The position numbers and the translations under genes are program-made. Shown here piece after piece: positions 1 to 64,000 of a DNA stretch of 64,000 bases. The DNA comes from an uncultured virus (IMG/VR IMGVR_UViG_3300021960_000024) (Duplodnaviria > Heunggongvirae > Uroviricota > Caudoviricetes): IMG/VR virus record IMGVR_UViG_3300021960_000024. One strand, given 5' to 3'. The notes under the pieces were generated by a model. It made no database searches and was not told where the DNA came from. It saw nothing but the letters and a program-made list of their open reading frames with translations. The number at the start of each line of letters is the position of its first letter. Positions within the stretch are counted from its first letter, which is position 1.

Positions 1-744
1 AAGAACGTATTGTACATCACCCTAGAGATGGCAGAGGAACGCATTGCAGAACGTATTGATGCAAACCTCATGAATGTGTCTATGGAAGACTTGCATAGTT
101 TACCCAAGACAATGTATGATACCAAGATCAATAAAATCATCAAGGAGACGAATGGACAGTTGGTCATCAAGGAATATCCTACTGCATCCGCACATTCCGC
201 ACACTTTAGGGGACTAATCAAGGAACTCGCTATCAAGAAGAGTTTCAAGCCAGATATCATCTTCATAGATTATCTGAATATCTGTGCATCATCACGATTC
301 AAGGGACAAGCAAATGTCAATTCGTACATGTATATCAAGTCGATTGCAGAAGAATTACGAGGACTTGCAGTTGAAACAAACGTCCCTATTATGTCTGCAA
401 CACAAACGACACGCTCTGGGTTCTCCAATTCCGATGTGGGCCTTGAAGATACCAGTGAGAGTTTTGGACTACCGGCTACTGCTGACCTCATGTTTGCACT
501 CATTAGTAACGAAGAACTAGAGGCCGCAAATCAGATTGCGGTGAAACAGTTAAAGAACCGATACAATGATCCGACTATGAACAAACGCTTTGTCATTGGT
601 ATTGATCGTGGAAAGATGCGACTTATGGACCTAGATGAGAGCCAACAGGATGGACTTGCGGATAGTAACCAGACAGAGGAGAAGGATGACTTCGAGTCGC
701 CCACATTTGACAAGACAGAGTTTGGAGAGGGTTGGAAGGTATGA
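1..744 (+). CDS. gp41: T4 gp41-like replicative DNA helicase (DnaB family), C-terminal part, 5'-truncated by the window
   Basis: Motifs YITLEMAEERIAERIDAN, IFIDYLNI, ATQTTRSG, SESFGLPATADLMFAL and KQLKNRYND are characteristic of T4-like gp41. Confidence 0.96.
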   Translation, partial: KNVLYITLEMAEERIAERIDANLMNVSMEDLHSLPKTMYDTKINKIIKETNGQLVIKEYPTASAHSAHFRGLIKELAIKKSFKPDIIFIDYLNICASSRFKGQANVNSYMYIKSIAEELRGLAVETNVPIMSATQTTRSGFSNSDVGLEDTSESFGLPATADLMFALISNEELEAANQIAVKQLKNRYNDPTMNKRFVIGIDRGKMRLMDLDESQQDGLADSNQTEEKDDFESPTFDKTEFGEGWKV

Positions 745-904
745 CCGCATTATGGTATAAATGGTATATTCACCTAAGAGAAGAGGGTTATAGTATAGGC
801 ACTGCACTTGTAGCTGGATGGTGGAATGCAAGTATAAACGCACAATACTGGACAGAAGGTCCAAAGAAATGGGTTGACAATAGGCCAGATAGGTATTATA
901 GAGG

Positions 905-1441
905 ATGAAAATCATTGACGACTATTTGGATCAGGATGATGTCGATGCACTGAATAACCTGCACATAGAGTATGCGAAGGTACACTGGGTGGGTGCTGCA
1001 TCGAACCCCGACACCAATGCACTGACAAAGATGGTGCATTCAACGTATAACTATATAAAAGACCCTGCATTGGGTGCTACAGCGTGGTATAACGTGCGCC
1101 CAGTGGACCCCGTGTGGCACAGTGACATTCTATCCTATTGTGACGAATATCCCATAAATTCACTGCCTGAGAGTACATTCATCTATTATATGAGGTCACC
1201 AGACAGTGGTGGCCACCTTGAGATAGGTGGTCCAGGCCCTGTATCAGATTGGAAATGCACCACAACATTCGAACCAATACCCAATCGACTGATATACTTC
1301 GATGCAACATTGACGCATAGAGTGCAACCATATGAGGGTAATAGAGTATCAATAGGCATAGTATGGTGGAAGATCACACCAGATAGATATGAAGAGCAGA
1401 AAATAGACGAATACAACGTACTAGAGAGGGTATGGAAATGA
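905..1441 (+). CDS. 2OG-Fe(II) oxygenase superfamily protein
   Basis: HxD (WHSD), GGHL, PNRLIYFD, distal His (HRV) and RxS (RVSI) form a complete facial triad plus 2OG-binding Arg. Confidence 0.85.
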   Translation: MKIIDDYLDQDDVDALNNLHIEYAKVHWVGAASNPDTNALTKMVHSTYNYIKDPALGATAWYNVRPVDPVWHSDILSYCDEYPINSLPESTFIYYMRSPDSGGHLEIGGPGPVSDWKCTTTFEPIPNRLIYFDATLTHRVQPYEGNRVSIGIVWWKITPDRYEEQKIDEYNVLERVWK

Positions 1442-1731
1442 GCAGAATTGAACCAAACACATATTCATATGTGACAAAAGACGGATATGAACATATGGCT
1501 GTCATGATGGAAGAAGGTAAGTACAAGGGTGTAGCATGGGGTTATACCAAGATAAATCTACCAAAAACAGAAGATGGCCGTGCAGTTCTATCCTTTGAGT
1601 TCGAAATACTGGATAATGCGAAGCTTGAATTTGAGGACATAGATGAGGAAGAGTTCATGAACCTCATGGGTGATATACTCGCTGATCAGATAGATGAACA
1701 GTTAGAGACAGGCAGGGTGAAGTTTGCGTGA
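1432..1731 (+). CDS. Conserved acidic hypothetical protein of T4-like phages
   Basis: 99 aa ORF overlapping both neighbours. The GKYKGV..Y...LSFEFEI...MGDIL pattern resembles a small protein usually found near gp41 in marine T4-like phages (from recollection). Confidence 0.6.
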   Translation: MEMSRIEPNTYSYVTKDGYEHMAVMMEEGKYKGVAWGYTKINLPKTEDGRAVLSFEFEILDNAKLEFEDIDEEEFMNLMGDILADQIDEQLETGRVKFA

Positions 1732-2261
1732 TGAACCTATTCGATATGAACAGTGATAACATTACCATTAACATAGATGGTAAAGACATAGAGATGAAAC
1801 CAACTATATGCTTCGGTAAGGTATATGACAAGTGGGGGGTGAGCAAGTGTGGTAAGTTATGGAGTATAAGATTTAATAGACACATAAAGGGCGTGGCGTG
1901 TTTTATCAGGAGAAAAGATGGTTCGAAAAATATTACATGTATAAAAACTTTCATGTCGGTGCCAAAGGGATTTTGGGAAGATGGTTCTGGTTTACCTCAG
2001 AGTGGTAATACAATACGCCGCAACATAAAATTGCATAAAATAGTAATGGATACATGGAAACCACTATATGACAATCCACCAGAGGGTATAGTATGGGAAG
2101 AGTGGGAGAAGGTTAGAGATTTGCCTAGTGTGTATAACCATATAAGCAAGACCATTGTAATAGATCACATTGATGATGATCCTACGAATAATCACCTTGA
2201 TAATCTAAGAAGAGTGACCAGTTGGGATAACAATAAAACTAGGAAATCACAGGATATATGA
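1728..2261 (+). CDS. Free-standing HNH homing endonuclease (NUMOD4/HNH_3-like)
   Basis: C-terminal IDHIDDDPTNNHLDNLRRVTSWDN HNH motif, LHKIVMDTW helix, and N-terminal WGVSKCGKLWS (NUMOD4-like). Confidence 0.85.
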   Translation: MMNLFDMNSDNITINIDGKDIEMKPTICFGKVYDKWGVSKCGKLWSIRFNRHIKGVACFIRRKDGSKNITCIKTFMSVPKGFWEDGSGLPQSGNTIRRNIKLHKIVMDTWKPLYDNPPEGIVWEEWEKVRDLPSVYNHISKTIVIDHIDDDPTNNHLDNLRRVTSWDNNKTRKSQDI

Positions 2262-2396
2262 GTGATGCGGATAACATCTCCCAAATAGACCCATAAATAC
2301 CCATATTTCCCCATATATTAAAAAGGTTAAAATAAACATAATATACCGATGTGCAGAGGGGATTAAAGTCTCCCATGTATCGGCTCAATATCAAAG

Positions 2397-2425
2397 AACC
2401 TCAGTGAAATATCTGAGGTTTTTTT
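2397..2425 (+). terminator. Rho-independent terminator
   Basis: AACCTCAG-tgaaatat-CTGAGGTT stem followed by a T-run. Confidence 0.8.
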
Positions 2426-2446
2426 GTATTTAATTGCAGAAAGTCC

Positions 2447-2475
2447 TTGACAACGCCTTGACAATGTGTTACTAT
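2447..2475 (+). promoter_or_regulatory. sigma70-type early promoter
   Basis: TTGACA (2447-2452), 17 bp spacer, TACTAT (2470-2475); RBS AAGGA before the ATG at 2515. Confidence 0.75.
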
Positions 2476-2514
2476 CTGCTTGTAGATGGTTGATAAGACA
2501 TAAAGGACTAACGA

Positions 2515-2733
2515 ATGACTGATATCACTGACATTAACCCCATTGTGAATGTGGGCACTGATAAGAACCCCATGTATGTTCTGGATGCCACTTGGATGAC
2601 TGTGCTGTATGAGAAGATCACTGGTAAGGACTTCAAGGGTGATGACGACTATCTGGAATTCACTGACAGGTTTGTGAAAGAGTATAATGAGGGTGGCTTT
2701 GATACCACTCTGGCCATCAAGAGGATGATGTAA
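2515..2733 (+). CDS. Small hypothetical early protein
   Basis: 72 aa ORF with RBS downstream of a sigma70 promoter. Confidence 0.7.
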   Translation: MTDITDINPIVNVGTDKNPMYVLDATWMTVLYEKITGKDFKGDDDYLEFTDRFVKEYNEGGFDTTLAIKRMM

Positions 2734-2876
2734 TGAATGAACAGGAATATCGTGACATATATGCAGAGTATTGCATGGAGAGTGGTGAGCGTATGACTGA
2801 CAGAGGCTTTCGAGAGTTCAAGGCATGGCGTAAGAGGGTAGAAGAGTTATTTGAGAAACGTGAAGATTCTTCTTGA
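2733..2876 (+). CDS. Small hypothetical early protein (47 aa, MNEQEYRDIY...)
   Basis: Read by hand; TAATG stop/start overlap with the upstream ORF; below the ORF-track length cut-off. Confidence 0.55.
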   Translation: MNEQEYRDIYAEYCMESGERMTDRGFREFKAWRKRVEELFEKREDSS

Positions 2877-2901
2877 CATTACCCGCTGCGTATGGTATAG
2901 T
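2873..2901 (+). promoter_or_regulatory. sigma70-type early promoter (extended -10)
   Basis: TTGACA (2873-2878), 17 bp spacer, TG-G-TATAGT (2896-2901). Confidence 0.85.
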
Positions 2902-2934
2902 TAGATATACTGAGAAAACAACGGAGACTTCGAT

Positions 2935-3126
2935 ATGACTACTCTTGCTGCTAAAGGATATACCACTGATGGCGTTCCTGTCTTCCTGTGGGCGTATGGG
3001 AACTACAAGTATGAGGTAGAGGTGAAGAAGTTGAACTTCACTGAGAGTGAAGTGTTTGATGCCTCTTTTAATGAGGCTGTGAATAAGTTTGAGGACCGTG
3101 CCATTAATGGTGTAGAGTTCTTCTGA
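2935..3126 (+). CDS. Small hypothetical early protein
   Basis: 63 aa ORF with GGAGA RBS directly after a strong promoter. Confidence 0.7.
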   Translation: MTTLAAKGYTTDGVPVFLWAYGNYKYEVEVKKLNFTESEVFDASFNEAVNKFEDRAINGVEFF

Positions 3127-3204
3127 TTGTCTTAGAGAGTGTCCCGAATGGTCTTACGTATACTGCTGAAGTGCTAGGTGGACTGACACTCTCTCTTTTA
3201 TTGA

Positions 3205-3370
3205 GGAGAGTCTGGACGAGTGAATGATATATATCCTGTTGGACTGACTACTGAAGAGCGCTAGAGCTCTGAAGCTGACAGTGGGATGGATGAAGCCAGG
3301 ATCGTTTGTGAGACAATATCAAGGTAGCTCACACTACCTAACAGGGGGTTCGATTCCCCCTCTCTCTACC
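3205..3370 (+). ncRNA. Candidate tRNA-like structured RNA (~165 nt)
   Basis: Canonical T-arm GGGGG-TTCGATT-CCCCC (3344-3360), followed by TCTCTCT-A-CC that pairs with GGAGAG (3205-3210). Several nested internal helices. Region has no ORF. Confidence 0.55.
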
Positions 3371-3460
3371 TCTCATATGACTAAGGGGGGGTTAGAACTG
3401 GAACGCTATACCTAATCTATAAATGCAATAACTTCCCTAAGTAATATTTTCCTGTGAATA

Positions 3461-3510
3461 TTTCCAAGACACCCCCCCTAAAACTGAGAGCATTTTATTT
3501 GCACTTCCCT
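3461..3510 (+). repeat. Dispersed C-tract repeat, copy 1
   Basis: AGACACCCCCCCTAAAACTGAGAGCATTTTATTTGCACTTCCCT; similar to 4191-4240 and 4555-4588. Confidence 0.8.
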
Positions 3511-3521
3511 GCATTATTTTA

Positions 3522-3550
3522 TTGACAAACCTTTCTGAGTATGGTACTGT
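3522..3550 (+). promoter_or_regulatory. sigma70-type early promoter (extended -10)
   Basis: TTGACA (3522-3527), 17 bp spacer, TG-G-TACTGT (3545-3550). Confidence 0.75.
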
Positions 3551-3579
3551 TAGACATAATGAGAAACACGGAGAAAGAC

Positions 3580-3930
3580 ATGACCAAGTTTGTGAACAAG
3601 AACTTCTACTACAACGGCGAATACCTGTTCTATCAGGTGCCTGGCGAAGGGTTTGAGCGTTTCGTTGCTCGGTTCAAATACGGTGGAATGGTTGCATTCA
3701 AGAAGTTCCTTCGTGAGAACTTCACTGTGAATGAGTACTTCGATCTCTTGGAGAACAAGGGTATGGCTCCTCTGAAGGTTCTTGAGACAAAGGGTTATGT
3801 AACTCCCAATATTGCAAAAATCCTCAAGATGCGTGGTTATCCCATGACCCTTGAAGGTATGAACAAAATGATTAAAGATGATATTGCACGGCGAAAAGGC
3901 CTATATGGAACTACTGGTGTAAAGCAATAG
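3580..3930 (+). CDS. Hypothetical early protein
   Basis: Start moved to the ATG at 3580 (GGAGA RBS, downstream of the promoter). FVARFKYGG..AFKKFLRENFTVNEYF..L...APL..LE pattern is phage-like. Confidence 0.75.
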   Translation: MTKFVNKNFYYNGEYLFYQVPGEGFERFVARFKYGGMVAFKKFLRENFTVNEYFDLLENKGMAPLKVLETKGYVTPNIAKILKMRGYPMTLEGMNKMIKDDIARRKGLYGTTGVKQ

Positions 3931-3988
3931 GTGTGAAGGCAGAGAAGTCTGCTGTTGATGCTCTGGATAAGTTAATGGAGACATATGA

Positions 3989-4156
3989 ATGAGTTATGAG
4001 TTCTATGAGAGTGAGTTCCTAAAGAACAAGTTCTTTGAATACAAGGCAGACTTTGCTGCTAAGGGTTGCACTGAGGAAGAGGCAGAGAAGGCAGCTGCTG
4101 AAGCAGTGATTCAGCTTGCTGACGCTCTGGATATTAATGCGGTGATTCTGGTATAA
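3989..4156 (+). CDS. Small hypothetical protein (55 aa, MSYEFYESEF...)
   Basis: Read by hand; GGAGA upstream; protein-like helical composition. Confidence 0.55.
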   Translation: MSYEFYESEFLKNKFFEYKADFAAKGCTEEEAEKAAAEAVIQLADALDINAVILV

Positions 4157-4190
4157 AGATGATTAAGAGTCAAGTATTCGTCTAGATTTA

Positions 4191-4240
4191 TTTCAGACAC
4201 CCCCCCCCTAAACCTCAGCGCACTTCATTTGCACTACCCT
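4191..4240 (+). repeat. Dispersed C-tract repeat, copy 2
   Basis: AGACACCCCCCCCCTAAACCTCAGCGCACTTCATTTGCACTACCCT; aligns with 3461-3510. Confidence 0.8.
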
Positions 4241-4277
4241 ATATAATTATCTACCCCTTATAAGGAGTTTCCCCCCT

Positions 4278-4430
4278 ATGTCAGCTAACATCAACGGTGC
4301 AGATATGCCCACCCTTACAGTATTCAAAATGGAACTACAGAGAATTACCGATATGAACTTGAATATAAACCCAGAGATTACGGACTACATGCAATCTCGT
4401 ATTAAAGCTATAGAGAATAACAATGAATAA
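4278..4430 (+). CDS. Small hypothetical protein (50 aa)
   Basis: AAGGAG RBS at 4262; read by hand. Confidence 0.5.
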   Translation: MSANINGADMPTLTVFKMELQRITDMNLNINPEITDYMQSRIKAIENNNE

Positions 4431-4596
4431 TGAACCATATCGCAGGCCTGACCTAATCGACCTTGACCCTGATAAGAGGGAATGGATGTATGATGGTAAT
4501 GGTAACAGGGTGTACAAGAATAACTACACCAATGCATGGCATACCCCGAATTGGTTTAAAACACCCCCACCCCCAAAACTGAGCGACTCTGATTGA
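4423..4596 (+). CDS. Small hypothetical protein (57 aa, ...REWMYDGNGNRVYK...)
   Basis: Read by hand; overlaps the upstream stop; its 3' end contains the third C-tract copy. Confidence 0.45.
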   Translation: MNNEPYRRPDLIDLDPDKREWMYDGNGNRVYKNNYTNAWHTPNWFKTPPPPKLSDSD

Positions 4597-4705
4597 CTTA
4601 ACCGGACATATTATGGAAGCGATACTAATAGTACTACTAATCGGGTTCTGTGTTTGTTTCTTTGTGAGACATCCACTTATTTCTTTAAAATATATCTTTT
4701 ATACC

Positions 4706-4734
4706 TTGACATTTCTTGCAATAGGGTATATAGT
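4706..4734 (+). promoter_or_regulatory. sigma70-type promoter for uvsX
   Basis: TTGACA (4706-4711), 17 bp spacer, TATAGT (4729-4734). Confidence 0.8.
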
Positions 4735-4773
4735 GGTAGCAATACTATTCTTTTATTTACTAGGAGCGAATAT

Positions 4774-5820
4774 ATGAGTGATTTTCTAAGAGACGTTATC
4801 AAGAATGCTGGTAATGAGTACGCAGCTATCGTGGATGACGGTGTTGAAGCAGGAGATGTTGACAGTTTCATTGATACTGGCTCATATATCTTCAATGGAC
4901 TACTGAGTGGTTCCATATATGGGGGACTTCCCTCGAATAAGATTACTGCGATTGCAGGAGAGAGTGCAACTGGTAAGACGTATTTCCTTATGGGTATCGT
5001 AAAGAACTTTCTGGATGCAGACCCAGACGCTGGTGTCATATACTTCGAAAGTGAAAGTGCGATTACCAAGAACATGGTGGTGGACCGTGGAATTGATCCG
5101 AAACGCATGGTGATCTTTCCTGTCACAACCGTACAGGAGTTTCGTACACAGGCAATTCGAGTGATTGACGACTACATGGCGCAGCCTGAGAGTGACCGTA
5201 AGCCGTTGTTCCTCTGTCTGGACTCTCTGGGTATGTTATCTACCACGAAGGAAGTCGAAGACACCACGGATGGTAAAGAAACCAGAGACATGACCAGAGC
5301 TCAAGTGCTAAAAGCGGCGTTTCGAGTTCTGACGCTGAAACTCGGGCGAGCGAAAGTCCCGATGGTCGTAACTAATCATACTTATGAGAGTATGGGCCTG
5401 TTCTCTACCAAGGAGATGGGTGGTGGTTCTGGTCTGAAGTATGCGGCGAGTAGTATCATCTACCTCAGCAAGAAGAAAGAGAAAGATGGTACAGAGGTTA
5501 TCGGTAATATCATTCATTGTAAGAACCACAAGTCCCGACTCACCAAAGAGAACAAGATGGTGGATGTGCGACTGACTTATGACAGGGGATTGGATCGATA
5601 CTACGGTCTGCTGGAACTGGCAGAGAAGTATGAGATATTTAAGAAGGTATCAACACGGTATGAACTGCCTGACGGGTCAAAGCAGTTTGGTAAAGCGATA
5701 CTCAATGACCCAGAAACCTACTTCACTGAGGATATCATGCACAAGCTGAACCTCGCAGCCGAAACGGAGTTTAAATATGGAGCAGGAAATGACGAAACCG
5801 TTCAAGATAGTGACGACTGA
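4774..5820 (+). CDS. uvsX: UvsX RecA-like recombinase
   Basis: Walker [41 protein letters not shown]. True start is probably the ATG at 4774 (AGGAG RBS) rather than 4654. Confidence 0.96.
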
Positions 5821-5980
5821 GTATTTCGAAGAGATTGACTACGACACTACAGGTGCTGACCGTCGAAAGTCAAGGCGAATACGAATGGTGACGACTGAGA
5901 CACGATTGATTGATCGTCATGGAAGGCCAGTGGGTGAAAAGATTGAACCCATTGTAACAACTAAGTTTGAATATCTATAA
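5777..5980 (+). CDS. Hypothetical protein
   Basis: 67 aa ORF overlapping the uvsX 3' end. Confidence 0.5.
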
Positions 5981-5991
5981 GGAACGAAAAA

Positions 5992-6261
5992 ATGAATATC
6001 GGTGATGAAGTTGTATATAACGGTGACTTTGGTGAAATCCTTACGGGGATTTTGACTGCTGTTGGTTCTGATAAAGACTCGTATGATGACATTAAGTTGA
6101 AGGATGGGGTGTTTATGTACAAATCCAAGAAGCTAAAGAAGTATGTTGAGTTCAAGGAGAAGTCTTTGAACTCTGTCTATATTGAAATTACCAAGGGCAA
6201 TACTGCTGGTCTTGCAAATTTTGATTACATTCTTCCTAATGAGTTGATTGGAACTGTCTAA
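5992..6261 (+). CDS. Hypothetical protein
   Basis: 89 aa ORF with AAGGA RBS. Confidence 0.65.
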   Translation: MNIGDEVVYNGDFGEILTGILTAVGSDKDSYDDIKLKDGVFMYKSKKLKKYVEFKEKSLNSVYIEITKGNTAGLANFDYILPNELIGTV

Positions 6262-6271
6262 ATAACCCACC

Positions 6272-6829
6272 ATGACAATAAGAAAAACAAATCACTGCTA
6301 TGATATGAATAGATGTCTAGTTGAGTGGGAACTCATACAGCTGCGTGTAGGAGATGCACTGTATGACAATGATGAACTTGAAGGCACTGGTATATATGGA
6401 CAAAGGCGACAGACTTGTATACAACGTAGTAACAAGTCTGTTGTTAATCCATATACAGATGGAGCTGGTGAACACCGTGAGAAGAAAGACCGTATCATAA
6501 AGGATCAGTCAGAATATACAGTATTAAATGAAGTTTATGAAGGCACAGTTTTTGCTGACATAATACAGGATGTAAATGGTGAACGTGCTAGGATTATGCA
6601 TATGAATTCTTGCACTGCATATTCCGTACACAAAGACCAAGCGCCTCGTTATCATCTGGCTCTTATAACTAATCCAAATGCTTACTTTATATTTCCTACG
6701 TTGAATGAGATAATGCATATACCCGCTGATGGTTTTCTCTATGAGGTTGATACTACAATTCTCCACAGTTTTGTTAACTGTGGACCTGACAGAACGCATT
6801 TGGTGATCTCAAAAAGGAGTTCATCATGA
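6272..6829 (+). CDS. Aspartyl/asparaginyl beta-hydroxylase-like 2OG-Fe(II) oxygenase
   Basis: RARIM..., HKD (HxD), RYHLALITNP, DTTILHSFVN (distal His), RTHLV. Confidence 0.8.
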   Translation: MTIRKTNHCYDMNRCLVEWELIQLRVGDALYDNDELEGTGIYGQRRQTCIQRSNKSVVNPYTDGAGEHREKKDRIIKDQSEYTVLNEVYEGTVFADIIQDVNGERARIMHMNSCTAYSVHKDQAPRYHLALITNPNAYFIFPTLNEIMHIPADGFLYEVDTTILHSFVNCGPDRTHLVISKRSSS

Positions 6830-7002
6830 TTAAGTACAGAGTCTTTTCAAAAGAAGTAATTGCTGATAACATGGATCAAGAAGAAGCCTTGACTTGTGTT
6901 GAAATATTAAGACAAAACAATCCAGATATCCTTTATGACATAGAGGAATACAACTGGTCGCATGTTGAAAAACGCATGGGGCGTGATCCAGACCTTCACT
7001 AA
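6826..7002 (+). CDS. Small conserved hypothetical protein (58 aa, ends MGRDPDLH)
   Basis: AAGGAG RBS and ATGA overlap; the GRDPDLH ending resembles small proteins of marine T4-like phages. Confidence 0.6.
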   Translation: MIKYRVFSKEVIADNMDQEEALTCVEILRQNNPDILYDIEEYNWSHVEKRMGRDPDLH

Positions 7003-7007
7003 ACTAT

Positions 7008-7015
7008 TATAAATA
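7008..7015 (+). promoter_or_regulatory. T4-type late promoter (gp55 sigma)
   Basis: TATAAATA immediately upstream of gp5. Confidence 0.8.
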
Positions 7016-7020
7016 GTTCC

Positions 7021-8559
7021 ATGCAAGATTTCATGGGTAAAGACGGTTTCAGTTGGTTCGTTGGTGTGGTTGAAGACAGGAACGATCCTGCTCAATTGGG
7101 TAGGGTTCGTGTTCGTGTGCTTGGACGGCACAGTGATGACTTGACTCAGGTTAAGACTATTGACTTACCGTGGGCGCATGTGATGCACCCTGTAACTGAT
7201 CCTTCTATGCAGGGGTTAGGTCACACACCGTCATTTCTAACACAGGGTTCGTGGGTTGTTGGGTTCTTTAGGGACACTGAAGCACAGCAACCTGTTATCA
7301 TGGGTACATTGCCGGGTATTCCAGAAGAAAGTGCTAGTACATCTGAAGGATTTAATGATCCAAGAGGAAAAGGTTCATCCCAAAAAGGATTTCAGTTTGA
7401 ACCAAAATATGGTCCATATCCCGGCACTATAACTCACTCTGGTCATGGTATCGGTGAATCAGATACTAGTCGTTTAGCTAGGGGTAGAGCATCAGAATCA
7501 CATCAGTCTCTTATTTCTCGTAGACTGAGCCGGTTGCGTGGTGATCCTGTCGAGTCTAATGACGAAGATGATAGCAATACGGGTATTCCTACTGCAACCA
7601 AACCAAACATAAAAACTGTCAGCGATGAATTAAAAGAAGATGAAACACGGGGATTCTGGGAAGAGCCACATCCCAAGGGTATTATTGAAGATGCAAACCC
7701 ATATATTTCTGGTGTCTATCCCTACAACCATGTATTTGAATCTGAGTCTGGTCACATTACGGAAGTTGATGATAGCCCCGGCGCAGAAAGAATGTTTCGC
7801 CAGCACATGGCAGGAACATTTGAAGAGATTCACCCTGACGGTTCTGTTGTCACCAAGATTGTCGGTGATAACTACGAGATTGTGATTGGTAGTGAGAACA
7901 TTGTCATCAAGGGTTCTCAGAACATCACAGTTGAGGGTTCAGTAAGAGAGCTCATTAAGGGTGACTACATACAGGAGATTGAAGGAGACTTCGTTCAGAA
8001 GATTCATAAGAACCATCGTGTCAAGGTAGGTGCTGCAAACGATGCACATCCAAAAGGTCCGGGCGGTAATCGTGAAGAAGAGATTATCGGCAATCATTCT
8101 TTCAATATCAACGATGATATCAAAGGTAGAGTCGGTGGTGATTCGGTTGTCACCTTTGAGAAATCTAAAATTCAAATTGTTGGTGGTGGATATGATTTGG
8201 ATGTTACGGGTAAGGAGATGGGTTCAAACGAGGGTGGTGATGGTGTTTTCATATCAACTAATTCTAACTACACCGTGCTTGCAAAGACCAATATATCGCA
8301 GACAACTATATCAGGTATCATGTCTATTAAATCTGGTGACACATTGAACATAAAATCAGCTGCGGATATGACAATCGTGATGGAGAACGCTGTTTCTCCA
8401 TCGAACGGACCGTTGGACGCATTAATGAAAATAGAATCTAAGAATACTTTGAGTCAAATCGTCGGTACGTCATGGACAAGCACCACAGGAACAACATGGT
8501 CGCATACATCTACAGGTATTGCAACAATTGTTGGTTCTGAAATTCAGATGAACCCATAG
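7021..8559 (+). CDS. gp5: Baseplate hub / central spike protein gp5 (no lysozyme domain)
   Basis: OB-fold start WFVGVVEDRNDP..LGRVRVRVLGRH, WVVGFFRD..QQPVIMG, YPYNHVFESESGH, C-terminal beta-helix repeats. Confidence 0.93.
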   Translation: MQDFMGKDGFSWFVGVVEDRNDPAQLGRVRVRVLGRHSDDLTQVKTIDLPWAHVMHPVTDPSMQGLGHTPSFLTQGSWVVGFFRDTEAQQPVIMGTLPGIPEESASTSEGFNDPRGKGSSQKGFQFEPKYGPYPGTITHSGHGIGESDTSRLARGRASESHQSLISRRLSRLRGDPVESNDEDDSNTGIPTATKPNIKTVSDELKEDETRGFWEEPHPKGIIEDANPYISGVYPYNHVFESESGHITEVDDSPGAERMFRQHMAGTFEEIHPDGSVVTKIVGDNYEIVIGSENIVIKGSQNITVEGSVRELIKGDYIQEIEGDFVQKIHKNHRVKVGAANDAHPKGPGGNREEEIIGNHSFNINDDIKGRVGGDSVVTFEKSKIQIVGGGYDLDVTGKEMGSNEGGDGVFISTNSNYTVLAKTNISQTTISGIMSIKSGDTLNIKSAADMTIVMENAVSPSNGPLDALMKIESKNTLSQIVGTSWTSTTGTTWSHTSTGIATIVGSEIQMNP

Positions 8560-8568
8560 GAGACAACG

Positions 8569-8832
8569 ATGCCGGGTATATGTAGAGATGCAGACGATGC
8601 CGCTGGAGGAGCATTGATTAAATCTCAATCAACCGTGTTTGCAAATGGTAAAAATGTAATTGTGCATGGTGATTCTGTCACAGCACATGGCGACTCGCCC
8701 CATGATGCACCAACTATGATTGCTGGTTCTGATAGTGTTTTTATTGGTGGTATTGCGGTATGTAATGCTGGTGACCTTGCAACGTGTGGTCATGCTGCAA
8801 GTGGTTCCAGCACAGTTTCGGTAGGAGATTAG
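8569..8832 (+). CDS. PAAR-repeat spike tip protein (gp5.4-like)
   Basis: TVFANGK..HGD...H, GSDSVFIGG, GD.ATCGH, GSSTV; directly follows gp5. Confidence 0.9.
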   Translation: MPGICRDADDAAGGALIKSQSTVFANGKNVIVHGDSVTAHGDSPHDAPTMIAGSDSVFIGGIAVCNAGDLATCGHAASGSSTVSVGD

Positions 8833-8833
8833 A

Positions 8834-10102
8834 ATGGTTGATTTTAAAATTCCAAATATATGTGGTGCTAGTCCAGAACTGAATGATGTTCTATCTAAAC
8901 TTGCTGATGCGAAAGCAGACGCAAAGGCAAAACTTGATGAAGCTGCATCTACTGCTGCAGCTGCGTTTGGAGAAGCTCAGAATGAACTTGCGGGTCTGAA
9001 GGATAAACTTCAATCAATTGAGATACCAACTCTACCGAAGTTAAATTTACAAGCAGAGATAGCAGGGCTTGCCTCACAGATACCCGGCACTCCATCTTTT
9101 CTTTCTGCTCTTGCAAAAATTAAAACAGAGTTTGAAGATGACATCAAGGCTGCGGGTTTAGAATTGGATAGTCTTGTTAGTAGTGCTACCTCGGCAATAT
9201 CAGGTGGTGGTGATATTTGTGCTATCGTTCCTAATCTTGAGAAAGATGCGGGGAGTACTGAACCAGCAGTGCAAAAACCTATTGCACCAAAACAAGCAGC
9301 TGCACCTGCCGTAACTGAAGCCGCCTCGGTATCAAACGATAATGCAACTGTTACAGCAGCAGTTGCCGATAATAAACAAAAGACGGAAGCTTATGCGGTT
9401 ACTAATAAAGCACCAACTGAAGATAGTGGTGCAATAACAGTTGTAAAGGCAGATAAAACAATCAAAAGTCCAGCTGGAGGAGATGTAAATGTTGCGCCAG
9501 TTGGATCAGGAAAAACCTTTTCTCCTGATGGGGGCATACCTAATAGAAGAGCATCTGTGTTAGAGAAGATTAAATTATCTCAAATAACAAATCTTGGTAA
9601 AGATGGAAGCTTTGGTGAACTATTCTCATTGAAAGTTACATTAAAGAATCAACCAATAGACAAAATTGCTATTTATTTATACCTTGGAGATAATATGAAA
9701 AACCTTCTCGTAGTACCAGAGGAGGGTTCGACTAATCAAAAAATTATCGGTACACATTATAATAGTTATTATGGACCACATATGTATCCGTGGATTAATA
9801 CATCTGGGGGTGGCACAGGTTCTCAAAACGTAAAAGTTGATGGGAAAGAATTGATATTCTCTATGCCGGGATCATTATTGGAAGATCACCCCGGCAATAT
9901 TGTTAGTGTTGATAATGAAATTCTCAACGTAAAAGGCGTATTTCGATGTTATGGACGATTTCCCGCATCTGTAAGAAAAGATAGCGTATTTGGGCCCGGA
10001 AGATTTCTGGAAGACAAATCTTTGAATAAAGCTTTCGGGGGTTTTGCAGCACTCATAGAATATGAATACTTAGATAACTATGACCCAGAACCACAAACTT
10101 AA
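8834..10102 (+). CDS. Hypothetical (probable virion-associated) protein
   Basis: 422 aa; helical Ala-rich N-terminus, linker, globular C-terminus; lies within the baseplate cluster. Confidence 0.6.
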   Translation: MVDFKIPNICGASPELNDVLSKLADAKADAKAKLDEAASTAAAAFGEAQNELAGLKDKLQSIEIPTLPKLNLQAEIAGLASQIPGTPSFLSALAKIKTEFEDDIKAAGLELDSLVSSATSAISGGGDICAIVPNLEKDAGSTEPAVQKPIAPKQAAAPAVTEAASVSNDNATVTAAVADNKQKTEAYAVTNKAPTEDSGAITVVKADKTIKSPAGGDVNVAPVGSGKTFSPDGGIPNRRASVLEKIKLSQITNLGKDGSFGELFSLKVTLKNQPIDKIAIYLYLGDNMKNLLVVPEEGSTNQKIIGTHYNSYYGPHMYPWINTSGGGTGSQNVKVDGKELIFSMPGSLLEDHPGNIVSVDNEILNVKGVFRCYGRFPASVRKDSVFGPGRFLEDKSLNKAFGGFAALIEYEYLDNYDPEPQT

Positions 10103-10138
10103 AGACATAAATACAAACACACATAAAGGAGTTATATT

Positions 10139-10420
10139 ATGGGAAAGAAAAAATCAAGGGCTACACAAACATCAAAGGGTGAACGCAATAACGTAAGCAA
10201 AGATGTGAGTAAAGCACTTCGTAGAGATTACTTGCAGAATGATCTTGCACGGTTGAATAATCAGATTGATGCTTTTAAGAGGGGTAAGAATGTCATGGTG
10301 ACTATTCCTAACCCAAATACAAATGAAACAAACAAACGATTTCTTCGAGTCAATGCAAAGGACGTTTGGAAGTTTAATAATAAGTTTATTATGAAACATA
10401 ATACATCAGAAAATGTATAA
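10139..10420 (+). CDS. Basic hypothetical protein
   Basis: AAGGAG RBS and CATAAATA upstream; MGKKKSRA..TSKGER start. Confidence 0.7.
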   Translation: MGKKKSRATQTSKGERNNVSKDVSKALRRDYLQNDLARLNNQIDAFKRGKNVMVTIPNPNTNETNKRFLRVNAKDVWKFNNKFIMKHNTSENV

Positions 10421-10423
10421 ATA
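10416..10423 (+). promoter_or_regulatory. T4-type late promoter
   Basis: TATAAATA upstream of gp25. Confidence 0.75.
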
Positions 10424-10436
10424 ATAATAAAGAGGA

Positions 10437-10880
10437 ATGCTCATGAGCGCTAAAGACGCATATACTGACGGTACATATCAGGGACAAGAACGAGCTGCTC
10501 AACTGTATTCCGATATAGATTTGTTTTTTGGACCTAAGACGGGAACAAATGATATCAACAAGGTAACAGATTTTACGGCCGTCAAACGATCTGTCAGAAA
10601 TCTTGTTCTAACTAACTTCTATGAGAAACCCTTTCACCCAGAGATTGGTTCTGGTGTAAGAGATATTCTATTTGAACCTATGACGCCAATCACTGCATAT
10701 GTTCTAACTATGAAGATCGAAGAGGTGATTGAGAACTTTGAACCAAGAGCTAGACTCGTTGGAGTTCGAGCTCAACCTAATCTTGACAACAATGCATATA
10801 ATGTTACTATTGAGTTTTATGTTGTTAACGCCCCAACAGAACTTGTGAATATGGAAGTTCTATTAGAGAGATTACGATAA
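10437..10880 (+). CDS. gp25: Baseplate wedge subunit gp25
   Basis: YSDIDL, AVKRSVRNLVLTN.YEKPFHPEIGS, IENFEPRA, ending LERLR. Confidence 0.95.
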   Translation: MLMSAKDAYTDGTYQGQERAAQLYSDIDLFFGPKTGTNDINKVTDFTAVKRSVRNLVLTNFYEKPFHPEIGSGVRDILFEPMTPITAYVLTMKIEEVIENFEPRARLVGVRAQPNLDNNAYNVTIEFYVVNAPTELVNMEVLLERLR

Positions 10881-12781
10881 TGGCAGCGACTAGAAAAAGA
10901 CTCAGTGTAACAGAATTTGACTTTGATGAGGTTAAGGATAACCTAAAACTTTTCATGCGAAATCAGACAGAGTTCAAGGACTATGACTTCGAAGGCTCTG
11001 GTCTATCTGCCCTTCTGGATGTTCTTGCATATAATACACACTATCTTGGTTTCAATGCGAACATGCTTGCAAATGAAATGTTCCTTGACTCTTCTCAACT
11101 GAGGTCAAGTGTAGTTTCTCATGCGAAGACCTTGGGATACACCACTCGTTCTGCAACAGCATCTAACGCAGTTGTTGACATTTTTCTTAACACAACGAAT
11201 GTAAGTGCAACTATGCCAGCAGGAACAGTGTTCAGTGCTAGTGTTGATGATGTATCTTATCAGTTTGTAACCATATCTGATGTAACTTCATCTAACAGTG
11301 GTTCAAACATTGTCTTTGATGACGTTAGAATTTATGAGGGAAGTTATGTTTCAAGTCGATACGTTGCTGATACTCAGAATGTTGAACAGAGGTTTCTAAT
11401 CAATGATGATCGTGCAGATACAACAACCCTTTCGGTTATAGTTCAAAACTCTGCAACGGATACCATACAGACAACCTTTACTCAAGCAACAGATATTTCT
11501 GGACTAACCTCTACATCGAATGTATATTTTATTCAAGAGGTTGAGGATGGTCAGTATGAAATTTATTTTGGTGACGGTATTCTGGGTTCTGCGATAGAAG
11601 ATGGTAATATTATTATCATGCAATATGTTGTGACTAATAAGGGCGCAGCTAACGGTGCAAGTACGTTTACTTCATCTTCTGCAATCGATACGGTCAATAG
11701 TGTTAATGTTGTTACTGTTTCAATTTCTGATGGTGGATCAGAACCAGAAAGTATTGAGTCCATCAAGTACAACGCACCTCTGGATTATGCATCGCAGGGA
11801 AGATGTGTTACAACAGAAGATTATAAGACATATGTTAAACAGTTGTTCGCAAACACTCAAGCGGTTTCTGTTTGGGGTGGCGAGGATGGTTCATTTAATC
11901 CGGTTACTGGTGTGTCTGATGTTGCAGAGTATGGTAAAATTTTCATTAGTGTTAAGTCAACCACAGGACTAAATCTAAATGAAATTCAAAAGGCACAGTT
12001 AGTAACAGATTTGTCTCCGTACACTGTAGCGTCTATTACTCCCGTAGTCGTAGATGCAGAAACTCTAAACATTATCCTTAACGTCAATTTTAAATTCGAT
12101 AGTAACAAAACAACAAATTCTAGAGAATCGTTAGAGACACTTGTACAATCTACTATCACAAATTACAATACTGATTACTTGAAAGTATTCAACTCTGTTT
12201 TTAGACATTCTCAGTTTACTTCTTTGGTTGATGCTAGTGATACTTCAATATTGAGTAATATCACTACGGTAACTCTGGGTAGTTTTTACACACCAAGTAC
12301 ATCAGGTTCCTTTTCTTTCACAGTTCATTTTGGAAATCAACTGTATAATCCCCACTCTGGTCATAATTCAACAGCCGGTGGTATTATTGCATCAACTGGT
12401 TTCTATGTACAGGATAATACAAACGAGATGTTCTTTGATGATGATGGCGCAGGCAACCTTCGCATTTATTATTTGGTTACCGGAGCAAGAACCTATTATG
12501 ATTCTTTCGCTGGAACTGTAGATTACACAACTGGTTTAGTTTCAGTTAATCCAGTTTATATAACATCTGTATCTAGTGTTGATGGCAATGTCTCAAGAAG
12601 AATAAGGTTAACTGCAATACCAGCGTCCAGTGATATTGTAGGTAAGAGAAATCAGATTGTTGAAATTGATCTTGTAAATACGTCAGTCTCAGGGGGACAG
12701 GATACAATTGCAGTTAATACTGCGGGGGGTTCAACGAGTTACGTCACATCAACTAATTACGCAACGCCGTCGAGTTATTAA
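10880..12781 (+). CDS. gp6: Baseplate wedge subunit gp6
   Basis: EFDFDEVK, FKDYDFEGSGLS.LLDVLAYNTHY, SVVSHAKTLGY, FGDG, ESIESIKYNAP, QGRCVT.EDY. Confidence 0.96.
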   Translation: MAATRKRLSVTEFDFDEVKDNLKLFMRNQTEFKDYDFEGSGLSALLDVLAYNTHYLGFNANMLANEMFLDSSQLRSSVVSHAKTLGYTTRSATASNAVVDIFLNTTNVSATMPAGTVFSASVDDVSYQFVTISDVTSSNSGSNIVFDDVRIYEGSYVSSRYVADTQNVEQRFLINDDRADTTTLSVIVQNSATDTIQTTFTQATDISGLTSTSNVYFIQEVEDGQYEIYFGDGILGSAIEDGNIIIMQYVVTNKGAANGASTFTSSSAIDTVNSVNVVTVSISDGGSEPESIESIKYNAPLDYASQGRCVTTEDYKTYVKQLFANTQAVSVWGGEDGSFNPVTGVSDVAEYGKIFISVKSTTGLNLNEIQKAQLVTDLSPYTVASITPVVVDAETLNIILNVNFKFDSNKTTNSRESLETLVQSTITNYNTDYLKVFNSVFRHSQFTSLVDASDTSILSNITTVTLGSFYTPSTSGSFSFTVHFGNQLYNPHSGHNSTAGGIIASTGFYVQDNTNEMFFDDDGAGNLRIYYLVTGARTYYDSFAGTVDYTTGLVSVNPVYITSVSSVDGNVSRRIRLTAIPASSDIVGKRNQIVEIDLVNTSVSGGQDTIAVNTAGGSTSYVTSTNYATPSSY

Positions 12782-12783
12782 TC

Positions 12784-15700
12784 ATGCCTCCTTTTGACCT
12801 ATCTTGGACCCCAACTTTAGAGAATAAACTCAGCACTCAGATTGATGGTCAACTGCCTGACTTCATTGCTGAAGACCACCCTATTTTTTCTCAATTTTTA
12901 AAATCGTATTACCAGTTTCTTGAATCTGGTGAACTACAACTAACAGTTAATATTGACAACATTCTTATAGAAGTTGAGACTGATACAAATCTTCTTAATG
13001 AAGATGGGAGTTTAATTGTTACTGAAGTTGGTTCTGGTTCCACAGGTAAATTTATCGAAGGCGAAATTATTACTGGCGGTACGTCTTATGCAACCGCAAC
13101 AATCTTAGTTGAAGACCTTGGTAATGCAACTCCAAGACTGTTCATATCCTCACAACAATTGTTTGAGACAGGTGAAACTGTAACTGGTGGAACTTCTGGT
13201 GCGTCTGGTGTAGTTACAAGATATCGTGCAAACCCGGTTCAGAATATTCAGCAGTTATTGGCTTATGCTGATATTGATAATACCATTTATGATTTTATTG
13301 AAGAGTTTCGCAAATCCTTTATGGCTGGAATTCCTACTAATCTTGCAAATGGAATTAACAAGAGAAATTTAGAAAAACATATTGGTGAGTTGTATCGACG
13401 GAAGGGAACTAAAGAGGGCGCTAAACTCTTTATGAAAATCCTTCTGGATGAGGACGCAGAGGTATTCTATCCAAATCAATATATGCTGAAATCATCAGCA
13501 GCAGATTGGGATAAACCTATTGTTGTTCGTTGTTCCGCTGTTGGCAATGTTTTCGCAGATGAACTTGTTGGTCAATCAATTACTGGTACAGATACCGATG
13601 CAACTGCACTTGTTGAAAGTTCAACAACCTTTTCTGTTTCTGGTGGTATTTCATATATTGAATTTCAGATTTCAAATATAGTTGGAACTTTCAACAACGG
13701 TGAAAACATATATGGTATATCTTCTACAGGAGACGTAAAATATAATTTTACTATTGCTGATATAATTTCATCAGTTACAATATCCAATGATGGGACACTA
13801 TACCAAACGGGCGATCTGATTGACCTTGATACATCTGCCGGAATTGGTAGTGGTGATATTTCAGCGATTGTTGGTGGGGTTGAAACAGGTTCTATTTCGG
13901 GCGTTGCAATTGATGATGGGGGAACAAACTATGAAATAGGTGATCTTGTTGTATTTACAGACAATGCATTAGAAGCTGGTCTTGTTAAAGAAGCAGAAGC
14001 CGAGGTTACTGTTACTAATGGTAACATAGTTGATGAGACTGACGGCGATATTATTATACAGGAAGAAGGTACTAACGCTTTCATAACACAGTTTAATTTT
14101 CAAGTTGAAGATGGTACAGTTTTTAATGAGGAACCTTATGCACTATTAGGAACTGATAGAAAATATAGTAATGTTTCCGGTTACTACTACCCAATCTATA
14201 AAACATTTTATGCAGCGGAACAATCAATTATTAAAAAATCATCTGCCTCTGTAAATGGCGCAACATTTAATTCAACAACAGTATCACTAGATGGTAATGT
14301 TGGGGAAGATATTACTATAGGGATGGTTGTACGATCAAATAGTATTCCTGTAAACACAACAGTTACAGTTACTTCTGTTACGGATCAATCAACTATCGTT
14401 CTATCTACTCCACAAACATTTTTGGACAATGAGGTTCTACAATTTAAATCTGACTCAACAGGAGTGAGACAATATAGTTTCCTTGAGTATCCCGGCGAAA
14501 TATTTTATTCTCCCACAACTTTGACAGCTGTTGCACAATCAACGTATAGTAATACAACATATACATTATATGGCGGTAACTATAATCATCGAGCAGATCA
14601 TCTCTATGGTGAGTCTGGAAATGCTGCATCATATACTAGTGGTATCAACACAGAAGCAGTTCTTGGTGATAGACTTGAAACTGAGTCGGCAGTGAATACA
14701 ATAGTTATAGACACAAATCGTTATGATAATGAGGGGTTTATTTTAGAGTCTGGTGATGGGGATATTACAAAAATAACTGTGACTCAGCCGGGAGAAGGTT
14801 ATGCACTTTTACCTACTGTTACGGTTAGAAGTCAGTATGGTACAAACACAAAGGCTTATGCAACTACAACAGATATTGGAAGAATTTCTAGTGTCAATAT
14901 TACTAATCCCGGCTTCAATTATACTGAAGAACCTACATTGGAATTTCGTGGAAATTTCGTTGTAAAAGATATAACAGGAGTTTTTACTCCCGGCGCAGCA
15001 TTAACATCACATACAGGAACAGTTCGATCATTTGACTCTGCAACTCAACTTCTAAAAGTTTCAATTGAAGACACAGTTGGTGTTCAAGGTGAATCTTTTG
15101 GAGAAGGCAACTACAATGAGGGCGTACTTCTAGAAGACTCTCTTACAACATCCGAGTATGTTGATGAAAATATTATTTTGGACGCTAATCTTGTTTATGG
15201 CGAAAATTTAGTTGATGAAGATGGCGATAGACTTTTAATAGATTCTACAAGCATAACATCTGGGTTTATAGATTTGGAGGATGGTTTTGGTCAAATCATT
15301 ATGGAACATCCAGATGATTTGCCAGCGCCGAGGCAAATAAAATTCCTGTTGGAAGATTCATTGGTTCCTCCGCTCAAATCAAATGAAAACGCCTTTATAG
15401 TTCTTGATTCTGATATAGAATATGAAGATACTTTAGTTCTTAATGCTACAGATAATCTTGGTACAAATTCTGGTGATAAGATTATTCCTAATTCTACAGC
15501 TGCGAATGGAGTTGGTGATCCCACTAACAATATTGTTTTAGAATCTGGTATAACTGATAGCGTTAATGAAAAACTCCTATACGAAAATGATGTCCCCTTC
15601 ACTAACTTGTTATTGGATGGAACAAATGCAGATACACTTCATATAAACGAAAAAGTTTTATTTGAGGATGCGGGAATTGATTTCTCTGCTGGAACAACAT

Positions 15701-17367
15701 CCATAGCAACTGCGGCCGGGTCTGCAACAATTGTTCATGCAGATGTTGCAAAATCAAAATTTAATTTGGGTACTTCTGCTGAAAAAACAGGAAGATTTGG
15801 TGGTATTGAAAATTTAATTGGTGAAGCTCTAATTAGAATTCAAGATTCTTATTATTACCAAGATTTTTCATATGAAATTCAGTCATCATCTGGTAGTAGT
15901 TCATATTTAAATGAGGTGAAAAAATCAATTCATCCAGCTGGATTTAATGTTTTTTCAAAGTCTATTCTTTCTTCCTTTGTTTCTGCTAAATTACAAATTG
16001 GAGAAGCACAGGAAATTGGGGAGTCTGACCGTGGTGCTGATCTCTTCGATGCTATTCTTAGTACTACATTCTTCTCAATATTTGCTGCTCCTATTGAGCG
16101 CCGTCTTGGTTTTACAACTGAAGAAGAGACTGTCCTATTATTAGAAACTTCTATTCAAGAAACTTCTGATGATCAATTTGAAATTGAGGAGGAACTTGGT
16201 GTAGGTGTTATACGATTAGAAACACCAGAAAATGCTTATATTGATTTTGAAGCAATAGAAATATCTTATGGAATTGATGCTGGCGAGTCTGGTTTGTTGT
16301 TAACTGAGGATTTAGATCGTATCGTATCAGAAAGTGCTGAAGCGATATCGAACAACCTTGTTCTTGATGGAACTGAAGATGGACATCTTCAAACATCTCA
16401 GGGCGATGCTGGTTTTGATATTGTTACAGAAGATGATTTGTCATTCGAACTTGAGGATAGTCTTCAAGATGGTATATCATTCCTTTCTGGTGAAGACTCT
16501 ACAATAATAGATAATTTGCTTAGTGAAGTTGAGTCCGATATCTTTGTTATTGAAGGTATATCTCAGTACGATAGAGATGTTCATGTTCGATCTTCTTATA
16601 CAACGCACGTTGATGTTACGTTAAATAAAACACACAATACTGCTAATGGCCTATCATTCCTTGCAACTAAAACTTATGAGGGTATTAGTGGTGATGGTAT
16701 TGCATTGGAAAGTGGTTCTGCTCAACTTGGTAGTCGTTTATTACTTACTCAAACTGACAGCAGTGCGTCTGATCTTGGTGATCACATTTTGTTGGAATCT
16801 GGCAGTGATGTTAACATAAATCAGAGCGTAACCAAAGACACTTATACAGCACTTGGATATTCTACCAATAACTTTACCCGTGATTCCCTAGTTAATATTT
16901 CTGATGAAAACTCTGTTGATACTATTGTTCTTGAGGGTCAAGATATTGGAACATTTAAACTAGAGGATGGATCAACTGTTACAGGAACATTTGGTGACGA
17001 TATTCTTTTGGAAGATTCTACTGGGTTTGGTGTTGGTGAAAAACTGAGACTTGAAAGGACTTTCATTGCTTTAGAAGATTCTATAAATGTTGGTGCAAAT
17101 CCATTCGATATGGCTGGTGATACTATACTTGAACCATTTACTATTCCATCAGATATATTTGTTACTCAAAATGGTAAACTTACACATGAGGATGATCATG
17201 ATTTTATAGTTTATGACACTTCGGCTGATGAGAATGATCAGATCATTCTTGAGGATGGAACTGATCTAGATTTATACAAAAAAATAACGGTCCTTGAGTT
17301 TGGATTTGATGGGATATTATCTACATTTGATAATGCATTTAATAATTTTGATATAGAAGAAGTATAA
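12784..17367 (+). CDS. gp7: Baseplate wedge initiator gp7-like, with large acidic insertions
   Basis: QLPDFI..DHP.F..FLKSYYQFLE, LYRRKGT, IQDSYYYQDFSY, IHPAGF; position between gp6 and gp8. Confidence 0.8.
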   Translation: MPPFDLSWTPTLENKLSTQIDGQLPDFIAEDHPIFSQFLKSYYQFLESGELQLTVNIDNILIEVETDTNLLNEDGSLIVTEVGSGSTGKFIEGEIITGGTSYATATILVEDLGNATPRLFISSQQLFETGETVTGGTSGASGVVTRYRANPVQNIQQLLAYADIDNTIYDFIEEFRKSFMAGIPTNLANGINKRNLEKHIGELYRRKGTKEGAKLFMKILLDEDAEVFYPNQYMLKSSAADWDKPIVVRCSAVGNVFADELVGQSITGTDTDATALVESSTTFSVSGGISYIEFQISNIVGTFNNGENIYGISSTGDVKYNFTIADIISSVTISNDGTLYQTGDLIDLDTSAGIGSGDISAIVGGVETGSISGVAIDDGGTNYEIGDLVVFTDNALEAGLVKEAEAEVTVTNGNIVDETDGDIIIQEEGTNAFITQFNFQVEDGTVFNEEPYALLGTDRKYSNVSGYYYPIYKTFYAAEQSIIKKSSASVNGATFNSTTVSLDGNVGEDITIGMVVRSNSIPVNTTVTVTSVTDQSTIVLSTPQTFLDNEVLQFKSDSTGVRQYSFLEYPGEIFYSPTTLTAVAQSTYSNTTYTLYGGNYNHRADHLYGESGNAASYTSGINTEAVLGDRLETESAVNTIVIDTNRYDNEGFILESGDGDITKITVTQPGEGYALLPTVTVRSQYGTNTKAYATTTDIGRISSVNITNPGFNYTEEPTLEFRGNFVVKDITGVFTPGAALTSHTGTVRSFDSATQLLKVSIEDTVGVQGESFGEGNYNEGVLLEDSLTTSEYVDENIILDANLVYGENLVDEDGDRLLIDSTSITSGFIDLEDGFGQIIMEHPDDLPAPRQIKFLLEDSLVPPLKSNENAFIVLDSDIEYEDTLVLNATDNLGTNSGDKIIPNSTAANGVGDPTNNIVLESGITDSVNEKLLYENDVPFTNLLLDGTNADTLHINEKVLFEDAGIDFSAGTTSIATAAGSATIVHADVAKSKFNLGTSAEKTGRFGGIENLIGEALIRIQDSYYYQDFSYEIQSSSGSSSYLNEVKKSIHPAGFNVFSKSILSSFVSAKLQIGEAQEIGESDRGADLFDAILSTTFFSIFAAPIERRLGFTTEEETVLLLETSIQETSDDQFEIEEELGVGVIRLETPENAYIDFEAIEISYGIDAGESGLLLTEDLDRIVSESAEAISNNLVLDGTEDGHLQTSQGDAGFDIVTEDDLSFELEDSLQDGISFLSGEDSTIIDNLLSEVESDIFVIEGISQYDRDVHVRSSYTTHVDVTLNKTHNTANGLSFLATKTYEGISGDGIALESGSAQLGSRLLLTQTDSSASDLGDHILLESGSDVNINQSVTKDTYTALGYSTNNFTRDSLVNISDENSVDTIVLEGQDIGTFKLEDGSTVTGTFGDDILLEDSTGFGVGEKLRLERTFIALEDSINVGANPFDMAGDTILEPFTIPSDIFVTQNGKLTHEDDHDFIVYDTSADENDQIILEDGTDLDLYKKITVLEFGFDGILSTFDNAFNNFDIEEV

Positions 17368-17370
17368 ATA
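17363..17370 (+). promoter_or_regulatory. T4-type late promoter
   Basis: TATAAATA upstream of 17391. Confidence 0.75.
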
Positions 17371-17390
17371 TAACAAAGGAAGACGGAATA

Positions 17391-18395
17391 ATGGCATATC
17401 AATCAATAGGATTAGGTACTACCGCAGGGGATGGAACGGGTGATTCTATCCGTGGCGGTGGTGATAAAATCAATGATAACTTTGTTGAAATCTATACCCT
17501 GTTGGGTACAGGTACATCACTAACATCTGGTATCAGTGCAACATCTTCTGTTGTTACTCTTGCTGGGCCAACAATCACTGGTGTTGCATCATTTGCAGAC
17601 GGTAGTAATTCTGCTCCTTCAATTACAAATACGGGCGACACAAATACAGGTATTTACTTTGGTGCTGCTGATACAGTCAACGTAACCACTGGTGGAACCA
17701 AACGAGTCGATATCGACAGTTCTGGTTTAGATGTAACAGGTAATGTGACAGCAACAGGAACAGTAGAACCAGCTGGTGACACTGCGGCGGGTGATAATGC
17801 TGCAATTGGTTACACATCTGCCGAGGGTTTAATCCTAACAGGACAAGGCAGCACATCAGATATAACTTTAAAGAACGATGCTGACGCCACAGTATTTACA
17901 GTTCCTACTGGTACTGATGACATTCTGTTCCCGGACAACGCCAAAGCACTGTGGGGTGCTGGTAGTGACCTTCAGATTTATCACAACGGTAGTAATAGTT
18001 ATATTGTAGATGCTGGTACAGGAAATCTAAACTTACAAGCCGATAACAATATCAATATTCTCAACAATGCTGGTACAGAATTTAAAGCCCAGTTTATTAC
18101 AAATGGTGCTGTAAATCTTTTTTACGATAACAGTGCGAAGCTTGCAACAAGTGCTGCTGGTGGAACTCTCACTGGTGTTTGGGTACAGACTGCTAATATT
18201 GCTGCTGATGCTATTACGGGCGCTAAGATTGCTGATGATGCTATTGACTCTGAACATTATGCAGCAGATTCTATTGATGAAGAGCATATCGCCAATGACG
18301 CTGTAGGTTCAGCAGAATTAAAAACTCTATCAACTCTGTTGATTAAGAACTCTAGTGGTTCTACACTAAAAACTGTTCATGGTGCTGGTGCATAA
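17391..18395 (+). CDS. Short fibre / baseplate protein with gp9/gp10-type N-terminal domain
   Basis: MAYQSIGLG..AGDGTGDSIR.GGDKINDNFVEIY is the gp9/gp10-type attachment motif; fibre-like C-terminal repeats (I..AKIADDAI). Confidence 0.8.
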   Translation: MAYQSIGLGTTAGDGTGDSIRGGGDKINDNFVEIYTLLGTGTSLTSGISATSSVVTLAGPTITGVASFADGSNSAPSITNTGDTNTGIYFGAADTVNVTTGGTKRVDIDSSGLDVTGNVTATGTVEPAGDTAAGDNAAIGYTSAEGLILTGQGSTSDITLKNDADATVFTVPTGTDDILFPDNAKALWGAGSDLQIYHNGSNSYIVDAGTGNLNLQADNNINILNNAGTEFKAQFITNGAVNLFYDNSAKLATSAAGGTLTGVWVQTANIAADAITGAKIADDAIDSEHYAADSIDEEHIANDAVGSAELKTLSTLLIKNSSGSTLKTVHGAGA

Positions 18396-18419
18396 TTATA
18401 ATTAGATATGAACATGATG

Positions 18420-18427
18420 TATAAATA
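18420..18427 (+). promoter_or_regulatory. T4-type late promoter
   Basis: TATAAATA upstream of gp8. Confidence 0.75.
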
Positions 18428-18453
18428 CTAATACAGATTAGAGGAAACGGAAA

Positions 18454-19959
18454 ATGACAGCAATCATAACAGAAAAATTTAGACTTCATAACGCAACTCA
18501 ATTCTTTGAGTCTTTTAATGAAGCAGCCAAAAGCACATACTACATGATGATTGGTAAGTCTACTCCTTTCACATCAGGAACTAGTGGTGGAACAGATTCG
18601 GCACCACCTACTCCAGCTGATGATGTAACCAGTGAGTTTAATGTTTGGGATCAAGCTATCGCAGCAAAAAATATTGCAGCAGGTGATGCTAGTCATGCAA
18701 TTTCTCGACTTAACTGGGCAAACAATACAACTTTTGATATGTACGAAAGCGATGTTAGCTCTACTAATCTAACTACATCTGGTAAATCTAGCATTTATCA
18801 ATCCACATTTTTCTTCCGTACATCTGATAACCGTGTGTATAAGGTTATAGACAATAACGGTGGAACTGCTTACTCTGGTTCTGAACCTACATCTGAATCA
18901 ACTTCCTTCTTTTCTCAGGGTGGTTATGTTCTAAAATATATGTACACAATTACCAGTGCAGAACAAACAAAGTTCTTGACATCAGATTTTATGCCTGTTA
19001 GTACTGATTCTACTGTTTCTGCTGCGGCTGTTGATGGTAAAATTGAAAGTCTTATTGTAACCGCTGGAACTGGATATACAGATGGTACTTACTATGTAGC
19101 AGTTAATGGCGATGGTACGAGTGCGGGAACAACCTCTGGTGCCGTAATAGAATTTGTGGTTTCCAGTGGTGCAATTGCAAGTTTCGGTCTTACTTCTGGA
19201 ACTGATACAATTGTTTATTCTGGTGGCACTAATTATACCTATGGAACAATTACACTTACAGATGACACAGTATTTGCAAATGCAGGACTAACAACTGCTG
19301 TAGATTCTGGTGACATTGATAACGGTAGTGGCGGTGCAATCAAAGTTGTAATTAGTCCAAAGGGGGGTCATGGTTTTAATGCGGTCAACGAACTTGGTGG
19401 TCACTATGTGATTATGAACACATTGTTCGTCGGTGCAGAGGGCGATGATCTTCTTACAGGAAATGATTTTCGTAACATTTCTATTGTTACTGAACCAACA
19501 AATTTTGGAACAACAACAGTTGCAACTGATACAACAGCTCGACAAACTTATGCACTAAAGTTGGCTAGCACCAGTGGTACGTTTACTGCTGATGAAAAGA
19601 TTACACAATCAACAACCCTTGCAATTGGTAAGGTTGTTCAGTGGGATGCTAATAACAACATTCTTTATTATCAGCAGGAAAGATATCCAAATTACGGCAC
19701 AAGTACAGTTGGTGCATATATTGCTTTTTCTGGTGCAAATGTTGTTACGGGTGCAACTTCTGGCGCAACTGGGACACCTGATGCATCAGCGGACAGTGCA
19801 GTAACTCTTGCTAACTCGAATACTATCACATTTACCGATGGATATGCGAACCCAGAACTTGAACCAGATAGCGGTAATGTGATCTACATAGAAAACAGAG
19901 CCCCCATCACCCGTGCGACAGATCAAACGGAAGACATTAAAATTGTAGTGGAATTCTAA
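18454..19959 (+). CDS. gp8: Baseplate wedge subunit gp8
   Basis: MTAIITEKFR, RVYKVIDN, GYVLKYMYTI, ISPKGGHG, NDFRNISI, IYIENRAPITRA.DQTEDIKIVVEF. Confidence 0.92.
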   Translation: MTAIITEKFRLHNATQFFESFNEAAKSTYYMMIGKSTPFTSGTSGGTDSAPPTPADDVTSEFNVWDQAIAAKNIAAGDASHAISRLNWANNTTFDMYESDVSSTNLTTSGKSSIYQSTFFFRTSDNRVYKVIDNNGGTAYSGSEPTSESTSFFSQGGYVLKYMYTITSAEQTKFLTSDFMPVSTDSTVSAAAVDGKIESLIVTAGTGYTDGTYYVAVNGDGTSAGTTSGAVIEFVVSSGAIASFGLTSGTDTIVYSGGTNYTYGTITLTDDTVFANAGLTTAVDSGDIDNGSGGAIKVVISPKGGHGFNAVNELGGHYVIMNTLFVGAEGDDLLTGNDFRNISIVTEPTNFGTTTVATDTTARQTYALKLASTSGTFTADEKITQSTTLAIGKVVQWDANNNILYYQQERYPNYGTSTVGAYIAFSGANVVTGATSGATGTPDASADSAVTLANSNTITFTDGYANPELEPDSGNVIYIENRAPITRATDQTEDIKIVVEF

Positions 19960-19960
19960 T

Positions 19961-22900
19961 ATGGCACAAAAAACTAATCTTAACGCAGCACCGTACTTTG
20001 ATGATTTTAATGCAGATAATAATTATCACAGAATTCTCTTTCGGCCGGGATATGCAGTTCAGGCAAGAGAGTTAACGCAACTTCAAAGTGCATTACAACA
20101 TCAAATTGAAGCACATGGAAGTCACATTTTTCGTGAGGGCGCAGTGGTTGTGCCGGGTCAAGGAACGACTCAAGAATATTATAGTTTGAAACTCGCAAGT
20201 ACATTTAATGGTCAAGAGGTTGATCCTTCACAATATTATAACGTAGACAATCCTACAACTATTACAGGTGTAACAACGGGTGTTACCGCAAAGGTTATTG
20301 GTTTTGCAGCTGCGACGACGACAGATCAACCACTCCTTTATCTTTCATATGAACGTGCGGGAACTGACTTTGAAACTACAACTTTTGCTGATAATGAAAA
20401 TCTTACTGCTAATACTGCAATATCACATTCAACAGCAAGTTATGCTGCAAATGTTGCATCTGTTACAACATACAATTCTGTGTATAGTGTCGCTGCAGGA
20501 TCAACCTTAGCACAACTTGCAAGTGCAGAAGGTCCAGCATCAAGAACAGGTCTTGCGTTTCGCATAGAATCTGGTATTTACTATATTCGTGGTTTCTTTG
20601 TTAACAACCTAGAAGAAACTCTAGTTCTTAATAATTATGATAGAACTTATACGGGAACAGTTGGGTTTAAAGTAAGCGAAACTATTGTTACACCAGAAGA
20701 TGCAGAGTCTCTATTAGATAATTCTACAGGGTCAACTAACTATGCTGCGAAAGGCGCACATAGATTAAGTGTTTCTGTTGCACTCTCTGCTATTACGACT
20801 TCAACGGACACAACCAATTTTATCGCTCTGGTTGATCTCAAAGATGGTAAATCATCTATAATTGGTCGCCGCACGCCATATTCTCAACTTGCTGATGAAT
20901 TTGCAAGAAGGACTAATGATGAATCTGGAAGTTATACGGTTCGACCATTTGAATTTACCATAGGTGAATCAGTAGATGTTAGTGTAGGTAACGATAATCT
21001 ACAGGGTAGATATACTGTGGGTGCGACAACTGATGATGGTAACATCGCTAGCAGCGAGCTGTTATCTCTTACCATATCACCGGGTAAAATGTACGTCAGG
21101 GGTTATGAAATTGATAAGGTTCGAACTACCATAAAAGATATTTCTAAAGCAAGAGATTTTGACACTACTAATGCTGGTATTACAACTTTTGACATTGGTA
21201 ATTATGCACTCATTACCAATGTATACAATACTCCAGACATTACACAAATATCTGGAGAAACTACTGCATTCAATACTGTACAATTCTATGATGCAACAAA
21301 TACTACTAGAGGTTCTGCAAACGGTAACTTAATTGGTGTAGGTCGAGCTAGAGGAATTGAATATCATTCAGGTACAGCTGGAGCGACTGCATTGTCGCCG
21401 GCGGCTCAATATAAATTATATCTTTTTGATATACGGCCATTTACAAAACTAACTTTGAGTGGCACTCCTTCACCAACACTTCTTGCAACACACACAAACG
21501 GTGGTGTATTAATCACGGGTGTGACTTCTGGTGCTAAAGGTTATGTATATGCAGATGGAACTTCTGGAACTTCAGTAAATCTAATTTCTGTAGTTGGTAC
21601 ATTTAGAGCCGGAGAAGAGATTACATCTTCCGATTCTGCTGAAACAGGTGGAATTGTTGAGAATAGTAGTGATGTAGATATTACCGTAACTAATTCAGAA
21701 ACTTTTACTTTTAATGATTTTAAACAGGTTTATATGGAGGATGCAGATAGTGGTCAAGATTTTACTGCTGATCTTGTATTTAGAAGCGCCTTTGGACTAC
21801 AATCAATCAGACTAGAAGATAGTGTTACTAGAGCAGATGGTAGTATTATAACTGAAGAAGATGGCGGTGATTATCTCATCCTAGAAGATTATGTTGCACA
21901 GGGTTTGCAAGATACAGAAAAAAATCTCGCAGTATTTAGACTTCCACGAGGTGGTATTAAAACACTTCTGACCGCAACTAATTCTGGTTTAAGTGATACG
22001 CAATATACAGTTCGTAGACAGTTTATTGGAATTACAAACAGTTCTGGTGTTGTTACCTTTAATGCGGGTACAAATGAAACATTTTTATCTCACAGTGAAG
22101 CAGACTATACATTATCTATTCTTACTGCTGGTGGTGGAACAGGAGAACAGGGTGATCTCGTTAGTATTTCTGGTAAAATTAGTGGTGCCGGAACATCAAC
22201 TCTTACTATTACAGATGCATCTATCTTGGGAAGTGCAGCAAAAATAAAACTTACTGCGACAATTCTTAAAACTTCTGTTCAATCAAAGACTAAAACTACT
22301 AAGCTTATGAAACAACTAAAGGTAACTTCTGGAACAACAGATGCCTATGGAACTCGTCCAACAGATGACACTATTTCCCTTGGGCGTGGGGATGTGTTTA
22401 ATCTAGTCGCAGTTTTTGACTCAGAGGAAGCAAGCACGGATGCACTTGCTCCAGAATTTACTACAAGTAATCAATCAGGAACATTTACCAGAGGTGAAAA
22501 AATCACTGGTGCGACAAGTGGCGCAACTGCAAGAATTGTTGATATTACATCTCCCATGAGTTATGTTTTATATACTTCACTTTACTTTGTATCGGGAGAA
22601 ACAATCACTGGTGAAAGCTCCGGTGCAACTGCTACTGTCGGAACTCTTACAGATGGTAGTGTGGATATCAAATCTAAATATGCTTTTGATTCCGGTTACG
22701 GCGATAATTTCTATGATATTGCTAGAATTATAAGAAAAGGTTCTGAACCCGCACCCACAGGAAGATTGCTCATTATATATGATTATTTTGAACATGGTAC
22801 GGGAGACATGTTAACAGTCGACTCTTATGTTGATGTTGCTAATCAAATGAACTATGAAGATATTGAACGTTCATTAATTGATGCATATGATTTTAGGCCA

Positions 22901-24313
22901 AAGGTTGAAGATATTGCTGGTACATCAAGAACACTAGGGATTATTGATGAAATTACAGGAAATTCTTTTGACTTCTACTCTAGACAATATGATGGTGCTG
23001 GTGCATCAATTTCTGATTTTGTCAAGCCCGGTTCTAATATTCAATCAGACTTTGAGTTTTATCTTGGAAGGAAAGACGTAGTTGTAATTGATGACACTGG
23101 AACAATTAGTATTATTGAAGGATCGTCATCAACTTCGCCAGTAAAACCTGACATTCCATCAAATTCTGTGAAACTTGCTGATTTAAATATTCCACCATTT
23201 ACTCGTAGGCCGGAAAATGTAACAATTGAAAGAACAAGAAATCAAAGATTTACCATGAAAGATATTGGTAAACTTAGCCGACGACTTGGTAATGTTGAAA
23301 AAATGACAACTCTAAATCTATTGGAAAGAGATGCTTTAGGTTTTGAGACGTTGGATGCTAACGGACTGAGTAGATTTAAGTCAGGAATTGTTGTTGATAA
23401 TTTCCAAGGTCATAAAGTTGGTGATGCCTTTCATCCAGACTATAAAAACTCTATGGACTTTTCAGAGGGAACACTTCGTCCAATTCATGTTTCTAAATCC
23501 ATCGATTTAGAAGAAAATGTTTCGACTGATTCTGCAAGAACTTCTGCTGGTTATCAGAAGACAGGTGATCTTATAACTCTTCCATATACAGAAGTGGTGT
23601 TAACAGAACAACCATTTGCTAGTACTGTTGAAAGAGTTGCACCGTTCATGACTGCGACATGGAAAGGTGTAATGACCATAGACCCAACTCAGGATAATTG
23701 GATGGAAACAGAAATTGCTCCCCAGTTGATTATTAACCGTGAGGGTAACTATGATGCAGTTGTTGCTGCTATTGGTAATAATATGGGTAGTGTTTGGAAC
23801 TCATGGCAAACAACTTGGTCTGGAACTGTTCAGAGAGATGATGGAGTACCTGCTCGACCACCCGTGGAGGATTGGGGCTGGGCCGACGACGGCAACGATG
23901 GCTGGTGCTTGACTTATAATATGAAAGTTATGTTAGAAAATAATATTTTGATTAATGTTAATAAATTGAAACTTGGTGATAAGATTATGAATAATAGTGG
24001 ATCAACCATAATTCAAGAACTCATATTTAATCATATGAGAGAAGGCTATTATATTATTAACGGTGAATTGGAAATTACCAACGATCATCCCATATTAACT
24101 AATGGTGTATGGAAGAGAACAGAAGACCTACTTATTGGTGATGATATAAATGGAATTCGAGTTGATACTAAACAATATATTTCAAAAACTACGAAAACAG
24201 TAAGTATTGTTACCCAATCAGATGATTATAATGTATATTGTAATGAAAATTTATATACCGTGCATGGTAGATACAAATTATTTCTCCAACAAGAAGATAG
24301 GAGCGCTGCATAA
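19961..24313 (+). CDS. VrlC/DUF4815-type virion structural protein, N-terminal part, with C-terminal Hint domain
   Basis: MAQKTNLN.APYFDDF...ILFRPG.AVQARELTQLQS, ARRT.DESG.Y, FTMKDIGKL, RFKSGIVVDNF; terminal ~120 aa Hint domain. Confidence 0.88.
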   Translation: MAQKTNLNAAPYFDDFNADNNYHRILFRPGYAVQARELTQLQSALQHQIEAHGSHIFREGAVVVPGQGTTQEYYSLKLASTFNGQEVDPSQYYNVDNPTTITGVTTGVTAKVIGFAAATTTDQPLLYLSYERAGTDFETTTFADNENLTANTAISHSTASYAANVASVTTYNSVYSVAAGSTLAQLASAEGPASRTGLAFRIESGIYYIRGFFVNNLEETLVLNNYDRTYTGTVGFKVSETIVTPEDAESLLDNSTGSTNYAAKGAHRLSVSVALSAITTSTDTTNFIALVDLKDGKSSIIGRRTPYSQLADEFARRTNDESGSYTVRPFEFTIGESVDVSVGNDNLQGRYTVGATTDDGNIASSELLSLTISPGKMYVRGYEIDKVRTTIKDISKARDFDTTNAGITTFDIGNYALITNVYNTPDITQISGETTAFNTVQFYDATNTTRGSANGNLIGVGRARGIEYHSGTAGATALSPAAQYKLYLFDIRPFTKLTLSGTPSPTLLATHTNGGVLITGVTSGAKGYVYADGTSGTSVNLISVVGTFRAGEEITSSDSAETGGIVENSSDVDITVTNSETFTFNDFKQVYMEDADSGQDFTADLVFRSAFGLQSIRLEDSVTRADGSIITEEDGGDYLILEDYVAQGLQDTEKNLAVFRLPRGGIKTLLTATNSGLSDTQYTVRRQFIGITNSSGVVTFNAGTNETFLSHSEADYTLSILTAGGGTGEQGDLVSISGKISGAGTSTLTITDASILGSAAKIKLTATILKTSVQSKTKTTKLMKQLKVTSGTTDAYGTRPTDDTISLGRGDVFNLVAVFDSEEASTDALAPEFTTSNQSGTFTRGEKITGATSGATARIVDITSPMSYVLYTSLYFVSGETITGESSGATATVGTLTDGSVDIKSKYAFDSGYGDNFYDIARIIRKGSEPAPTGRLLIIYDYFEHGTGDMLTVDSYVDVANQMNYEDIERSLIDAYDFRPKVEDIAGTSRTLGIIDEITGNSFDFYSRQYDGAGASISDFVKPGSNIQSDFEFYLGRKDVVVIDDTGTISIIEGSSSTSPVKPDIPSNSVKLADLNIPPFTRRPENVTIERTRNQRFTMKDIGKLSRRLGNVEKMTTLNLLERDALGFETLDANGLSRFKSGIVVDNFQGHKVGDAFHPDYKNSMDFSEGTLRPIHVSKSIDLEENVSTDSARTSAGYQKTGDLITLPYTEVVLTEQPFASTVERVAPFMTATWKGVMTIDPTQDNWMETEIAPQLIINREGNYDAVVAAIGNNMGSVWNSWQTTWSGTVQRDDGVPARPPVEDWGWADDGNDGWCLTYNMKVMLENNILINVNKLKLGDKIMNNSGSTIIQELIFNHMREGYYIINGELEITNDHPILTNGVWKRTEDLLIGDDINGIRVDTKQYISKTTKTVSIVTQSDDYNVYCNENLYTVHGRYKLFLQQEDRSAA
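23906..24268 (+). other. Hint (Hedgehog/intein-like) autoprocessing domain
   Basis: Block A C-L-T-Y-N-M-K-V with Cys1; ..KLKLGDKI; block B ITNDHPI (TxxH); W.RTEDLLIGD; terminal TVHG where inteins have HN. Confidence 0.82.
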
Positions 24314-26781
24314 TGGTAGTTAGAACTTACAACGCAACGCAACAAACTAGAACTGGTGTTCTCACCGAGGTGTTTGAGGACATTGAGTATTCTAGTGATG
24401 GGTTTAGGTCTATTGCTAAAACTGCTATTCCATATGCTCGTTCAAAAACAATTACCTTCGAAGCTAAAAGTTTAAAACCATTTACAAAACTGTATGTGTT
24501 TTTTGATAAACAAGTGGTCAATAAGTATGTGACGCCGGGCGATAGTGGTGCCGTTGGAACTGCTTTCTCAAACTTCTCTGATGTTGAAACTCCTGTTGCT
24601 GGTAGTACATTAATTTCTGATGGTGTTGGTAATTGTGAAGGAACTTTTACTATTCCCAATCCAAGAGTTGCTGGCAATCCTAAGTTTGCAACTGGTGATA
24701 TTGATTTTGTAATAACAGCAGACCCAAATAACAAACAAGTTGGCGACGGCGCAAATGAAATTGTTGCAAGAGAAACTTATGCAGACGCAACTTATTCTGC
24801 TAAGGGTATATTAGATACACAACAAGAAACTATTATTGCAACAAGAAATGCAATCGTAAGTACAACAGACCTTTTTGAAGAAGGTGAAGTTATTGTTGGG
24901 TCTGAATTTGTGCCTCCTCGTATGGACCCATTGGCGCAGACTTTTATTGTTTTGGATACTGATGTTAAAAACGATAATGTTAGTGGTGCATTTGCAACTT
25001 CTTGTGATGTATTCTTTTTTGAAAAGGATAATACATATCCTGTGACAATGGAAATTCGTAATGTGGTTAATGGAGTGCCCGGACCAAAAATTCTTCCATT
25101 TGGTAGAAAAACATTACAATCTTCAGAGGTTACAACATCTACAGATGGAAATACTGCAACTACCTTTACATTTGACTCTCCCGTTTATATGCAGGGTGGA
25201 ACAGAATATTCAATTTGTCTATTAGCTAATACTCCAGAATATAAGGTATGGATTTCTGATCTTGGAACACAAGATACTTCTGGTAATGAAATCACAGACC
25301 AACCTCACGTTGGTGTTCTTTTTAAGAGTTCAAATAATAGCACATGGGTTCCATCGCCCACACAAGACATGAAATTTTCTCTCAAGAGAGCTAAGTTTGA
25401 TACGAATGCTGCTGGTTCAGTTACATTACAAAATCAAACACTTCCTGCAAAAAACCTTAATTTGAACCCTTTAGAGATGACAGACAATAGTACAACATTA
25501 AAAATTAATCATGCCGGTCATGGTATGTATTCTACTGCAAATAACGTCACTATTGATGAAGTTAAGTCTGGTGCATCAACAACACTTAATGGTGCAATTT
25601 CTGCCACTGCAACATCGATTACTCTTACGAGTGGAACAAACTTTGATGACACTAGTGGCAAGTATTCTAGAGATGCATCCAACGTGTACTATATTAAAAT
25701 TGATGATGAGATTATTAGTTATACCACTATTTCTGGAACGGGTATCACTAGTGCAACACGGGGTGCAAATAGCACAACAGCTGTATCTCATGCAAATGGT
25801 GCAACTGTTGAACTATATCAAATTCATAAAGTTCCATTGTATGATATCAATAAAACACACACTGCAATTGGTAATATTCAAACTGACAGCTACACAATTG
25901 CTCTTTCAACTACCCCTGTGGTAGATGGTGATGCTGGTACATCTACTTTCGGTGGAAGTTTAGCCACCGCAACTGAAAATGCACAATATGATGTTTCTAC
26001 TTTTATTATGGGTACTGTAGTTCCGTCAAAAACTAAAATTGAGACGGCAATATTGACAACTTCTGGAACAAGTCCAAGTGGTTCTGAGACTCCATTTACA
26101 AAATCAACAACTAATAGGGTTGTTCCAATTGGTGACAATTATTATTGGACAAGTAATAATTTGGTTGCGTCTGGTATTAATGAAACAAATGAAATGTCTG
26201 GTACAAAATCTTTGAGTGTTCCAATAACTTTAACTTCAGAAATTGATTCACTATCTCCTGTACTTGACTTGCAGAGGATGTCAATGATCGCTGTATCAAA
26301 CAAGATAAATCAGATTGATTCCTCATCAGATGTATATCCTACATCTACATACAAAGCAATGACAGAACCAGAGGGTGATAATCATTCAGCAATTTATCTC
26401 ACTAAGAAAATTGAACTAGAAACTCCTGCAACTTCTCTAAGAGTTATTTTAGATGCTCGACGGTTTCCCGAAGCAGATATTAAATTATTATTTAAAACTC
26501 TACGAGTTGATGATGCATCCAACTTTGAGGAGATGGGTTTTAGATTTTTTAACGATGATGGAACTGTCACTGGGTCTGGTGGGCCAGATGTCATAACTCG
26601 ACCTTCTCTCACTATTAATGATTATATCGAACATGAATACACTGCTGGTGTGACAGATGATGGTATTGGTTCTCCCCTAGAAGATTTTACTTCTTTTCAG
26701 ATTAAAATTGTTATGAGGGCAACAAATCAAACTGTTGCACCATTAATTAAAAATCTTCGTGTTCTAGCTTTGGCCACATAA
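24313..26781 (+). CDS. VrlC/DUF4815-type virion structural protein, C-terminal part
   Basis: QTRTG, PYARS..I.F....LKPFT.LY.FFD, DPLAQTF, GVLFKSSN.STW.P...DMKF, FTSFQIKIVM...P.IKNLRVLALA; these motifs normally continue the upstream protein. Confidence 0.85.
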   Translation: MVVRTYNATQQTRTGVLTEVFEDIEYSSDGFRSIAKTAIPYARSKTITFEAKSLKPFTKLYVFFDKQVVNKYVTPGDSGAVGTAFSNFSDVETPVAGSTLISDGVGNCEGTFTIPNPRVAGNPKFATGDIDFVITADPNNKQVGDGANEIVARETYADATYSAKGILDTQQETIIATRNAIVSTTDLFEEGEVIVGSEFVPPRMDPLAQTFIVLDTDVKNDNVSGAFATSCDVFFFEKDNTYPVTMEIRNVVNGVPGPKILPFGRKTLQSSEVTTSTDGNTATTFTFDSPVYMQGGTEYSICLLANTPEYKVWISDLGTQDTSGNEITDQPHVGVLFKSSNNSTWVPSPTQDMKFSLKRAKFDTNAAGSVTLQNQTLPAKNLNLNPLEMTDNSTTLKINHAGHGMYSTANNVTIDEVKSGASTTLNGAISATATSITLTSGTNFDDTSGKYSRDASNVYYIKIDDEIISYTTISGTGITSATRGANSTTAVSHANGATVELYQIHKVPLYDINKTHTAIGNIQTDSYTIALSTTPVVDGDAGTSTFGGSLATATENAQYDVSTFIMGTVVPSKTKIETAILTTSGTSPSGSETPFTKSTTNRVVPIGDNYYWTSNNLVASGINETNEMSGTKSLSVPITLTSEIDSLSPVLDLQRMSMIAVSNKINQIDSSSDVYPTSTYKAMTEPEGDNHSAIYLTKKIELETPATSLRVILDARRFPEADIKLLFKTLRVDDASNFEEMGFRFFNDDGTVTGSGGPDVITRPSLTINDYIEHEYTAGVTDDGIGSPLEDFTSFQIKIVMRATNQTVAPLIKNLRVLALAT

Positions 26782-26782
26782 T

Positions 26783-27013
26783 ATGTCAAGATATATAAAA
26801 ATAGAGGATGAAGATAATTACGTTAAAGATTCTAACGGTAGTCATGCAATTATAAATAACAATGTAAACGCATATGAAGTTGCTAAAAAACGTGCAAAAG
26901 AGGCACAAAGACATAGAGATGAAATGCGTGAAACAACTAGAGAATTAAATACTTTGAAATCAGAAATGCATGAAATTAAATCTTTACTACAACAATTAGT
27001 TAAAGAGAACTAA
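26783..27013 (+). CDS. Conserved small coiled-coil hypothetical protein
   Basis: Y.KIE.....VKD..S.AIIN...LKSEMHEIKSLLQQL; typical neighbour of VrlC-like genes. Confidence 0.75.
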   Translation: MSRYIKIEDEDNYVKDSNGSHAIINNNVNAYEVAKKRAKEAQRHRDEMRETTRELNTLKSEMHEIKSLLQQLVKEN

Positions 27014-27031
27014 TACCGGAGAATACAATAA

Positions 27032-30000
27032 ATGTCATATCAATCACTTGATCTTGGTTCAGTTGCAAATGATGGCACGGGCGATACACTTCGTGAATCA
27101 GGTGATAAAACTAATGACAACTTTCTTGAAATTTATAACTTACTTGGTGACGGCACAGACCTGTCAAGTGGTATCAGTGCAACTGCAACAGTAGTAACTT
27201 TAACTGCACCAACAATTTCTGGTGTTGTCGGTGGAACAATTACATCGGCCACAATTACAACTCTAACAGGAACTACTTTTAACGCTGGAACTCTTGCATT
27301 AGTTGCTGGTTCTATTACAGACAGTTCTGGTGCGATTAGTTTTGGTAATGAGAACCTAACAACAACAGGATCAGTTACAGCTGCGTCATTAGACATATCT
27401 GGTAATGTTGATATAGATGGTACACTTGAAACTGATGCACTAACGATTGATGGTGTTTCACTCTCTGAAACTATTGCTGACACAGTTGGAGCAATGGTTA
27501 GTTCCAATACAGAAACAAATATCGCAGTAACATATGATGATGCAGATAACACATTAGACTTTGTTATTGGTACACTCAACCAAAGTACATCAGGAAATGC
27601 AGGCACTGCTACTGCACTTGAAACTGCTAGAACTATTCATGGTGTGTCATTTGATGGTACTGCTAATATTGATCTTTCTGAAGTCGTACAAGATACAGTT
27701 GGTGCGATGTTCTCTAGTAATACAGAGACAAACATTACTGCAACATATCAGGATGCAGATGGAACAATAGACCTTGTTATTGGTACACTCAATCAAGATA
27801 CAACTGGTAATGCTGCAACTGCAACTGCATTAGAAACTGCAAGAACTATTGGTGGAACTTCGTTTGATGGTAGTGCAAATATTGCTGTTGCCCTTTCTGC
27901 AACTGCTACTGCACTGGAAACTGCTAGAACTATTCACGGAGTTTCTTTTGATGGTACTGCCAATATTGATCTAACAGAAGTTGTACAAGACACAGTGGGA
28001 GCCATGTTCTCTAGTAACACGGAGACAGGTATCACAGTAACCTATCAGGATGCAGATGGCACTATTGATCTTGTAGTGGGAACTCTCAATCAGGACACAA
28101 CGGGTAACGCAGCAACTGCAACCGCATTGGAAACATCACGGACTATTGGTGGTGTATCCTTTGATGGTACAGGCAATATCAACCTGCCGGGTGTAAATAC
28201 AAGTGGTAACCAAGATACAAGTGGTACGGCTGCAAAAGTTACCGTCACAGATAGCAATGCAAACACAAATTTCCCAGTGGTTTTCCACGATGAGTCGAAT
28301 GCATTGTTGGATGACACAGGTGCATTACGTTACAATCCAAGCACAGGCGAACTACTTGTTCCAAATCTTACTGTAGCAGGAACGACTACACAGGTCAACA
28401 CCGTTACAATGAACGCACAAAATGCTGTCGTCTTTGAGGGTGCAACGGCAAATGACTTTGAGACAACTCTAACCATCACAGACCCAACTGCTGATAGAAC
28501 AATTACCATGCCAGATGCAACTGGTACTATGGCACTAACATCTAGTGATATTACAGGTAACGCAGCAACTGCAACCGCACTTGCAACGGCTAGAACCATT
28601 CATGGTGTATCGTTTGATGGCACTGGTAACATAGACCTCACAGAAGTTGTACAAGATACTGTTGGAGCTATGTTTAGTTCTAACACAGAAACAGGTATTA
28701 CTGTAACTTATCAAGATGCAGATGGCACCATAGACCTCGTTGTTGGTACACTCAATCAGGACACTACAGGTAATGCTGCAACTGCTACCGCATTGGAAAC
28801 TGCTAGAACCATTCACGGTGTAAGTTTTGATGGCACTGGCAATATTGACCTCACTGAAGTTGTACAAGATACCGTTGGAGCCATGTTTAGTTCTAATACA
28901 GAGACAGGTATTGCCGTATCGTATGAAGATGGTGATGGAACCATTGACTTAGTAGTTGGAACTCTAAATCAAGACACAACGGGTAATGCTGCAACTGCTA
29001 CTGCACTAGAAACAGCAAGAACTATTGGTGGAACTTCGTTTGATGGTACTGCAAATATTGCCGTTGCACTTTCTGCAACTGCTACTGCACTGGAAACTGC
29101 TAGAACTATTCATGGTGTATCATTCGATGGCACTGCTAACATTGACCTTACTGAAGTTGTACAAGATACTGTTGGAGCTATGTTTAGTTCTAACACAGAA
29201 ACAAATATTACTGCAACATATCAGGATGCAGATGGAACCATAGACCTTGTTATTGGTACACTCAATCAGAACACAACTGGAAATGCTGCAACTGCTACTG
29301 CTTTAGAAACTGCAAGAACAATTCATGGAGTTTCCTTTGATGGCACTGCCAATATTGACCTCACCGAAGTAGTACAAGATACCATTGGAGCTATGTTCAG
29401 TTCTAACACTGAAACAGGGGTGACTGTAACTTATCAGGATGCTGACGGTACGATTGATGTTGTAGTTGGAACTTTGAATCAGGATACCACAGGTAATGCT
29501 GCAACTGCTACCGCATTAGAAACTGCAAGAACTATTGGTGGGACTTCATTTGATGGTACTGCAAATATTGCTGTTGCTCTTGCTGACACTGCCACTGCAC
29601 TTGCAACTGCTAGGACTATTCATGGAGTGTCCTTTGATGGTACTGCCAATATTGATCTCACTGAAGTCGTACAAGATACTGTTGGAGCTATGTTTAGTTC
29701 TAACACAGAAACAAATATTACTGCAACATATCAGGATGCAGATGGAACCATAGACCTTGTTATCGGTACACTTAATCAAGATACCACAGGAAGTGCTGCA
29801 ACTCTAACTACTGCAAGAACAATTGGTGGAGTGTCTTTTGATGGTAGTGCTAACATTAACCTTCCCGGCGTAAATACTGCTGGTAATCAGAATACAAGTG
29901 GAACAGCCGCAGTCGCAACGGTTGCAACAACGGTTACTATTACGGATAATGAATCTACAGACGAAAACAACGCTATTGTCTTTACTGCTGGTGGTGATGT

Positions 30001-33000
30001 TGATGGTGGTAATCTTGGATTAGAATCTGATGGAACACTTACATATAATCCTAGCACTGGTAAGATTACTGCAACGGGATTTGTGGGTGCATTGACAGGT
30101 GATGTTACTGGTGATGTTACAGGTAATGCTGACACTGCAACCGCACTTGCAACGGCGAGAACTATTCATGGTGTGTCCTTTGACGGCACTGGTAACATTG
30201 ACCTCACCGAAGTAGTACAAGACACTGTTGGAGCTATGTTTGGTTCCAACACAGAGACAGGTATTACAGTAACTTATCAAGATGCTGACGGCACTATTGA
30301 TCTTGTGGTGGGAACACTTAACCAAGATACAACTGGAACCGCAGCAAAAGTTACGGTCACCGATAGCACTGCGAATACAAACTTCCCCGTGACCTTCCAC
30401 GATGAGTCGAATTCATTGTTGGATGATACAGGTGCATTGCGTTACAACCCAAGTACAGGAACTCTACTTGTTCCAAATCTTGTTGTAGCAGGAACGACTA
30501 CTCAAGTTGATACTGTGACTATGAATGCAGAGAACGCAGTCATATTTGAAGGTGCAACTGCTGACGATTTCGAAACAACTCTAACCATCACAGACCCAAC
30601 TGCTGACCGTACACAGAGATTGCTCAACCAAAGTGGTTATATCCCCCTTCTTGCGGCGGTTACAACCACTGCAATTACATCCACACCAGAAGAGCTTAAT
30701 ATTCTGGACGGTGCGACTGTTGTAGTTGGTGAGATTAATGCACTGGACTTGGGTTCGACGGCTGTTGGTAATGCTATTGCTAGTAAGGCGGTCATACTGG
30801 ACTCCAACAAAGATTATACAGGAATACGAAACTTTACCGTAAGTGGCGAACTTGACGCAGCAACAGGTGATTTCTCTGGTAACGTAGATGTTGATGGTAC
30901 ACTAGAAGCAGATGCAATCACTGTCAACGGTACTGCACTGGATGAGTTCATTTCCGATACAGTTGGTGCGATGGTCAGTAGTAATACTGAAACAGGTATT
31001 GCAGTGACTTATCAGGATGCTGACAATACGATAGACTTTGCCCTCAATGCCGCACAAACTACTATAACAAGTTTGTTGGCCACTGATATCAAAATTGGTG
31101 AGGATGACCAGACCAAGATTGACTTTGAGACTGCTGACACAATTAACTTTTATGCAGGAAATGAAAAACAATTAATACTTACAGATGGTGCTTTAACTCC
31201 CGGCGCTGATAATATTTTAGACCTTGGTAGTAGTAGTGTAGAATTTAAAGATGCCTACTTTGATGGTACAGTTACATCAGATGCATTTGCTGGTCCTCTA
31301 ACGGGTAATGTTACAGGTAATGCTGATACCGCAACTGCACTCGCAACTGCTAGGACAATTGGCGGTGTATCATTTGATGGTAGTGCTAATATTAATTTGC
31401 CGGGTGTCAATACTGCTGGTAATCAGAATACAAGTGGGACAGCAGCAGTTGCAACAACAGTAACCATAACGGACAATGAATCTACAGACGAAGACAACGC
31501 TATTGTGTTTACTGCTGGTGGAGATGTTGACGGTGGTAATCTTGGATTAGAATCAGACGGAACCTTAACATACAACCCAAGCACTGGTAAGATTACTGCT
31601 ACAGGATTTGTAGGAACACTAACTGGTAATGTAACAGGCAATACATCTGGTACTGCTGCTACGGTCACATCTGCTGCTCAAACAAATATCACTTCAGTAG
31701 GAACATTAACCGCACTTCAAGTAGATAATATTAATATCAACGGTAATGCAATAACAAGTACTGCTGGTACGGACTTAACAATCACTCCATTAGCAGGACA
31801 ACAGATTGTTCTTGATGGAACAATAGTAGTTGATGCTGGTGTGGTTACAGGTGCAACAAGCATTACATCAACAGCATTTGTTGGTGATATAACTGGTGAT
31901 GTTACAGGTAATGCAGATACGGCAACCACACTTGCAACTGCTAGAACAATTGGTGGTACATCATTTGATGGTTCTGCAAATATTGATGTTGCACTTGCTA
32001 CACTTGCTACCACTGTTACTATTACTGATAATGAATCTACGAACGAGGACAACGCCCTTATCTTCGCTGCTGGTGGCGATGTTGACGGAGGTAACTTAGG
32101 TCTAGAATCAGATGGTACACTAACATACAATCCTAGTACTGGTAAAGTAACTGCCACGGGATTTGTAGGAACACTTACTGGTGATGTTACAGGTGATGTT
32201 ACAGGTAATGCAGATACGGCAACTGTACTTGCAACGGCTAGAACTATCGGTGGTGTATCATTTAATGGTAGTGCTAACATTAACCTACCTGGCGTTAACA
32301 CTGCTGGTAACCAGAATACCTCTGGTAGTGCTGCAACTCTAACTACTGCTAGAACAATTGGTGGAACCTCATTTGATGGTAGTGCAAATATTGATGTTGC
32401 ACTAGCAACACTTGCAACAACAGTCACTATTACTGATAATGAATCTACGGACGAGGACAACGCCCTTATCTTTACTGCTGGTGGCAATGTTGACGGAGGT
32501 AACTTAGGTCTAGAATCAGATGGTACACTAACATACAACCCAAGTACAGGTAAAGTAACTGCAACTGGATTTGTAGGAACATTAACTGGTGATGTTACAG
32601 GTGATGTTACAGGTGATGTAACAGGTAATGCTGATACAGCAACTGTACTTGCGACAGCCAGAACTATTGGTGGTGTATCCTTTAACGGTAGTGCTAACAT
32701 TGACCTTCCCGGCGTAAATAGTGCTGGTAACCAGAATACCTCTGGTTCTGCTGCAACTCTAACTACCGCAAGAACTATCGGTGGAACCTCGTTTGATGGT
32801 AGTGCAAATATTGATGTTGCACTAGCAACACTTGCTACTACTGTTACAGTCTCCGATAGCACTGCGAATACAAACTTCCCAGTGGTCTTCAACGATGAAT
32901 CTAATGCACTTTTGGATGATACTGGTGCATTGCGTTACAACCCAAGTACAGGAACTCTACTTGTTCCAAATCTTGTTGTAGCAGGAACGACTACTCAGGT

Positions 33001-36000
33001 TGACACTGTTACTATGGAGGCAGCGAATGCTATAGTATTTGAGGGTGCAACTGCTGACGCATATGAAACAACCCTTACGATCACAGACCCAACTGCTGAT
33101 CGTACTATTACTTTGCCTGATGTAACAGGTACAGTTGCATTAACTTCTAGTAACATTACAGGAAGTGCTGCAACTCTAACTACTGCTAGAACAATTGGTG
33201 GGGTTTCGTTTGATGGTTCTGCTAACATTAACCTTCCCGGTGTAAATATTGCTGGTAATCAGAACACAACAGGAAGTGCTGCAACTCTAACGACAGCTAG
33301 AACAATTGGTGGGGTTTCGTTTGATGGTTCTGCTAACATTAACCTTCCCGGTGTAAATAGTGCTGGTAATCAGAACACAAGTGGTACTGCTGCTACTGTT
33401 ACTGGTGCAGCTCAAACAAATATCACTTCATTGGGTACACTAACCGCCCTTACAGTTGATAACATTATCATTAATGGAACAAACATTGGTCACACTTCTG
33501 ACACAGATTCTATAGCGATTGCCTCAAATGGTGTGGTTACGTTCTCACAGGCACCAGTATTCCCCGATGGGTCCATTGCGATTGCTGATCTAGATATCGA
33601 CGGCGCAACAGACATAGGGGCTGCACTTGCTGATGCAGACTTGTTCATCGTTGATGATGGTGCTGGTGGTACAAATAGAAAATCAACACTTGCAAGACTA
33701 AAAACTTATATGTCTGCTGGGTCAACTGTTTCTGCCGATGATATCAATGCTGGGGATGCCGCAGTTACCATAACAACATCCAGTGGTAACATTACAATTG
33801 ATGCTGCAGCCGACGATAGTGACATTATCCTCAAGGGAACAGATGGTACTGTAGATACAACATATCTAACGATTGATGGTAGTGCTGCTGGTGAAGCAAC
33901 ATTTAACGCAGGGATTGTGATTGCTGATGCTGGAACTATCGGTAGTGCCAGTGACAAAGATGCCATTGCGATTGCTTCTGATGGTGTTGTTACCATGAAT
34001 CAGATACCAGTTTTCAGTGCCGGTATTAATGTTTCTGGTGGTAGTATTGCAGGAACACTTTCTACTGCTGCTCAAGGTAATATTACATCACTTGGTACAC
34101 TCACCGCTCTAACTGTTGACAATGTTGTTATCAATGGCGCAACAATAGGCCACGGAGATGACACTGATTTGATGACGGTTGCTGATGGTATATTGACCGT
34201 TGCTGGTGAAGTTTCTATGACCACTCTAGATATTGGTGGAACCAATGTTACATCAACTGCAGCTGAACTTAATGTTCTAGATGGTATTACTGCCGTGGTT
34301 GGAGAACTTAACGCACTGGACTTGGGTTCGACTGCCGTTGGTAATGCCATTGCAAGTAAAGCGGTCATACTGGACTCCAATAAAGATTATACAGGAATAC
34401 GAAACTTTACAATTGATGGCGACTTAGATGTTGGTGATGACCTCAAGCTAACTTCAGATGCTGCTCTAATATCATTTGGCGCAAATTCAGAAATCACAAT
34501 GACTCACGTTCATGATACGGGTCTTACTCTAACACATACTGCTACGGGTGACAATACGCCTATGGTGCTTCAACTGAAGTCCGAAGAGGATATTGTTGAA
34601 GCAAACGAGGTTATTGCATCCATAGAGTTTGCTGCCGGTGACTCAGATGGTACTGATGGTGCTACCGTTGCTGCTGGTATTCATGCAATCGCAGAAGGTA
34701 CATTCTCTGCTAGTGCGAATGCAACGAAACTAGTATTTACAACGGGTGTGTCTGAGACTGCTGCATCCTCTGCAACTGCCAAGATGACATTAAGTTCTGC
34801 TGGACTTCTAACCATTGCAGATGACCTTGTTATTAAAGATGGTGGTACAATTGGTGTTGCAAGCGATGCAGATGCAATTACAATCGCAAGTAATGGTCAA
34901 GTAACTCTTACACAAACACTAATAGGAACTGCGTTAGATATCTCTGGTGACGTAGATGTTGATGGTACACTAGAAGCAGATGCAATCACTGTCAATGGCA
35001 CTGCACTTGCAGAATTCATTAGTGATACTGCTGGTGCGATGGTTAGTTCTAACACAGAAACGGGTATTGCCGTAACTTATCAGGACGCTGACAATACCAT
35101 AGACTTTGCAATTAATGCTGCACAAACCACTATCACAAGTTTGCTGGCCACCGATATTAAGATTGGTGAAGATGACCAGACCAAGATTGACTTTGAGACT
35201 GCTGACGAAATACACTTCTATGCAGCAAATGCTCATCAGGTTAAAATCGTAGATGGGGCTATTGTTCCCGCAACAGACGATGATGTTGATTTAGGTACGA
35301 GTTCAGCAGAATTTAAGAATGCTTTCTTTGACGGTACAGTTACATCAGATGCATTTGCTGGTCCTCTGACGGGTAATGTTACAGGTAATGCTGATACCGC
35401 TAGCAAGCTTGCAACTGCAAGAACCATAGGTGGTGTATCATTTGATGGTAGTGCTAATATCAACCTTCCCGGTGTAAATAGTGCTGGTAATCAAAATACA
35501 AGTGGTAGTGCTGCAACTCTAACTACCGCAAGAACTATTGGTGGAACCTCGTTTGATGGTTCTGCAAATATTGATGTTGCACTAGCTACACTTGCTACTA
35601 CTGTTACTATCACGGATAACGAATCTACAGATGAAAACAATGCGATCATCTTTGCTGCTGGTGGAGATATTGATGGTGGTAATCTTGGACTAGAATCAGA
35701 TGGAACATTAACATACAATCCTAGTACAGGTAAAGTAACTGCTACAGGATTTGTAGGAACACTAACTGGTAATGTAACAGGCAATACATCTGGTACAGCC
35801 GCAACTGTTACAGGTGCAGCCCAAACAAATATCACTTCAGTAGGTACATTAACCGCACTACAAGTAGATAATATTAACATTAATGGTAATGCTATTACGA
35901 GTACTGCTGGTGTAGACCTAACGATCACGCCATTAACAGGACAACAGATTGTTCTTGATGGTACGATTGTCATTGACGCTGGTGTGGTTACAGGTGCAAC

Positions 36001-38551
36001 AAGTATTACTTCAACAGATTTTGTTGGTGATATAACTGGTGATGTGACAGGTAATGCTGATACAGCAACTGTACTTGCAACGGCTAGAACTATCGGTGGT
36101 GTATCATTTAATGGTTCTGCTAACATTAACCTTCCCGGTGTCAATAGTGCTGGTAACCAAAATACATCTGGTAGTGCGGCAACTCTAACTACCGCAAGAA
36201 CTATCGGTGGAACCTCATTTGATGGTTCTGCAAATATTGATGTTGCACTAGCCACACTTGCTACTACTGCTACAGTCTCCGATAGCACTGCAAACACGAA
36301 CTTCCCAGTGGTCTTTCACGATGAGTCAAATGCTCTATTAGATGATACGGGTGCATTGCGTTACAACCCAAGCACAGGAACCTTACTTGTTCCAAATCTT
36401 GTTGTGGCGGGAACAACTACTCAGGTTGACACGGTTACGATGAATGCACAAAATGCTGTTGTGTTTGAGGGTGCAACTGCTGACGATCATGAAACAACAC
36501 TTACAATCATTGACCCAACTGGCGATAGAACAATCAATCTACCAAACGTGAGTGGTACAATTCCTGTACTGGCGGCCGCATCAACCACACAGATTACTTC
36601 TACTCCAGAAGAGCTTAATATTCTAGATGGTGTTACATCTACAGCAGCAGAACTGAATATTCTGGATGGTGTTACATCTACAGCAGCGGAACTTAATATT
36701 CTGGATGGTGTTACATCTACAGCAGCGGAACTTAATATTCTGGATGGTGTTACATCAACTGCTGCTGAACTAAACATTCTTGATGGGGCAACGGTTGTCG
36801 TTGGTGAAATCAACGCATTGGATTTAGGCTCTACTGCTGTAGGTAATGCCATCGCAAGTAAAGCAGTCATATTGGACTCCAACAAAGATTATACAGGAAT
36901 GCGAAATCTGACTATCAGTGGTGAGATCGACGCCGCCACTGGTGACTTCTCAGGTGCGGTAGACATTGCTGGCGCTACAACAACTGCTGCCATAACCGCT
37001 AGTGGTATTATCAAAACGGATGATGCTACAGAAGCAACCTCTACTACAAACGGTTCATTACAGACTGATGGTGGCTTATCTGTAGTCAAAGATATCGTTG
37101 CTGGTGATGACATCAAGCTTCTATCAGACGCTGCTGTTGTAGCATTTGGTGCAAACTCCGAAATTACTCTTACTCATGTTCCTGATGTTGGTCTTACATT
37201 AACTCATGTTGAAGGCGGCAATTCCGGCATCCCAGTTGTTTTCCAATTGAAATCTGAAGAAGATGCAATTGTAGCAAACGAGGTTATTGCATCTCTTGAG
37301 TTTGCTGCTGGTGATTCTGATGGAACAGACGGTGCAACAGTCGCTGCTGGTATTCATGCGATTGCTGAAGGAACATTCTCTGCTAGTGCCAATCCGACTA
37401 AATTGGTCTTTACCACTGGTGTATCCGAGACTGCTGCTTCTAGTGCTACCGCTAAAGCGACACTAAGTTCAATCGGTGACTTCCAAGTTGCTGGTGACTT
37501 AGTAGTTAAAGATGGCGGTCTTATTGGTTCTGCTAGTGACTTGGATGCTATAGCAATTGCCTCTGATGGTGTAGTAACTATGAATCAGATACCAGTATTC
37601 AGTGCTGGTATTAATGTTTCTAGTGGTACTATTGCAGGAACACTTTCTACTGCTGCTCAAACAAATATCACTTCAGTAGGAACATTAACCGCACTTCAAG
37701 TAGATAATATTAATATCAACGGTAATGCAATAACAAGTACTGCTGGTGTAGACCTAACGATCACGCCATTAACAGGACAACAGATTGTTCTTGATGGAAC
37801 AATAATTATTGACGCTGGTGTGGTTACTGGGGCAACAAGTATTACTTCAACAGATTTTGTTGGTGATATAACTGGTGATGTTACAGGTAATGCTGATACA
37901 GCAACTACACTGGCGACAGCCAGAACTATTGGTGGGGTTTCGTTTGATGGTTCTGCTAACATTAACCTTCCCGGTGTCAATAGTGCTGGTAACCAAAATA
38001 CATCTGGTAGTGCTGCAACTCTAACGACAGCTAGAACAATTGGTGGGGTTTCGTTTGATGGTTCTGCTAACATTAACCTTCCCGGTGTAAATAGTGCTGG
38101 TAACCAAAATACATCTGGTAGTGCCGCAACTGTTACAGGTGCAGCCCAAACAAATATCACTTCAGTGGGCACACTGACAGCATTGACTGTTGATAACATT
38201 ATCATTAATGGCACAAATATTGGTCATACTTCTGACACAGATTCTATAGCGATTGCCGCAGATGGTGTTGTAACATTCTCACAAATACCAGTTCTTCCTG
38301 CAAACTCAATCGATAGTGCTGCTTACGTTGATGGTTCTATTGATAGAGAGCATCTTGCAGCAGATATTATTGATGGAACTAAAATTGCTGATAATGCTAT
38401 TAACTCTGAACATTACGCAGCGGATTCTATTGATGAAGAGCATATTGCTAATGATGCTGTTGGTGCAGCAGAACTTAAAACCCTTTCAACTCTGTTGATT
38501 AAAAACTCTGCTGGCACTACACTGAAAACTTGTCATACTGCGGGTGCATAA
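27032..38551 (+). CDS. Giant repetitive tail fibre protein (3839 aa)
   Basis: gp9/10-type N-terminus; about 27 copies of the AT.L.TARTI.G.SFDG.ANI fibre motif plus several other repeated modules; Thr/Ala/Gly/Asp rich. Confidence 0.88.
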   Translation: MSYQSLDLGSVANDGTGDTLRESGDKTNDNFLEIYNLLGDGTDLSSGISATATVVTLTAPTISGVVGGTITSATITTLTGTTFNAGTLALVAGSITDSSGAISFGNENLTTTGSVTAASLDISGNVDIDGTLETDALTIDGVSLSETIADTVGAMVSSNTETNIAVTYDDADNTLDFVIGTLNQSTSGNAGTATALETARTIHGVSFDGTANIDLSEVVQDTVGAMFSSNTETNITATYQDADGTIDLVIGTLNQDTTGNAATATALETARTIGGTSFDGSANIAVALSATATALETARTIHGVSFDGTANIDLTEVVQDTVGAMFSSNTETGITVTYQDADGTIDLVVGTLNQDTTGNAATATALETSRTIGGVSFDGTGNINLPGVNTSGNQDTSGTAAKVTVTDSNANTNFPVVFHDESNALLDDTGALRYNPSTGELLVPNLTVAGTTTQVNTVTMNAQNAVVFEGATANDFETTLTITDPTADRTITMPDATGTMALTSSDITGNAATATALATARTIHGVSFDGTGNIDLTEVVQDTVGAMFSSNTETGITVTYQDADGTIDLVVGTLNQDTTGNAATATALETARTIHGVSFDGTGNIDLTEVVQDTVGAMFSSNTETGIAVSYEDGDGTIDLVVGTLNQDTTGNAATATALETARTIGGTSFDGTANIAVALSATATALETARTIHGVSFDGTANIDLTEVVQDTVGAMFSSNTETNITATYQDADGTIDLVIGTLNQNTTGNAATATALETARTIHGVSFDGTANIDLTEVVQDTIGAMFSSNTETGVTVTYQDADGTIDVVVGTLNQDTTGNAATATALETARTIGGTSFDGTANIAVALADTATALATARTIHGVSFDGTANIDLTEVVQDTVGAMFSSNTETNITATYQDADGTIDLVIGTLNQDTTGSAATLTTARTIGGVSFDGSANINLPGVNTAGNQNTSGTAAVATVATTVTITDNESTDENNAIVFTAGGDVDGGNLGLESDGTLTYNPSTGKITATGFVGALTGDVTGDVTGNADTATALATARTIHGVSFDGTGNIDLTEVVQDTVGAMFGSNTETGITVTYQDADGTIDLVVGTLNQDTTGTAAKVTVTDSTANTNFPVTFHDESNSLLDDTGALRYNPSTGTLLVPNLVVAGTTTQVDTVTMNAENAVIFEGATADDFETTLTITDPTADRTQRLLNQSGYIPLLAAVTTTAITSTPEELNILDGATVVVGEINALDLGSTAVGNAIASKAVILDSNKDYTGIRNFTVSGELDAATGDFSGNVDVDGTLEADAITVNGTALDEFISDTVGAMVSSNTETGIAVTYQDADNTIDFALNAAQTTITSLLATDIKIGEDDQTKIDFETADTINFYAGNEKQLILTDGALTPGADNILDLGSSSVEFKDAYFDGTVTSDAFAGPLTGNVTGNADTATALATARTIGGVSFDGSANINLPGVNTAGNQNTSGTAAVATTVTITDNESTDEDNAIVFTAGGDVDGGNLGLESDGTLTYNPSTGKITATGFVGTLTGNVTGNTSGTAATVTSAAQTNITSVGTLTALQVDNININGNAITSTAGTDLTITPLAGQQIVLDGTIVVDAGVVTGATSITSTAFVGDITGDVTGNADTATTLATARTIGGTSFDGSANIDVALATLATTVTITDNESTNEDNALIFAAGGDVDGGNLGLESDGTLTYNPSTGKVTATGFVGTLTGDVTGDVTGNADTATVLATARTIGGVSFNGSANINLPGVNTAGNQNTSGSAATLTTARTIGGTSFDGSANIDVALATLATTVTITDNESTDEDNALIFTAGGNVDGGNLGLESDGTLTYNPSTGKVTATGFVGTLTGDVTGDVTGDVTGNADTATVLATARTIGGVSFNGSANIDLPGVNSAGNQNTSGSAATLTTARTIGGTSFDGSANIDVALATLATTVTVSDSTANTNFPVVFNDESNALLDDTGALRYNPSTGTLLVPNLVVAGTTTQVDTVTMEAANAIVFEGATADAYETTLTITDPTADRTITLPDVTGTVALTSSNITGSAATLTTARTIGGVSFDGSANINLPGVNIAGNQNTTGSAATLTTARTIGGVSFDGSANINLPGVNSAGNQNTSGTAATVTGAAQTNITSLGTLTALTVDNIIINGTNIGHTSDTDSIAIASNGVVTFSQAPVFPDGSIAIADLDIDGATDIGAALADADLFIVDDGAGGTNRKSTLARLKTYMSAGSTVSADDINAGDAAVTITTSSGNITIDAAADDSDIILKGTDGTVDTTYLTIDGSAAGEATFNAGIVIADAGTIGSASDKDAIAIASDGVVTMNQIPVFSAGINVSGGSIAGTLSTAAQGNITSLGTLTALTVDNVVINGATIGHGDDTDLMTVADGILTVAGEVSMTTLDIGGTNVTSTAAELNVLDGITAVVGELNALDLGSTAVGNAIASKAVILDSNKDYTGIRNFTIDGDLDVGDDLKLTSDAALISFGANSEITMTHVHDTGLTLTHTATGDNTPMVLQLKSEEDIVEANEVIASIEFAAGDSDGTDGATVAAGIHAIAEGTFSASANATKLVFTTGVSETAASSATAKMTLSSAGLLTIADDLVIKDGGTIGVASDADAITIASNGQVTLTQTLIGTALDISGDVDVDGTLEADAITVNGTALAEFISDTAGAMVSSNTETGIAVTYQDADNTIDFAINAAQTTITSLLATDIKIGEDDQTKIDFETADEIHFYAANAHQVKIVDGAIVPATDDDVDLGTSSAEFKNAFFDGTVTSDAFAGPLTGNVTGNADTASKLATARTIGGVSFDGSANINLPGVNSAGNQNTSGSAATLTTARTIGGTSFDGSANIDVALATLATTVTITDNESTDENNAIIFAAGGDIDGGNLGLESDGTLTYNPSTGKVTATGFVGTLTGNVTGNTSGTAATVTGAAQTNITSVGTLTALQVDNININGNAITSTAGVDLTITPLTGQQIVLDGTIVIDAGVVTGATSITSTDFVGDITGDVTGNADTATVLATARTIGGVSFNGSANINLPGVNSAGNQNTSGSAATLTTARTIGGTSFDGSANIDVALATLATTATVSDSTANTNFPVVFHDESNALLDDTGALRYNPSTGTLLVPNLVVAGTTTQVDTVTMNAQNAVVFEGATADDHETTLTIIDPTGDRTINLPNVSGTIPVLAAASTTQITSTPEELNILDGVTSTAAELNILDGVTSTAAELNILDGVTSTAAELNILDGVTSTAAELNILDGATVVVGEINALDLGSTAVGNAIASKAVILDSNKDYTGMRNLTISGEIDAATGDFSGAVDIAGATTTAAITASGIIKTDDATEATSTTNGSLQTDGGLSVVKDIVAGDDIKLLSDAAVVAFGANSEITLTHVPDVGLTLTHVEGGNSGIPVVFQLKSEEDAIVANEVIASLEFAAGDSDGTDGATVAAGIHAIAEGTFSASANPTKLVFTTGVSETAASSATAKATLSSIGDFQVAGDLVVKDGGLIGSASDLDAIAIASDGVVTMNQIPVFSAGINVSSGTIAGTLSTAAQTNITSVGTLTALQVDNININGNAITSTAGVDLTITPLTGQQIVLDGTIIIDAGVVTGATSITSTDFVGDITGDVTGNADTATTLATARTIGGVSFDGSANINLPGVNSAGNQNTSGSAATLTTARTIGGVSFDGSANINLPGVNSAGNQNTSGSAATVTGAAQTNITSVGTLTALTVDNIIINGTNIGHTSDTDSIAIAADGVVTFSQIPVLPANSIDSAAYVDGSIDREHLAADIIDGTKIADNAINSEHYAADSIDEEHIANDAVGAAELKTLSTLLIKNSAGTTLKTCHTAGA
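36611..36787 (+). repeat. 39-bp coding tandem repeat (ELNILDGVTSTAA x ~4.5)
   Basis: Units start at 36611, 36650, 36689, 36728 and 36767. Confidence 0.9.
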
Positions 38552-38577
38552 ATATGAGTAATATGGAGAATAATTAA

Positions 38578-39519
38578 ATGACAGCACGGTCACCCCTATG
38601 GTATAATAGCGGCAATCTTCAAGAGATGACCTCCGCTGAGATTGTTGAATGGCAAAAGGCAGCAATTTATGTTTATGCTCAGTCTCCAACATCAGTACTT
38701 ACTGTTGTTGGCGGCTCGGGTAACCTTGCTGCTATGAGTGATACAAGAAAAACGGCGGGTGCTTCTTCTACAAATGTATCTGCTTTTGTTGCTGAAACCA
38801 GTACTGCTGAACCCGGCACTACTACCGTTTCATATGACAAGGTTACTCAAACACTTACTACAAGTGGTGTTGGCCAAGTTTCTGATACTGGCAAATCCTA
38901 TCCTGTTTATTATGACGGTAGTGGAAACATTCAAGCAATGAATCTTACAGATTTTAGAGATACTTTTATTGCCCCCGCAATTACTCTAATGGTATCAGGC
39001 TCAGAATCAAACAATACTGGTGGAACTTATACGATTACAACTTCTTCAACGGCGCCGGCAGGATATACTAATGTGTCTACTACTGCTGTGTTTGTCGATA
39101 CTCGTGCAAACACAGCTGCGTATACTGCTGCTGGTATTCCAGAAACATTGGATCAACCTACTACGATAACTAGTTATTTTCTTCACAGAAGGAATGGTGC
39201 AGATAGTACACCAACTAGAAATCTGTTGCTTATCAACGGTGACAATGATTTGCAAGAAGGCGCAACTGCTACAATGAAATCTTTGATAGGAAACTGGATA
39301 CGTTATGATGCTGCTAACACCGTTGGTCAAAAAATCACATATACGATGGCAACATCTGGTGGTAGTACAAGGGGTACTGCTATTGTTGATACACGTCTTA
39401 ACGGCGCTGGTAATTACCAACAAAAACTGATCAACGCCGATGACTATCGTTCACAGGAATTCCCGAATGGTAGTGCAGCAACAATAACAACATATAATCT
39501 TAGGATTGCTAAATCTTAA
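38578..39519 (+). CDS. Probable virion structural / fibre-associated protein
   Basis: Thr/Ser/Gly-rich 313 aa; CATAAATA promoter at 38547 and GGAGA RBS; directly follows the fibre gene. Confidence 0.65.
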   Translation: MTARSPLWYNSGNLQEMTSAEIVEWQKAAIYVYAQSPTSVLTVVGGSGNLAAMSDTRKTAGASSTNVSAFVAETSTAEPGTTTVSYDKVTQTLTTSGVGQVSDTGKSYPVYYDGSGNIQAMNLTDFRDTFIAPAITLMVSGSESNNTGGTYTITTSSTAPAGYTNVSTTAVFVDTRANTAAYTAAGIPETLDQPTTITSYFLHRRNGADSTPTRNLLLINGDNDLQEGATATMKSLIGNWIRYDAANTVGQKITYTMATSGGSTRGTAIVDTRLNGAGNYQQKLINADDYRSQEFPNGSAATITTYNLRIAKS

Positions 39520-39538
39520 TAAAGAGTGGGAGATATTA

Positions 39539-40132
39539 ATGTCATATTTATGGACAGATAAAATTACAGATTACTATTACAGCAATCCAGAATTGGATAC
39601 TGTTGCAGTTCTGTGGACAGACCCAGATGATGGTCTTGTCAGAGAACATTATATTCTGGTAGATGAAGAAGATGAACAGTGGAGAGATTTTGTAAAAGTA
39701 GTTTCTTATGAGGATATAGATAAACGTACTCAGGTTCGTCATGAAGAGTTTCGTGAACAATTTAGAGAAGCATTTCGAGAATGGACTGTAAGAAATGAAG
39801 AAATAAATGAAGATGACATACAAAATACAAATCAATCAACTAATACAACTAATATTGAAGATGTAATTATTAATTTTATCTCAGAATTTGATAATACAGA
39901 GGCCGATCAAAAAGAAAAGTTGTTTAAACTTAAACTCAAGGTTTTTGAACAAGACGTTGTGAAAAACTCAGGTTCAGACGATAAATTTAAAAACGCAAAA
40001 ACATTTATTCGTAAGGCAGACAATCCTATAGAAATTCTATTAGGATACATGGTATTTACAAATGGTGCTGAGATCAAGATGTCCGATATAGAAAAGTTTA
40101 AAGTTGAGGGGGTTTATATTCCGATAAAATAA
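39539..40132 (+). CDS. Hypothetical protein
   Basis: Start at the ATG at 39539 (GGGAG RBS); LFKLKLKVFE...IRKA..P motif. Confidence 0.65.
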   Translation: MSYLWTDKITDYYYSNPELDTVAVLWTDPDDGLVREHYILVDEEDEQWRDFVKVVSYEDIDKRTQVRHEEFREQFREAFREWTVRNEEINEDDIQNTNQSTNTTNIEDVIINFISEFDNTEADQKEKLFKLKLKVFEQDVVKNSGSDDKFKNAKTFIRKADNPIEILLGYMVFTNGAEIKMSDIEKFKVEGVYIPIK

Positions 40133-40875
40133 TGATGAATAATATATTATGTATGAAGTGGGGAGATAAGTATGATGACTCCTATGTTGAGAAGTTAAAA
40201 GAACAGTGCGAGGCAAACTGTTCTGTCCCCTTTAAGTTCTGGTGTTTTACCGACAAGCCAGAAAAAGACTGGCACATTCCAATTCCAACTACACTAGATG
40301 AGTTTTATGATGAGGACCGTGGTTTCTTCTGGGCGTATCGTAAGTGTTATATGTTTAGACCTGATCTTATTAGTGGTGATGGTAAATCTTTCCCAGACAA
40401 TTCCAAGTTTCTTTTCCTTGATCTTGATGTTATCATTCATCAAGACTTAAAGTATTTCTTTGATTTACCTAACGACAAGCCTTGGATTGTTCGTGGGTGG
40501 TGGAATAATATTCATACTGTTAAACAAAACTATGCAAAGCATAAATCAACACCTCTTAATTCATCAGTCATAGTATGGAAGAAGGACCAGATGATGCCTG
40601 TGTGGAATCATGTTGTGAAACATCCCGAACTTGTTTTCTTTACATACCCAAGTTTGGATAACTACTTTGCCCACCATTGGTATGATCCTTGGAAAGAAGA
40701 TGAGGGATTTTTGCAAGGATTTCCACAAGGAGATATATATTCATGGTATAAGGGAAATATTTTTCCTGATGATATGGAGAAAAATAAAATAAGAGAAGAC
40801 CACAAAATTTGTTTGTTTAATAATAGTGCAGAAACTAGTGATGTTGAGGAGTTAAAATCGTTATGGAATATTTGA
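40132..40875 (+). CDS. Glycosyltransferase-like protein (GT-A fold)
   Basis: ILCMKWGDKY...YVEKL, F.CFTD, FLDLDVII (DxD), LNSSV, SWYKG. Confidence 0.78.
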   Translation: MMNNILCMKWGDKYDDSYVEKLKEQCEANCSVPFKFWCFTDKPEKDWHIPIPTTLDEFYDEDRGFFWAYRKCYMFRPDLISGDGKSFPDNSKFLFLDLDVIIHQDLKYFFDLPNDKPWIVRGWWNNIHTVKQNYAKHKSTPLNSSVIVWKKDQMMPVWNHVVKHPELVFFTYPSLDNYFAHHWYDPWKEDEGFLQGFPQGDIYSWYKGNIFPDDMEKNKIREDHKICLFNNSAETSDVEELKSLWNI

Positions 40876-41537
40876 AATTTACTCCAGAGTTAGCTCACGA
40901 TTGGAAAAACGCATTATCAACTTCAGAACCATATGTGTTCAAAAGAGTATTGGATTCCATGAACCGATCTCAATTAGAAAGTAAGTTGTGGATAATCCAA
41001 GAATTAATCAAGTTAGAAATTAAACCAAAAAGAGTTGCAATACTTGCTGGGTGGTACTCACAATATATCATTCCTCTTTTGATAGAACACGGTGTTGAGT
41101 TCATTTATAATTTTGAAATTGATCGTGACGCTAAAGACATATCTTACAAGTTTAATAAAAGATATAAGGATCAAGAGAAATACGAATGTCACATAACGGA
41201 TGTTATGTTTGAAAAAATTGCTAAAAAAGAAGAAAAGTTTGGAGTCTTTGATCTTATTATAAACACTTCCTGTGAACATATGTATCCCATGCATAGATTT
41301 CGTAAAATTAATACAAGTGTTTCTAGTGATGGTCACGGTTATGGTTCTGATGCGGTATTCGGTGGTGATCCAATATATGTTTTGCAATCTACAAACGAGG
41401 ATAAATATGAGGACCACATCAATTGCGTGAGTGGTCCAGAAGAACTTGCAGAACAGGCGAAACTGATTGATGTTGTATACAGCGGAACAAAGGTTCTGGA
41501 CAACGGCATGAACAGATTTATGGTGATTGGTAAATGA
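40863..41537 (+). CDS. Class I SAM-dependent methyltransferase-like protein
   Basis: QLESKLW, VAILAGWYS (motif I), FEID, IINTSCEHM, LQSTN, HINCV, RFMVIG. Confidence 0.75.
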   Translation: MEYLKFTPELAHDWKNALSTSEPYVFKRVLDSMNRSQLESKLWIIQELIKLEIKPKRVAILAGWYSQYIIPLLIEHGVEFIYNFEIDRDAKDISYKFNKRYKDQEKYECHITDVMFEKIAKKEEKFGVFDLIINTSCEHMYPMHRFRKINTSVSSDGHGYGSDAVFGGDPIYVLQSTNEDKYEDHINCVSGPEELAEQAKLIDVVYSGTKVLDNGMNRFMVIGK

Positions 41538-42232
41538 AAAAAAATAAAATCGTAGATTGGTGTAGAGATAATGATGTCTGGTATCTCAAGATGGACATAG
41601 AGATACCAGAGGTTTGCATTCAAGAAGCACAAGCAGTATATGATGAGGGGTTCTTTGTAGATCATAGATATGGTGATGGAGATGGTTGGTGTTCTGCGGC
41701 CATACACAGTTTTGTGGAGAAAGGTTCTGACCCATCACTAGGGTGGTATCACACAAAAAATCCAAATGGTCATGGATTAACTGAGGATACTGTTGATTGG
41801 GGATGGACAGAGGTTGCAGAGGTCGCACCTGAGACTAAAAGATGGTTGGAAGATTTTCCACACAGAAATTATCGACGTTTGCGATTTATGTTATTGGAAC
41901 CGAATGGAACAATTGAAGCACATAACGATTCAAATGAGAAAAGAGACAAAGAAGGTAGGACAAGAAACATTGCTGGCGCAATCAATCTAGCCTTCTATCA
42001 ACCAGAGAATTGTTATCTGAGACGCACAGACACAAAGGAAGAGTTGCCATTTGAAAACTGCACTGGGTTTTGGTTTGACAATGGCGTAAATCATGAAGCA
42101 TTAAATAGTTCAAACGAGAATAGGTTCCACTTCATTATGCACGGTGGTTTCAATAAGGAACGTGAAGAACTTATGAAGAGGTCGTTAGTCAAACAGTTTG
42201 GTAAAGATGTATTGAGAGAGATCAATGAATAG
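41534..42232 (+). CDS. Aspartyl/asparaginyl beta-hydroxylase-like oxygenase
   Basis: RLRFMLLEPNG.I..HND (HxD), FDNGVNH (distal His), N.S.ENRFHFI.H. Confidence 0.82.
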   Translation: MKKNKIVDWCRDNDVWYLKMDIEIPEVCIQEAQAVYDEGFFVDHRYGDGDGWCSAAIHSFVEKGSDPSLGWYHTKNPNGHGLTEDTVDWGWTEVAEVAPETKRWLEDFPHRNYRRLRFMLLEPNGTIEAHNDSNEKRDKEGRTRNIAGAINLAFYQPENCYLRRTDTKEELPFENCTGFWFDNGVNHEALNSSNENRFHFIMHGGFNKEREELMKRSLVKQFGKDVLREINE

Positions 42233-43511
42233 CTTTGATGAATTTGTTACCCTGTGGGTGGGTGAAACACATAATAAAAAAATATACAAGAGATTTAAAG
42301 ATATGTTGTTTCTGGTAGTTTATCCAGACAAACTAAAGTGGGATTTTGGAATAGAGAAACAAACCCAAACTACTACATTTATGATTTCTGGTGGGGCAAC
42401 TGGTTCGGGTACTGGACACGATGTTCATTTTTGTTATAGAAGTGAAGTTCATGATGTTCTTTTAAATTGTGATCATACCCATGCTATGATTGTATCAGTT
42501 GGTATGGTATTTGATATGGTATCTGGTGGTCCAGAGAAAAGACAAACACCGATAACAGACTTCTATGATTTTGTGGAGAGTGGTAAGTTTTGCAAAGCAC
42601 ACATAATGGCAAAACCAGACCGTAAAGCATATTTTCACCATCAACATATGAATTTAAATTTGACAATGTGGAAGGATATTGGAGCTCCAGATATGTCTGA
42701 TAGATATGATGTTATTAAACGATCCCCCGACAATTTCCATGATGACTATACCCCGCCATGGATTGAGATAGAAGGGATGCCTACTATCACGAATTTTACC
42801 CATTCTGAAAGATCAAGGAAATCTTTTTCATATTATAGAGATCATCAGACTGAAGCTTGGAAAGACCTTGATAATGTAGATTTAAATGACTACTATTTTA
42901 GTAGATTTATGACAAGAATACGAAAACAATTTTATATAGAGAATACAGAAAGAGTTGGAGAACTACCCACGGAAAAATTTGATATTATATTTTCTACTAC
43001 GGCAGGTCAACGTGCTGCACTAATTGTAGACAGATTGGATTTTGACGGTGAGGTTGTGTTGTTTGATTATTGTCAAGAAAATTTGGATATAAAACAAATG
43101 ATTGTAGAAATGAACATGTCTTTAAAGGAAATTGGTTATTACAGTAAAAGACTTACTCACAATATGGTAATGCCTGATTCTATTTCATCTAAAAATGCAA
43201 AGCGAGATATGCCTGCATTTGAAGATTTGAGAAAATTAGAACAAAAAATGCACAATGATTATGACATTGAATACTGGTTGATGGACTTGATATCACCAAA
43301 TTATGACAGACTCTTGAAAAAAATTAAAGGTAAAACTATATTTTTTGACGCAACTAACATTTTCTGTTATCACATGTCACACGCATATTATACTCTAGAT
43401 GAATTGGTGAATGCGTATAATAACTTACTGGATGTTTTAAAACACGCAGATGGAGCTTATTTACGAGGATGGACTCCAACAAAACAGAGATATGATAAAT
43501 GGATATCGTAG
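42225..43511 (+). CDS. Hypothetical enzyme-like protein (possible transferase)
   Basis: 428 aa; FHDDYTPPW; C-terminal half has a Rossmann-like pattern (TTAG...VVLFDY). Function not determined. Confidence 0.5.
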   Translation: MNSFDEFVTLWVGETHNKKIYKRFKDMLFLVVYPDKLKWDFGIEKQTQTTTFMISGGATGSGTGHDVHFCYRSEVHDVLLNCDHTHAMIVSVGMVFDMVSGGPEKRQTPITDFYDFVESGKFCKAHIMAKPDRKAYFHHQHMNLNLTMWKDIGAPDMSDRYDVIKRSPDNFHDDYTPPWIEIEGMPTITNFTHSERSRKSFSYYRDHQTEAWKDLDNVDLNDYYFSRFMTRIRKQFYIENTERVGELPTEKFDIIFSTTAGQRAALIVDRLDFDGEVVLFDYCQENLDIKQMIVEMNMSLKEIGYYSKRLTHNMVMPDSISSKNAKRDMPAFEDLRKLEQKMHNDYDIEYWLMDLISPNYDRLLKKIKGKTIFFDATNIFCYHMSHAYYTLDELVNAYNNLLDVLKHADGAYLRGWTPTKQRYDKWIS

Positions 43512-44203
43512 CAGTTCGTATCGGTGATAAGTATGGTCCAGAGTATGAGACATACCTAGAGAACAAGTTACCAGAGTATAACTTTATCTGGGTTCATGAA
43601 CCATATCATCCAGACGTAACTTTGCAGTGGAACAAGATGTGGGGTATGCAGATGGACACTGATGAACCTATCTGTGTAATGGACATTGATATTTTGCTTG
43701 TGGGTGAATATAAAAAGGTATTTGACTATCCAATAAAGCCGGGACAGTTTCTTGCAATGCCGGGGTGGTGGAGAAATGATTCCGACACTTATGAGATTAA
43801 TGGTGGGTTCTTTAAATACTACCCAAAGGAATGCAAATATATCTATGATAAGTTCATGGAAGACATTCATCATTGGCAACAATTCTATATTAAGAATGGA
43901 CAGACTAGTGGGCCTGTTAATGGTGAACAATACTTTGTAGAGGATAACTTGAGGGAAAGACTAGAATTGATCACACTACCTAAAGAGTGGTTTACCAGAT
44001 GGGTTGCTGATGATAAAGTAATTGATTTTAAAAATAACAGAACTTGGCAATACAAAATGACTGAGAGATATAAAAAGGTGACAGGAAACGATTGGATATA
44101 TATGGGTGGGGAGTTTCATCCTGATATAAAGTTTGTGCATTTCACAAACCACAGAAACAAACCACATGAATGGAGAGACTATGAAAGTTTTCGCAGCAAC
44201 TAG
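43499..44203 (+). CDS. Second glycosyltransferase-like protein (GT-A fold)
   Basis: VRIGDKYGPEY, WNKM, VMDIDIL (DxD), INGGF, GEQ, FVHFT...KPHE. Confidence 0.78.
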   Translation: MDIVAVRIGDKYGPEYETYLENKLPEYNFIWVHEPYHPDVTLQWNKMWGMQMDTDEPICVMDIDILLVGEYKKVFDYPIKPGQFLAMPGWWRNDSDTYEINGGFFKYYPKECKYIYDKFMEDIHHWQQFYIKNGQTSGPVNGEQYFVEDNLRERLELITLPKEWFTRWVADDKVIDFKNNRTWQYKMTERYKKVTGNDWIYMGGEFHPDIKFVHFTNHRNKPHEWRDYESFRSN

Positions 44204-44951
44204 CTCTTCCTCAGATAGTGTCGCTATGTTGTACAAACTTCTCACTGAAACTAAAGATGATGTGATATCAAGGATACTTCACCTAGACGCATCTGATCAG
44301 GATTTAGCACAGTATCCTATTGTCTGTAATTGGTTGAAAGAAAATGTTCGTGATTTTGATTTTGATTTTTCAGAGTTTGAAGATCGTGCTAGTGATACCA
44401 TGTTAGAAACTATAAGATCAAAAAATTATAATGTTGCATTGTTGTCAGAGACGCACGATGTTGATTTGATATGTCTTGGTATAAATACATATAATTGGAG
44501 TCATTCTACTTGGTATTTTCAAACGACAGAACCGATTGAAAATTTTTATGCAAAAGGCAATCTATATTCTAGAGTAGATCATTCCATTCTTAGAGATTAC
44601 ACAGATATCCCTATCGACTGGCCGTTGATGAATCGTAAAACTAAACCTATGGGTCGGTGGCAAACGTGGGAATCTTTACCACAGGAACTACAAAAATTAG
44701 TTTCTCAATGTCCTTGTGGAAAGTGTGCTAAATGTAAATGTCTGGATTGGTATAATAAAAAGAAAAATGAAGGATTTAATGCAGAAGAGCTTGATGATCT
44801 TATTATGAAAGAAGGAAAATACGGAAAATATTACACAAAAGAGGGTATTACAGAAACCAGACATGATGCTTATGCAGATCAGAAATTTCCAGTTTGGAGT
44901 CCGGCAACACCCAGTTATCAAGCATTACCACCAAAACCTCACAATAAGTGA
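44181..44951 (+). CDS. Degenerate PP-loop / QueC-like protein
   Basis: MKVFAATSSSSDSVAMLY (degenerate SGGxDS), WPL...K, CPCGKCAKC Zn-like motif; start at 44181 (GGAGAG RBS). Confidence 0.62.
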   Translation: MKVFAATSSSSDSVAMLYKLLTETKDDVISRILHLDASDQDLAQYPIVCNWLKENVRDFDFDFSEFEDRASDTMLETIRSKNYNVALLSETHDVDLICLGINTYNWSHSTWYFQTTEPIENFYAKGNLYSRVDHSILRDYTDIPIDWPLMNRKTKPMGRWQTWESLPQELQKLVSQCPCGKCAKCKCLDWYNKKKNEGFNAEELDDLIMKEGKYGKYYTKEGITETRHDAYADQKFPVWSPATPSYQALPPKPHNK

Positions 44952-44972
44952 TATCCTACATAAACCAAATGT

Positions 44973-44980
44973 TATAAATA
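44973..44980 (+). promoter_or_regulatory. T4-type late promoter
   Basis: TATAAATA upstream of gp13. Confidence 0.8.
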
Positions 44981-44999
44981 TATAAAAAAGGATATCTTC

Positions 45000-45821
45000 A
45001 TGGCCATACCTACAAGTAAATCAACATTCAAAGATTATTGTTTTAGGGCACTAGGTTCTGGTGTCATTGATATTAATGTATCAGATGATCAGGCAGATGA
45101 CCGTATTGATGAAGCACTACAATTCTTTGCACAGTATCACTATGACGGTATTGAGAAGATGTATCTCAAACATCTTATTACCGAGGAAGATGTCGCAAGA
45201 GGAAAAGCAAATATTTCCTCAACTGGAACGGATTCAGCTGACAGTACTATTACTGATACATTTTTAGAAGGTACTAATTTTATCCCAATGCCTTCTGCTG
45301 TTATTTCGGTTATACAGGTTTGGCCGTTCACTGATACTGGCGGTGGTAGTAGTATGTTTGATGTTAAATATCAATTACGTCTTAATGACTTGTATGACCT
45401 ATCATCTACATCTGTTATTCAGTATCAGATGGCTATGGACAACCTCGACCTTCTGGAACACATCCTTGTTGGTGAACAACCAATTCGATATAGTCAACAT
45501 CAGAATCGTTTATACATAGATGCTGATTGGTCGAACGCTTTTACTGCTGGACAAGACTATATTATTGTAGAATGTTATCGCAAAATAGACCCAGCAACGT
45601 ATACAGATATCTTTGACGATATATTTCTCAAGAGATATGCAACCACACTAATCAAACAACAGTGGGGTGCAAACCTATCTAAATTCAGTGGTGTTGCAAT
45701 GCTTGGTGGTGTTACTATGAATGGAGAAACTATCTATACACAGGCATTAGAGGAGAAAAATAAGTTAGAGGAACAAATCCAACTTACGTTTGAGTTGCCA
45801 GTTAATTACATGATAGGATAA
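45000..45821 (+). CDS. gp13: Neck protein gp13
   Basis: YC.RALG..VIDINVSDDQ..DRIDEALQ, YHYDG, LKRYAT.LIKQQWG.NLSKF.G..M.GGVTMNG. Confidence 0.95.
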   Translation: MAIPTSKSTFKDYCFRALGSGVIDINVSDDQADDRIDEALQFFAQYHYDGIEKMYLKHLITEEDVARGKANISSTGTDSADSTITDTFLEGTNFIPMPSAVISVIQVWPFTDTGGGSSMFDVKYQLRLNDLYDLSSTSVIQYQMAMDNLDLLEHILVGEQPIRYSQHQNRLYIDADWSNAFTAGQDYIIVECYRKIDPATYTDIFDDIFLKRYATTLIKQQWGANLSKFSGVAMLGGVTMNGETIYTQALEEKNKLEEQIQLTFELPVNYMIG

Positions 45822-45824
45822 TTC

Positions 45825-46781
45825 ATGGCCGTTAATAAACATTTTCATACGAGCGGCGTATCTGCAATTGCATCTGAACAATCTTTATATGCTAACTTGG
45901 TTACAGAAGCTATTCACCATAGGGGTCATGATGTGTATTATCTTGACCGTACACTTGTTGCTGAAGACAATGTTCTTGGTGAGGATTCTCTGTCTAAATT
46001 TAATACACAATCTTCTATTGAAATGTACATGGAAGACTCTGGTGGTGGGTTTGCAGGAGAACGTGAGCTTATGTCTCAGTTTGGTTTGCAAAACCTTAGT
46101 GAAGCAACTTTCGTTGTAAGTAAAACAAAGTTTCAAGAAAAAACAAAACAATTACAAATAGAAACGGCAACAGACTCAACATCATCTGGTTCTATCCAAT
46201 TGGAATCTGGTACGGTATCTGATAGTCAAATATCCTATATTCTAAACGAAACTGATGCAACTGATGCTGACAGGCCATTTGAGGGTGATGCAATTTATCA
46301 CCCAACACTAAAGAAATTGTTTCAGATTAACTTTGTTGATCATGATAATCCTTTTCACCAGTTAGATAGTAATCCTGTTTATAAATTAAAATGTCGTCTG
46401 TTTGATTATGGTTCAGAAGAACTCAGTACTGGTATTGCTGAAATTGATGCAATCGCAGGCGATCTATCAATTTCAAATTCTGATTTTCAGTTTACACTTG
46501 AAAATGAAAGTATTATTGGTCAGCCACTTACAATAGGTATGAGTGGATTTACTTTAGATGCAACGAATGTTACCCTTGACCAAACACAAATTAACGAAGA
46601 CCCAGATTCATATGGTGAAAGGTTAATACTTGAAAATGGTAGTTTCCTTATATCGGAAGAATATATAATTGGTGATGGTGTCACTGATAAAACTGCTCAG
46701 AACGAGTTGTTTGATGACTTAGATGATACTGTTCTAGACTTTAGTGAGTCAAATCCATTTGGTGATGCAGGAGGATTATAA
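45825..46781 (+). CDS. gp14: Neck protein gp14, copy 1
   Basis: EQ.LY.NLV.EAI...G.DVYYL.R, IEMY, QFGL, RP.EGD.IY.P, F.I.FV.H..PF.QL, LDFSESNPFG. Confidence 0.92.
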   Translation: MAVNKHFHTSGVSAIASEQSLYANLVTEAIHHRGHDVYYLDRTLVAEDNVLGEDSLSKFNTQSSIEMYMEDSGGGFAGERELMSQFGLQNLSEATFVVSKTKFQEKTKQLQIETATDSTSSGSIQLESGTVSDSQISYILNETDATDADRPFEGDAIYHPTLKKLFQINFVDHDNPFHQLDSNPVYKLKCRLFDYGSEELSTGIAEIDAIAGDLSISNSDFQFTLENESIIGQPLTIGMSGFTLDATNVTLDQTQINEDPDSYGERLILENGSFLISEEYIIGDGVTDKTAQNELFDDLDDTVLDFSESNPFGDAGGL

Positions 46782-47623
46782 TGACTACAGGACAAGTTAT
46801 TTCATCTGAACAATCACTATATGCAAACTTGATTGCAGAAGCAATTCAAATTCACGGACATGATGTATATTATCTTGACCGCACACTGGTTGCAGAAGAT
46901 ACAGTTCTGGGAGAGGATTCTTTATCTAAGTTTAACACTCAGGCTCCTATAGAAATGTATATGGAAAATTCTGATGGTGGATATGCGGGTGAACAAGAAG
47001 TGATAACTCAGTTTGGTTTAGAAAATCTAAGTGAAGCAACTTTTGTAGTTAGTAAGGTAAGATTTCAAGAAAAGACAAAACAAATACAAATTGAAGATGG
47101 TACAGATTCAACATCGTCTGGTTCAATTCTTTTAGAATCTGGGTCAATAGCAACATCTAAACTGGAAGGCGAAACATTTTATATTCTAAATGAAACGGAT
47201 GCGACTGATGCTGATAGACCTTTAGAGGGTGACGCAATTTATCATCCACTACTTAAAAAATTATTTGAAATTAACTTTGTAGATCATGATGATCCTTTTC
47301 ATCAACTTGATACCAATCCAGTATATAAAATGCGATGCCGACTGTTTGATTATGGTTCAGAAGCACTCGACACAGGTATTACAGATATTGATGCGATTGA
47401 AGATTCTCTCTCAATTGCAAGTCATCAATTAAATCTTGAGGACGAAACAGGAAGTATTCTACTTGAAACTGGTGGTGACGAATATATTATACAGGAAGAC
47501 TATATAGTAGGTGATGGAGTAACGGATAAGACAGCTCAAAATGAGTTGTTTGAAACATTGGATGATACGATACTGGACTTCAGTGAATCGAATCCATTTG
47601 GTGATGCAGGGAGTGCAGATTAA
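46781..47623 (+). CDS. gp14: Neck protein gp14, copy 2 (tandem paralogue)
   Basis: Same motif series as 45825-46781, intact, with TAATG coupling. Confidence 0.9.
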   Translation: MTTGQVISSEQSLYANLIAEAIQIHGHDVYYLDRTLVAEDTVLGEDSLSKFNTQAPIEMYMENSDGGYAGEQEVITQFGLENLSEATFVVSKVRFQEKTKQIQIEDGTDSTSSGSILLESGSIATSKLEGETFYILNETDATDADRPLEGDAIYHPLLKKLFEINFVDHDDPFHQLDTNPVYKMRCRLFDYGSEALDTGITDIDAIEDSLSIASHQLNLEDETGSILLETGGDEYIIQEDYIVGDGVTDKTAQNELFETLDDTILDFSESNPFGDAGSAD

Positions 47624-47639
47624 TGAAGGAGACGGTATA

Positions 47640-48440
47640 ATGTTGGGAACCCAGTTCTACCACGAAACAATACGCAACATCGTTGTTGGTTTCGGAACAA
47701 TTTTTAATAATATTCAATTAGTTCGTAAGGATAACTCTGGTGTAATTCAACAGACCATGAAAGTGCCTTTGGCATATGGTCCAAGACAGAAGTTTCTTGT
47801 TCGTCTTGCTGATGATGCAGACCTGAGTAAAGCTGCTGCGGTTACTTTACCTCGTATTGGTTTCGAAATTACGGGTCTTACATATGATCCCGGCCGAAAA
47901 TTAAATCGTGTGCAGAAGTTTAAAAAAGTTAAGGGCGATAAGTCAGAACAGTTAGACACGCAATATATGCCTGTTCCTTATAATATTGATTTTGAACTTT
48001 ACATTCTTGCAAAACAGTCGGATGATGCTCTACAAATTGTTGAACAAATTCTTCCTTACTTTCAACCAGACTACACGATCACGATGAATGATAACGCTGA
48101 TATGGGTGTCAAAAAAGACATTCCCGTTATTCTCAACAGTATTTCTTACGAGGATGATTATCAGGGAGACTTTACGACAAGAAGAGCTATCATTTATACA
48201 TTGTCTTTCACATGTAAATTTTATCTCTATGGTCCTGTTACATCCAGTAAGGTTATCAAGACGGTACAGGTTGATGCATACACTGATATGCCTGACCAAT
48301 CACCAACACGACAACAGAGACTTACTGTCACGCCAAACCCAACCAGTGCTGATGCTGATGACGATTTTGGTTTCAATGAGGTTCATTCTTTCTTTGAAGA
48401 TGCGAAGACTCACAATCCAGTGACGGGTGAGGATGAGTGA
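47640..48440 (+). CDS. gp15: Tail sheath stabiliser / terminator gp15
   Basis: MLG..FYHETIR..VVGFGTIFNNI, KVPLAYGP.QKFL, LPRIGFE, QIVEQILPYFQP; start at 47640. Confidence 0.95.
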   Translation: MLGTQFYHETIRNIVVGFGTIFNNIQLVRKDNSGVIQQTMKVPLAYGPRQKFLVRLADDADLSKAAAVTLPRIGFEITGLTYDPGRKLNRVQKFKKVKGDKSEQLDTQYMPVPYNIDFELYILAKQSDDALQIVEQILPYFQPDYTITMNDNADMGVKKDIPVILNSISYEDDYQGDFTTRRAIIYTLSFTCKFYLYGPVTSSKVIKTVQVDAYTDMPDQSPTRQQRLTVTPNPTSADADDDFGFNEVHSFFEDAKTHNPVTGEDE

Positions 48441-49257
48441 TAACATGTTTCATTATGCAGATGTGCCTTTATCGGTAATTGATAATCTAATAAATTTAGA
48501 AGAAGAGTTACAAGTATTAAATCGGACTCGAAAATTTGCGTATGAAAGTAAAGAAAATTATTTGGGATATAGAAAAATATCCGACAGTGGGTTGCCAATA
48601 GATAAAATGAGTGATTCAATGCAGGGTCACACTAATTTAGAAATTTTCACTGAAGATGAAAAGGATAGTTCACGCAAACTTTTCAATGAAATTCTAAAAC
48701 CAATTATTGGATATGAACCAAATACTCAAGGTAGGTATGGGTATTACAAAGAACCAATTCATATACACAATGATGGTGAAAATTATCTGGGCGATGATTG
48801 GAAATCGCATAACAGAACAGGACAAAAACCTCGGCCTGCAAACACAACAATATTCTTTCCACTAAGATGTTACAAAGAAGATGGAAGTACGGGAACAACT
48901 GAGACTGTATACTTTGATCAAAAAACTCCTTGGTCTGCAAAATCTGGAATTGATATTGAGAATGACGATCAAAAGTTTTATAGAAAACATGGCACAACTG
49001 GGTGGCAATTAGATTATGATTACAGTGATTTAGTAGGATACACTAACAAACCTTTTGATTCAGATGTTTGGGTAGAACACCTACAACACCACCCAATTGA
49101 GATGTTACATGGGTTTAGTTTTGCAGCATCTATTCCTTGGAATATTGGTCAGGTTTTGATGTTTGAGACTTCAAGAATTCACTGTAGTTCTTATATGGAA
49201 GATTGTTTTGGTAAAGACTGTTTTCTTGTGAAGGTCAACACAAATTTATGGAATTGA
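48433..49257 (+). CDS. Hypothetical protein, probable 2OG-Fe(II)/cupin-type oxygenase
   Basis: IHIHND (HxD), IFFPL, W..GQVLMFE..RIHCSS (distal His). Confidence 0.6.
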   Translation: MSDNMFHYADVPLSVIDNLINLEEELQVLNRTRKFAYESKENYLGYRKISDSGLPIDKMSDSMQGHTNLEIFTEDEKDSSRKLFNEILKPIIGYEPNTQGRYGYYKEPIHIHNDGENYLGDDWKSHNRTGQKPRPANTTIFFPLRCYKEDGSTGTTETVYFDQKTPWSAKSGIDIENDDQKFYRKHGTTGWQLDYDYSDLVGYTNKPFDSDVWVEHLQHHPIEMLHGFSFAASIPWNIGQVLMFETSRIHCSSYMEDCFGKDCFLVKVNTNLWN

Positions 49258-49260
49258 ACC

Positions 49261-50043
49261 ATGAAAATACTCATACCATTTTCAGGCGGTATCAACTCTA
49301 CATACTCACTTTATCGTTGGTTAACTGAAACTGACGCTGATGTTTTTGTTCGATATGGATTTGATCAATTTGAAAATGATGACTACCGTTCAGAAGAACT
49401 TGAGAGAGTTCAAAATGTATCACACTTCCTCAAAAAACAATATCGTAATTTTAATTTAGAAATGGGTGAGTTTCCCAAAAAATATGTCGAAGAGCGTATT
49501 CCTATTCGGTCAGGATTTAAAAAAGGAAAATTTAATATTGGTGCGCTTAAGCCAAGATATTTTGGAATTACTAAATGGTGTTTTGAAACCAATGTTGATG
49601 CAGTATCAATTGGTGTGTCTTTAGAAAATACCTCAACACAGGGTTATGAATTGAGTCGTCGGGAATCTGGTATTGAAAATATTGGTGTTGATATATATTT
49701 GGGCGGTGTGCGAGAGTTAGTTCCAGTGTCCACTGGAGATGATTTCAACTATGATGAGATTGCAAAACATATGGTGGGTCGGTTTGAACAATATGAGTTC
49801 TTACCAAAAGAGTTGCGAGATTTGTGTGTTAGATATAATTCAGAGAGTCGTAATGGGCGTGAAATGGCCTATTGGAGAACCTATAAAATATTTGTTGAAG
49901 AGGGCAAGACAGGAAGAGACTTTGATTTGTATTGTGCCAAACACGGCAGCTATGGTCCTTGGAGACATGAAGCTGATCCAGAAACTTATATGTATAGGGG
50001 TCGAGGTGAGGATGGAAATTTACATTATTTACTTTATGAATAA
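49261..50043 (+). CDS. PP-loop (adenine nucleotide alpha-hydrolase / QueC-like) protein
   Basis: MKILIPFSGGINST N-terminal PP-loop; paralogue of 50060-50872. Confidence 0.7.
   Translation: MKILIPFSGGINSTYSLYRWLTETDADVFVRYGFDQFENDDYRSEELERVQNVSHFLKKQYRNFNLEMGEFPKKYVEERIPIRSGFKKGKFNIGALKPRYFGITKWCFETNVDAVSIGVSLENTSTQGYELSRRESGIENIGVDIYLGGVRELVPVSTGDDFNYDEIAKHMVGRFEQYEFLPKELRDLCVRYNSESRNGREMAYWRTYKIFVEEGKTGRDFDLYCAKHGSYGPWRHEADPETYMYRGRGEDGNLHYLLYE
49870..49989 (+). repeat. 120-bp exact direct repeat, copy 1
   Basis: Identical to 50675-50794 (TATTGGAGAACC...GAAACTTAT). Confidence 0.92.
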
Positions 50044-50059
50044 GGAAGGTTTTTGAAAA

Positions 50060-50872
50060 ATGAAAATACTTATACCATTTTCTGGGGGAGTCAATTCTAC
50101 ATACTCACTTTATCGTTGGTTATCTGAAACTGATGCTGATATTATTTCTCTATACGGGGTTGATCAGTGGTATGATGATAAACATAACGATGATGAATTA
50201 AATAGAGCTAGAAAAATAGTAAGTTATTTAAAATCTACTGTCAGAGAATTTGAATTTGACATAAGTGAATGGCCATCTAATTATGTTATTGAGAAACATC
50301 CTATACGGCCGGGATTTAATTTAGGAATGTGGGATGTTGGAAAGGTTCGTCCTCGATATGAAGGATATGTTAAGTGGCAAAATGAAACCAAAACAGATGG
50401 TATTTCTATTGGATTATCGTTAGAAAATACAGCAATGGATTGTGGTTATAATACATTACGTTCTGTTGTTGAACAAAATAGTATGGATATTTATTTAGGA
50501 GGAATGCCCGAATTAACACCAGTTCCGCAAGGTGATGATTTTGATTGGGATTATATAAGTTCAAAAATGATTGGAAGGTTTGAACAATACGAGTCAATAC
50601 CAGAAGAGTTACAAAGTTTAGTTGTCAAATGTAATTTGACTACATGTAAAAAAGAAAAATGTAGGGATTGTGCATATTGGAGAACCTATAAAATATTTGT
50701 TGAAGAGGGCAAGACAGGAAGAGACTTTGATTTGTATTGTGCCAAACACGGCAGCTATGGTCCTTGGAGACATGAAGCTGATCCAGAAACTTATTATTAT
50801 CGTGGTGCATCAAAAAAAAGAAATGGTGAAAATGCTAAAGAAGCTACTCTTCCATATCTAACATATAAGTAA
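50060..50872 (+). CDS. PP-loop (QueC-like) protein, paralogue with Cys cluster
   Basis: MKILIPFSGGVNST; C..TTC...KCRDC cluster. Confidence 0.7.
   Translation: MKILIPFSGGVNSTYSLYRWLSETDADIISLYGVDQWYDDKHNDDELNRARKIVSYLKSTVREFEFDISEWPSNYVIEKHPIRPGFNLGMWDVGKVRPRYEGYVKWQNETKTDGISIGLSLENTAMDCGYNTLRSVVEQNSMDIYLGGMPELTPVPQGDDFDWDYISSKMIGRFEQYESIPEELQSLVVKCNLTTCKKEKCRDCAYWRTYKIFVEEGKTGRDFDLYCAKHGSYGPWRHEADPETYYYRGASKKRNGENAKEATLPYLTYK
50675..50794 (+). repeat. 120-bp exact direct repeat, copy 2
   Basis: Identical to 49870-49989. Confidence 0.92.
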
Positions 50873-50884
50873 AGGATATGTCAT

Positions 50885-51307
50885 ATGGTAAATGAAATAG
50901 ATAAAGCACTCGGTGTGGTTGGGGATGTTATTCCCCCAGAGGCATCTTTGAACCCAAACGCCAAAATGTCTGATGTTTCCCGTTATCCAGTAGAGCTAGA
51001 GGGGGGTGAAGATGTTGATGCTGACTACAAGTATCAACGAGAAAACTTTTATCGGTTGGTTGAACAGGGCTCTACTGCGATTGAGGGTATCCTTGAACTT
51101 GCGAAAGAGGGTGAACATCCAAGGGCATACGAGGTTGCTGGACAGTTAATCAAGAATGTTGCAGAGGTCACTGAGAAACTAGGTGACCTTCAAGAGAAGA
51201 TGAAGAAACTCAAAGAGGTTCCCAATAACGCACCGAAGAGTGTTACGAATGCATTATTTGTTGGTAGCACTGCTGAGTTGCAAAAAATGTTGAAAGGTAA
51301 AAAGTGA
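50885..51307 (+). CDS. gp16: Terminase small subunit gp16
   Basis: DY.YQRENFY.LVE.G..AI..ILELA....HPRAYEVAGQLIK, NALFVGSTAELQKML. Confidence 0.93.
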   Translation: MVNEIDKALGVVGDVIPPEASLNPNAKMSDVSRYPVELEGGEDVDADYKYQRENFYRLVEQGSTAIEGILELAKEGEHPRAYEVAGQLIKNVAEVTEKLGDLQEKMKKLKEVPNNAPKSVTNALFVGSTAELQKMLKGKK

Positions 51308-52296
51308 GTAAGGTTCTTTATTATCATCTCAATTCCTTTCCAGAAATAAGTGCAAGAGATGAGTATAAATTAGCAACTAGTTTTGGATTACACTCTCCTC
51401 GTTTTAGATTTGGTTTTGACAACCAGTTTGATTTGATAGAGAACCCCCTTACAAATTTTCCTACAAATTTTACATCAACATTCGAAGAGTTAACTAATCG
51501 TAGGGCTGTAGAGTTGTGGGATATTGGCAAACCAATAAGATTGTGGTGGTCAGGTGGTATAGACAGCACATGTGCATTGGTAAGTCTGTTGAAAACTAAA
51601 AGGTTGGATACAAGTCTTACTGTGTATCTATCAAAAGCTAGTGTACAAGAAAATCCACGTTTCTATGATTTGTTAGTTAATAAGAAAATTAATTTGCAGT
51701 GGCATTCTTTTGATAACTATGTCTATGACAATGATCAGTTATGGGACGGGCAAACAATTAATGTTAATGGTGGCGGGGGAGATGAATTATTTCTCGCAAT
51801 ATCATCATATACATCTATAGAGGATTTTTTCAAAATTAAAGACCACGATTGGATTAATGTTATGAAAGATTCTGATATGTTAAACACTGCTGAAAAGTAT
51901 ATTGATATGTCTCCATACAAACCAAAAACATGTTGGGAGTTACTTTGGTGGTTTGCTAGGAGTATAGATGATTTATTATCAAGATACCTCTCACCAAGAT
52001 TTCTCAAAGACCCATCTGTGTATCATCTAGAATATCCATTTTTCTATACAGATTATTTTGAGAAGTGGGCTTTGTCTAATCCATATGCTGGACATAATGG
52101 TGACTATGGAACATACAAATGGCCAATGAAAAAATACATATATGATTATGATAAAAATGAAGATTACTTATATACAAAACAAAAAGAAAGTTCATTTCGT
52201 TCAGTAAATAAACAACCACGATATGAAGGTGTATCTTCTAATCATTATGTTCTTAATACGATTGTGTATGAAGATGGTACATACGTTAGATACTAA
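51304..52296 (+). CDS. Asparagine-synthase-like PP-loop protein
   Basis: LWWSGGIDST, NGGGGDELF, PFF...FEKW, YKWPMKKYI; no N-terminal glutaminase domain. Confidence 0.75.
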   Translation: MSKVLYYHLNSFPEISARDEYKLATSFGLHSPRFRFGFDNQFDLIENPLTNFPTNFTSTFEELTNRRAVELWDIGKPIRLWWSGGIDSTCALVSLLKTKRLDTSLTVYLSKASVQENPRFYDLLVNKKINLQWHSFDNYVYDNDQLWDGQTINVNGGGGDELFLAISSYTSIEDFFKIKDHDWINVMKDSDMLNTAEKYIDMSPYKPKTCWELLWWFARSIDDLLSRYLSPRFLKDPSVYHLEYPFFYTDYFEKWALSNPYAGHNGDYGTYKWPMKKYIYDYDKNEDYLYTKQKESSFRSVNKQPRYEGVSSNHYVLNTIVYEDGTYVRY

Positions 52297-52314
52297 ATAG
52301 ATCAGGAGATAGTA

Positions 52315-53958
52315 ATGGCTGATAATCAATATTTAGGAAATCCGAATCTGAAGAAGGCCAATGTCGCCCAGAATTGGACGAAGGAAGAACTTGTTGAGTA
52401 TCAGAAATGTATGGAAAGCCCACAATATTTCATAGAAAACTATGTAAAGATTGTTTCTCTTGATGAGGGTCTTGTTCCATTTAAGATGTATGATTTCCAG
52501 AAGGAAATGGTAGGTACTTTCCACAGCAATCGTTTCACCATCTGTAAACTACCTAGACAGTCGGGTAAGTCTACCGTCATGGTTTCATATCTACTTCATT
52601 ACGCACTTTTCAACCCCAGTGTCAATATCGCAATCCTTGCGAATAAGGCTGCAACTGCTCGTGATCTACTATCACGATTGCAACTTGCGTATGAACATCT
52701 ACCGAAATGGTTGCAACAGGGAGTAATGAGTTGGAACAAAGGTTCCTTGGAGTTAGAAAATGGTTCAAAAATTCTTGCCTCTTCTACTAGTGCTAGTGCC
52801 GTTCGTGGCGGTTCTTACAACATCATTTTTCTTGACGAGTTTGCGTATGTCCCCTCAAACGTGGCAGAACAGTTTTTTTCCTCTGTGTACCCCACAATTT
52901 CATCTGGTAAGACAACAAAGGTAATGATCGTTTCCACCCCGCATGGTATGAATATGTTCTATAAACTATGGGTGGATGCAGAGGAAGGTCGTAACACTTA
53001 TATTCCTATTGAGGTTCATTGGAGTGAAGTTCCCGGTAGAGATGAGAAGTGGAAAGAGGAAACGATTAAGAACACCTCTCAGGCTCAATTCAATACAGAG
53101 TTTGAGTGTGAGTTCCTTGGTTCTATTGATACCCTTATCGCACCATATAAATTGAAACAATTGACATATCGGGCACCAATACAGTCTAGTGCTGGCCTTG
53201 ATGTTCATGTTGCACCACAACCAGATCGTACATATGTTCTCGTCGCAGATGTTGCAAGGGGAACACAAAACGATTATTCTGCGTTTGTGGTTGTGGATGT
53301 AAGTGAAATACCATATAGAGTGGTCGCAAAGTTTAGAGACAATGAACTGAAACCCCTTATATTTCCATCCAAGATTTATGATGTTGCAAGAGCATACAAT
53401 CAAGCATTCGTATTGATTGAGGTTAATGACATAGGAGAACAGGTTGCTAGTGCGATGCAGTTTGACTTGGAGTATGACAACCTTATTATGGCAAGTATGC
53501 GTGGGCGAGCGGGACAGGTCATTGGAGCAGGGTTCAGTGGTGGTCGAGCGCAGTTGGGGGTAAGAACAACTAAGGCTGTAAAAAAGATTGGTTGTTCTAA
53601 TCTCAAACAGTTGGTTGAGGATAATAAACTTATTCTTGAGGATTATGACTGTATCAACGAACTTTCTACCTTTATTGTCAAGGGCCAGTCATTTGAAGCA
53701 GACGATGGGTGTAATGATGATTTGGTCGCATGTCTCTTTATCTTTGCATGGTTGACAGACCAGACATACTTCAAGGAACTAACTAACAACGATATTCGAC
53801 GGGTCATGATGAATGAACAACAAGACATGCTAGAACAAGATATGGCACCATTTGGTTTCATTGTAAATGGTCTTGAGGATGAGAATATCGGTGAGATGGT
53901 AGACGAATATGGAACTCGCTGGTCACCAATTGTGAGAGATAGTTCTAAAAGTTGGTAA
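52315..53958 (+). CDS. gp17: Terminase large subunit gp17
   Basis: YLGNPNLK, PRQSGKST (Walker A), IFLDEFAYV (Walker B), VSTPHG, ADVARG, DDLV. Confidence 0.98.
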   Translation: MADNQYLGNPNLKKANVAQNWTKEELVEYQKCMESPQYFIENYVKIVSLDEGLVPFKMYDFQKEMVGTFHSNRFTICKLPRQSGKSTVMVSYLLHYALFNPSVNIAILANKAATARDLLSRLQLAYEHLPKWLQQGVMSWNKGSLELENGSKILASSTSASAVRGGSYNIIFLDEFAYVPSNVAEQFFSSVYPTISSGKTTKVMIVSTPHGMNMFYKLWVDAEEGRNTYIPIEVHWSEVPGRDEKWKEETIKNTSQAQFNTEFECEFLGSIDTLIAPYKLKQLTYRAPIQSSAGLDVHVAPQPDRTYVLVADVARGTQNDYSAFVVVDVSEIPYRVVAKFRDNELKPLIFPSKIYDVARAYNQAFVLIEVNDIGEQVASAMQFDLEYDNLIMASMRGRAGQVIGAGFSGGRAQLGVRTTKAVKKIGCSNLKQLVEDNKLILEDYDCINELSTFIVKGQSFEADDGCNDDLVACLFIFAWLTDQTYFKELTNNDIRRVMMNEQQDMLEQDMAPFGFIVNGLEDENIGEMVDEYGTRWSPIVRDSSKSW

Positions 53959-53962
53959 TATC

Positions 53963-54262
53963 CTAAATAAATTCTATTAGATCATGATGTTTCTTAATGT
54001 AACAGTTGTAGCATAGAATGACAGACTGATCAATTAGGTGAAATACCTCTTTGCGGCTTTCATCACTTGTTCCAACTCTCTTGGATACTTTGCGTATCTC
54101 TGCATCATGGGGGTAGAATTTAAGACAAACGTGTTCTGCCTCACCACAGTGAATACAGGATTTGTCTGTGAGAAATTCGTTTAGGAGATATACTCGTTTC
54201 TGGTAATTTCTCCGTGAAACTTTCTTGATAGTGTCTTTGTATTTTTCATAATGATTATTCAT
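53963..54262 (-). CDS. HNH-like zinc-binding protein (apparently degenerate)
   Basis: CIHCG...LKF...ILCYNCY..H; likely start at 54262 below a minus-strand TATAAATA (54268-54275). Confidence 0.65.
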   Translation of the reverse strand: MNNHYEKYKDTIKKVSRRNYQKRVYLLNEFLTDKSCIHCGEAEHVCLKFYPHDAEIRKVSKRVGTSDESRKEVFHLIDQSVILCYNCYIKKHHDLIEFI

Positions 54263-54318
54263 GATTCTATTTATATGATATAACACTTATAAAAACGAGT
54301 TTTGTAAAAGAGGTTTTT

Positions 54319-54326
54319 TATAAATA
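54319..54326 (+). promoter_or_regulatory. T4-type late promoter
   Basis: TATAAATA upstream of gp18. Confidence 0.8.
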
Positions 54327-54367
54327 TCTGTATAACAAATAACTCTCTTTAAGTTAGGAGTAAAGAT

Positions 54368-56581
54368 ATGGGATTTCTAGTTTCACCCGGCGTTCATGTA
54401 CGGGAAATTGATCTTACGAATGTTGTTCCATCTGTATCTACCTCTATCGGTGCAATCGCCGGTCCTTTTGCAAAAGGTCCAGTTAGTGCGGTTACTGCGA
54501 TTAGTTCGGAAGAACAGTTACTACAGACATTTGGTAAGCCAAACAGTTCAAATTTTGAGTGGTGGTTCACTGCTGCAAACTTCTTGCAGTATGGTGACGC
54601 TCTTCGTGTGGTTCGTGCAGAATCAGGCATTTTAAACGCTGGTGCAACCAGTGGTATCCTCATTCGTGACGATGACCACTATGAAGATAGTTTCTCCACA
54701 GGACAGGGTACTCACGGTGAGTGGACTGCTCGTACCGCTGGTACTTGGGGTAACTCAATCGGTGTGGATATCTGCCCCAGCGCAAGAGCATTTACTCAAC
54801 CTCTGGGTACACTTAACCTAGTGAATGGTGCCGGTGCAATTGGTGATTTGCAAATCACAGTTGATGATCAAGATGCAACTGATGCGACAATCGCAGTCGG
54901 TGACATTATTAAGTTTTTCACAAACAACTCTGTCACTGCAACATCTGACGGGGCAATCACAGTTCCATCTAAAACTCTTACGGTTGATGGTAACTCTGGT
55001 ACAATCGCAGTTGGTCAACGTGTGATTGGTGCCGGTATCTCTGATGGTGGCATTCAGGCTAAAGTTGTAACAGTTACTTCTCAGACTTCTCTTATCCTTG
55101 ATAAAGCAATTACGGTAGCTGACAATGTGCCTCTTGCATTTGATACGGTCACCGCAGTTGAAAGTGGTAACGTAGAATACGAAGTTACTTCTGTTTCTGG
55201 TGAAGTTCTAACTATTCGTCTACTTGATGATCCCGCCGGTGGTGGACTTAAAACTATTATTCCTGATAACTCTTACATTCAACGCCGTTGGCGTTTCAGT
55301 GACCTCTTTGATGCGCCTCCTGGCACATCCGATTGGTCAACTGCAAACGGGCGGGGTGAACAAGACGAACTTCACGTTGCAGTTTACGACACAACAGGTG
55401 ACATTACGGGTTATGCTGTGGATGTTAAGGGTCAGCGTGGACCTTCAGTTATCGAACTGTTCCCTGCTATGTCTAAAAACTCTGCTGCGAAGACAACACA
55501 GGGTGGAAATAACTACTACCCAGATGTTATCTTCCGTGGTTCTAATTACATCTACTGGACGGATCACATCTCTGGCGGTACTAACTGGGGTACAGACATT
55601 GCAACAGGTACAGACTATACACTAGTATCTGGTGTTAATGTTGACACTCTGACAGGTGGAACGGATGATTACTCCGTGACTGCTGGTGAAATTGAACGTG
55701 GCTATGACAAGTTCGCTGACACAGAAAATCTTGACATCAACCTAGTCATGGGTGGTCCAAGTTCTGGTGTTACAGATAGTGATGATGGTCAGGATACTTT
55801 TGTGACCATGATTACTGACCTTGTTGAATCACGAAGGGATTGCGTCGGTTTCGTATCCCCTTATCGTGCTGCAACAGTTGGTGTAACATCATCCATCGCT
55901 CAAACATATAATGTAAAGAATGCATTTGACAAATGTCCATCGTCTTCGTATATGGTATACGATAGTGGATACAAGTACATGTATGATAAATACAACGATG
56001 TGTATCGATTTGTTCCTTTAAACGGTGATACCGCTGGACTTTGTGCATACACAGATGGTGTTGCTGATCCTTGGTTCTCACCAGCTGGTTACAATCGTGG
56101 TGGTCTTCGTGGTGCAATCAAACTTTCTTATAACCCACAGAAAGCAGATCGTGACATTCTCTATAAGTCACGGATCAACCCAGTGGTTGATTTCCCCGGT
56201 CAGGGTGTTACACTCTTTGGTGATAAGACTGCTCTCACAAAACCAAGTGCATTTGACCGCATTAACGTGCGTCGTCTGTTCCTTGTTCTTGAGAAAGCAA
56301 TTGCCACTGCTTCTAAGTTCCAACTCTTTGAGTTCAATGATGAATTCACAAGAGCCCAGTTCCGTAATCTGGTAGAACCCTTCTTGCGGGATGTGCAGGG
56401 ACGCCGTGGTATTTTCGACTTTAAGGTAGTTTGTGATACAACTAATAACACTGGTGAGGTCATTGACCGTAACGAGTTTATTGGTGACATCTACATCAAA
56501 CCAGCAAGGTCAATCAACTTTATTACACTAAACTTCATCGCCGTGCGAACTGGTGTTGCGTTTAGTGAGGTAGGAGGTTAA
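54368..56581 (+). CDS. gp18: Tail sheath protein gp18
   Basis: SPGV.VREIDLT, F.KGP, FGKP, WFSPAG.NRG, SAFDRINVRRLF, YIKPARSINFI.LNF.A.RTGV.F.E. Confidence 0.98.
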   Translation: MGFLVSPGVHVREIDLTNVVPSVSTSIGAIAGPFAKGPVSAVTAISSEEQLLQTFGKPNSSNFEWWFTAANFLQYGDALRVVRAESGILNAGATSGILIRDDDHYEDSFSTGQGTHGEWTARTAGTWGNSIGVDICPSARAFTQPLGTLNLVNGAGAIGDLQITVDDQDATDATIAVGDIIKFFTNNSVTATSDGAITVPSKTLTVDGNSGTIAVGQRVIGAGISDGGIQAKVVTVTSQTSLILDKAITVADNVPLAFDTVTAVESGNVEYEVTSVSGEVLTIRLLDDPAGGGLKTIIPDNSYIQRRWRFSDLFDAPPGTSDWSTANGRGEQDELHVAVYDTTGDITGYAVDVKGQRGPSVIELFPAMSKNSAAKTTQGGNNYYPDVIFRGSNYIYWTDHISGGTNWGTDIATGTDYTLVSGVNVDTLTGGTDDYSVTAGEIERGYDKFADTENLDINLVMGGPSSGVTDSDDGQDTFVTMITDLVESRRDCVGFVSPYRAATVGVTSSIAQTYNVKNAFDKCPSSSYMVYDSGYKYMYDKYNDVYRFVPLNGDTAGLCAYTDGVADPWFSPAGYNRGGLRGAIKLSYNPQKADRDILYKSRINPVVDFPGQGVTLFGDKTALTKPSAFDRINVRRLFLVLEKAIATASKFQLFEFNDEFTRAQFRNLVEPFLRDVQGRRGIFDFKVVCDTTNNTGEVIDRNEFIGDIYIKPARSINFITLNFIAVRTGVAFSEVGG

Positions 56582-56583
56582 TC

Positions 56584-57120
56584 ATGGCTAATATAGATGA
56601 CTTTAAAGCAAGTTTAATCGGTGGTGGTGCAAGAGCCAACCAATTTAGGGTAACTATTACTCCACCATCAGGTATCGCAATCGGTCTTGATACTCGTAGA
56701 ACTTCGTTTCTTGTTAAGGCTGCAGCACTGCCATCCCGTGCAATCACTCCAATTGAATTGAAATTCCGTGGTCGTACTATCTTCATGGCAGGTGATGCCG
56801 CTGTTCCAGAAGCTTGGGAAACTACATTTCTTAATGACACTGACTTTATGATTAAAAACGCAATTGAACGCTGGTCAAATGGTATCAATGATTTCGCATT
56901 GAATACTGGTGTTGTATCTCCCTCTGACTATCAGACAGACTTAACTGTTGAACAGTTGGATCGTGACGAAACAGTTCTGAAGAGTTATATTCTAAGGAAT
57001 GCATGGCCAACGACAAGTGGTTCTGCTATTCCATTAGATATGAGCACTGAAAGTACAATTGAAGAATTTACATGTTCTTGGAGCTATCAACACTTTGAAG
57101 CTTCTGGCGTAAACTTCTAA
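56584..57120 (+). CDS. gp19: Tail tube protein gp19
   Basis: GGGARANQF.V, KAA.LP, FRGR....AGD, NDTDF, VEQLDR, IEEF. Confidence 0.96.
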   Translation: MANIDDFKASLIGGGARANQFRVTITPPSGIAIGLDTRRTSFLVKAAALPSRAITPIELKFRGRTIFMAGDAAVPEAWETTFLNDTDFMIKNAIERWSNGINDFALNTGVVSPSDYQTDLTVEQLDRDETVLKSYILRNAWPTTSGSAIPLDMSTESTIEEFTCSWSYQHFEASGVNF

Positions 57121-57159
57121 TTTGAACCTACTAAATAGACGGTAGGAGATAAAAATATT

Positions 57160-58803
57160 ATGGCAGAATTATTCGGCTTTTCAATACAAAAAGCAAAAAA
57201 GGATCAGGGGCTCAGTGGAAAAACTTTCACTGACCCCACTCCTGATGACGGCGCAATTGAGATTGCAGGCGGTGGGTTCTTTTCCTCTGTACTAGATACA
57301 GATGGTCGAGAACGCAATGACCTTGACCTCATTCGTCGTTATAGAGATATTTCTATGCAATCGGAGTGTGATGCTGCGGTTGAAGATATTGTGAATGAAG
57401 GTATCATTTCAAATCTAAATGATATTCCAGTAAATATCGATTTAACAAATCTAAAATACGGCGATAAAATTAAAAATAGAATTCGAGTTGAGTTCATGGA
57501 AGTTCTAAGACTTCTTAATTTTAATGAAAAGGGTCATGATATCTTTCGTCGTTGGTATGTTGATGGTCGTATATACTACCACAAAGTTATCGACAATAAA
57601 GACCCACAGAAGGGTTTAACCCATCTAAGATTTATTGACCCAACTAAAATTCGTAAGGTTCGAGAAACAAAAAAAGACCCTAGCGTTGACCAGAATGGCG
57701 TTGAAATGGTCAGTAAGGTAGATGAATATTTTATCTACAGCGATAAGGGTTTTGCAAGTTCGGGTTCTCAGGGTAATGATCAGGGAATTAAAATTGCTGC
57801 TGATTCAGTAGTATATGTTCCATCAGGACTCCTTGACAACAACTCTGGTCGAGTTATCTCGCACCTACACAAAGCAATCAAACCAGTTAATCAGTTGCGT
57901 ATGATCGAAGATGCGATTGTTATCTATCGCATCTCTCGTGCGCCAGAACGTAGAATTTTCTATATTGACGTTGGTAATCTACCAAAGGTAAAAGCAGAAC
58001 AGTATCTAAAAGATGTGATGAATCGTTATCGTAACAAGTTGGTATACGATGCAAGTACAGGTGAGATTCGGGATGACCGTAATCACATGTCTATGTTGGA
58101 AGATTTCTGGCTTCCTCGCCGTGAAGGTGGTAGAGGAACAGAAATTAGCACACTTCCCGGCGGTTCTAATTTGGGAGAGATTGATGATATCGTATATTTC
58201 CAACGGAAACTATACCGTTCACTTAACGTGCCGATTTCAAGACTTGAAGCTGAAAACGGATTCAGTATGGGAAGGGCATCAGAAATTACTAGAGACGAAC
58301 TCAAGTTCACTAAGTTCGTACAACGTATTCGTAAGAAATTTACCCCCCTATTCACTGACTTGCTCAAAACTAACCTACTCCTTAAAGGCGTAATCTCACC
58401 AGAAGATTGGCCTCGTATGCAAGAACATATTCAGTATGACTTTATGGAAGATGGTCACTTTGCAGAGTTGAAAGACGCAGAACTTCTTAATGATCGTATT
58501 CAGACACTTGATAGCATTCAGTCCTATATTGGTACATTCTTCAGTAAGGAATATGTACTGAAAAAAGTCCTAAATATGACAGACGCAGAAATTCAAGAGA
58601 TGCGAGCTCAGATGAAGAAGGAAGTTGAAACTGATCCATTGGATGGTGGTATTGATATGCCAGATGGTGGTGACGGTATCACAAGGTATCCACAGGATGG
58701 TGATGGTGGTGTGATTGCACCAGAACAGATGCCAGACTATGAGGAACCAGAACAAGATGGTAAACCAAATGATGATCAAAAATTTGGTAAAGGAGATAAA
58801 TAA
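57160..58803 (+). CDS. gp20: Portal protein gp20
   Basis: FRRWYVDGR, LHKAIKPVNQLRMIED, RAPERRIFYIDVGNLPK, EDFWLPRREGGRGTEI. Confidence 0.98.
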   Translation: MAELFGFSIQKAKKDQGLSGKTFTDPTPDDGAIEIAGGGFFSSVLDTDGRERNDLDLIRRYRDISMQSECDAAVEDIVNEGIISNLNDIPVNIDLTNLKYGDKIKNRIRVEFMEVLRLLNFNEKGHDIFRRWYVDGRIYYHKVIDNKDPQKGLTHLRFIDPTKIRKVRETKKDPSVDQNGVEMVSKVDEYFIYSDKGFASSGSQGNDQGIKIAADSVVYVPSGLLDNNSGRVISHLHKAIKPVNQLRMIEDAIVIYRISRAPERRIFYIDVGNLPKVKAEQYLKDVMNRYRNKLVYDASTGEIRDDRNHMSMLEDFWLPRREGGRGTEISTLPGGSNLGEIDDIVYFQRKLYRSLNVPISRLEAENGFSMGRASEITRDELKFTKFVQRIRKKFTPLFTDLLKTNLLLKGVISPEDWPRMQEHIQYDFMEDGHFAELKDAELLNDRIQTLDSIQSYIGTFFSKEYVLKKVLNMTDAEIQEMRAQMKKEVETDPLDGGIDMPDGGDGITRYPQDGDGGVIAPEQMPDYEEPEQDGKPNDDQKFGKGDK

Positions 58804-58979
58804 TGAGTAAAGAATTTGTAGATGCTCTTGTAGATGGCAACAATATCGAAGCGGAAAAGGCATTTAGTATCACAATGGCTGCAAGGGTTGGTGATGCTTT
58901 AGAGGTTAAACGTAGAGAACTTGCTAACACATTTGTCAAATATCAGAATAAGGAAGCAGATGGAAATGAAGAGGATTGA
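58803..58979 (+). CDS. Small prohead core protein (gp67-like), 58 aa
   Basis: Read by hand: MSKEFVDALVDGNNIEAEKAF...LEVKRRELA..F. TAATG coupling with the portal; position and pattern match gp67. Confidence 0.65.
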   Translation: MSKEFVDALVDGNNIEAEKAFSITMAARVGDALEVKRRELANTFVKYQNKEADGNEED

Positions 58980-59214
58980 GGAAATCTATGAATCTACAGT
59001 TGTAGAGAAGGATGAACACAGGAAATCTAAACAATATAAACGTCTTTCACCCAAAATGAAGGACGCAGTGGACGATTTGTTCAAAAAAATGGACTCTAAA
59101 CCTTCAGATTTCCTAAATAGTTTCGAAAGAACTATAACCGATGTATCTAAGAAATATAAAGTTCCTGAGAGGGAACTTCTTGGGTATTTTGAAAAAGAAA
59201 TGTTAGCGATCTAG
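58960..59214 (+). CDS. Hypothetical head-module protein
   Basis: ORF between the gp67-like gene and gp21; probable start 58960 or 58966. Confidence 0.6.
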   Translation: MEMKRIEEIYESTVVEKDEHRKSKQYKRLSPKMKDAVDDLFKKMDSKPSDFLNSFERTITDVSKKYKVPERELLGYFEKEMLAI

Positions 59215-59223
59215 GGGATATAG

Positions 59224-59643
59224 ATGTCATTTGTAACAACAACATTAAGAGATACGATTGTGAATGCACCAGCTGCTGGTGGTATCGTAACGGTAAAGGC
59301 AATCTTTGATAATGATACTGCTGACAATCTTATTCTTGATGCAGGCGGTCTTTCTGGATTTGCAAACGGTTGTAAGTTAGACCTGTCCCGTGCTTGGTGG
59401 GCTCTTACTCAGGGTACTGCTGCAGCAAACACTGGTGATTTGATCATTAAGTTTATCGGTTCTTCAGACAATGTAGTTGCACTACAACTTGCTGGTACAG
59501 GACACTATGATGGTTCTGCTGGACTAATCAAGGGAACTGCAACAAATACGACTGCAACATCCTCTGATATCAACGGAGAAACAAGGGGTACTTCTGGGTT
59601 TGTTATTTTAGAATTTAAAAAAGACAACGCTTGGACGGCATAA
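59224..59643 (+). CDS. Hypothetical (probable structural) protein
   Basis: 139 aa beta-rich ORF upstream of the protease. Confidence 0.65.
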   Translation: MSFVTTTLRDTIVNAPAAGGIVTVKAIFDNDTADNLILDAGGLSGFANGCKLDLSRAWWALTQGTAAANTGDLIIKFIGSSDNVVALQLAGTGHYDGSAGLIKGTATNTTATSSDINGETRGTSGFVILEFKKDNAWTA

Positions 59644-59653
59644 GGATAAAACA

Positions 59654-60301
59654 ATGAAACTATTTTCAGAGGCAGTCGAAGAAGTAGAGTATATCTGCGA
59701 AGCAAAGGAAGACGGTAGTAAGAACTACAAGATTCGTGGTATCTTCATGCAGGCTGACATCAAGAACCGTAATGGTCGGGTGTATCCTATGGAAGTACTT
59801 CAAAAAGAAGTTGGAAAATACAACAAGAACTTTATTAAAGAAAATCGTGCATTTGGTGAGCTTGGACATCCAGACGGACCAACCGTCAATCTGGAACGAG
59901 TGTCACATATGATCACGTCTTTAGAACCTGATGGAAAAAACTTTATTGGTGAGGCAAAAATTATGGCTACACCAATGGGTGAGATTGTGAAGAGTCTTAT
60001 GGATGAAGGTGCAAAACTGGGCGTTTCCTCACGGGGAATGGGCAGTCTAGATCAAAAAGGTGGTGCGAACTATGTGCGGGACGACTTCTATCTCGCAACA
60101 GCAGCAGATATTGTTGCTGACCCTTCTGCACCAAACGCTTTTGTTGAAGGTATTATGGAAGGTAAAGAGTGGGTTTGGAACAACGGAGCGTTGTTGGAAG
60201 CGGAAATGGTAGAGATGAAAAAAGGATTTGATGTTAAGGAACGTCAGAGAAACGCAACTAAGGAAGCTTTAGCATTTGCTAAGTTTCTTAAAAGACTTTA
60301 A
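59654..60301 (+). CDS. gp21: Prohead protease gp21
   Basis: GIFMQA...NRNGRVYP, GELGHP, LGVSSRGMGS, ADIVADPSAPNAFV. Confidence 0.97.
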   Translation: MKLFSEAVEEVEYICEAKEDGSKNYKIRGIFMQADIKNRNGRVYPMEVLQKEVGKYNKNFIKENRAFGELGHPDGPTVNLERVSHMITSLEPDGKNFIGEAKIMATPMGEIVKSLMDEGAKLGVSSRGMGSLDQKGGANYVRDDFYLATAADIVADPSAPNAFVEGIMEGKEWVWNNGALLEAEMVEMKKGFDVKERQRNATKEALAFAKFLKRL

Positions 60302-60303
60302 GT

Positions 60304-60311
60304 TATAAATA
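60304..60311 (+). promoter_or_regulatory. T4-type late promoter
   Basis: TATAAATA upstream of gp22. Confidence 0.8.
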
Positions 60312-60342
60312 ATCATTACAGATGAAGGTAAGGAGACACCCT

Positions 60343-61611
60343 ATGTCAGAACTAGAACAAACAATTGAAGAGCTCGAAGCAGAAGTGCTTGCAGAGCTTG
60401 AAGAAGCGAGTGACGCCCAGACAAAGGGTGCTGCTCCTGCCGAAGGCAAAAAGAAAATTGATGCAGTAACACCCGGTGGCGAAGTTGCCGATGTTGGTGG
60501 TGCTGATCCAGAAGCTAAAGTTGAAAAAGATGCCGATGAAGATCGTGAAGAGAAAGCGATTGGTAAGAAGGCCGCTGCAGCTGCAAAAGCAGTTTCAGGT
60601 GATGCACAACAGAAGGGCGCTGGTAAATCAGACGGTCCTCAGAAACTCGCTGCTGGTCATGTACCAGAAGAGGGTGAAGTTGTCACAGAAGCAAAACGCA
60701 TGACGAAAGAAATGCTCAAAGCTGCAATGCATAAAAAGATGGAAGGCATGAAAGCCGTCGATCTGAAAGCCGCATATGAGAATATGATGGCCCCTGCTGA
60801 AGAAGAAGAAGAGATGGACGAAGCTGCAATGTCAGAACTCAAAAAACTTGAGGACGCAAAAGCAGAGATCGAAGAGAAGATCAAGTCCATCAATGTCAAG
60901 GAAGACGTTGACGCCCTCGTAGAAGGTGAAGACCTCTCCGAAGAGTTCAAGGACAAGGCAGCGACAATCTTTGAAGCTGCTGTTAAATCAAAAACCCGTG
61001 AGGAAATCTCTCGTATTCACGAAGATATGACTTCCGAGTTTGAAGTAAAACTGGAAGAGTCTGTTGATGCTCTTACAGAAAAAGTAGATACTTATCTCAA
61101 CTACGTTGTAGAGACATGGACTAAAGAGAACGAGTTGGCAATCGAACGTGGCCTAAAGGGTGAGATTGCAGAAGACTTTATCTCTGGACTGAAACAGTTG
61201 TTTGAAGATCACTATATTGATGTGCCTGATGAGAAATATGACCTTCTCGAAGCACAATCTGACAAAATTGCTGAACTGGAAGAGAAGGTTAACAGTGTCA
61301 TGGAGCAGAATATCTCCCTTACATCTGTTAAGTCCCAACTGGTTCGGGAACAGGTTATCTCTGAAGCTTGCGAAGAGTTGACCGATACCGAAATTGAAAA
61401 GTTCAAGTCTCTTACTGAAGATGTTGACTTTGTTGACGAAGAGTCCTTCAAAGCAAAACTCAACACCTTGAAGGAAAGTTATTTCCCTAAGACGATTGTT
61501 GAACAAACTTTTGATGATGAAGATGGTGGCACCGCACAGGACATTGATACGACTGAAGCTATGAGCGCTTACATGTCGGCAATCAGTCGTAACAAAGAGC
61601 GTGCCCAATAA
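60343..61611 (+). CDS. gp22: Prohead core scaffold protein gp22
   Basis: Acidic coiled coil; LSEEFK.KA.TIFEAAV, VD.YL.YVV..W, GLK.LF..HYI.VP, LKESYF; start 60343 (AAGGAG). Confidence 0.93.
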   Translation: MSELEQTIEELEAEVLAELEEASDAQTKGAAPAEGKKKIDAVTPGGEVADVGGADPEAKVEKDADEDREEKAIGKKAAAAAKAVSGDAQQKGAGKSDGPQKLAAGHVPEEGEVVTEAKRMTKEMLKAAMHKKMEGMKAVDLKAAYENMMAPAEEEEEMDEAAMSELKKLEDAKAEIEEKIKSINVKEDVDALVEGEDLSEEFKDKAATIFEAAVKSKTREEISRIHEDMTSEFEVKLEESVDALTEKVDTYLNYVVETWTKENELAIERGLKGEIAEDFISGLKQLFEDHYIDVPDEKYDLLEAQSDKIAELEEKVNSVMEQNISLTSVKSQLVREQVISEACEELTDTEIEKFKSLTEDVDFVDEESFKAKLNTLKESYFPKTIVEQTFDDEDGGTAQDIDTTEAMSAYMSAISRNKERAQ

Positions 61612-61647
61612 TATTATAAACAGATGTAATTAATAAAGGAGAAACAA

Positions 61648-62985
61648 ATGTTTCAGACAGAACATCTACAAGAAAAGTGGCAGCCAGTCCTAGAACACCC
61701 CGATCTACCAAAGATTGAGGATTCTTATAAGCGGGCAGTTACTACTCTCATCCTAGAGAACCAAGAAAAAGCAATGAAGGAAGACCGTGGTTTTCTTTCG
61801 GAAACAGCACCAACCAACAGCATGGGTGGTGGACAGATGGACACATGGGATCCAATTTTGATCTCACTAGTTCGTCGTGCAATGCCTAACCTAATCGCTT
61901 ATGACGTTTGTGGTGTGCAGCCAATGACAGGTCCAACGGGTCTGATCTTTGCTATGCGTTCAACACTTGCTTCACAGGATGGTGCAGAAGCTCTCGTTGA
62001 CGAAGCTTTCCCAGACATCTCAAACCAGAATGCTGCCGGTACAATCGGTGGTGGCGACGTTGGTGCAACAGAGACTAACCCTGCTGTTCTTAATGATTCC
62101 TCGCCAGGAACATATACTTCCGCAACAGGTATGACACGCAGTCAGGCTGAAGCACTTGGTGATAGCGGCACGAACGCTTTCGCTGAAATGGCATTCTCGA
62201 TTGAGAAGTCAACGGTTACTGCCGTTTCCCGTGCGCTCAAAGCTGAGTACACGATGGAACTTGCACAGGACTTGAAGGCAATTCATGGTCTTGACGCCGA
62301 GACAGAACTCAGCAACATTCTTTCTACAGAAATCCTTGCTGAAATCAACCGTGAAGTCATTCGTTCGCTGTATGTTACAGCCGTTGCGGGTGCTCAGGTT
62401 AATACAACTGCTGCTGGTACTTTTGATCTGGACACCGACTCAAATGGTCGTTGGTCAGTTGAGAAGTTCAAGGGTCTAATGTTCCAGATCGAACGTGACG
62501 CCAATGCGATTGGTCAACAGACCCGTCGTGGCAAGGGTAACATGCTGATCGTTTCAGCTGACGTTGCTTCTGCTCTTCAGATGGCCGGTGTTCTTGATTA
62601 CACACCTGCTCTGAACAACAACCTCGCCGTTGACGACACATCTTCTACCTTCGCTGGTACAATGAATGGTCGTTTCAAGGTATATGTTGATCCCTATTCT
62701 GCAAATGTTGCTGCTAGTCAGTATTATGTTTGTGGTTACAAGGGCACATCACCTTATGATGCTGGTTTCTTCTACTGCCCATACGTTCCACTACAGATGG
62801 TCCGTGCGGTTGGTGAGAATTCCTTCCAGCCTAAGATTGGTTTCAAGACCCGTTATGGTCTTGCTGCTAACCCATTCGCTGGTGCGGGTGCGGTTGCTGC
62901 TGGTGACACGGTTAATACCGATGCTTCACTGGATGCGAACACCAATGCTTGGTATCGTCGGGTTAAAGTTACTAACCTTATGTAA
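61648..62985 (+). CDS. gp23: Major capsid protein gp23
   Basis: LQEKW.PVL, LVRRAMPNLIAYD.CGVQPMTGPTGLIFAMR, SRALKAEYT.ELAQDLKAIHG, FQPKIGFKTRYG. Confidence 0.99.
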   Translation: MFQTEHLQEKWQPVLEHPDLPKIEDSYKRAVTTLILENQEKAMKEDRGFLSETAPTNSMGGGQMDTWDPILISLVRRAMPNLIAYDVCGVQPMTGPTGLIFAMRSTLASQDGAEALVDEAFPDISNQNAAGTIGGGDVGATETNPAVLNDSSPGTYTSATGMTRSQAEALGDSGTNAFAEMAFSIEKSTVTAVSRALKAEYTMELAQDLKAIHGLDAETELSNILSTEILAEINREVIRSLYVTAVAGAQVNTTAAGTFDLDTDSNGRWSVEKFKGLMFQIERDANAIGQQTRRGKGNMLIVSADVASALQMAGVLDYTPALNNNLAVDDTSSTFAGTMNGRFKVYVDPYSANVAASQYYVCGYKGTSPYDAGFFYCPYVPLQMVRAVGENSFQPKIGFKTRYGLAANPFAGAGAVAAGDTVNTDASLDANTNAWYRRVKVTNLM

Positions 62986-63006
62986 GATAAGGAAACTACT
63001 AAACTT

Positions 63007-63035
63007 GGGGGAGCATCTTGCTCCCCCTTTTTTTT
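63007..63035 (+). terminator. Rho-independent terminator after gp23
   Basis: GGGGGAGC-atctt-GCTCCCCC followed by T8. Confidence 0.92.
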
Positions 63036-63037
63036 GT

Positions 63038-63045
63038 TATAAATA
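63038..63045 (+). promoter_or_regulatory. T4-type late promoter
   Basis: TATAAATA just upstream of the ATG at 63051. Confidence 0.8.
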
Positions 63046-63050
63046 GATAC

Positions 63051-63635
63051 ATGGCAACTGCACAATCACCCCTCGCAAGACAACCGGACCAGTTAGACTA
63101 TGCAAGTCCAACTCAGTTCCGTTTTGGCATCAAACAATTACCAAAGGTAGAGTTCTTTACGATCAATGCAAACCTACCCGGCATCGGCGGCGCATCAGTA
63201 GATTTTGCAAACCCATTCAACAACATTCCAATCATGGGTGATAAACTCACTTATGCGGACCTTACTATCACATTTATCGTTGATGAGTATCTGGAAAATT
63301 ATCAATCACTACACAACTGGCTTACTGGTTATGGATTTCCATCCGACAGAGCTGAGTTTAGAGCGCATAGAGATGTGACCTCAAACACACCAGCTGGTGG
63401 TTCAACACCACCTGTTGACCTTATTAGAAATATAACTCCTGATAAAGCAATGTACTCAGATGCATTTCTTATGATTTTATCGAATAAGAATAACCCAATT
63501 CTAAATGTTAACTTTCAAAATGTATTTCCTATTTCACTCAGCGGATTAGATTACACGCAAGGTGCAACAGATGTCGAATATATGACTGCCGATGTTACTT
63601 TCAAATATCAAATCTATAAATTTGAGGGTGTCTAA
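63051..63635 (+). CDS. gp3: Tail tube terminator / completion protein gp3
   Basis: YASPTQFRF.I..LPKVEFF...ANLPG, GDKL.Y.DL..TFIVDE.L.NY, FP.SLSGL, F.Y..Y; start 63051. Confidence 0.88.
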   Translation: MATAQSPLARQPDQLDYASPTQFRFGIKQLPKVEFFTINANLPGIGGASVDFANPFNNIPIMGDKLTYADLTITFIVDEYLENYQSLHNWLTGYGFPSDRAEFRAHRDVTSNTPAGGSTPPVDLIRNITPDKAMYSDAFLMILSNKNNPILNVNFQNVFPISLSGLDYTQGATDVEYMTADVTFKYQIYKFEGV

Positions 63636-63641
63636 ATAAGA

Positions 63642-63761
63642 GTGAGCAGATTTGGTAAGCTTTAACAATTATCAAATCTTAGACTTAATTACTGGTGACA
63701 ACTCGTTCGAACTCATCAGGGTCAATATATCACAGAGAGAAACCAAACTGCTCATTTTTTT
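63642..63761 (+). ncRNA. Candidate structured small RNA / long-range terminator-like element
   Basis: 14-bp closing stem GTGAGCAG(A)TTTGGT / ACCAAACTGCTCAT plus T7; internal CTGGTGA/TCATCAG helix; CTAAATA just upstream. Confidence 0.45.
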
Positions 63762-63775
63762 ATTATGAGGTAAAC

Positions 63776-64000
63776 ATGGATTTAGAGACACTAAAACGAA
63801 CTGCAAGGGAAGACCTTCCCGTATCTGATCTAGAACACATTGATCAGGAATCTTTCAAAAATCAATTGATCAAACAGAAGTGGTTGGACTTCAAGGCAGA
63901 CTTTGAACTGCTTTTGGTTAAAGCTAAAACTGACCACCAACTTCTATATCGACAGAAGTGGGAATACTATGGTGGTAAGGCAGATGCAAAAGTGTATGCT
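63776..64000 (+). CDS. uvsY: UvsY recombination mediator (3'-truncated by the window)
   Basis: Read by hand: MDLETLK...IDQES...KWL...YRQKWEYYGGKADAKVY; position after gp3 is typical. Confidence 0.8.
   Translation, partial: MDLETLKRTAREDLPVSDLEHIDQESFKNQLIKQKWLDFKADFELLLVKAKTDHQLLYRQKWEYYGGKADAKVYA

What the first reader, a model, noticed from the sequence alone, without database searches (positions are those of the whole stretch)
3133..3370. tRNA-mimic ncRNA: acceptor stem and T-arm enclosing a ~130-nt structured insert, with an alternative 5' pairing
Seen: a perfect T-arm (GGGGG-TTCGATT-CCCCC) followed by TCTCTCT-A-CC. This pairs with GGAGAG (3205) as an acceptor stem. In place of the D and anticodon arms are nested helices: TGATAT/ATATCA, ATCCTG/CAGGAT, ACTG/CAGT, AGAGC/GCTCT, AGGTAG/CTACCT. 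Upstream, AGAGAGTGTC (3133) forms its own hairpin with GACACTCTCT (3185) but could also pair with the same 3' strand, so the two folds are mutually exclusive. Known: T4 encodes tRNA-like stable RNAs (species C/D), and tmRNA uses an acceptor plus T-arm mimic. Inference: an RNase P/CCA-processed phage RNA of unknown function, for example a decoy for tRNA-targeting defence nucleases.
Basis: partly seen in the sequence, partly recalled or inferred. Interest (0 to 1): 0.7.

Follow-up and report, generated by a model that had tools for sequence, protein, structure and literature searches.

The report
Phage tRNA-shaped RNA with kissing loops
This ocean phage carries a gene for a small RNA that keeps the top half of a tRNA but replaces the decoding part with two hairpins whose loops pair with each other, a design it shares with the still unexplained "species 1" RNA of phage T4.

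Summary
Window 3205-3370 (+) is one member of a conserved RNA family of uncultured marine T4-like phages. I found 31 distinct sequences. A covariance model built from short relatives scores the window copy 69.5 bits, E 4e-19; true tRNAs score 27 bits or less.

Layout:
- 6-bp acceptor stem, with a purine 5' strand.
- A conserved unpaired strand, UCUGG..GAGUGAA, with no D stem.
- Hairpin 1 and hairpin 2.
- A 4-nt linker, a canonical T arm, and a discriminator.

All helices covary. This pairing covaries through nine loop variants.

The roughly 76-nt "structured insert" is a lineage-specific expansion; relatives have 0 to about 90 nt there.

It is not a tRNA, a tmRNA or an attP remnant. The proposed alternative pairing with the upstream hairpin is not conserved; that hairpin is an independent conserved element.

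T4 rnaC (species 1 RNA) has the same layout, including complementary 6-nt loops.

The most likely reading is a non-decoding tRNA mimic cut out by tRNA-maturation enzymes. Its partner is unknown.

The parts
2873..2901 (+). sigma-70-type early promoter-like site (TTGACA, 17 nt, TATAGT) that would drive the 63-aa ORF, the hairpin and the tRNA-like RNA
   Evidence: 11 of 12 matches, TG extension. In relatives such as L005 the same promoter lies directly before the hairpin.
2935..3126 (+). 63-aa ORF of unknown function between the promoter and the hairpin; absent in several relatives
   Evidence: no PHROG family, no tblastn match. RNA-library contigs of relatives join 2909/2912 to 3131/3134, skipping it (table 5).
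3134..3199 (+). conserved structured hairpin H (stem 3134-3143 with 3185-3194, inner helices, then a U run): terminator-like, and independent of the tRNA-like RNA
   Evidence: 17 sequences, 17 pairs, 8 with compensatory change; present with and without the RNA behind it. No Rfam match.
3205..3210 (+). acceptor stem, 5' strand (GGAGAG); position 3211 (U) faces U 3361 as a pyrimidine-pyrimidine mismatch
   Evidence: (helix 1: 4 of 6 pairs with changes on both sides, 96.3% paired)
3211..3224 (+). conserved unpaired strand UCUGGACGAGUGAA (D-loop-like, with the GG; no D stem)
   Evidence: GAGTGAATG invariant and TCTGG nearly invariant in 18 sequences
3225..3230 (+). hairpin 1, 5' strand (TGATAT), pairs with 3316-3321
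   Evidence: helix 2 (4 of 8 pairs with changes on both sides)
3231..3306 (+). lineage-specific expansion inside the loop of hairpin 1, closed by ATCCTG 3233-3238 with CAGGAT 3297-3302
   Evidence: 0 to about 90 nt in relatives. The inner helices are not conserved. Fold z -0.82.
3307..3312 (+). UGUGAG, the loop-1 segment that pairs with the loop of hairpin 2
   Evidence: helix 4: 5 of 6 pairs with changes on both sides, 97.2% paired; 29 of 31 members have a complement of 5 nt or more.
3316..3321 (+). hairpin 1, 3' strand (ATATCA)
3322..3339 (+). hairpin 2: AGGTAG, loop CTCACA (3328-3333), CTACCT; it sits where the variable arm of a class II tRNA sits
   Evidence: helix 5 (4 of 6 pairs with changes on both sides, 98.1% paired)
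3340..3343 (+). 4-nt linker AACA (AACG in most relatives)
3344..3360 (+). T arm GGGGG-UUCGAUU-CCCCC
   Evidence: helix 6, 100% paired, 3 of 5 pairs with changes on both sides
3362..3370 (+). acceptor 3' strand CTCTCT (3362-3367), discriminator A 3368, CC 3369-3370; the final A of CCA is not encoded
3387..3520 (+). separate conserved downstream element: G7 run, TTAGAACTGG, late-promoter-like TATAAAT (3418-3424), then a C7 run (3472-3478), TAAAACTGAGAG, TTGCACTTCCC; not part of the RNA
   Evidence: It is present in L003 and Melnitz without the tRNA-like RNA. The G run is a C run in L111 and others, so it cannot be an acceptor strand.

Best explanation
Window 3205-3368 encodes a small, non-decoding, tRNA-shaped RNA. 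It belongs to a conserved family of marine T4-like phages and is built like T4 rnaC (species 1 RNA).

Shown:
- A 6-bp acceptor helix plus one mismatch, stacked on a canonical 5-bp T arm. This gives the 12-layer 'top half' of a tRNA.
- A conserved unpaired GG-containing strand where the D arm would be.
- Two hairpins in place of the anticodon and variable arms. Their loops are complementary and covary.
- There is no anticodon loop.

Inferred:
- The RNA is transcribed from the early promoter at 2873, by read-through of hairpin H.
- It is released by the host's tRNA-maturation enzymes: RNase P at 3204/3205, 3' trimming behind A3368, and completion of CCA.
- The loop-loop pairing locks its body into a fixed shape.
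- It works as a tRNA mimic that engages a tRNA-binding factor through acceptor end, T arm and elbow, without ever decoding. Possible partners are a processing or modifying enzyme, a synthetase, or a tRNA-targeting defence protein.
- It probably descends from a class II (serine-type) phage tRNA.
For: Family and structure:
- R1 scores the window copy 69.5 bits and other members 42-104 bits. True tRNAs and T4 RNAs score 27 bits or less.
- All six helices covary.
- The loop complement is present in 29 of 31 distinct members, through nine loop variants. With swapped loops the mean is 5.7 of 31 and the maximum 11.
- The unpaired motifs GAGUGAAUG and AAC are invariant. A bare cutting signal would not need them.

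It behaves like a tRNA-gene cargo:
- Tandem copies in L165, and a second tRNA-like type directly before it in L176.
- In relatives the slot between hairpin H and the downstream element is empty or holds a different tRNA-like type. Melnitz has a small ORF and tRNA-Arg between two copies of the downstream motif.
- In L219, L229, L246 and L249 it sits at the very place in a conserved ORF where relatives carry ordinary tRNA genes.

T4 parallel:
- T4 rnaC is annotated as a small stable RNA.
- It has an acceptor stem formed by its two ends (one compensatory pair), a T arm, and two hairpins with invariant complementary loops UUGACG and CGUCAA.
- 5 of 7 pairs in the stem of its first hairpin change on both sides.

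Serine-type descent:
- T4 tRNA-Ser is R1's best T4 match, 24.4 bits.
- BLAST of the 3' third finds only tRNA-Ser 3' ends among cultured phages.

Expression:
- Contigs from RNA libraries of three studies cover 2926-3431, including H and the RNA.
Against: - No ends, processing, stability or binding partner were observed. The RNA-library data are contigs, so they cannot show 5' or 3' ends and may include DNA.
- Hairpin H ends in a U run and might terminate most transcripts before the RNA.
- The base at -1 is A in the window, while it is U in 11 of the 18 aligned relatives.
- The discriminator is not uniform: A in most, G in the L215/L228/L230/L234 group.
- Geometry is a problem. In the shortest forms both loops are only 6 nt, with 0-1 nt between the hairpins. 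A coaxial kissing complex within one molecule therefore looks impossible unless the top of hairpin 1 opens (my inference).
- In L217/L222/L240 the complement overlaps the 3' strand of hairpin 1 (my reading).
- Homology with T4 rnaC is not shown by sequence; R1 gives 19.4 bits, in the range of true tRNAs.
- None of the five cultured phages tested carries the family.
Confidence: 0.55

Rival explanations
1. Pure processing signal (a 't-element'). The tRNA shape only recruits RNase P and the 3' tRNA nuclease to cut the early polycistronic transcript. This would separate the ORF and hairpin-H leader from downstream messages. The excised RNA itself would have no job.
For: - The RNA lies inside transcription units. 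In L239, L226, L241 and L146 it ends 10-25 nt before the ribosome-binding site and start of the next gene.
- It is interchangeable with real tRNAs at the same sites.
- Earlier notes of this scan read other anticodon-less phage tRNA shapes this way; those are unchecked leads.
Against: - RNase P needs only the acceptor/T-arm minihelix (established knowledge). Here two further hairpins, a covarying loop-loop helix and invariant single-stranded motifs are also conserved.
- Tandem copies (L165) add nothing to punctuation.
- Inside the ORF of L219, L229 and L246, cutting would destroy the message.
- T4 rnaC is annotated as a stable RNA.
Confidence: 0.2
2. It is a chargeable, non-decoding tRNA. A synthetase that ignores the anticodon, most plausibly SerRS given the serine-type ancestry and the variable-arm-like hairpin 2, aminoacylates it. 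The charged RNA would then feed a non-ribosomal reaction or titrate the enzyme.
For: - A canonical 12-layer acceptor/T helix with a discriminator.
- Its closest tRNA relatives are Ser tRNAs.
- Hairpin 2 sits where the class II variable arm sits.
Against: - The discriminator varies between A and G, and pair 3:70 varies (AU 10, GC 6, GU 2 of 18), so no single acceptor identity is conserved.
- The loop of the supposed variable arm is tied up in pairing.
Confidence: 0.1
3. tmRNA-like or permuted-tmRNA element: a tRNA-like domain for ribosome rescue, as in the two-piece ssrA of the related phage Melnitz.
For: - Weak sub-threshold hits of tmRNA_permuted (15.9 bits, gathering score 47) and cyano_tmRNA on the T arm.
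- Like the tRNA-like domain of tmRNA, it has a D-loop-like strand without a D stem.
- Melnitz, the nearest isolate, encodes a two-piece tmRNA (PMC9004378, passages read).
Against: - G3:U70 is not conserved.
- No tag reading frame is conserved; the insert varies from 0 to about 90 nt.
- The downstream G run that could serve as a permuted 5' strand is a C run in L111 and others, and does not covary.
- ARAGORN finds no tmRNA.
- Melnitz's ssrA lies elsewhere in its genome and looks different.
Confidence: 0.03
4. Decaying pseudo-tRNA, or an attP-type tRNA fragment without function.
For: - ARAGORN calls a poor tRNA-His.
- The 3' third resembles the tRNA-Ser 3' ends that serve as attP sites in temperate phages.
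Against: - Compensatory changes in every helix across 31 variants.
- Both acceptor strands are present.
- The phage is a T4-like lytic type.
- No copy was found in 185,579 representative bacterial and archaeal genomes at the pattern's stringency. The 5 pattern matches were ordinary tRNAs or unrelated DNA.
Confidence: 0.02

Closest known systems
Phage T4 rnaC (species 1 RNA, 139 nt, annotated 'small, stable RNA'; NC_000866 70908-71046)
   Same: - Encoded by a T4-type phage.
- Its 5' and 3' ends form an acceptor-like stem next to a canonical T arm.
- Directly 5' of the T arm lies a 6-bp hairpin with a 6-nt loop (CGUCAA) that is complementary to the 6-nt loop (UUGACG) of an upstream hairpin.
- There is no anticodon loop.
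- It sits among tRNA genes.
- It has no Rfam family either.
   Different: - Sequence likeness is not detectable; R1 gives 19.4 bits, like true tRNAs.
- In T4 the two hairpins are about 40 nt apart. Here they are 0-1 nt apart.
- T4's acceptor stem has two U-U mismatches.
- T4 lacks the UCUGG..GAGUGAAUG strand as a conserved motif.
- In the five coliphage-type sequences the loops are invariant, so the pairing is not proven by covariation there.
Class II tRNA-Ser (phage or bacterial)
   Same: - Purine-rich GGAGAG-type 5' acceptor strand.
- T arm and 3' strand close to tRNA-Ser 3' ends.
- A hairpin where the long variable arm sits.
- T4 tRNA-Ser is the best R1 match in T4, and its D region shares GGCAGAGUG with members such as L176.
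   Different: - No D stem and no 7-nt anticodon loop.
- The loop of the 'variable arm' is paired.
- Rfam's tRNA model does not match, even at E up to 10.
- ARAGORN does not call the relatives.
tRNA-like domain of tmRNA (including the two-piece form in phage Melnitz)
   Same: Acceptor stem plus T arm, with a D-loop-like strand that has no D stem; the anticodon arm is replaced by other structure.
   Different: - No conserved G3:U70.
- No tag frame and no pseudoknot series.
- Not permuted.
- Rfam tmRNA models stay far below threshold.
t-elements (tRNA-like processing signals of plant mitochondria; PMC1920247, search listing and abstract only)
   Same: A tRNA-shaped, non-decoding element embedded in longer transcripts, probably cut by tRNA-processing enzymes.
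   Different: This RNA has a large conserved extra domain with a covarying tertiary pairing. It occurs in tandem arrays and forms a wide phage family, which points to a job of the RNA itself.
Complementary hairpin loops that pair between hairpins or between molecules (enterovirus 3'UTR X/Y kissing, phi29 pRNA ring; recalled, not checked in a paper here)
   Same: Two hairpin loops of one RNA are complementary over 4-6 nt, and the complementarity is kept in evolution.
   Different: Those RNAs have no tRNA-like part. Whether the pairing here is within one molecule or between two is unknown.

Membership tests
Canonical tRNA (Rfam RF00005) | Cloverleaf with a D stem and a 7-nt anticodon loop; matches the tRNA model | tested here: not met
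   - No Rfam match at gathering score in the window.
- tRNA is not among the matches at E up to 10 for 3050-3520.
- ARAGORN's tRNA-His call is not repeated in L005, L010 or L022.
- Hairpin 2 has a 6-nt loop that is paired.
Canonical tRNA (Rfam RF00005) | Acceptor stem plus T arm of 12 stacked layers, with a UUCGAUU-type T loop | tested here: met
   (helices 1 and 6)
tmRNA (one-piece or permuted) | G3:U70 alanine identity pair | tested here: not met
   Pair 3:70 is AU 10, GC 6, GU 2 of 18; in the window it is A-U.
tmRNA (one-piece or permuted) | Tag reading frame and pseudoknots; match to Rfam tmRNA models; for the permuted form, a 5' acceptor strand downstream of CCA | tested here: not met
   - The region between the hairpin strands varies from 0 to about 90 nt, with no conserved frame.
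- Best tmRNA-type score is 15.9 bits against a gathering score of 47.
- The downstream G run is a C run in relatives.
T4 rnaC / species 1 RNA type | Ends form an acceptor-like stem beside a T arm; no anticodon loop | tested here: met
   Window. T4 group: (acceptor pair 22:158 is GC 4, AU 1; T arm 100% paired).
T4 rnaC / species 1 RNA type | A hairpin next to the T arm whose 6-nt loop is complementary to the loop of an upstream hairpin | tested here: met
   Window family: helix 4. T4 group: 6 of 6 pairs in all 5 sequences, loops invariant, stem of the first hairpin covaries.
T4 rnaC / species 1 RNA type | Detectable sequence or profile homology | tested here: inconclusive
   R1 scores rnaC 19.4 bits, no better than T4 tRNAs (16-24 bits).
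T4 rnaC / species 1 RNA type | Accumulates as a stable, processed small RNA | not testable with these tools
   Only contigs of RNA libraries could be laid; they show presence, not ends.
t-element (tRNA-like processing signal) | Cut by RNase P and/or the 3' tRNA nuclease within a longer transcript, the product being dispensable | not testable with these tools
   The context is compatible, but the conserved extra structure argues for more.
C4/CI antisense RNAs and YrlA-type Y RNAs (other tRNA-like phage or bacterial RNAs in Rfam; names recalled) | Match to the Rfam models | tested here: not met
   No such family among the matches. No copies of the loop 6-mers recur consistently in the flanks as cis targets.

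The most novel reading that the evidence does not exclude
The complementary loops do not, or not only, close one molecule.

In the shortest forms the loops are 6 nt, hairpin 1 has up to 9 bp, and 0-1 nt separates the hairpins. The pairing can then form only between two molecules or after hairpin 1 opens. Between molecules, loop 1 of A would pair with loop 2 of B and the reverse, giving a closed dimer with two tRNA 'top halves'.

The RNA would then be a self-assembling or switching tRNA mimic. Together with T4 rnaC it would define an old, unrecognised RNA class of T4-type phages, from enteric to oceanic, with one shared function in host takeover or counter-defence.

A linked oddity: at one conserved early ORF, these RNAs and ordinary tRNA genes lie inside the translated frame.
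Probability: 0.2. Interest if true: 0.88.

Novelty: new variant of a known kind. Interest (0 to 1): 0.72.

Why it matters
- T4's species 1 RNA has been an orphan since the 1970s (recalled). The same unusual design, a tRNA top half plus two hairpins with complementary loops, now appears in a large family from abundant uncultured ocean phages. That argues for a conserved function and gives covariation-backed structure constraints to test in T4, which is easy to manipulate.
- The family has no Rfam model. It was missing from the 50,697 GenBank phage records by BLAST and from the five cultured phage genomes tested with the model.
- It is a clean case of a phage turning a tRNA gene into a non-decoding mimic. 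This bears on how phages deal with tRNA-processing enzymes and with tRNA-directed defence.

Tried and rejected
- **Permuted tmRNA reading**, with the G7 run at 3387-3393 as 5' acceptor strand. Rejected: the run is a C run in L111, L095 and others, and does not follow the acceptor changes.
- **Alternative pairing of hairpin H with the 3' acceptor strand.** Rejected as a conserved feature. All these strands are purine- or pyrimidine-rich, so partial complementarity is unavoidable.
- **Cis targets for the loops.** The loop 6-mers do not recur consistently in 40-445 nt of flank in 18 loci.
- **Host gene or attB idea.** The pattern scan of genome contigs gave 5 matches, all ordinary tRNAs or unrelated DNA. 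R1 gave 34.6 bits at most there.
- **Cultured carriers.** Melnitz, HTVC008M, S-H38, ACG-2014d and T4 have no R1 match above 27.1 bits. BLAST of two short members against 'phages' found only T-arm and acceptor pieces.
- **Close DNA or protein relatives of the flanks among cultured phages.** None useful.
- **Single-sequence folding.** Not significant.
- **RNA libraries.** No contig of the four RNA runs covers 3448-3600, and depth differs between parts. Neither is usable as evidence.
- **Literature.**
  - Searches found no description of this family.
  - PMC10690425 reports tRNA-like candidates from IMG/VR (passages read). The motif GAGUGAAUG was not in its 6 searchable supplementary files, but 3 files could not be searched, so the family may be in that catalogue unnamed.
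- **Coding reading of the window copy.** The frame that stays open through some short members meets a stop in the window's insert (my reading).
Full report
**What the window is**

PHROG matches identify a T4-type myovirus.
- A DnaB/gp41-type helicase lies at 10-744, a UvsX recombinase at 4654-5820, the gp5 hub at 7021-8559 and the gp6 wedge at 10880-12781.
- From 12.8 kb on the window holds baseplate, neck, sheath, tube, terminase, portal and capsid genes.
- The nearest cultured phages by UvsX are Methylophilales phage Melnitz (80.9% identity) and Pelagibacter phage HTVC008M (70.7%).
- An IMG/VR contig carries the same stretch letter for letter.

The finding lies in a 415-nt gene-free stretch between a 63-aa ORF (2935-3126) and the next gene. 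It is downstream of a strong sigma-70-type promoter at 2873-2901.

**Checking the observation**

Detectors for known RNAs give nothing solid.
- Rfam has no match at gathering score in the whole window.
- At E up to 10 there are only sub-threshold hits on the T arm.
- ARAGORN calls an odd 91-nt tRNA-His at 3280-3370. It calls nothing at the homologous sites of L005, L010 and L022. In 60 related loci it found only two ordinary tRNA-Gly genes.

Folding energy of the single sequence is no better than that of shuffles. The case therefore rests on comparison.

**Relatives**

- A blastn of 3125-3540 against 80 UvsX-linked viral loci found homologues of differing length.
- I then ran pattern scans on the T-arm side, on the upstream hairpin and on the conserved 5' motif, in viral contigs and in metagenome contigs.
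- A regular expression over all loci gave 36 distinct sequences.
- Five of these (L221, L224, L227, L242, L248) have no match to the family model and I dropped them. That leaves 31 distinct members, 93 to 182 nt as extracted.

**Structure**

Alignment and test set:
- I aligned 18 of the 19 distinct short members (93-97 nt).
- I left out the L112 type because its hairpins differ in length.
- I left out the 12 longer members because their inserts cannot be placed by MAFFT.

I then counted pairs for the structure that I read off the sequences.
- 96.0% of 576 cells are standard pairs, against 77.8% in 500 shuffles (none reaches it) and 36-52% with slid partners.
- 21 of 32 pairs have changes on both sides.

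| Helix | Pairs with changes on both sides |
|---|---|
| Acceptor | 4 of 6 |
| Hairpin 1 | 4 of 8, plus the single pair 34:41 above it |
| Hairpin 2 | 4 of 6 |
| T arm | 3 of 5 |
| Loop-loop helix | 5 of 6 (97.2% paired) |

Unpaired but invariant are GAGUGAAUG and the A and C of the AAC in the linker. UCUGG is nearly invariant.

The loop-loop pairing holds across all 31 distinct members.
- The loop of hairpin 2 has a perfect complement of at least 5 nt upstream in 29 members, and of 6 nt in 26.
- It does so through nine different loop sequences.
- When loops are swapped among members, the mean is 5.7 of 31 and the maximum 11.
- The exceptions are L223, where one base differs, and L202, where my script found only 4 nt and I read 5.

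**The window copy**

I built model R1 from the 18 short sequences without the pseudoknot.
- It finds 3204-3370 at 69.5 bits, E 4e-19, and places 85 nt as an insertion in the loop of hairpin 1.
- Two of the 18 training sequences, L182 and L236, share the window's hairpin 2, so the test is not fully independent.
- Other members score 42-104 bits.
- True tRNAs score far lower. T4's tRNAs reach 24.4 bits at most and a tRNA-Gly in the loci 25.5. The best match in five cultured phage genomes is 27.1 bits.

In window coordinates the parts are:

| Part | Coordinates |
|---|---|
| Acceptor stem | 3205-3210 with 3362-3367 |
| Mismatch | U3211 opposite U3361 |
| D-loop-like strand | 3211-3224 |
| Hairpin 1 | 3225-3230 with 3316-3321 |
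| Expansion | 3231-3306 |
| Loop segment UGUGAG | 3307-3312 |
| Hairpin 2 | 3322-3327 with 3334-3339 |
| Loop CUCACA | 3328-3333 |
| Linker AACA | 3340-3343 |
| T arm | 3344-3360 |
| Discriminator | A3368 |
| CC | 3369-3370 |

The expansion is absent in L182 and is about 47 to 90 nt in other relatives. Its closing helix ATCCTG/CAGGAT is kept, with one compensatory change in L141.

**What it is not**

- Not a tRNA. There is no D stem and no 7-nt anticodon loop, and the loop sequences vary freely as long as they stay complementary.
- Not a tmRNA. Pair 3:70 is AU 10, GC 6, GU 2 of 18. No tag frame is conserved. The downstream G run cannot be a permuted 5' strand because it is a C run in several phages. 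Melnitz does have a two-piece tmRNA, but elsewhere in its genome and of a different form (PMC9004378, passages read).
- Not an attP remnant or a host gene. Both acceptor strands covary. A pattern scan of one genome for each of 185,579 species gave only 5 matches, all ordinary tRNAs or unrelated DNA.

**The upstream hairpin and the 'alternative pairing'**

The hairpin at 3134-3194 with its U run is a conserved element in its own right.
- Across 17 distinct sequences it has 17 predicted pairs, 8 of them with compensatory change, and a conserved bulge C(C/A)CGAAUG.
- In most relatives it follows an early promoter directly.
- By my reading, 25 of the 32 pattern loci hold the hairpin.
  - 12 are followed by the kissing-type RNA.
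  - 2 are followed by a second, different tRNA-like type (L098, L123).
  - 11 are followed by neither; one of these is cut short by the contig end.
- Its stem is nearly constant while the acceptor stems behind it differ.
- Family members in other contexts have no such hairpin in front.

**Context and behaviour as a gene**

The RNA behaves like a tRNA-gene cargo.
- L165 has two copies in tandem. L176 has the hairpin, then the second tRNA-like type, then the kissing type.
- Melnitz has a small ORF and a normal tRNA-Arg between two copies of the conserved downstream motif.
- In L239, L226, L241 and L146 the RNA ends 10-25 nt before the next gene's ribosome-binding site.
- The base before the acceptor stem is U in 11, C in 5 and A in 2 of the 18 aligned sequences. 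It is A in the window.

RNA-library evidence is weak.
- Contigs from metatranscriptome libraries of three studies cover 2926-3431.
- One contig spans 2926-3352, that is, the ORF, the hairpin and most of the RNA.
- This is compatible with read-through transcription. But contigs show no ends, and such libraries can contain DNA.

**An unexpected context**

In L219, L229, L246 and L249 the RNA lies inside an open frame of about 115 codons. The conserved C-terminal part of that frame has no start codon of its own.
- The predicted protein has 690 relatives at E up to 0.001.
- An alignment of 16 shows conserved N- and C-terminal parts and a hypervariable middle.
- In 80 viral loci of this ORF, ARAGORN finds one or two ordinary tRNA genes (Ala, Pro, Arg, Asp, Cys or Thr) wholly inside the open frame in 41.
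- Other members have no tRNA and a protein-like middle.
- A sigma-70-type promoter sits directly before the start codon in all 12 upstream stretches printed.
- The protein has no Pfam family and only a weak PHROG match of unknown function.

I did not resolve what this means. It shows that the kissing-type RNA can stand in for a tRNA gene at the same site. It also shows that at that site a mere cutting signal would destroy the message.

**Closest known: T4 rnaC**

The T4 record annotates rnaC as a 'small, stable RNA; species 1 RNA' next to the tRNA cluster. R1 scores its 3' 93 nt only 19.4 bits, so sequence homology is not shown. T4 tRNA-Ser is the best T4 match at 24.4 bits.

The layout, however, is the same. 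I aligned T4 with four diverged relatives: IME523, KM16, KaAlpha and NM4.3.
- The two ends pair; one pair switches from A-U to G-C.
- There is a canonical T arm.
- Next to it is a 6-bp hairpin with the loop CGUCAA.
- Upstream is a hairpin with the 6-nt loop UUGACG. 5 of 7 pairs in its stem change on both sides.
- Both loops are invariant and fully complementary in all five sequences.
- With five sequences and invariant loops, the pairing in T4 is supported by conservation, not by covariation.
- Rfam has no family for rnaC either.

**How it most likely works**

Shown:
- A conserved, covarying tRNA-shaped RNA gene without an anticodon.
- A loop-loop pairing.
- Interchangeability with tRNA genes.
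- An architectural twin in T4.

Inferred:
- Early transcription through the hairpin.
- Release by RNase P and 3' trimming, and completion of CCA. The window encodes ACC followed by U.
- A body locked by the loop-loop helix.
- Action as a tRNA mimic through acceptor end, T arm and elbow.

Its purine-rich acceptor strand, the hairpin in the variable-arm position, and its likeness to tRNA-Ser suggest descent from a class II serine tRNA.

I put 0.55 on 'stand-alone tRNA mimic'. The partner is open: a decoy for a tRNA-directed defence protein, a competitor for a processing enzyme, or a chargeable RNA. I put 0.2 on a pure processing signal.

**An unresolved point of geometry**

In the shortest members both loops are exactly 6 nt, hairpin 1 has up to 9 bp, and the two hairpins are 0-1 nt apart. 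A coaxial kissing complex would put the two stem bases some 20 bp apart, so it cannot close within one such molecule unless the top of hairpin 1 opens.
- Its top three pairs are the weakest: 14, 11 and 15 of 18 sequences paired.
- In L217, L222 and L240 the complement even overlaps the 3' strand of hairpin 1.

Pairing between two molecules, giving a symmetric dimer, or a two-state switch would fit. This is my inference and is untested.

**Novelty**

- Phage tRNA-like stable RNAs are known from T4. This family is a new variant with a defined, covariation-backed architecture.
- The shared complementary loops appear not to be described in the open literature I could search.
- Old T4 papers are not in the library.
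- Three supplementary files of the IMG/VR catalogue paper could not be searched.

Noticed in passing
L250-L329, L219, L229, L246, L249 (not in the window): A family of early ORFs of about 112-150 aa, with 690 relatives. It has conserved N and C parts and a hypervariable middle. In 41 of 80 viral loci the middle is one or two ordinary tRNA genes (Ala, Pro, Arg, Asp, Cys, Thr) lying wholly inside the open reading frame. In some loci it is the kissing-type RNA. The C part has no start codon of its own.
   Followed up: partly
window 3134-3199: Conserved structured hairpin with a U run. It has 17 pairs, 8 with compensatory change, in 17 sequences, and a conserved bulge C(C/A)CGAAUG. It usually lies directly behind an early promoter, with or without a tRNA-like RNA after it. 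It has no Rfam match and may be a regulated early terminator or a small RNA of its own.
   Followed up: partly
window 3387-3520: Conserved two-part element. The first part is a G7 run (a C run in other phages), TTAGAACTGG and CCTAATCTATAAATGCAATAA, with a T4-late-promoter-like TATAAAT at 3418-3424. The second is C7, TAAAACTGAGAG and TTGCACTTCCC. Both parts recur in Melnitz on either side of an ORF and tRNA-Arg. A homopolymer that flips between G and C at the same place is odd.
   Followed up: partly
L022 2571-2662; L123; L176 (just upstream of its kissing-type RNA): A second, different 92-nt tRNA-like type: acceptor GGAAGG, one long hairpin CCCAT/ATGGG with a compensatory variant CTCAT/ATGAG, then GUGAACUAAG before the T arm. 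It can sit in tandem before the kissing type. R1 scores it only 20-22 bits.
   Followed up: partly
L335 2909-3047 (T4 rnaC) and L344-L347: T4 species 1 RNA and its relatives keep two hairpins with invariant complementary 6-nt loops (UUGACG and CGUCAA), while the stem of the first hairpin covaries. I found no open paper that mentions this.
   Followed up: partly
window 27032-38551: A single ORF of 3839 aa inside the structural module, between the baseplate genes and a block of ORFs with no PHROG match. I did not analyse it.
   Followed up: no
window 3541 versus 3580: The mechanical ORF start at 3541 lies inside the promoter-like site TTGACA 3522-3527 / TACTGT 3545-3550. The ATG at 3580, behind GGAGAAAG, is the more likely start of the next gene.
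   Followed up: no

What the first reader, a model, noticed from the sequence alone, without database searches (positions are those of the whole stretch)
23840..24400. Virion protein gene split by a non-splicing Hint domain: candidate autoprocessing / covalent-ligation system
Seen: the VrlC/DUF4815-type gene breaks just after WNSWQTTWSG. The first ORF continues through a short GC-rich, acidic/Gly/Trp linker (DWGWADDGNDGW) into a visibly AT-richer ~120-aa Hint domain. That domain has Cys1 at 23906 (residue 1316), a TNDH block B, and ends VHG where inteins have HN, followed by a 15-aa tail. Its stop overlaps the ATG of the second ORF (TAATG), which resumes with QTRTG...DPLAQTF. Known: Hint domains with Cys1 and TxxH but no terminal Asn, as in Hedgehog and some bacterial intein-like domains, cannot splice. 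They form an N-terminal thioester that is hydrolysed or transferred to a nucleophile. From recollection, homologues are usually one continuous protein. Inference: the N-half self-cleaves at Trp-Cys and may be ligated to the C-half, another virion protein or a small molecule/host surface. This would be a Hedgehog-like maturation step in a phage tail protein.
Basis: partly seen in the sequence, partly recalled or inferred. Interest (0 to 1): 0.85.

Follow-up and report, generated by a model that had tools for sequence, protein, structure and literature searches.

The report
Self-cutting Hint cap on split baseplate protein
A marine T4-like phage makes its giant VrlC baseplate protein from two genes, and the first piece ends in an intein-like domain that can probably only cut itself off; this end-cap family is common on particle proteins of uncultured marine phages and I found no description of it.

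Summary
ORF1 (19961-24313) holds the VrlC N-part, a 27-aa acidic Gly/Trp linker, then a 135-aa piece starting at Cys1316. Its stop overlaps the ATG of ORF2 (TAATG), which resumes VrlC. The piece is a complete Hint fold (pLDDT 94; Z 17.5 to the gp41-1 intein) with Cys1 and T-N-D-H. An invariant Gly sits where inteins have the terminal Asn, so it cannot splice.

It belongs to a large family that always ends its protein. Of the 38 best library hits, 37 are C-terminal. In 76 evaluable viral loci, 75 have Cys1 and 71 end in AA or AS. The family is under purifying selection (dN/dS 0.05-0.25). It caps VrlC at two sites, and also tail-fibre-like proteins and a protein encoded next to the portal gene. 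I found it in no isolate phage, PHROG or NCBIfam.

The Hint does not cause the split. Of 21 relatives split at this site, 2 carry the Hint, 4 carry other Cys-led caps and 12 end in a bare low-complexity tail. The most likely mechanism is an N-S acyl shift at Trp1315-Cys1316 followed by self-removal. Nothing supports re-ligation to the C-half. Biochemistry is untested.

The parts
19961..23824 (+). VrlC N-part (residues 1-1288), DUF4815, a T4 gp7-like baseplate protein
   Evidence: Pfam DUF4815 E 5.4e-59. phrog_358 positions 1-1152 of 2056. blastp to Melnitz VrlC residues 2-1331.
23825..23905 (+). Acidic Gly/Trp-rich linker (residues 1289-1315, TVQRDDG...NDGW). It is hypervariable and GC3-rich. 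Trp1315 is the -1 residue of the predicted scissile bond.
   Evidence: GC 0.62 and GC3 0.52 against 0.19-0.21 in the flanks. Linkers differ in L006 and P0153 although their Hints are 99-100% identical. Contigs of run X6 break here.
23906..24268 (+). Hint domain proper (residues 1316-1436): Cys1, His43-x-Arg45, Thr58-Asn-Asp-His61-Pro62, ending His120-Gly121
   Evidence: AF2 pLDDT 94.3. Foldseek and VIA-align place it with inteins, BIL domains and Hedgehog, Z 16.6-17.5. Invariant residues listed.
24269..24310 (+). 14-aa C-terminal helix tail (RYKLFLQQEDRSAA) ending in Ala-Ala
   Evidence: Helix at residues 123-134 in the model. 71 of 76 family loci end in AA or AS.
24299..24303 (+). AGGAG Shine-Dalgarno-like motif for ORF2, lying inside the tail codons of the Hint, 9 nt before the ATG
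   Evidence: Read directly from the sequence.
24311..24315 (+). TAATG stop/start overlap
   Evidence: Identical in L003/L004 and in the X6 contig.
24313..26781 (+). VrlC C-part (822 aa). Its N-terminus MVVRTYNATQQTRTG is homologous to the continuous protein; the DPLAQTF motif is near residue 205.
   Evidence: blastp residues 11-822 to Melnitz 1370-2127. phrog_358 to position 2055. By-eye alignment of the first 15 residues to Melnitz, HTVC008M and L104.

Best explanation
The phage encodes its VrlC baseplate protein as two polypeptides. The first ends in a flexible acidic tether that carries an optional C-terminal Hint cap. After translation the Hint most likely performs only the first intein/Hedgehog step. 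Cys1316 attacks the Trp1315 carbonyl (N-S acyl shift, helped by Thr58/His61), and the thioester is resolved by water or a small thiol. The 135-aa cap is thereby released, leaving VrlC-N ending at its acidic tail. VrlC-N and VrlC-C then assemble non-covalently, as they must in the many relatives that lack the cap. Shown: the fold, the residue pattern, the loss of the Asn needed for splicing, the obligatory C-terminal position, purifying selection, the distribution over several virion proteins, and the independence of split and cap. Inferred: that cleavage actually occurs, and that it ends in hydrolysis. The biological role is open. The cap could be a removable assembly or solubility module, or a tolerated selfish cassette that moves between virion genes.
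For: Fold: pLDDT 94.3, pTM 0.85. Z 17.5, rmsd 1.5 A over 114 residues to the gp41-1 intein; Z 16.9 to Hedgehog 1at0; Z 16.6 to the C. thermocellum BIL 2lwy.

Residues: Cys1, His43, Arg45, Asp60, His61, Pro62, Gly121 and Tyr123 are invariant in 58 unique Hints; position 58 is Thr in 43 and Ser in 15.

No splicing: Gly121 occupies the intein Asn position, and only 14 residues follow.

Always terminal: 37 of the 38 best representatives. 75 of 76 evaluable viral loci have 119-145 aa from Cys1 to the stop.

Functional: dN/dS is 0.05-0.25 in 10 pairs, for example 29 synonymous against 6 non-synonymous differences between L014 and L019.

Not a re-joining device: only 2 of 21 site-A-split relatives have it. 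54 of 80 loci cap a protein encoded next to the portal gene, whose downstream gene is unrelated.

ORF2 has its own AGGAG and ATG.

The stop is real.
Against: No biochemical or proteomic evidence of cleavage exists for any member. Conservation of Cys1 and TxxH would equally fit thioester transfer to a specific acceptor. Why selection (dN/dS well below 1) would keep a domain whose only act is to remove itself is unexplained. The invariant His43-x-Arg45, Tyr123 and the conserved helix ending in Ala-Ala have no assigned role and may point to an extra function. The block-F Asp of inteins appears to be Cys/Thr here; this is a by-eye reading of the alignment and was not tested. No isolate phage carries the family, so no virion data are at hand.
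Confidence: 0.6

Rival explanations
1. Thioester transfer. The Hint passes the VrlC-N acyl group to a defined nucleophile, such as a Lys or the N-terminus of VrlC-C, another baseplate protein, or a small molecule. This would be a Hedgehog- or BUBL-like covalent maturation step in the virion.
For: The chemistry is the same as in Hedgehog (1at0) and the Tetrahymena BUBL BIL2 domain (6y75), both among the top structural matches. Strong purifying selection on a domain that otherwise only removes itself. Unexplained invariant residues and a conserved C-terminal helix.
Against: There is no adduct-recognition region comparable to the Hedgehog SRR, only 14 aa. The cap is absent from 19 of 21 relatives with the same split, so ligation cannot be required for VrlC function. 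The downstream ORFs at the two sites share no conserved Cys, Ser or Thr at their N-termini. The family sits on unrelated proteins.
Confidence: 0.13
2. A non-cleaving Hint that stays on the virion as a tethered binding or structural domain at the end of a flexible acidic linker.
For: Purifying selection. A long flexible tether, as used to display domains. The family also ends tail-fibre-like proteins (P0159, P0163, P0024, P0031).
Against: Invariance of exactly the N-terminal reaction residues (Cys1, Thr/Ser58, His61) in 58 of 58 sequences is not expected for a mere binding module. The cap is dispensable in close relatives.
Confidence: 0.15
3. A decaying remnant of an ordinary intein, a split intein whose C-part starts ORF2, or an assembly or frameshift artefact.
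For: Pfam and fold matches are to inteins. ORF2 starts at once after the stop.
Against: dN/dS 0.05-0.25. The fold is complete within ORF1. Gly121 is invariant. ORF2's first residues align with the continuous VrlC of Melnitz, HTVC008M and L104. Independent assemblies show the same stop. The stop-to-start distance ranges from -1 to +32 nt among 21 loci, so there is no conserved frameshift site.
Confidence: 0.02

Closest known systems
Hedgehog/Hog C-terminal autoprocessing domain (HhC; PDB 1at0)
   Same: The Hint lies at the C-terminal end of a cargo protein, starts with Cys, has TxxH and no terminal Asn. The only possible chemistry is therefore N-S acyl shift plus thioester resolution. Z 16.9, rmsd 1.8 A over 118 residues.
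   Different: The Hint is followed by a 14-aa helix only, with no sterol/adduct-recognition region. It occurs in phages, its cargo is a virion protein, and sequence identity is 14%. No acceptor is known.
Bacterial intein-like (BIL) domains (C. thermocellum BIL, PDB 2lwy) and Tetrahymena BUBL BIL2 (6y75)
   Same: Non-intein Hint domains of microbes in variable regions that cleave rather than splice. This is the best PDB sequence-profile match (E 2.9e-4), with Z 16.6-16.8. The DHP after the block-B Thr is shared.
   Different: From my recollection, type A BILs keep the C-terminal His-Asn and sit inside proteins. This family has an invariant His-Gly, is always terminal, and ends in a helix with Ala-Ala.
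Pfam Vint (PF14623; Tetrahymena Vint, PDB 8r2c)
   Same: The only Pfam family reaching its cut-off (30.3 bits for the isolated piece). PDB profile E 3e-4.
   Different: The match covers only profile positions 2-71 of 166. From my recollection, Vint is a domain of eukaryotic vWA proteins.
Intramolecular-chaperone autocleaving C-terminal domains of phage tailspikes and fibres (Peptidase S74 type; seen in the listings of PMC3742443 and PMC8326128)
   Same: A working analogy only: a C-terminal module of a phage structural protein that removes itself.
   Different: The fold and chemistry are unrelated (Ser-Lys dyad, from my recollection). No sequence or structural similarity was found here.
'Fractured genes' with split inteins in marine metagenomes (Dassa et al. 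2009, PMC2677866; passages read)
   Same: A phage-type gene in two pieces with Hint sequence at the break, known from ocean metagenomes.
   Different: In those genes both halves carry intein parts with Asn and a +1 Cys and trans-splice, and a homing endonuclease gene lies between them. Here the Hint is whole and non-splicing, ORF2 carries no intein part, and there is no endonuclease.

Membership tests
HINT superfamily (fold) | Hint beta-fold | tested here: met
   pLDDT 94.3. All of the top 50 VIA-align rows are inteins, BIL or Hedgehog, Z 13.3-17.5.
HINT superfamily (fold) | N-terminal Cys/Ser nucleophile and block-B TxxH | tested here: met
   Cys1 and His61 in 58 of 58, Thr/Ser58 in 58 of 58 unique sequences.
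Inteins (protein splicing) | C-terminal Asn (or Gln/Asp) at the end of the last strand | tested here: not met
   Gly121 aligns with the terminal Asn of gp41-1, MchDnaB-1 and RecA inteins and is invariant.
Inteins (protein splicing) | C-extein with a +1 Cys/Ser/Thr in the same polypeptide | tested here: not met
   A 14-aa tail and then the stop. The family is C-terminal in 37 of the 38 best hits.
Split inteins | C-intein fragment at the start of the downstream protein | tested here: not met
   ORF2 starts with residues that align to continuous VrlC. The Hint fold is complete in ORF1.
Hedgehog/Hog autoprocessing domain | Adduct (sterol) recognition region after the Hint | tested here: not met
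   Only a 14-aa helix follows.
Hedgehog/Hog autoprocessing domain | Transfer of the cargo to a nucleophile other than water | not testable with these tools
   Needs biochemistry or mass spectrometry.
BIL domains, type A | C-terminal His-Asn without a +1 nucleophile (definition recalled, not read here) | tested here: not met
   His-Gly is invariant. The sequence-profile match to 2lwy is weak (E 2.9e-4).
Pfam Vint PF14623 | Score at or above the gathering threshold over the model | tested here: inconclusive
   30.3 bits for the isolated piece and 25.4 bits for the whole protein, against a cut-off of 27. Only profile positions 2-71 of 166 match.
Pretoxin HINT (PT-HINT PF07591) | Toxin domain C-terminal to the Hint | tested here: not met
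   Nothing but the tail follows. PT-HINT scored only 17.1 bits in one relative, P0031.
VrlC / DUF4815 baseplate protein (host gene) | DUF4815 and phrog_358 match, with baseplate-wedge synteny | tested here: met
   Same gene order as HTVC008M.

The most novel reading that the evidence does not exclude
The Hint cap and the other Cys-led caps found at the same position in relatives could be interchangeable 'activation' modules. Each would turn the acidic C-terminus of a virion protein into a thioester, which would then be joined covalently to a partner protein, to the other VrlC half, or to a small or lipid nucleophile during particle assembly. That would be a Hedgehog/BUBL-type covalent maturation system in phage morphogenesis. 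The invariant His43-x-Arg45, Tyr123 and the Ala-Ala-ended helix would serve acceptor choice or disposal of the spent cap.
Probability: 0.12. Interest if true: 0.9.

Novelty: new variant of a known kind. Interest (0 to 1): 0.6.

Why it matters
Hint domains are known as inteins, Hedgehog, BIL domains and pretoxin peptidases. This one is a distinct, well-conserved family. It is terminal, ends His-Gly plus a short helix with Ala-Ala, and always follows a low-complexity acidic tether.

It is common in uncultured marine phages: 326 cluster representatives at E<=1e-3 and at least 107 viral contig stretches. I found it in none of 50,697 isolate phage records, in no PHROG and in no NCBIfam model. None of the seven full-text searches I ran turned up a description.

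The family marks a previously unnoticed post-translational step in phage particle proteins (baseplate, fibre-like proteins and a protein encoded next to the portal gene). It also shows that the VrlC break is a hot spot for swapping end-caps. In addition it offers small (121 aa), naturally non-splicing N-cleaving Hint domains that could be useful as protein-engineering tools. If the thioester proves to be transferred rather than hydrolysed, the family would be the first Hedgehog-like ligation system in viruses of bacteria.

Tried and rejected
1. Complex prediction of the Hint (A1) with ORF2 residues 1-200 returned 'no answer' (score 0.00). This is no evidence either way.

2. I folded the junction region of a continuous homologue (L104, alignment A2) with AF2 to see whether the break lies inside a domain. 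Mean pLDDT was 47.8 and the junction was below 50, so it is uninformative.

3. Split-intein reading with a 7-aa C-intein (MVVRTYN): rejected, because these residues align with continuous VrlC and the +1 residue would be Ala.

4. Programmed frameshift or readthrough at TAATG: rejected, because the stop-to-start spacing ranges from -1 to +32 nt in other loci.

5. Foreign origin inferred from AT-richness: rejected, because GC3 equals that of the host gene.

6. Recent lateral spread remains possible but is not shown. The Hint of the window and of L006 differ by one synonymous change in 405 nt, against dS 0.148 upstream. However, the near-identical tract also runs about 160 nt into ORF2, as ordinary mosaic recombination would give.

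7. tblastn of two family members against 50,697 isolate phage records gave no match.

8. The window's own assembly is not held; the nearest record, G001 (a 23.6-kb fragment), has no match.

9. No second copy exists in the window: tblastn and a family HMM over six frames found only 23906-24310.

10. NCBIfam and PHROGs gave nothing for the Hint piece. The ESM Atlas gave only generic Hint clusters.

11. The C-terminal Ala-Ala might act as an ssrA-like degradation tag for the spent cap. This is my own speculation from recollection and is untested.

12. Rows dropped: L023 (Met at position 1, stop inside the tail, probably a frameshifted contig), L084 and L085 (distant; the Hint in L085 is internal) were left out of the tree and the conservation table. 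The host-region dN/dS values for L044-L014 and L055-L019 compare unrelated proteins and should be ignored.


Full report
**Anatomy.**
The window is the structural region of a T4-like marine myovirus. Baseplate wedge genes (phrog_219, phrog_438) lie before the locus. A 76-aa virion protein (phrog_473) and a 3839-aa repeat-rich tail-fibre ORF follow it. This is the gene order of Pelagibacter phage HTVC008M.
- ORF1 (19961-24313, 1450 aa) carries DUF4815 and matches phrog_358 positions 1-1152 of 2056. ORF2 (24313-26781, 822 aa) matches the same PHROG to position 2055.
- In Methylophilales phage Melnitz (2127 aa) and in HTVC008M (2001 aa) the protein is one chain. ORF1 residues 3-1288 align with Melnitz 2-1331, and ORF2 residues 11-822 align with Melnitz 1370-2127.
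- Between these two stretches ORF1 holds a 27-aa linker (TVQRDDG...NDGW) and a 135-aa piece starting at Cys1316.
- The stop TAA overlaps the ATG of ORF2. An AGGAG motif lies 9 nt upstream of that ATG, inside the last codons of ORF1.

**What the 135-aa piece is.**
- Pfam gives Vint, a Hint family, at 30.3 bits for the isolated piece (cut-off 27) over profile positions 2-71 of 166. PHROGs and NCBIfam give nothing.
- AlphaFold2 with a 33-row alignment gives pLDDT 94.3 and pTM 0.85: an all-beta domain (residues 1-121) followed by a helix (123-134).
- Foldseek finds only Hint folds at the top: BIL2 of Tetrahymena BUBL1, MchDnaB-1 and gp41-1 inteins, the C. thermocellum BIL, and Hedgehog 1at0, with TM 0.71-0.75.
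- VIA-align gives Z 17.5 and rmsd 1.5 A over 114 residues to gp41-1. Model residues 1..121 correspond to the whole intein 1..125, to 1..145 of MchDnaB-1 and to 1..440 of RecA.
- The fold is therefore complete within ORF1, and His120-Gly121 stand where inteins have His-Asn. Without that Asn, and with only 14 residues after it, neither C-terminal cleavage nor splicing is possible.
- ORF2's first residues (MVVRTYNATQQTRTG) align with AVIRTTTETETGTRSRRG of Melnitz and with RRQRQFNAVRQSRTG of the continuous contig L104. ORF2 therefore carries no intein fragment.

**It is a family, and it always ends its protein.**
- A full scan of 1.84 billion cluster representatives found 326 proteins at E<=1e-3 and 68 at E<=1e-10. 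In 37 of the 38 best (E<=1e-21) the match ends within 13 residues of the C-terminus. The exception is P0037.
- In IMG/VR, 107 stretches encode relatives and 80 loci were kept. In 76 of them both the start of the Hint and the end of the ORF lie within the locus. Of these 76, 75 start with Cys, 75 have 119-145 residues from Cys1 to the stop, and 71 end in Ala-Ala (60) or Ala-Ser (11).
- In 58 unique sequences the invariant residues are Cys1, Leu2, Met6, His43, Arg45, Tyr48, Glu54, Leu55, Ile57, Asn59, Asp60, His61, Pro62, Thr98, Val110, Tyr117, Val119, Gly121 and Tyr123. Position 58 is Thr (43) or Ser (15).
- All members are preceded by a Gly/Asp/Ser-rich low-complexity stretch.
- Pairwise dN/dS of the Hint is 0.05-0.25 at dS 0.46-1.5. 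It is a working domain, not a remnant.
- Neither the window's Hint nor a member that caps the protein encoded next to the portal gene matches any of 50,697 isolate phage records.

**Hosts of the cap.**
- Of the 80 loci, 23 are VrlC genes. The window and L006/L007 are broken at 'site A' (Melnitz 1331|1370). Most of the other 21 are broken at 'site B' (Melnitz about 1514-1527|1543-1545), just before the conserved P-[IL]-A-Q-[ST]-F motif.
- In all 21 VrlC loci where the downstream DNA is present, the next ORF resumes VrlC after -1 to +32 nt.
- Fifty-four loci cap a protein of mostly 586-816 aa (a few reach 1455 aa) encoded between the portal gene and a phrog_13678/major-head gene pair. That next gene is unrelated and lies 51-89 nt away.
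- Library proteins add tail-fibre-like hosts (P0024, P0031, P0159, P0163) and further site-A examples whose Hints are 99%, 82% and 71% identical (P0153/P0154, P0155, P0162).
- On a quick tree (126 columns, so low resolution) the site-B Hints need three changes of label. L044, L053 and L055 nest inside the clade of Hints that cap the protein encoded next to the portal gene (SH-aLRT 95). The cap has therefore moved between host genes.

**The split does not depend on the Hint.** I baited IMG/VR with VrlC-C (ORF2 residues 201-496), which does not select for the cap, and obtained 51 loci:

| Outcome | Loci |
|---|---|
| Continuous through site A | 24 |
| Cannot be judged | 6 |
| Split at site A | 21 |

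The 21 split loci divide as follows:

| C-terminal end of the N-half | Loci |
|---|---|
| Hint cap (the contigs of L006/L007) | 2 |
| Other ~120-aa caps that also begin with Cys after the tether (GKVLC.. in L086 and L090; GKIIC.. with a hydrophobic end in L089 and L097), without Pfam or PHROG match | 4 |
| Bare acidic or low-complexity tail, such as ...DENDDD or ...GDGDGDG | 12 |
| Not examined | 3 |

The two-gene form works without the cap, and the C-terminus of VrlC-N is a swap site for end-caps. Continuous relatives have a non-acidic linker at this place. The acidic tails of cap-less forms could therefore be what is left after a cap was lost. Which came first, the split or the cap, is not settled.

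**Is the sequence real?** The same stop/start is seen in several independent sources:
- L003/L004, from two other metagenomes, about 93% identical overall.
- P0153/P0154.
- A contig of an independent 2024 run that is identical over 23911-24534.

No indel at the junction was reported in the four runs I laid on the region. One CGG insertion lies in the linker, and contigs break in the linker.

The linker is the unstable part. Three different linkers (20-32 aa, with -1 residue Trp, Val or Glu) precede Hints that are 99-100% identical. Its GC3 is 0.52, against 0.19-0.21 elsewhere in the gene. I have no explanation for this.

**Mechanism.**
- The residues needed for the first step of intein/Hedgehog chemistry are invariant, and those for the later steps are absent.
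- The best reading is a cis N-S acyl shift at Trp1315-Cys1316 followed by loss of the cap. VrlC-N would then end in its acidic tail, and the two halves would associate non-covalently (confidence 0.6).
Hedgehog and BUBL are precedents for it, from my recollection.
- Against transfer: no adduct-recognition region is present, close relatives do without the cap, and the downstream ORFs share no conserved N-terminal nucleophile. I put it at about 0.13.
- A retained, non-cleaving display domain is a further possibility, at about 0.15.
- The complex prediction of the Hint with ORF2 gave no answer.

**Literature.**
- I ran seven full-text searches.
- I read passages of PMC3556154, PMC5526547, PMC5259590, PMC7029224, PMC12379486, PMC13114773, PMC2677866 and PMC3482391.
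- They yielded ordinary inteins in phage enzymes, pretoxin HINT domains, split-intein 'fractured genes', and VrlC described as the gp7 substitute of the pelagimyophage baseplate. None describes a terminal Hint cap on virion proteins.
- Subscription journals are not covered by these searches.
- Four earlier notes of this scan, on other genomes, describe the same kind of cap and the KIIC-type module. I reached my reading before seeing them, and they are not independent evidence.

Noticed in passing
L086:2020-2397, L090, L089:445-825, L097:170-550: Relatives split at the same VrlC site carry other ~120-aa C-terminal caps after the acidic tether. These caps also begin with Cys (GKVLC|GELYRQGLL... 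and GKIIC|TAMNNMYGFG..., the latter with a hydrophobic C-end). They have no Pfam or PHROG match. The L089 and L097 caps are 43% identical; the KVLC and KIIC types are not significantly alike (E 1.6).
   Followed up: partly
L089:846-2352 and L097:579-1873: Two extra genes lie between the VrlC halves in these relatives: a membrane fatty-acid desaturase (PF00487, E 7e-13) and an Asp/Asn beta-hydroxylase-like protein (PF05118, E 7e-12).
   Followed up: partly
window 23825-23905: The linker before the Hint has GC3 0.52 against 0.19-0.21 in the rest of the gene. It differs in length and sequence among phages whose Hints are 99-100% identical, and metagenome contigs break there. Unexplained.
   Followed up: partly
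L019:4267-6381 and about 53 further loci: A low-complexity-rich protein with no annotated family, mostly 586-816 aa, is encoded between the portal gene and a phrog_13678/major-head gene pair. It has a conserved N-terminal motif (...DDIPAQLSEGEFVFPADVV...) and is the commonest host of the Hint cap.
   Followed up: partly
P0164 (1884 aa): This VrlC N-part carries a second Hint-like segment ending ...GLLAHN|R (Pfam Hom_end_hint) just before the tether and the terminal Hint, so two Hint modules lie in tandem.
   Followed up: no
P0060, P0062, P0067, P0069, P0071, P0073: Distant family members are small proteins (200-340 aa) with an N-terminal twin-arginine-like or hydrophobic signal, a Gly-rich stretch, and then the Hint. 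They may be secreted bacterial proteins.
   Followed up: no
P0037 (800 aa), L085: Two relatives have the Hint in the middle of a longer ORF (P0037 residues 224-342; L085 with 361 aa after Cys1). These are exceptions to the terminal rule.
   Followed up: no
window 27032-38551: A 3839-aa tail-fibre ORF is built from many repeated units (tandem periods of 84, 111, 213, 297 and 420 nt; 23 stretches match phrog_6722).
   Followed up: no
window 23935-24333 (run X15): Contigs of a metatranscriptomic library cover parts of the Hint and the stop/start junction with 1-5 differences. DNA carry-over cannot be excluded, so transcription is not shown.
   Followed up: no
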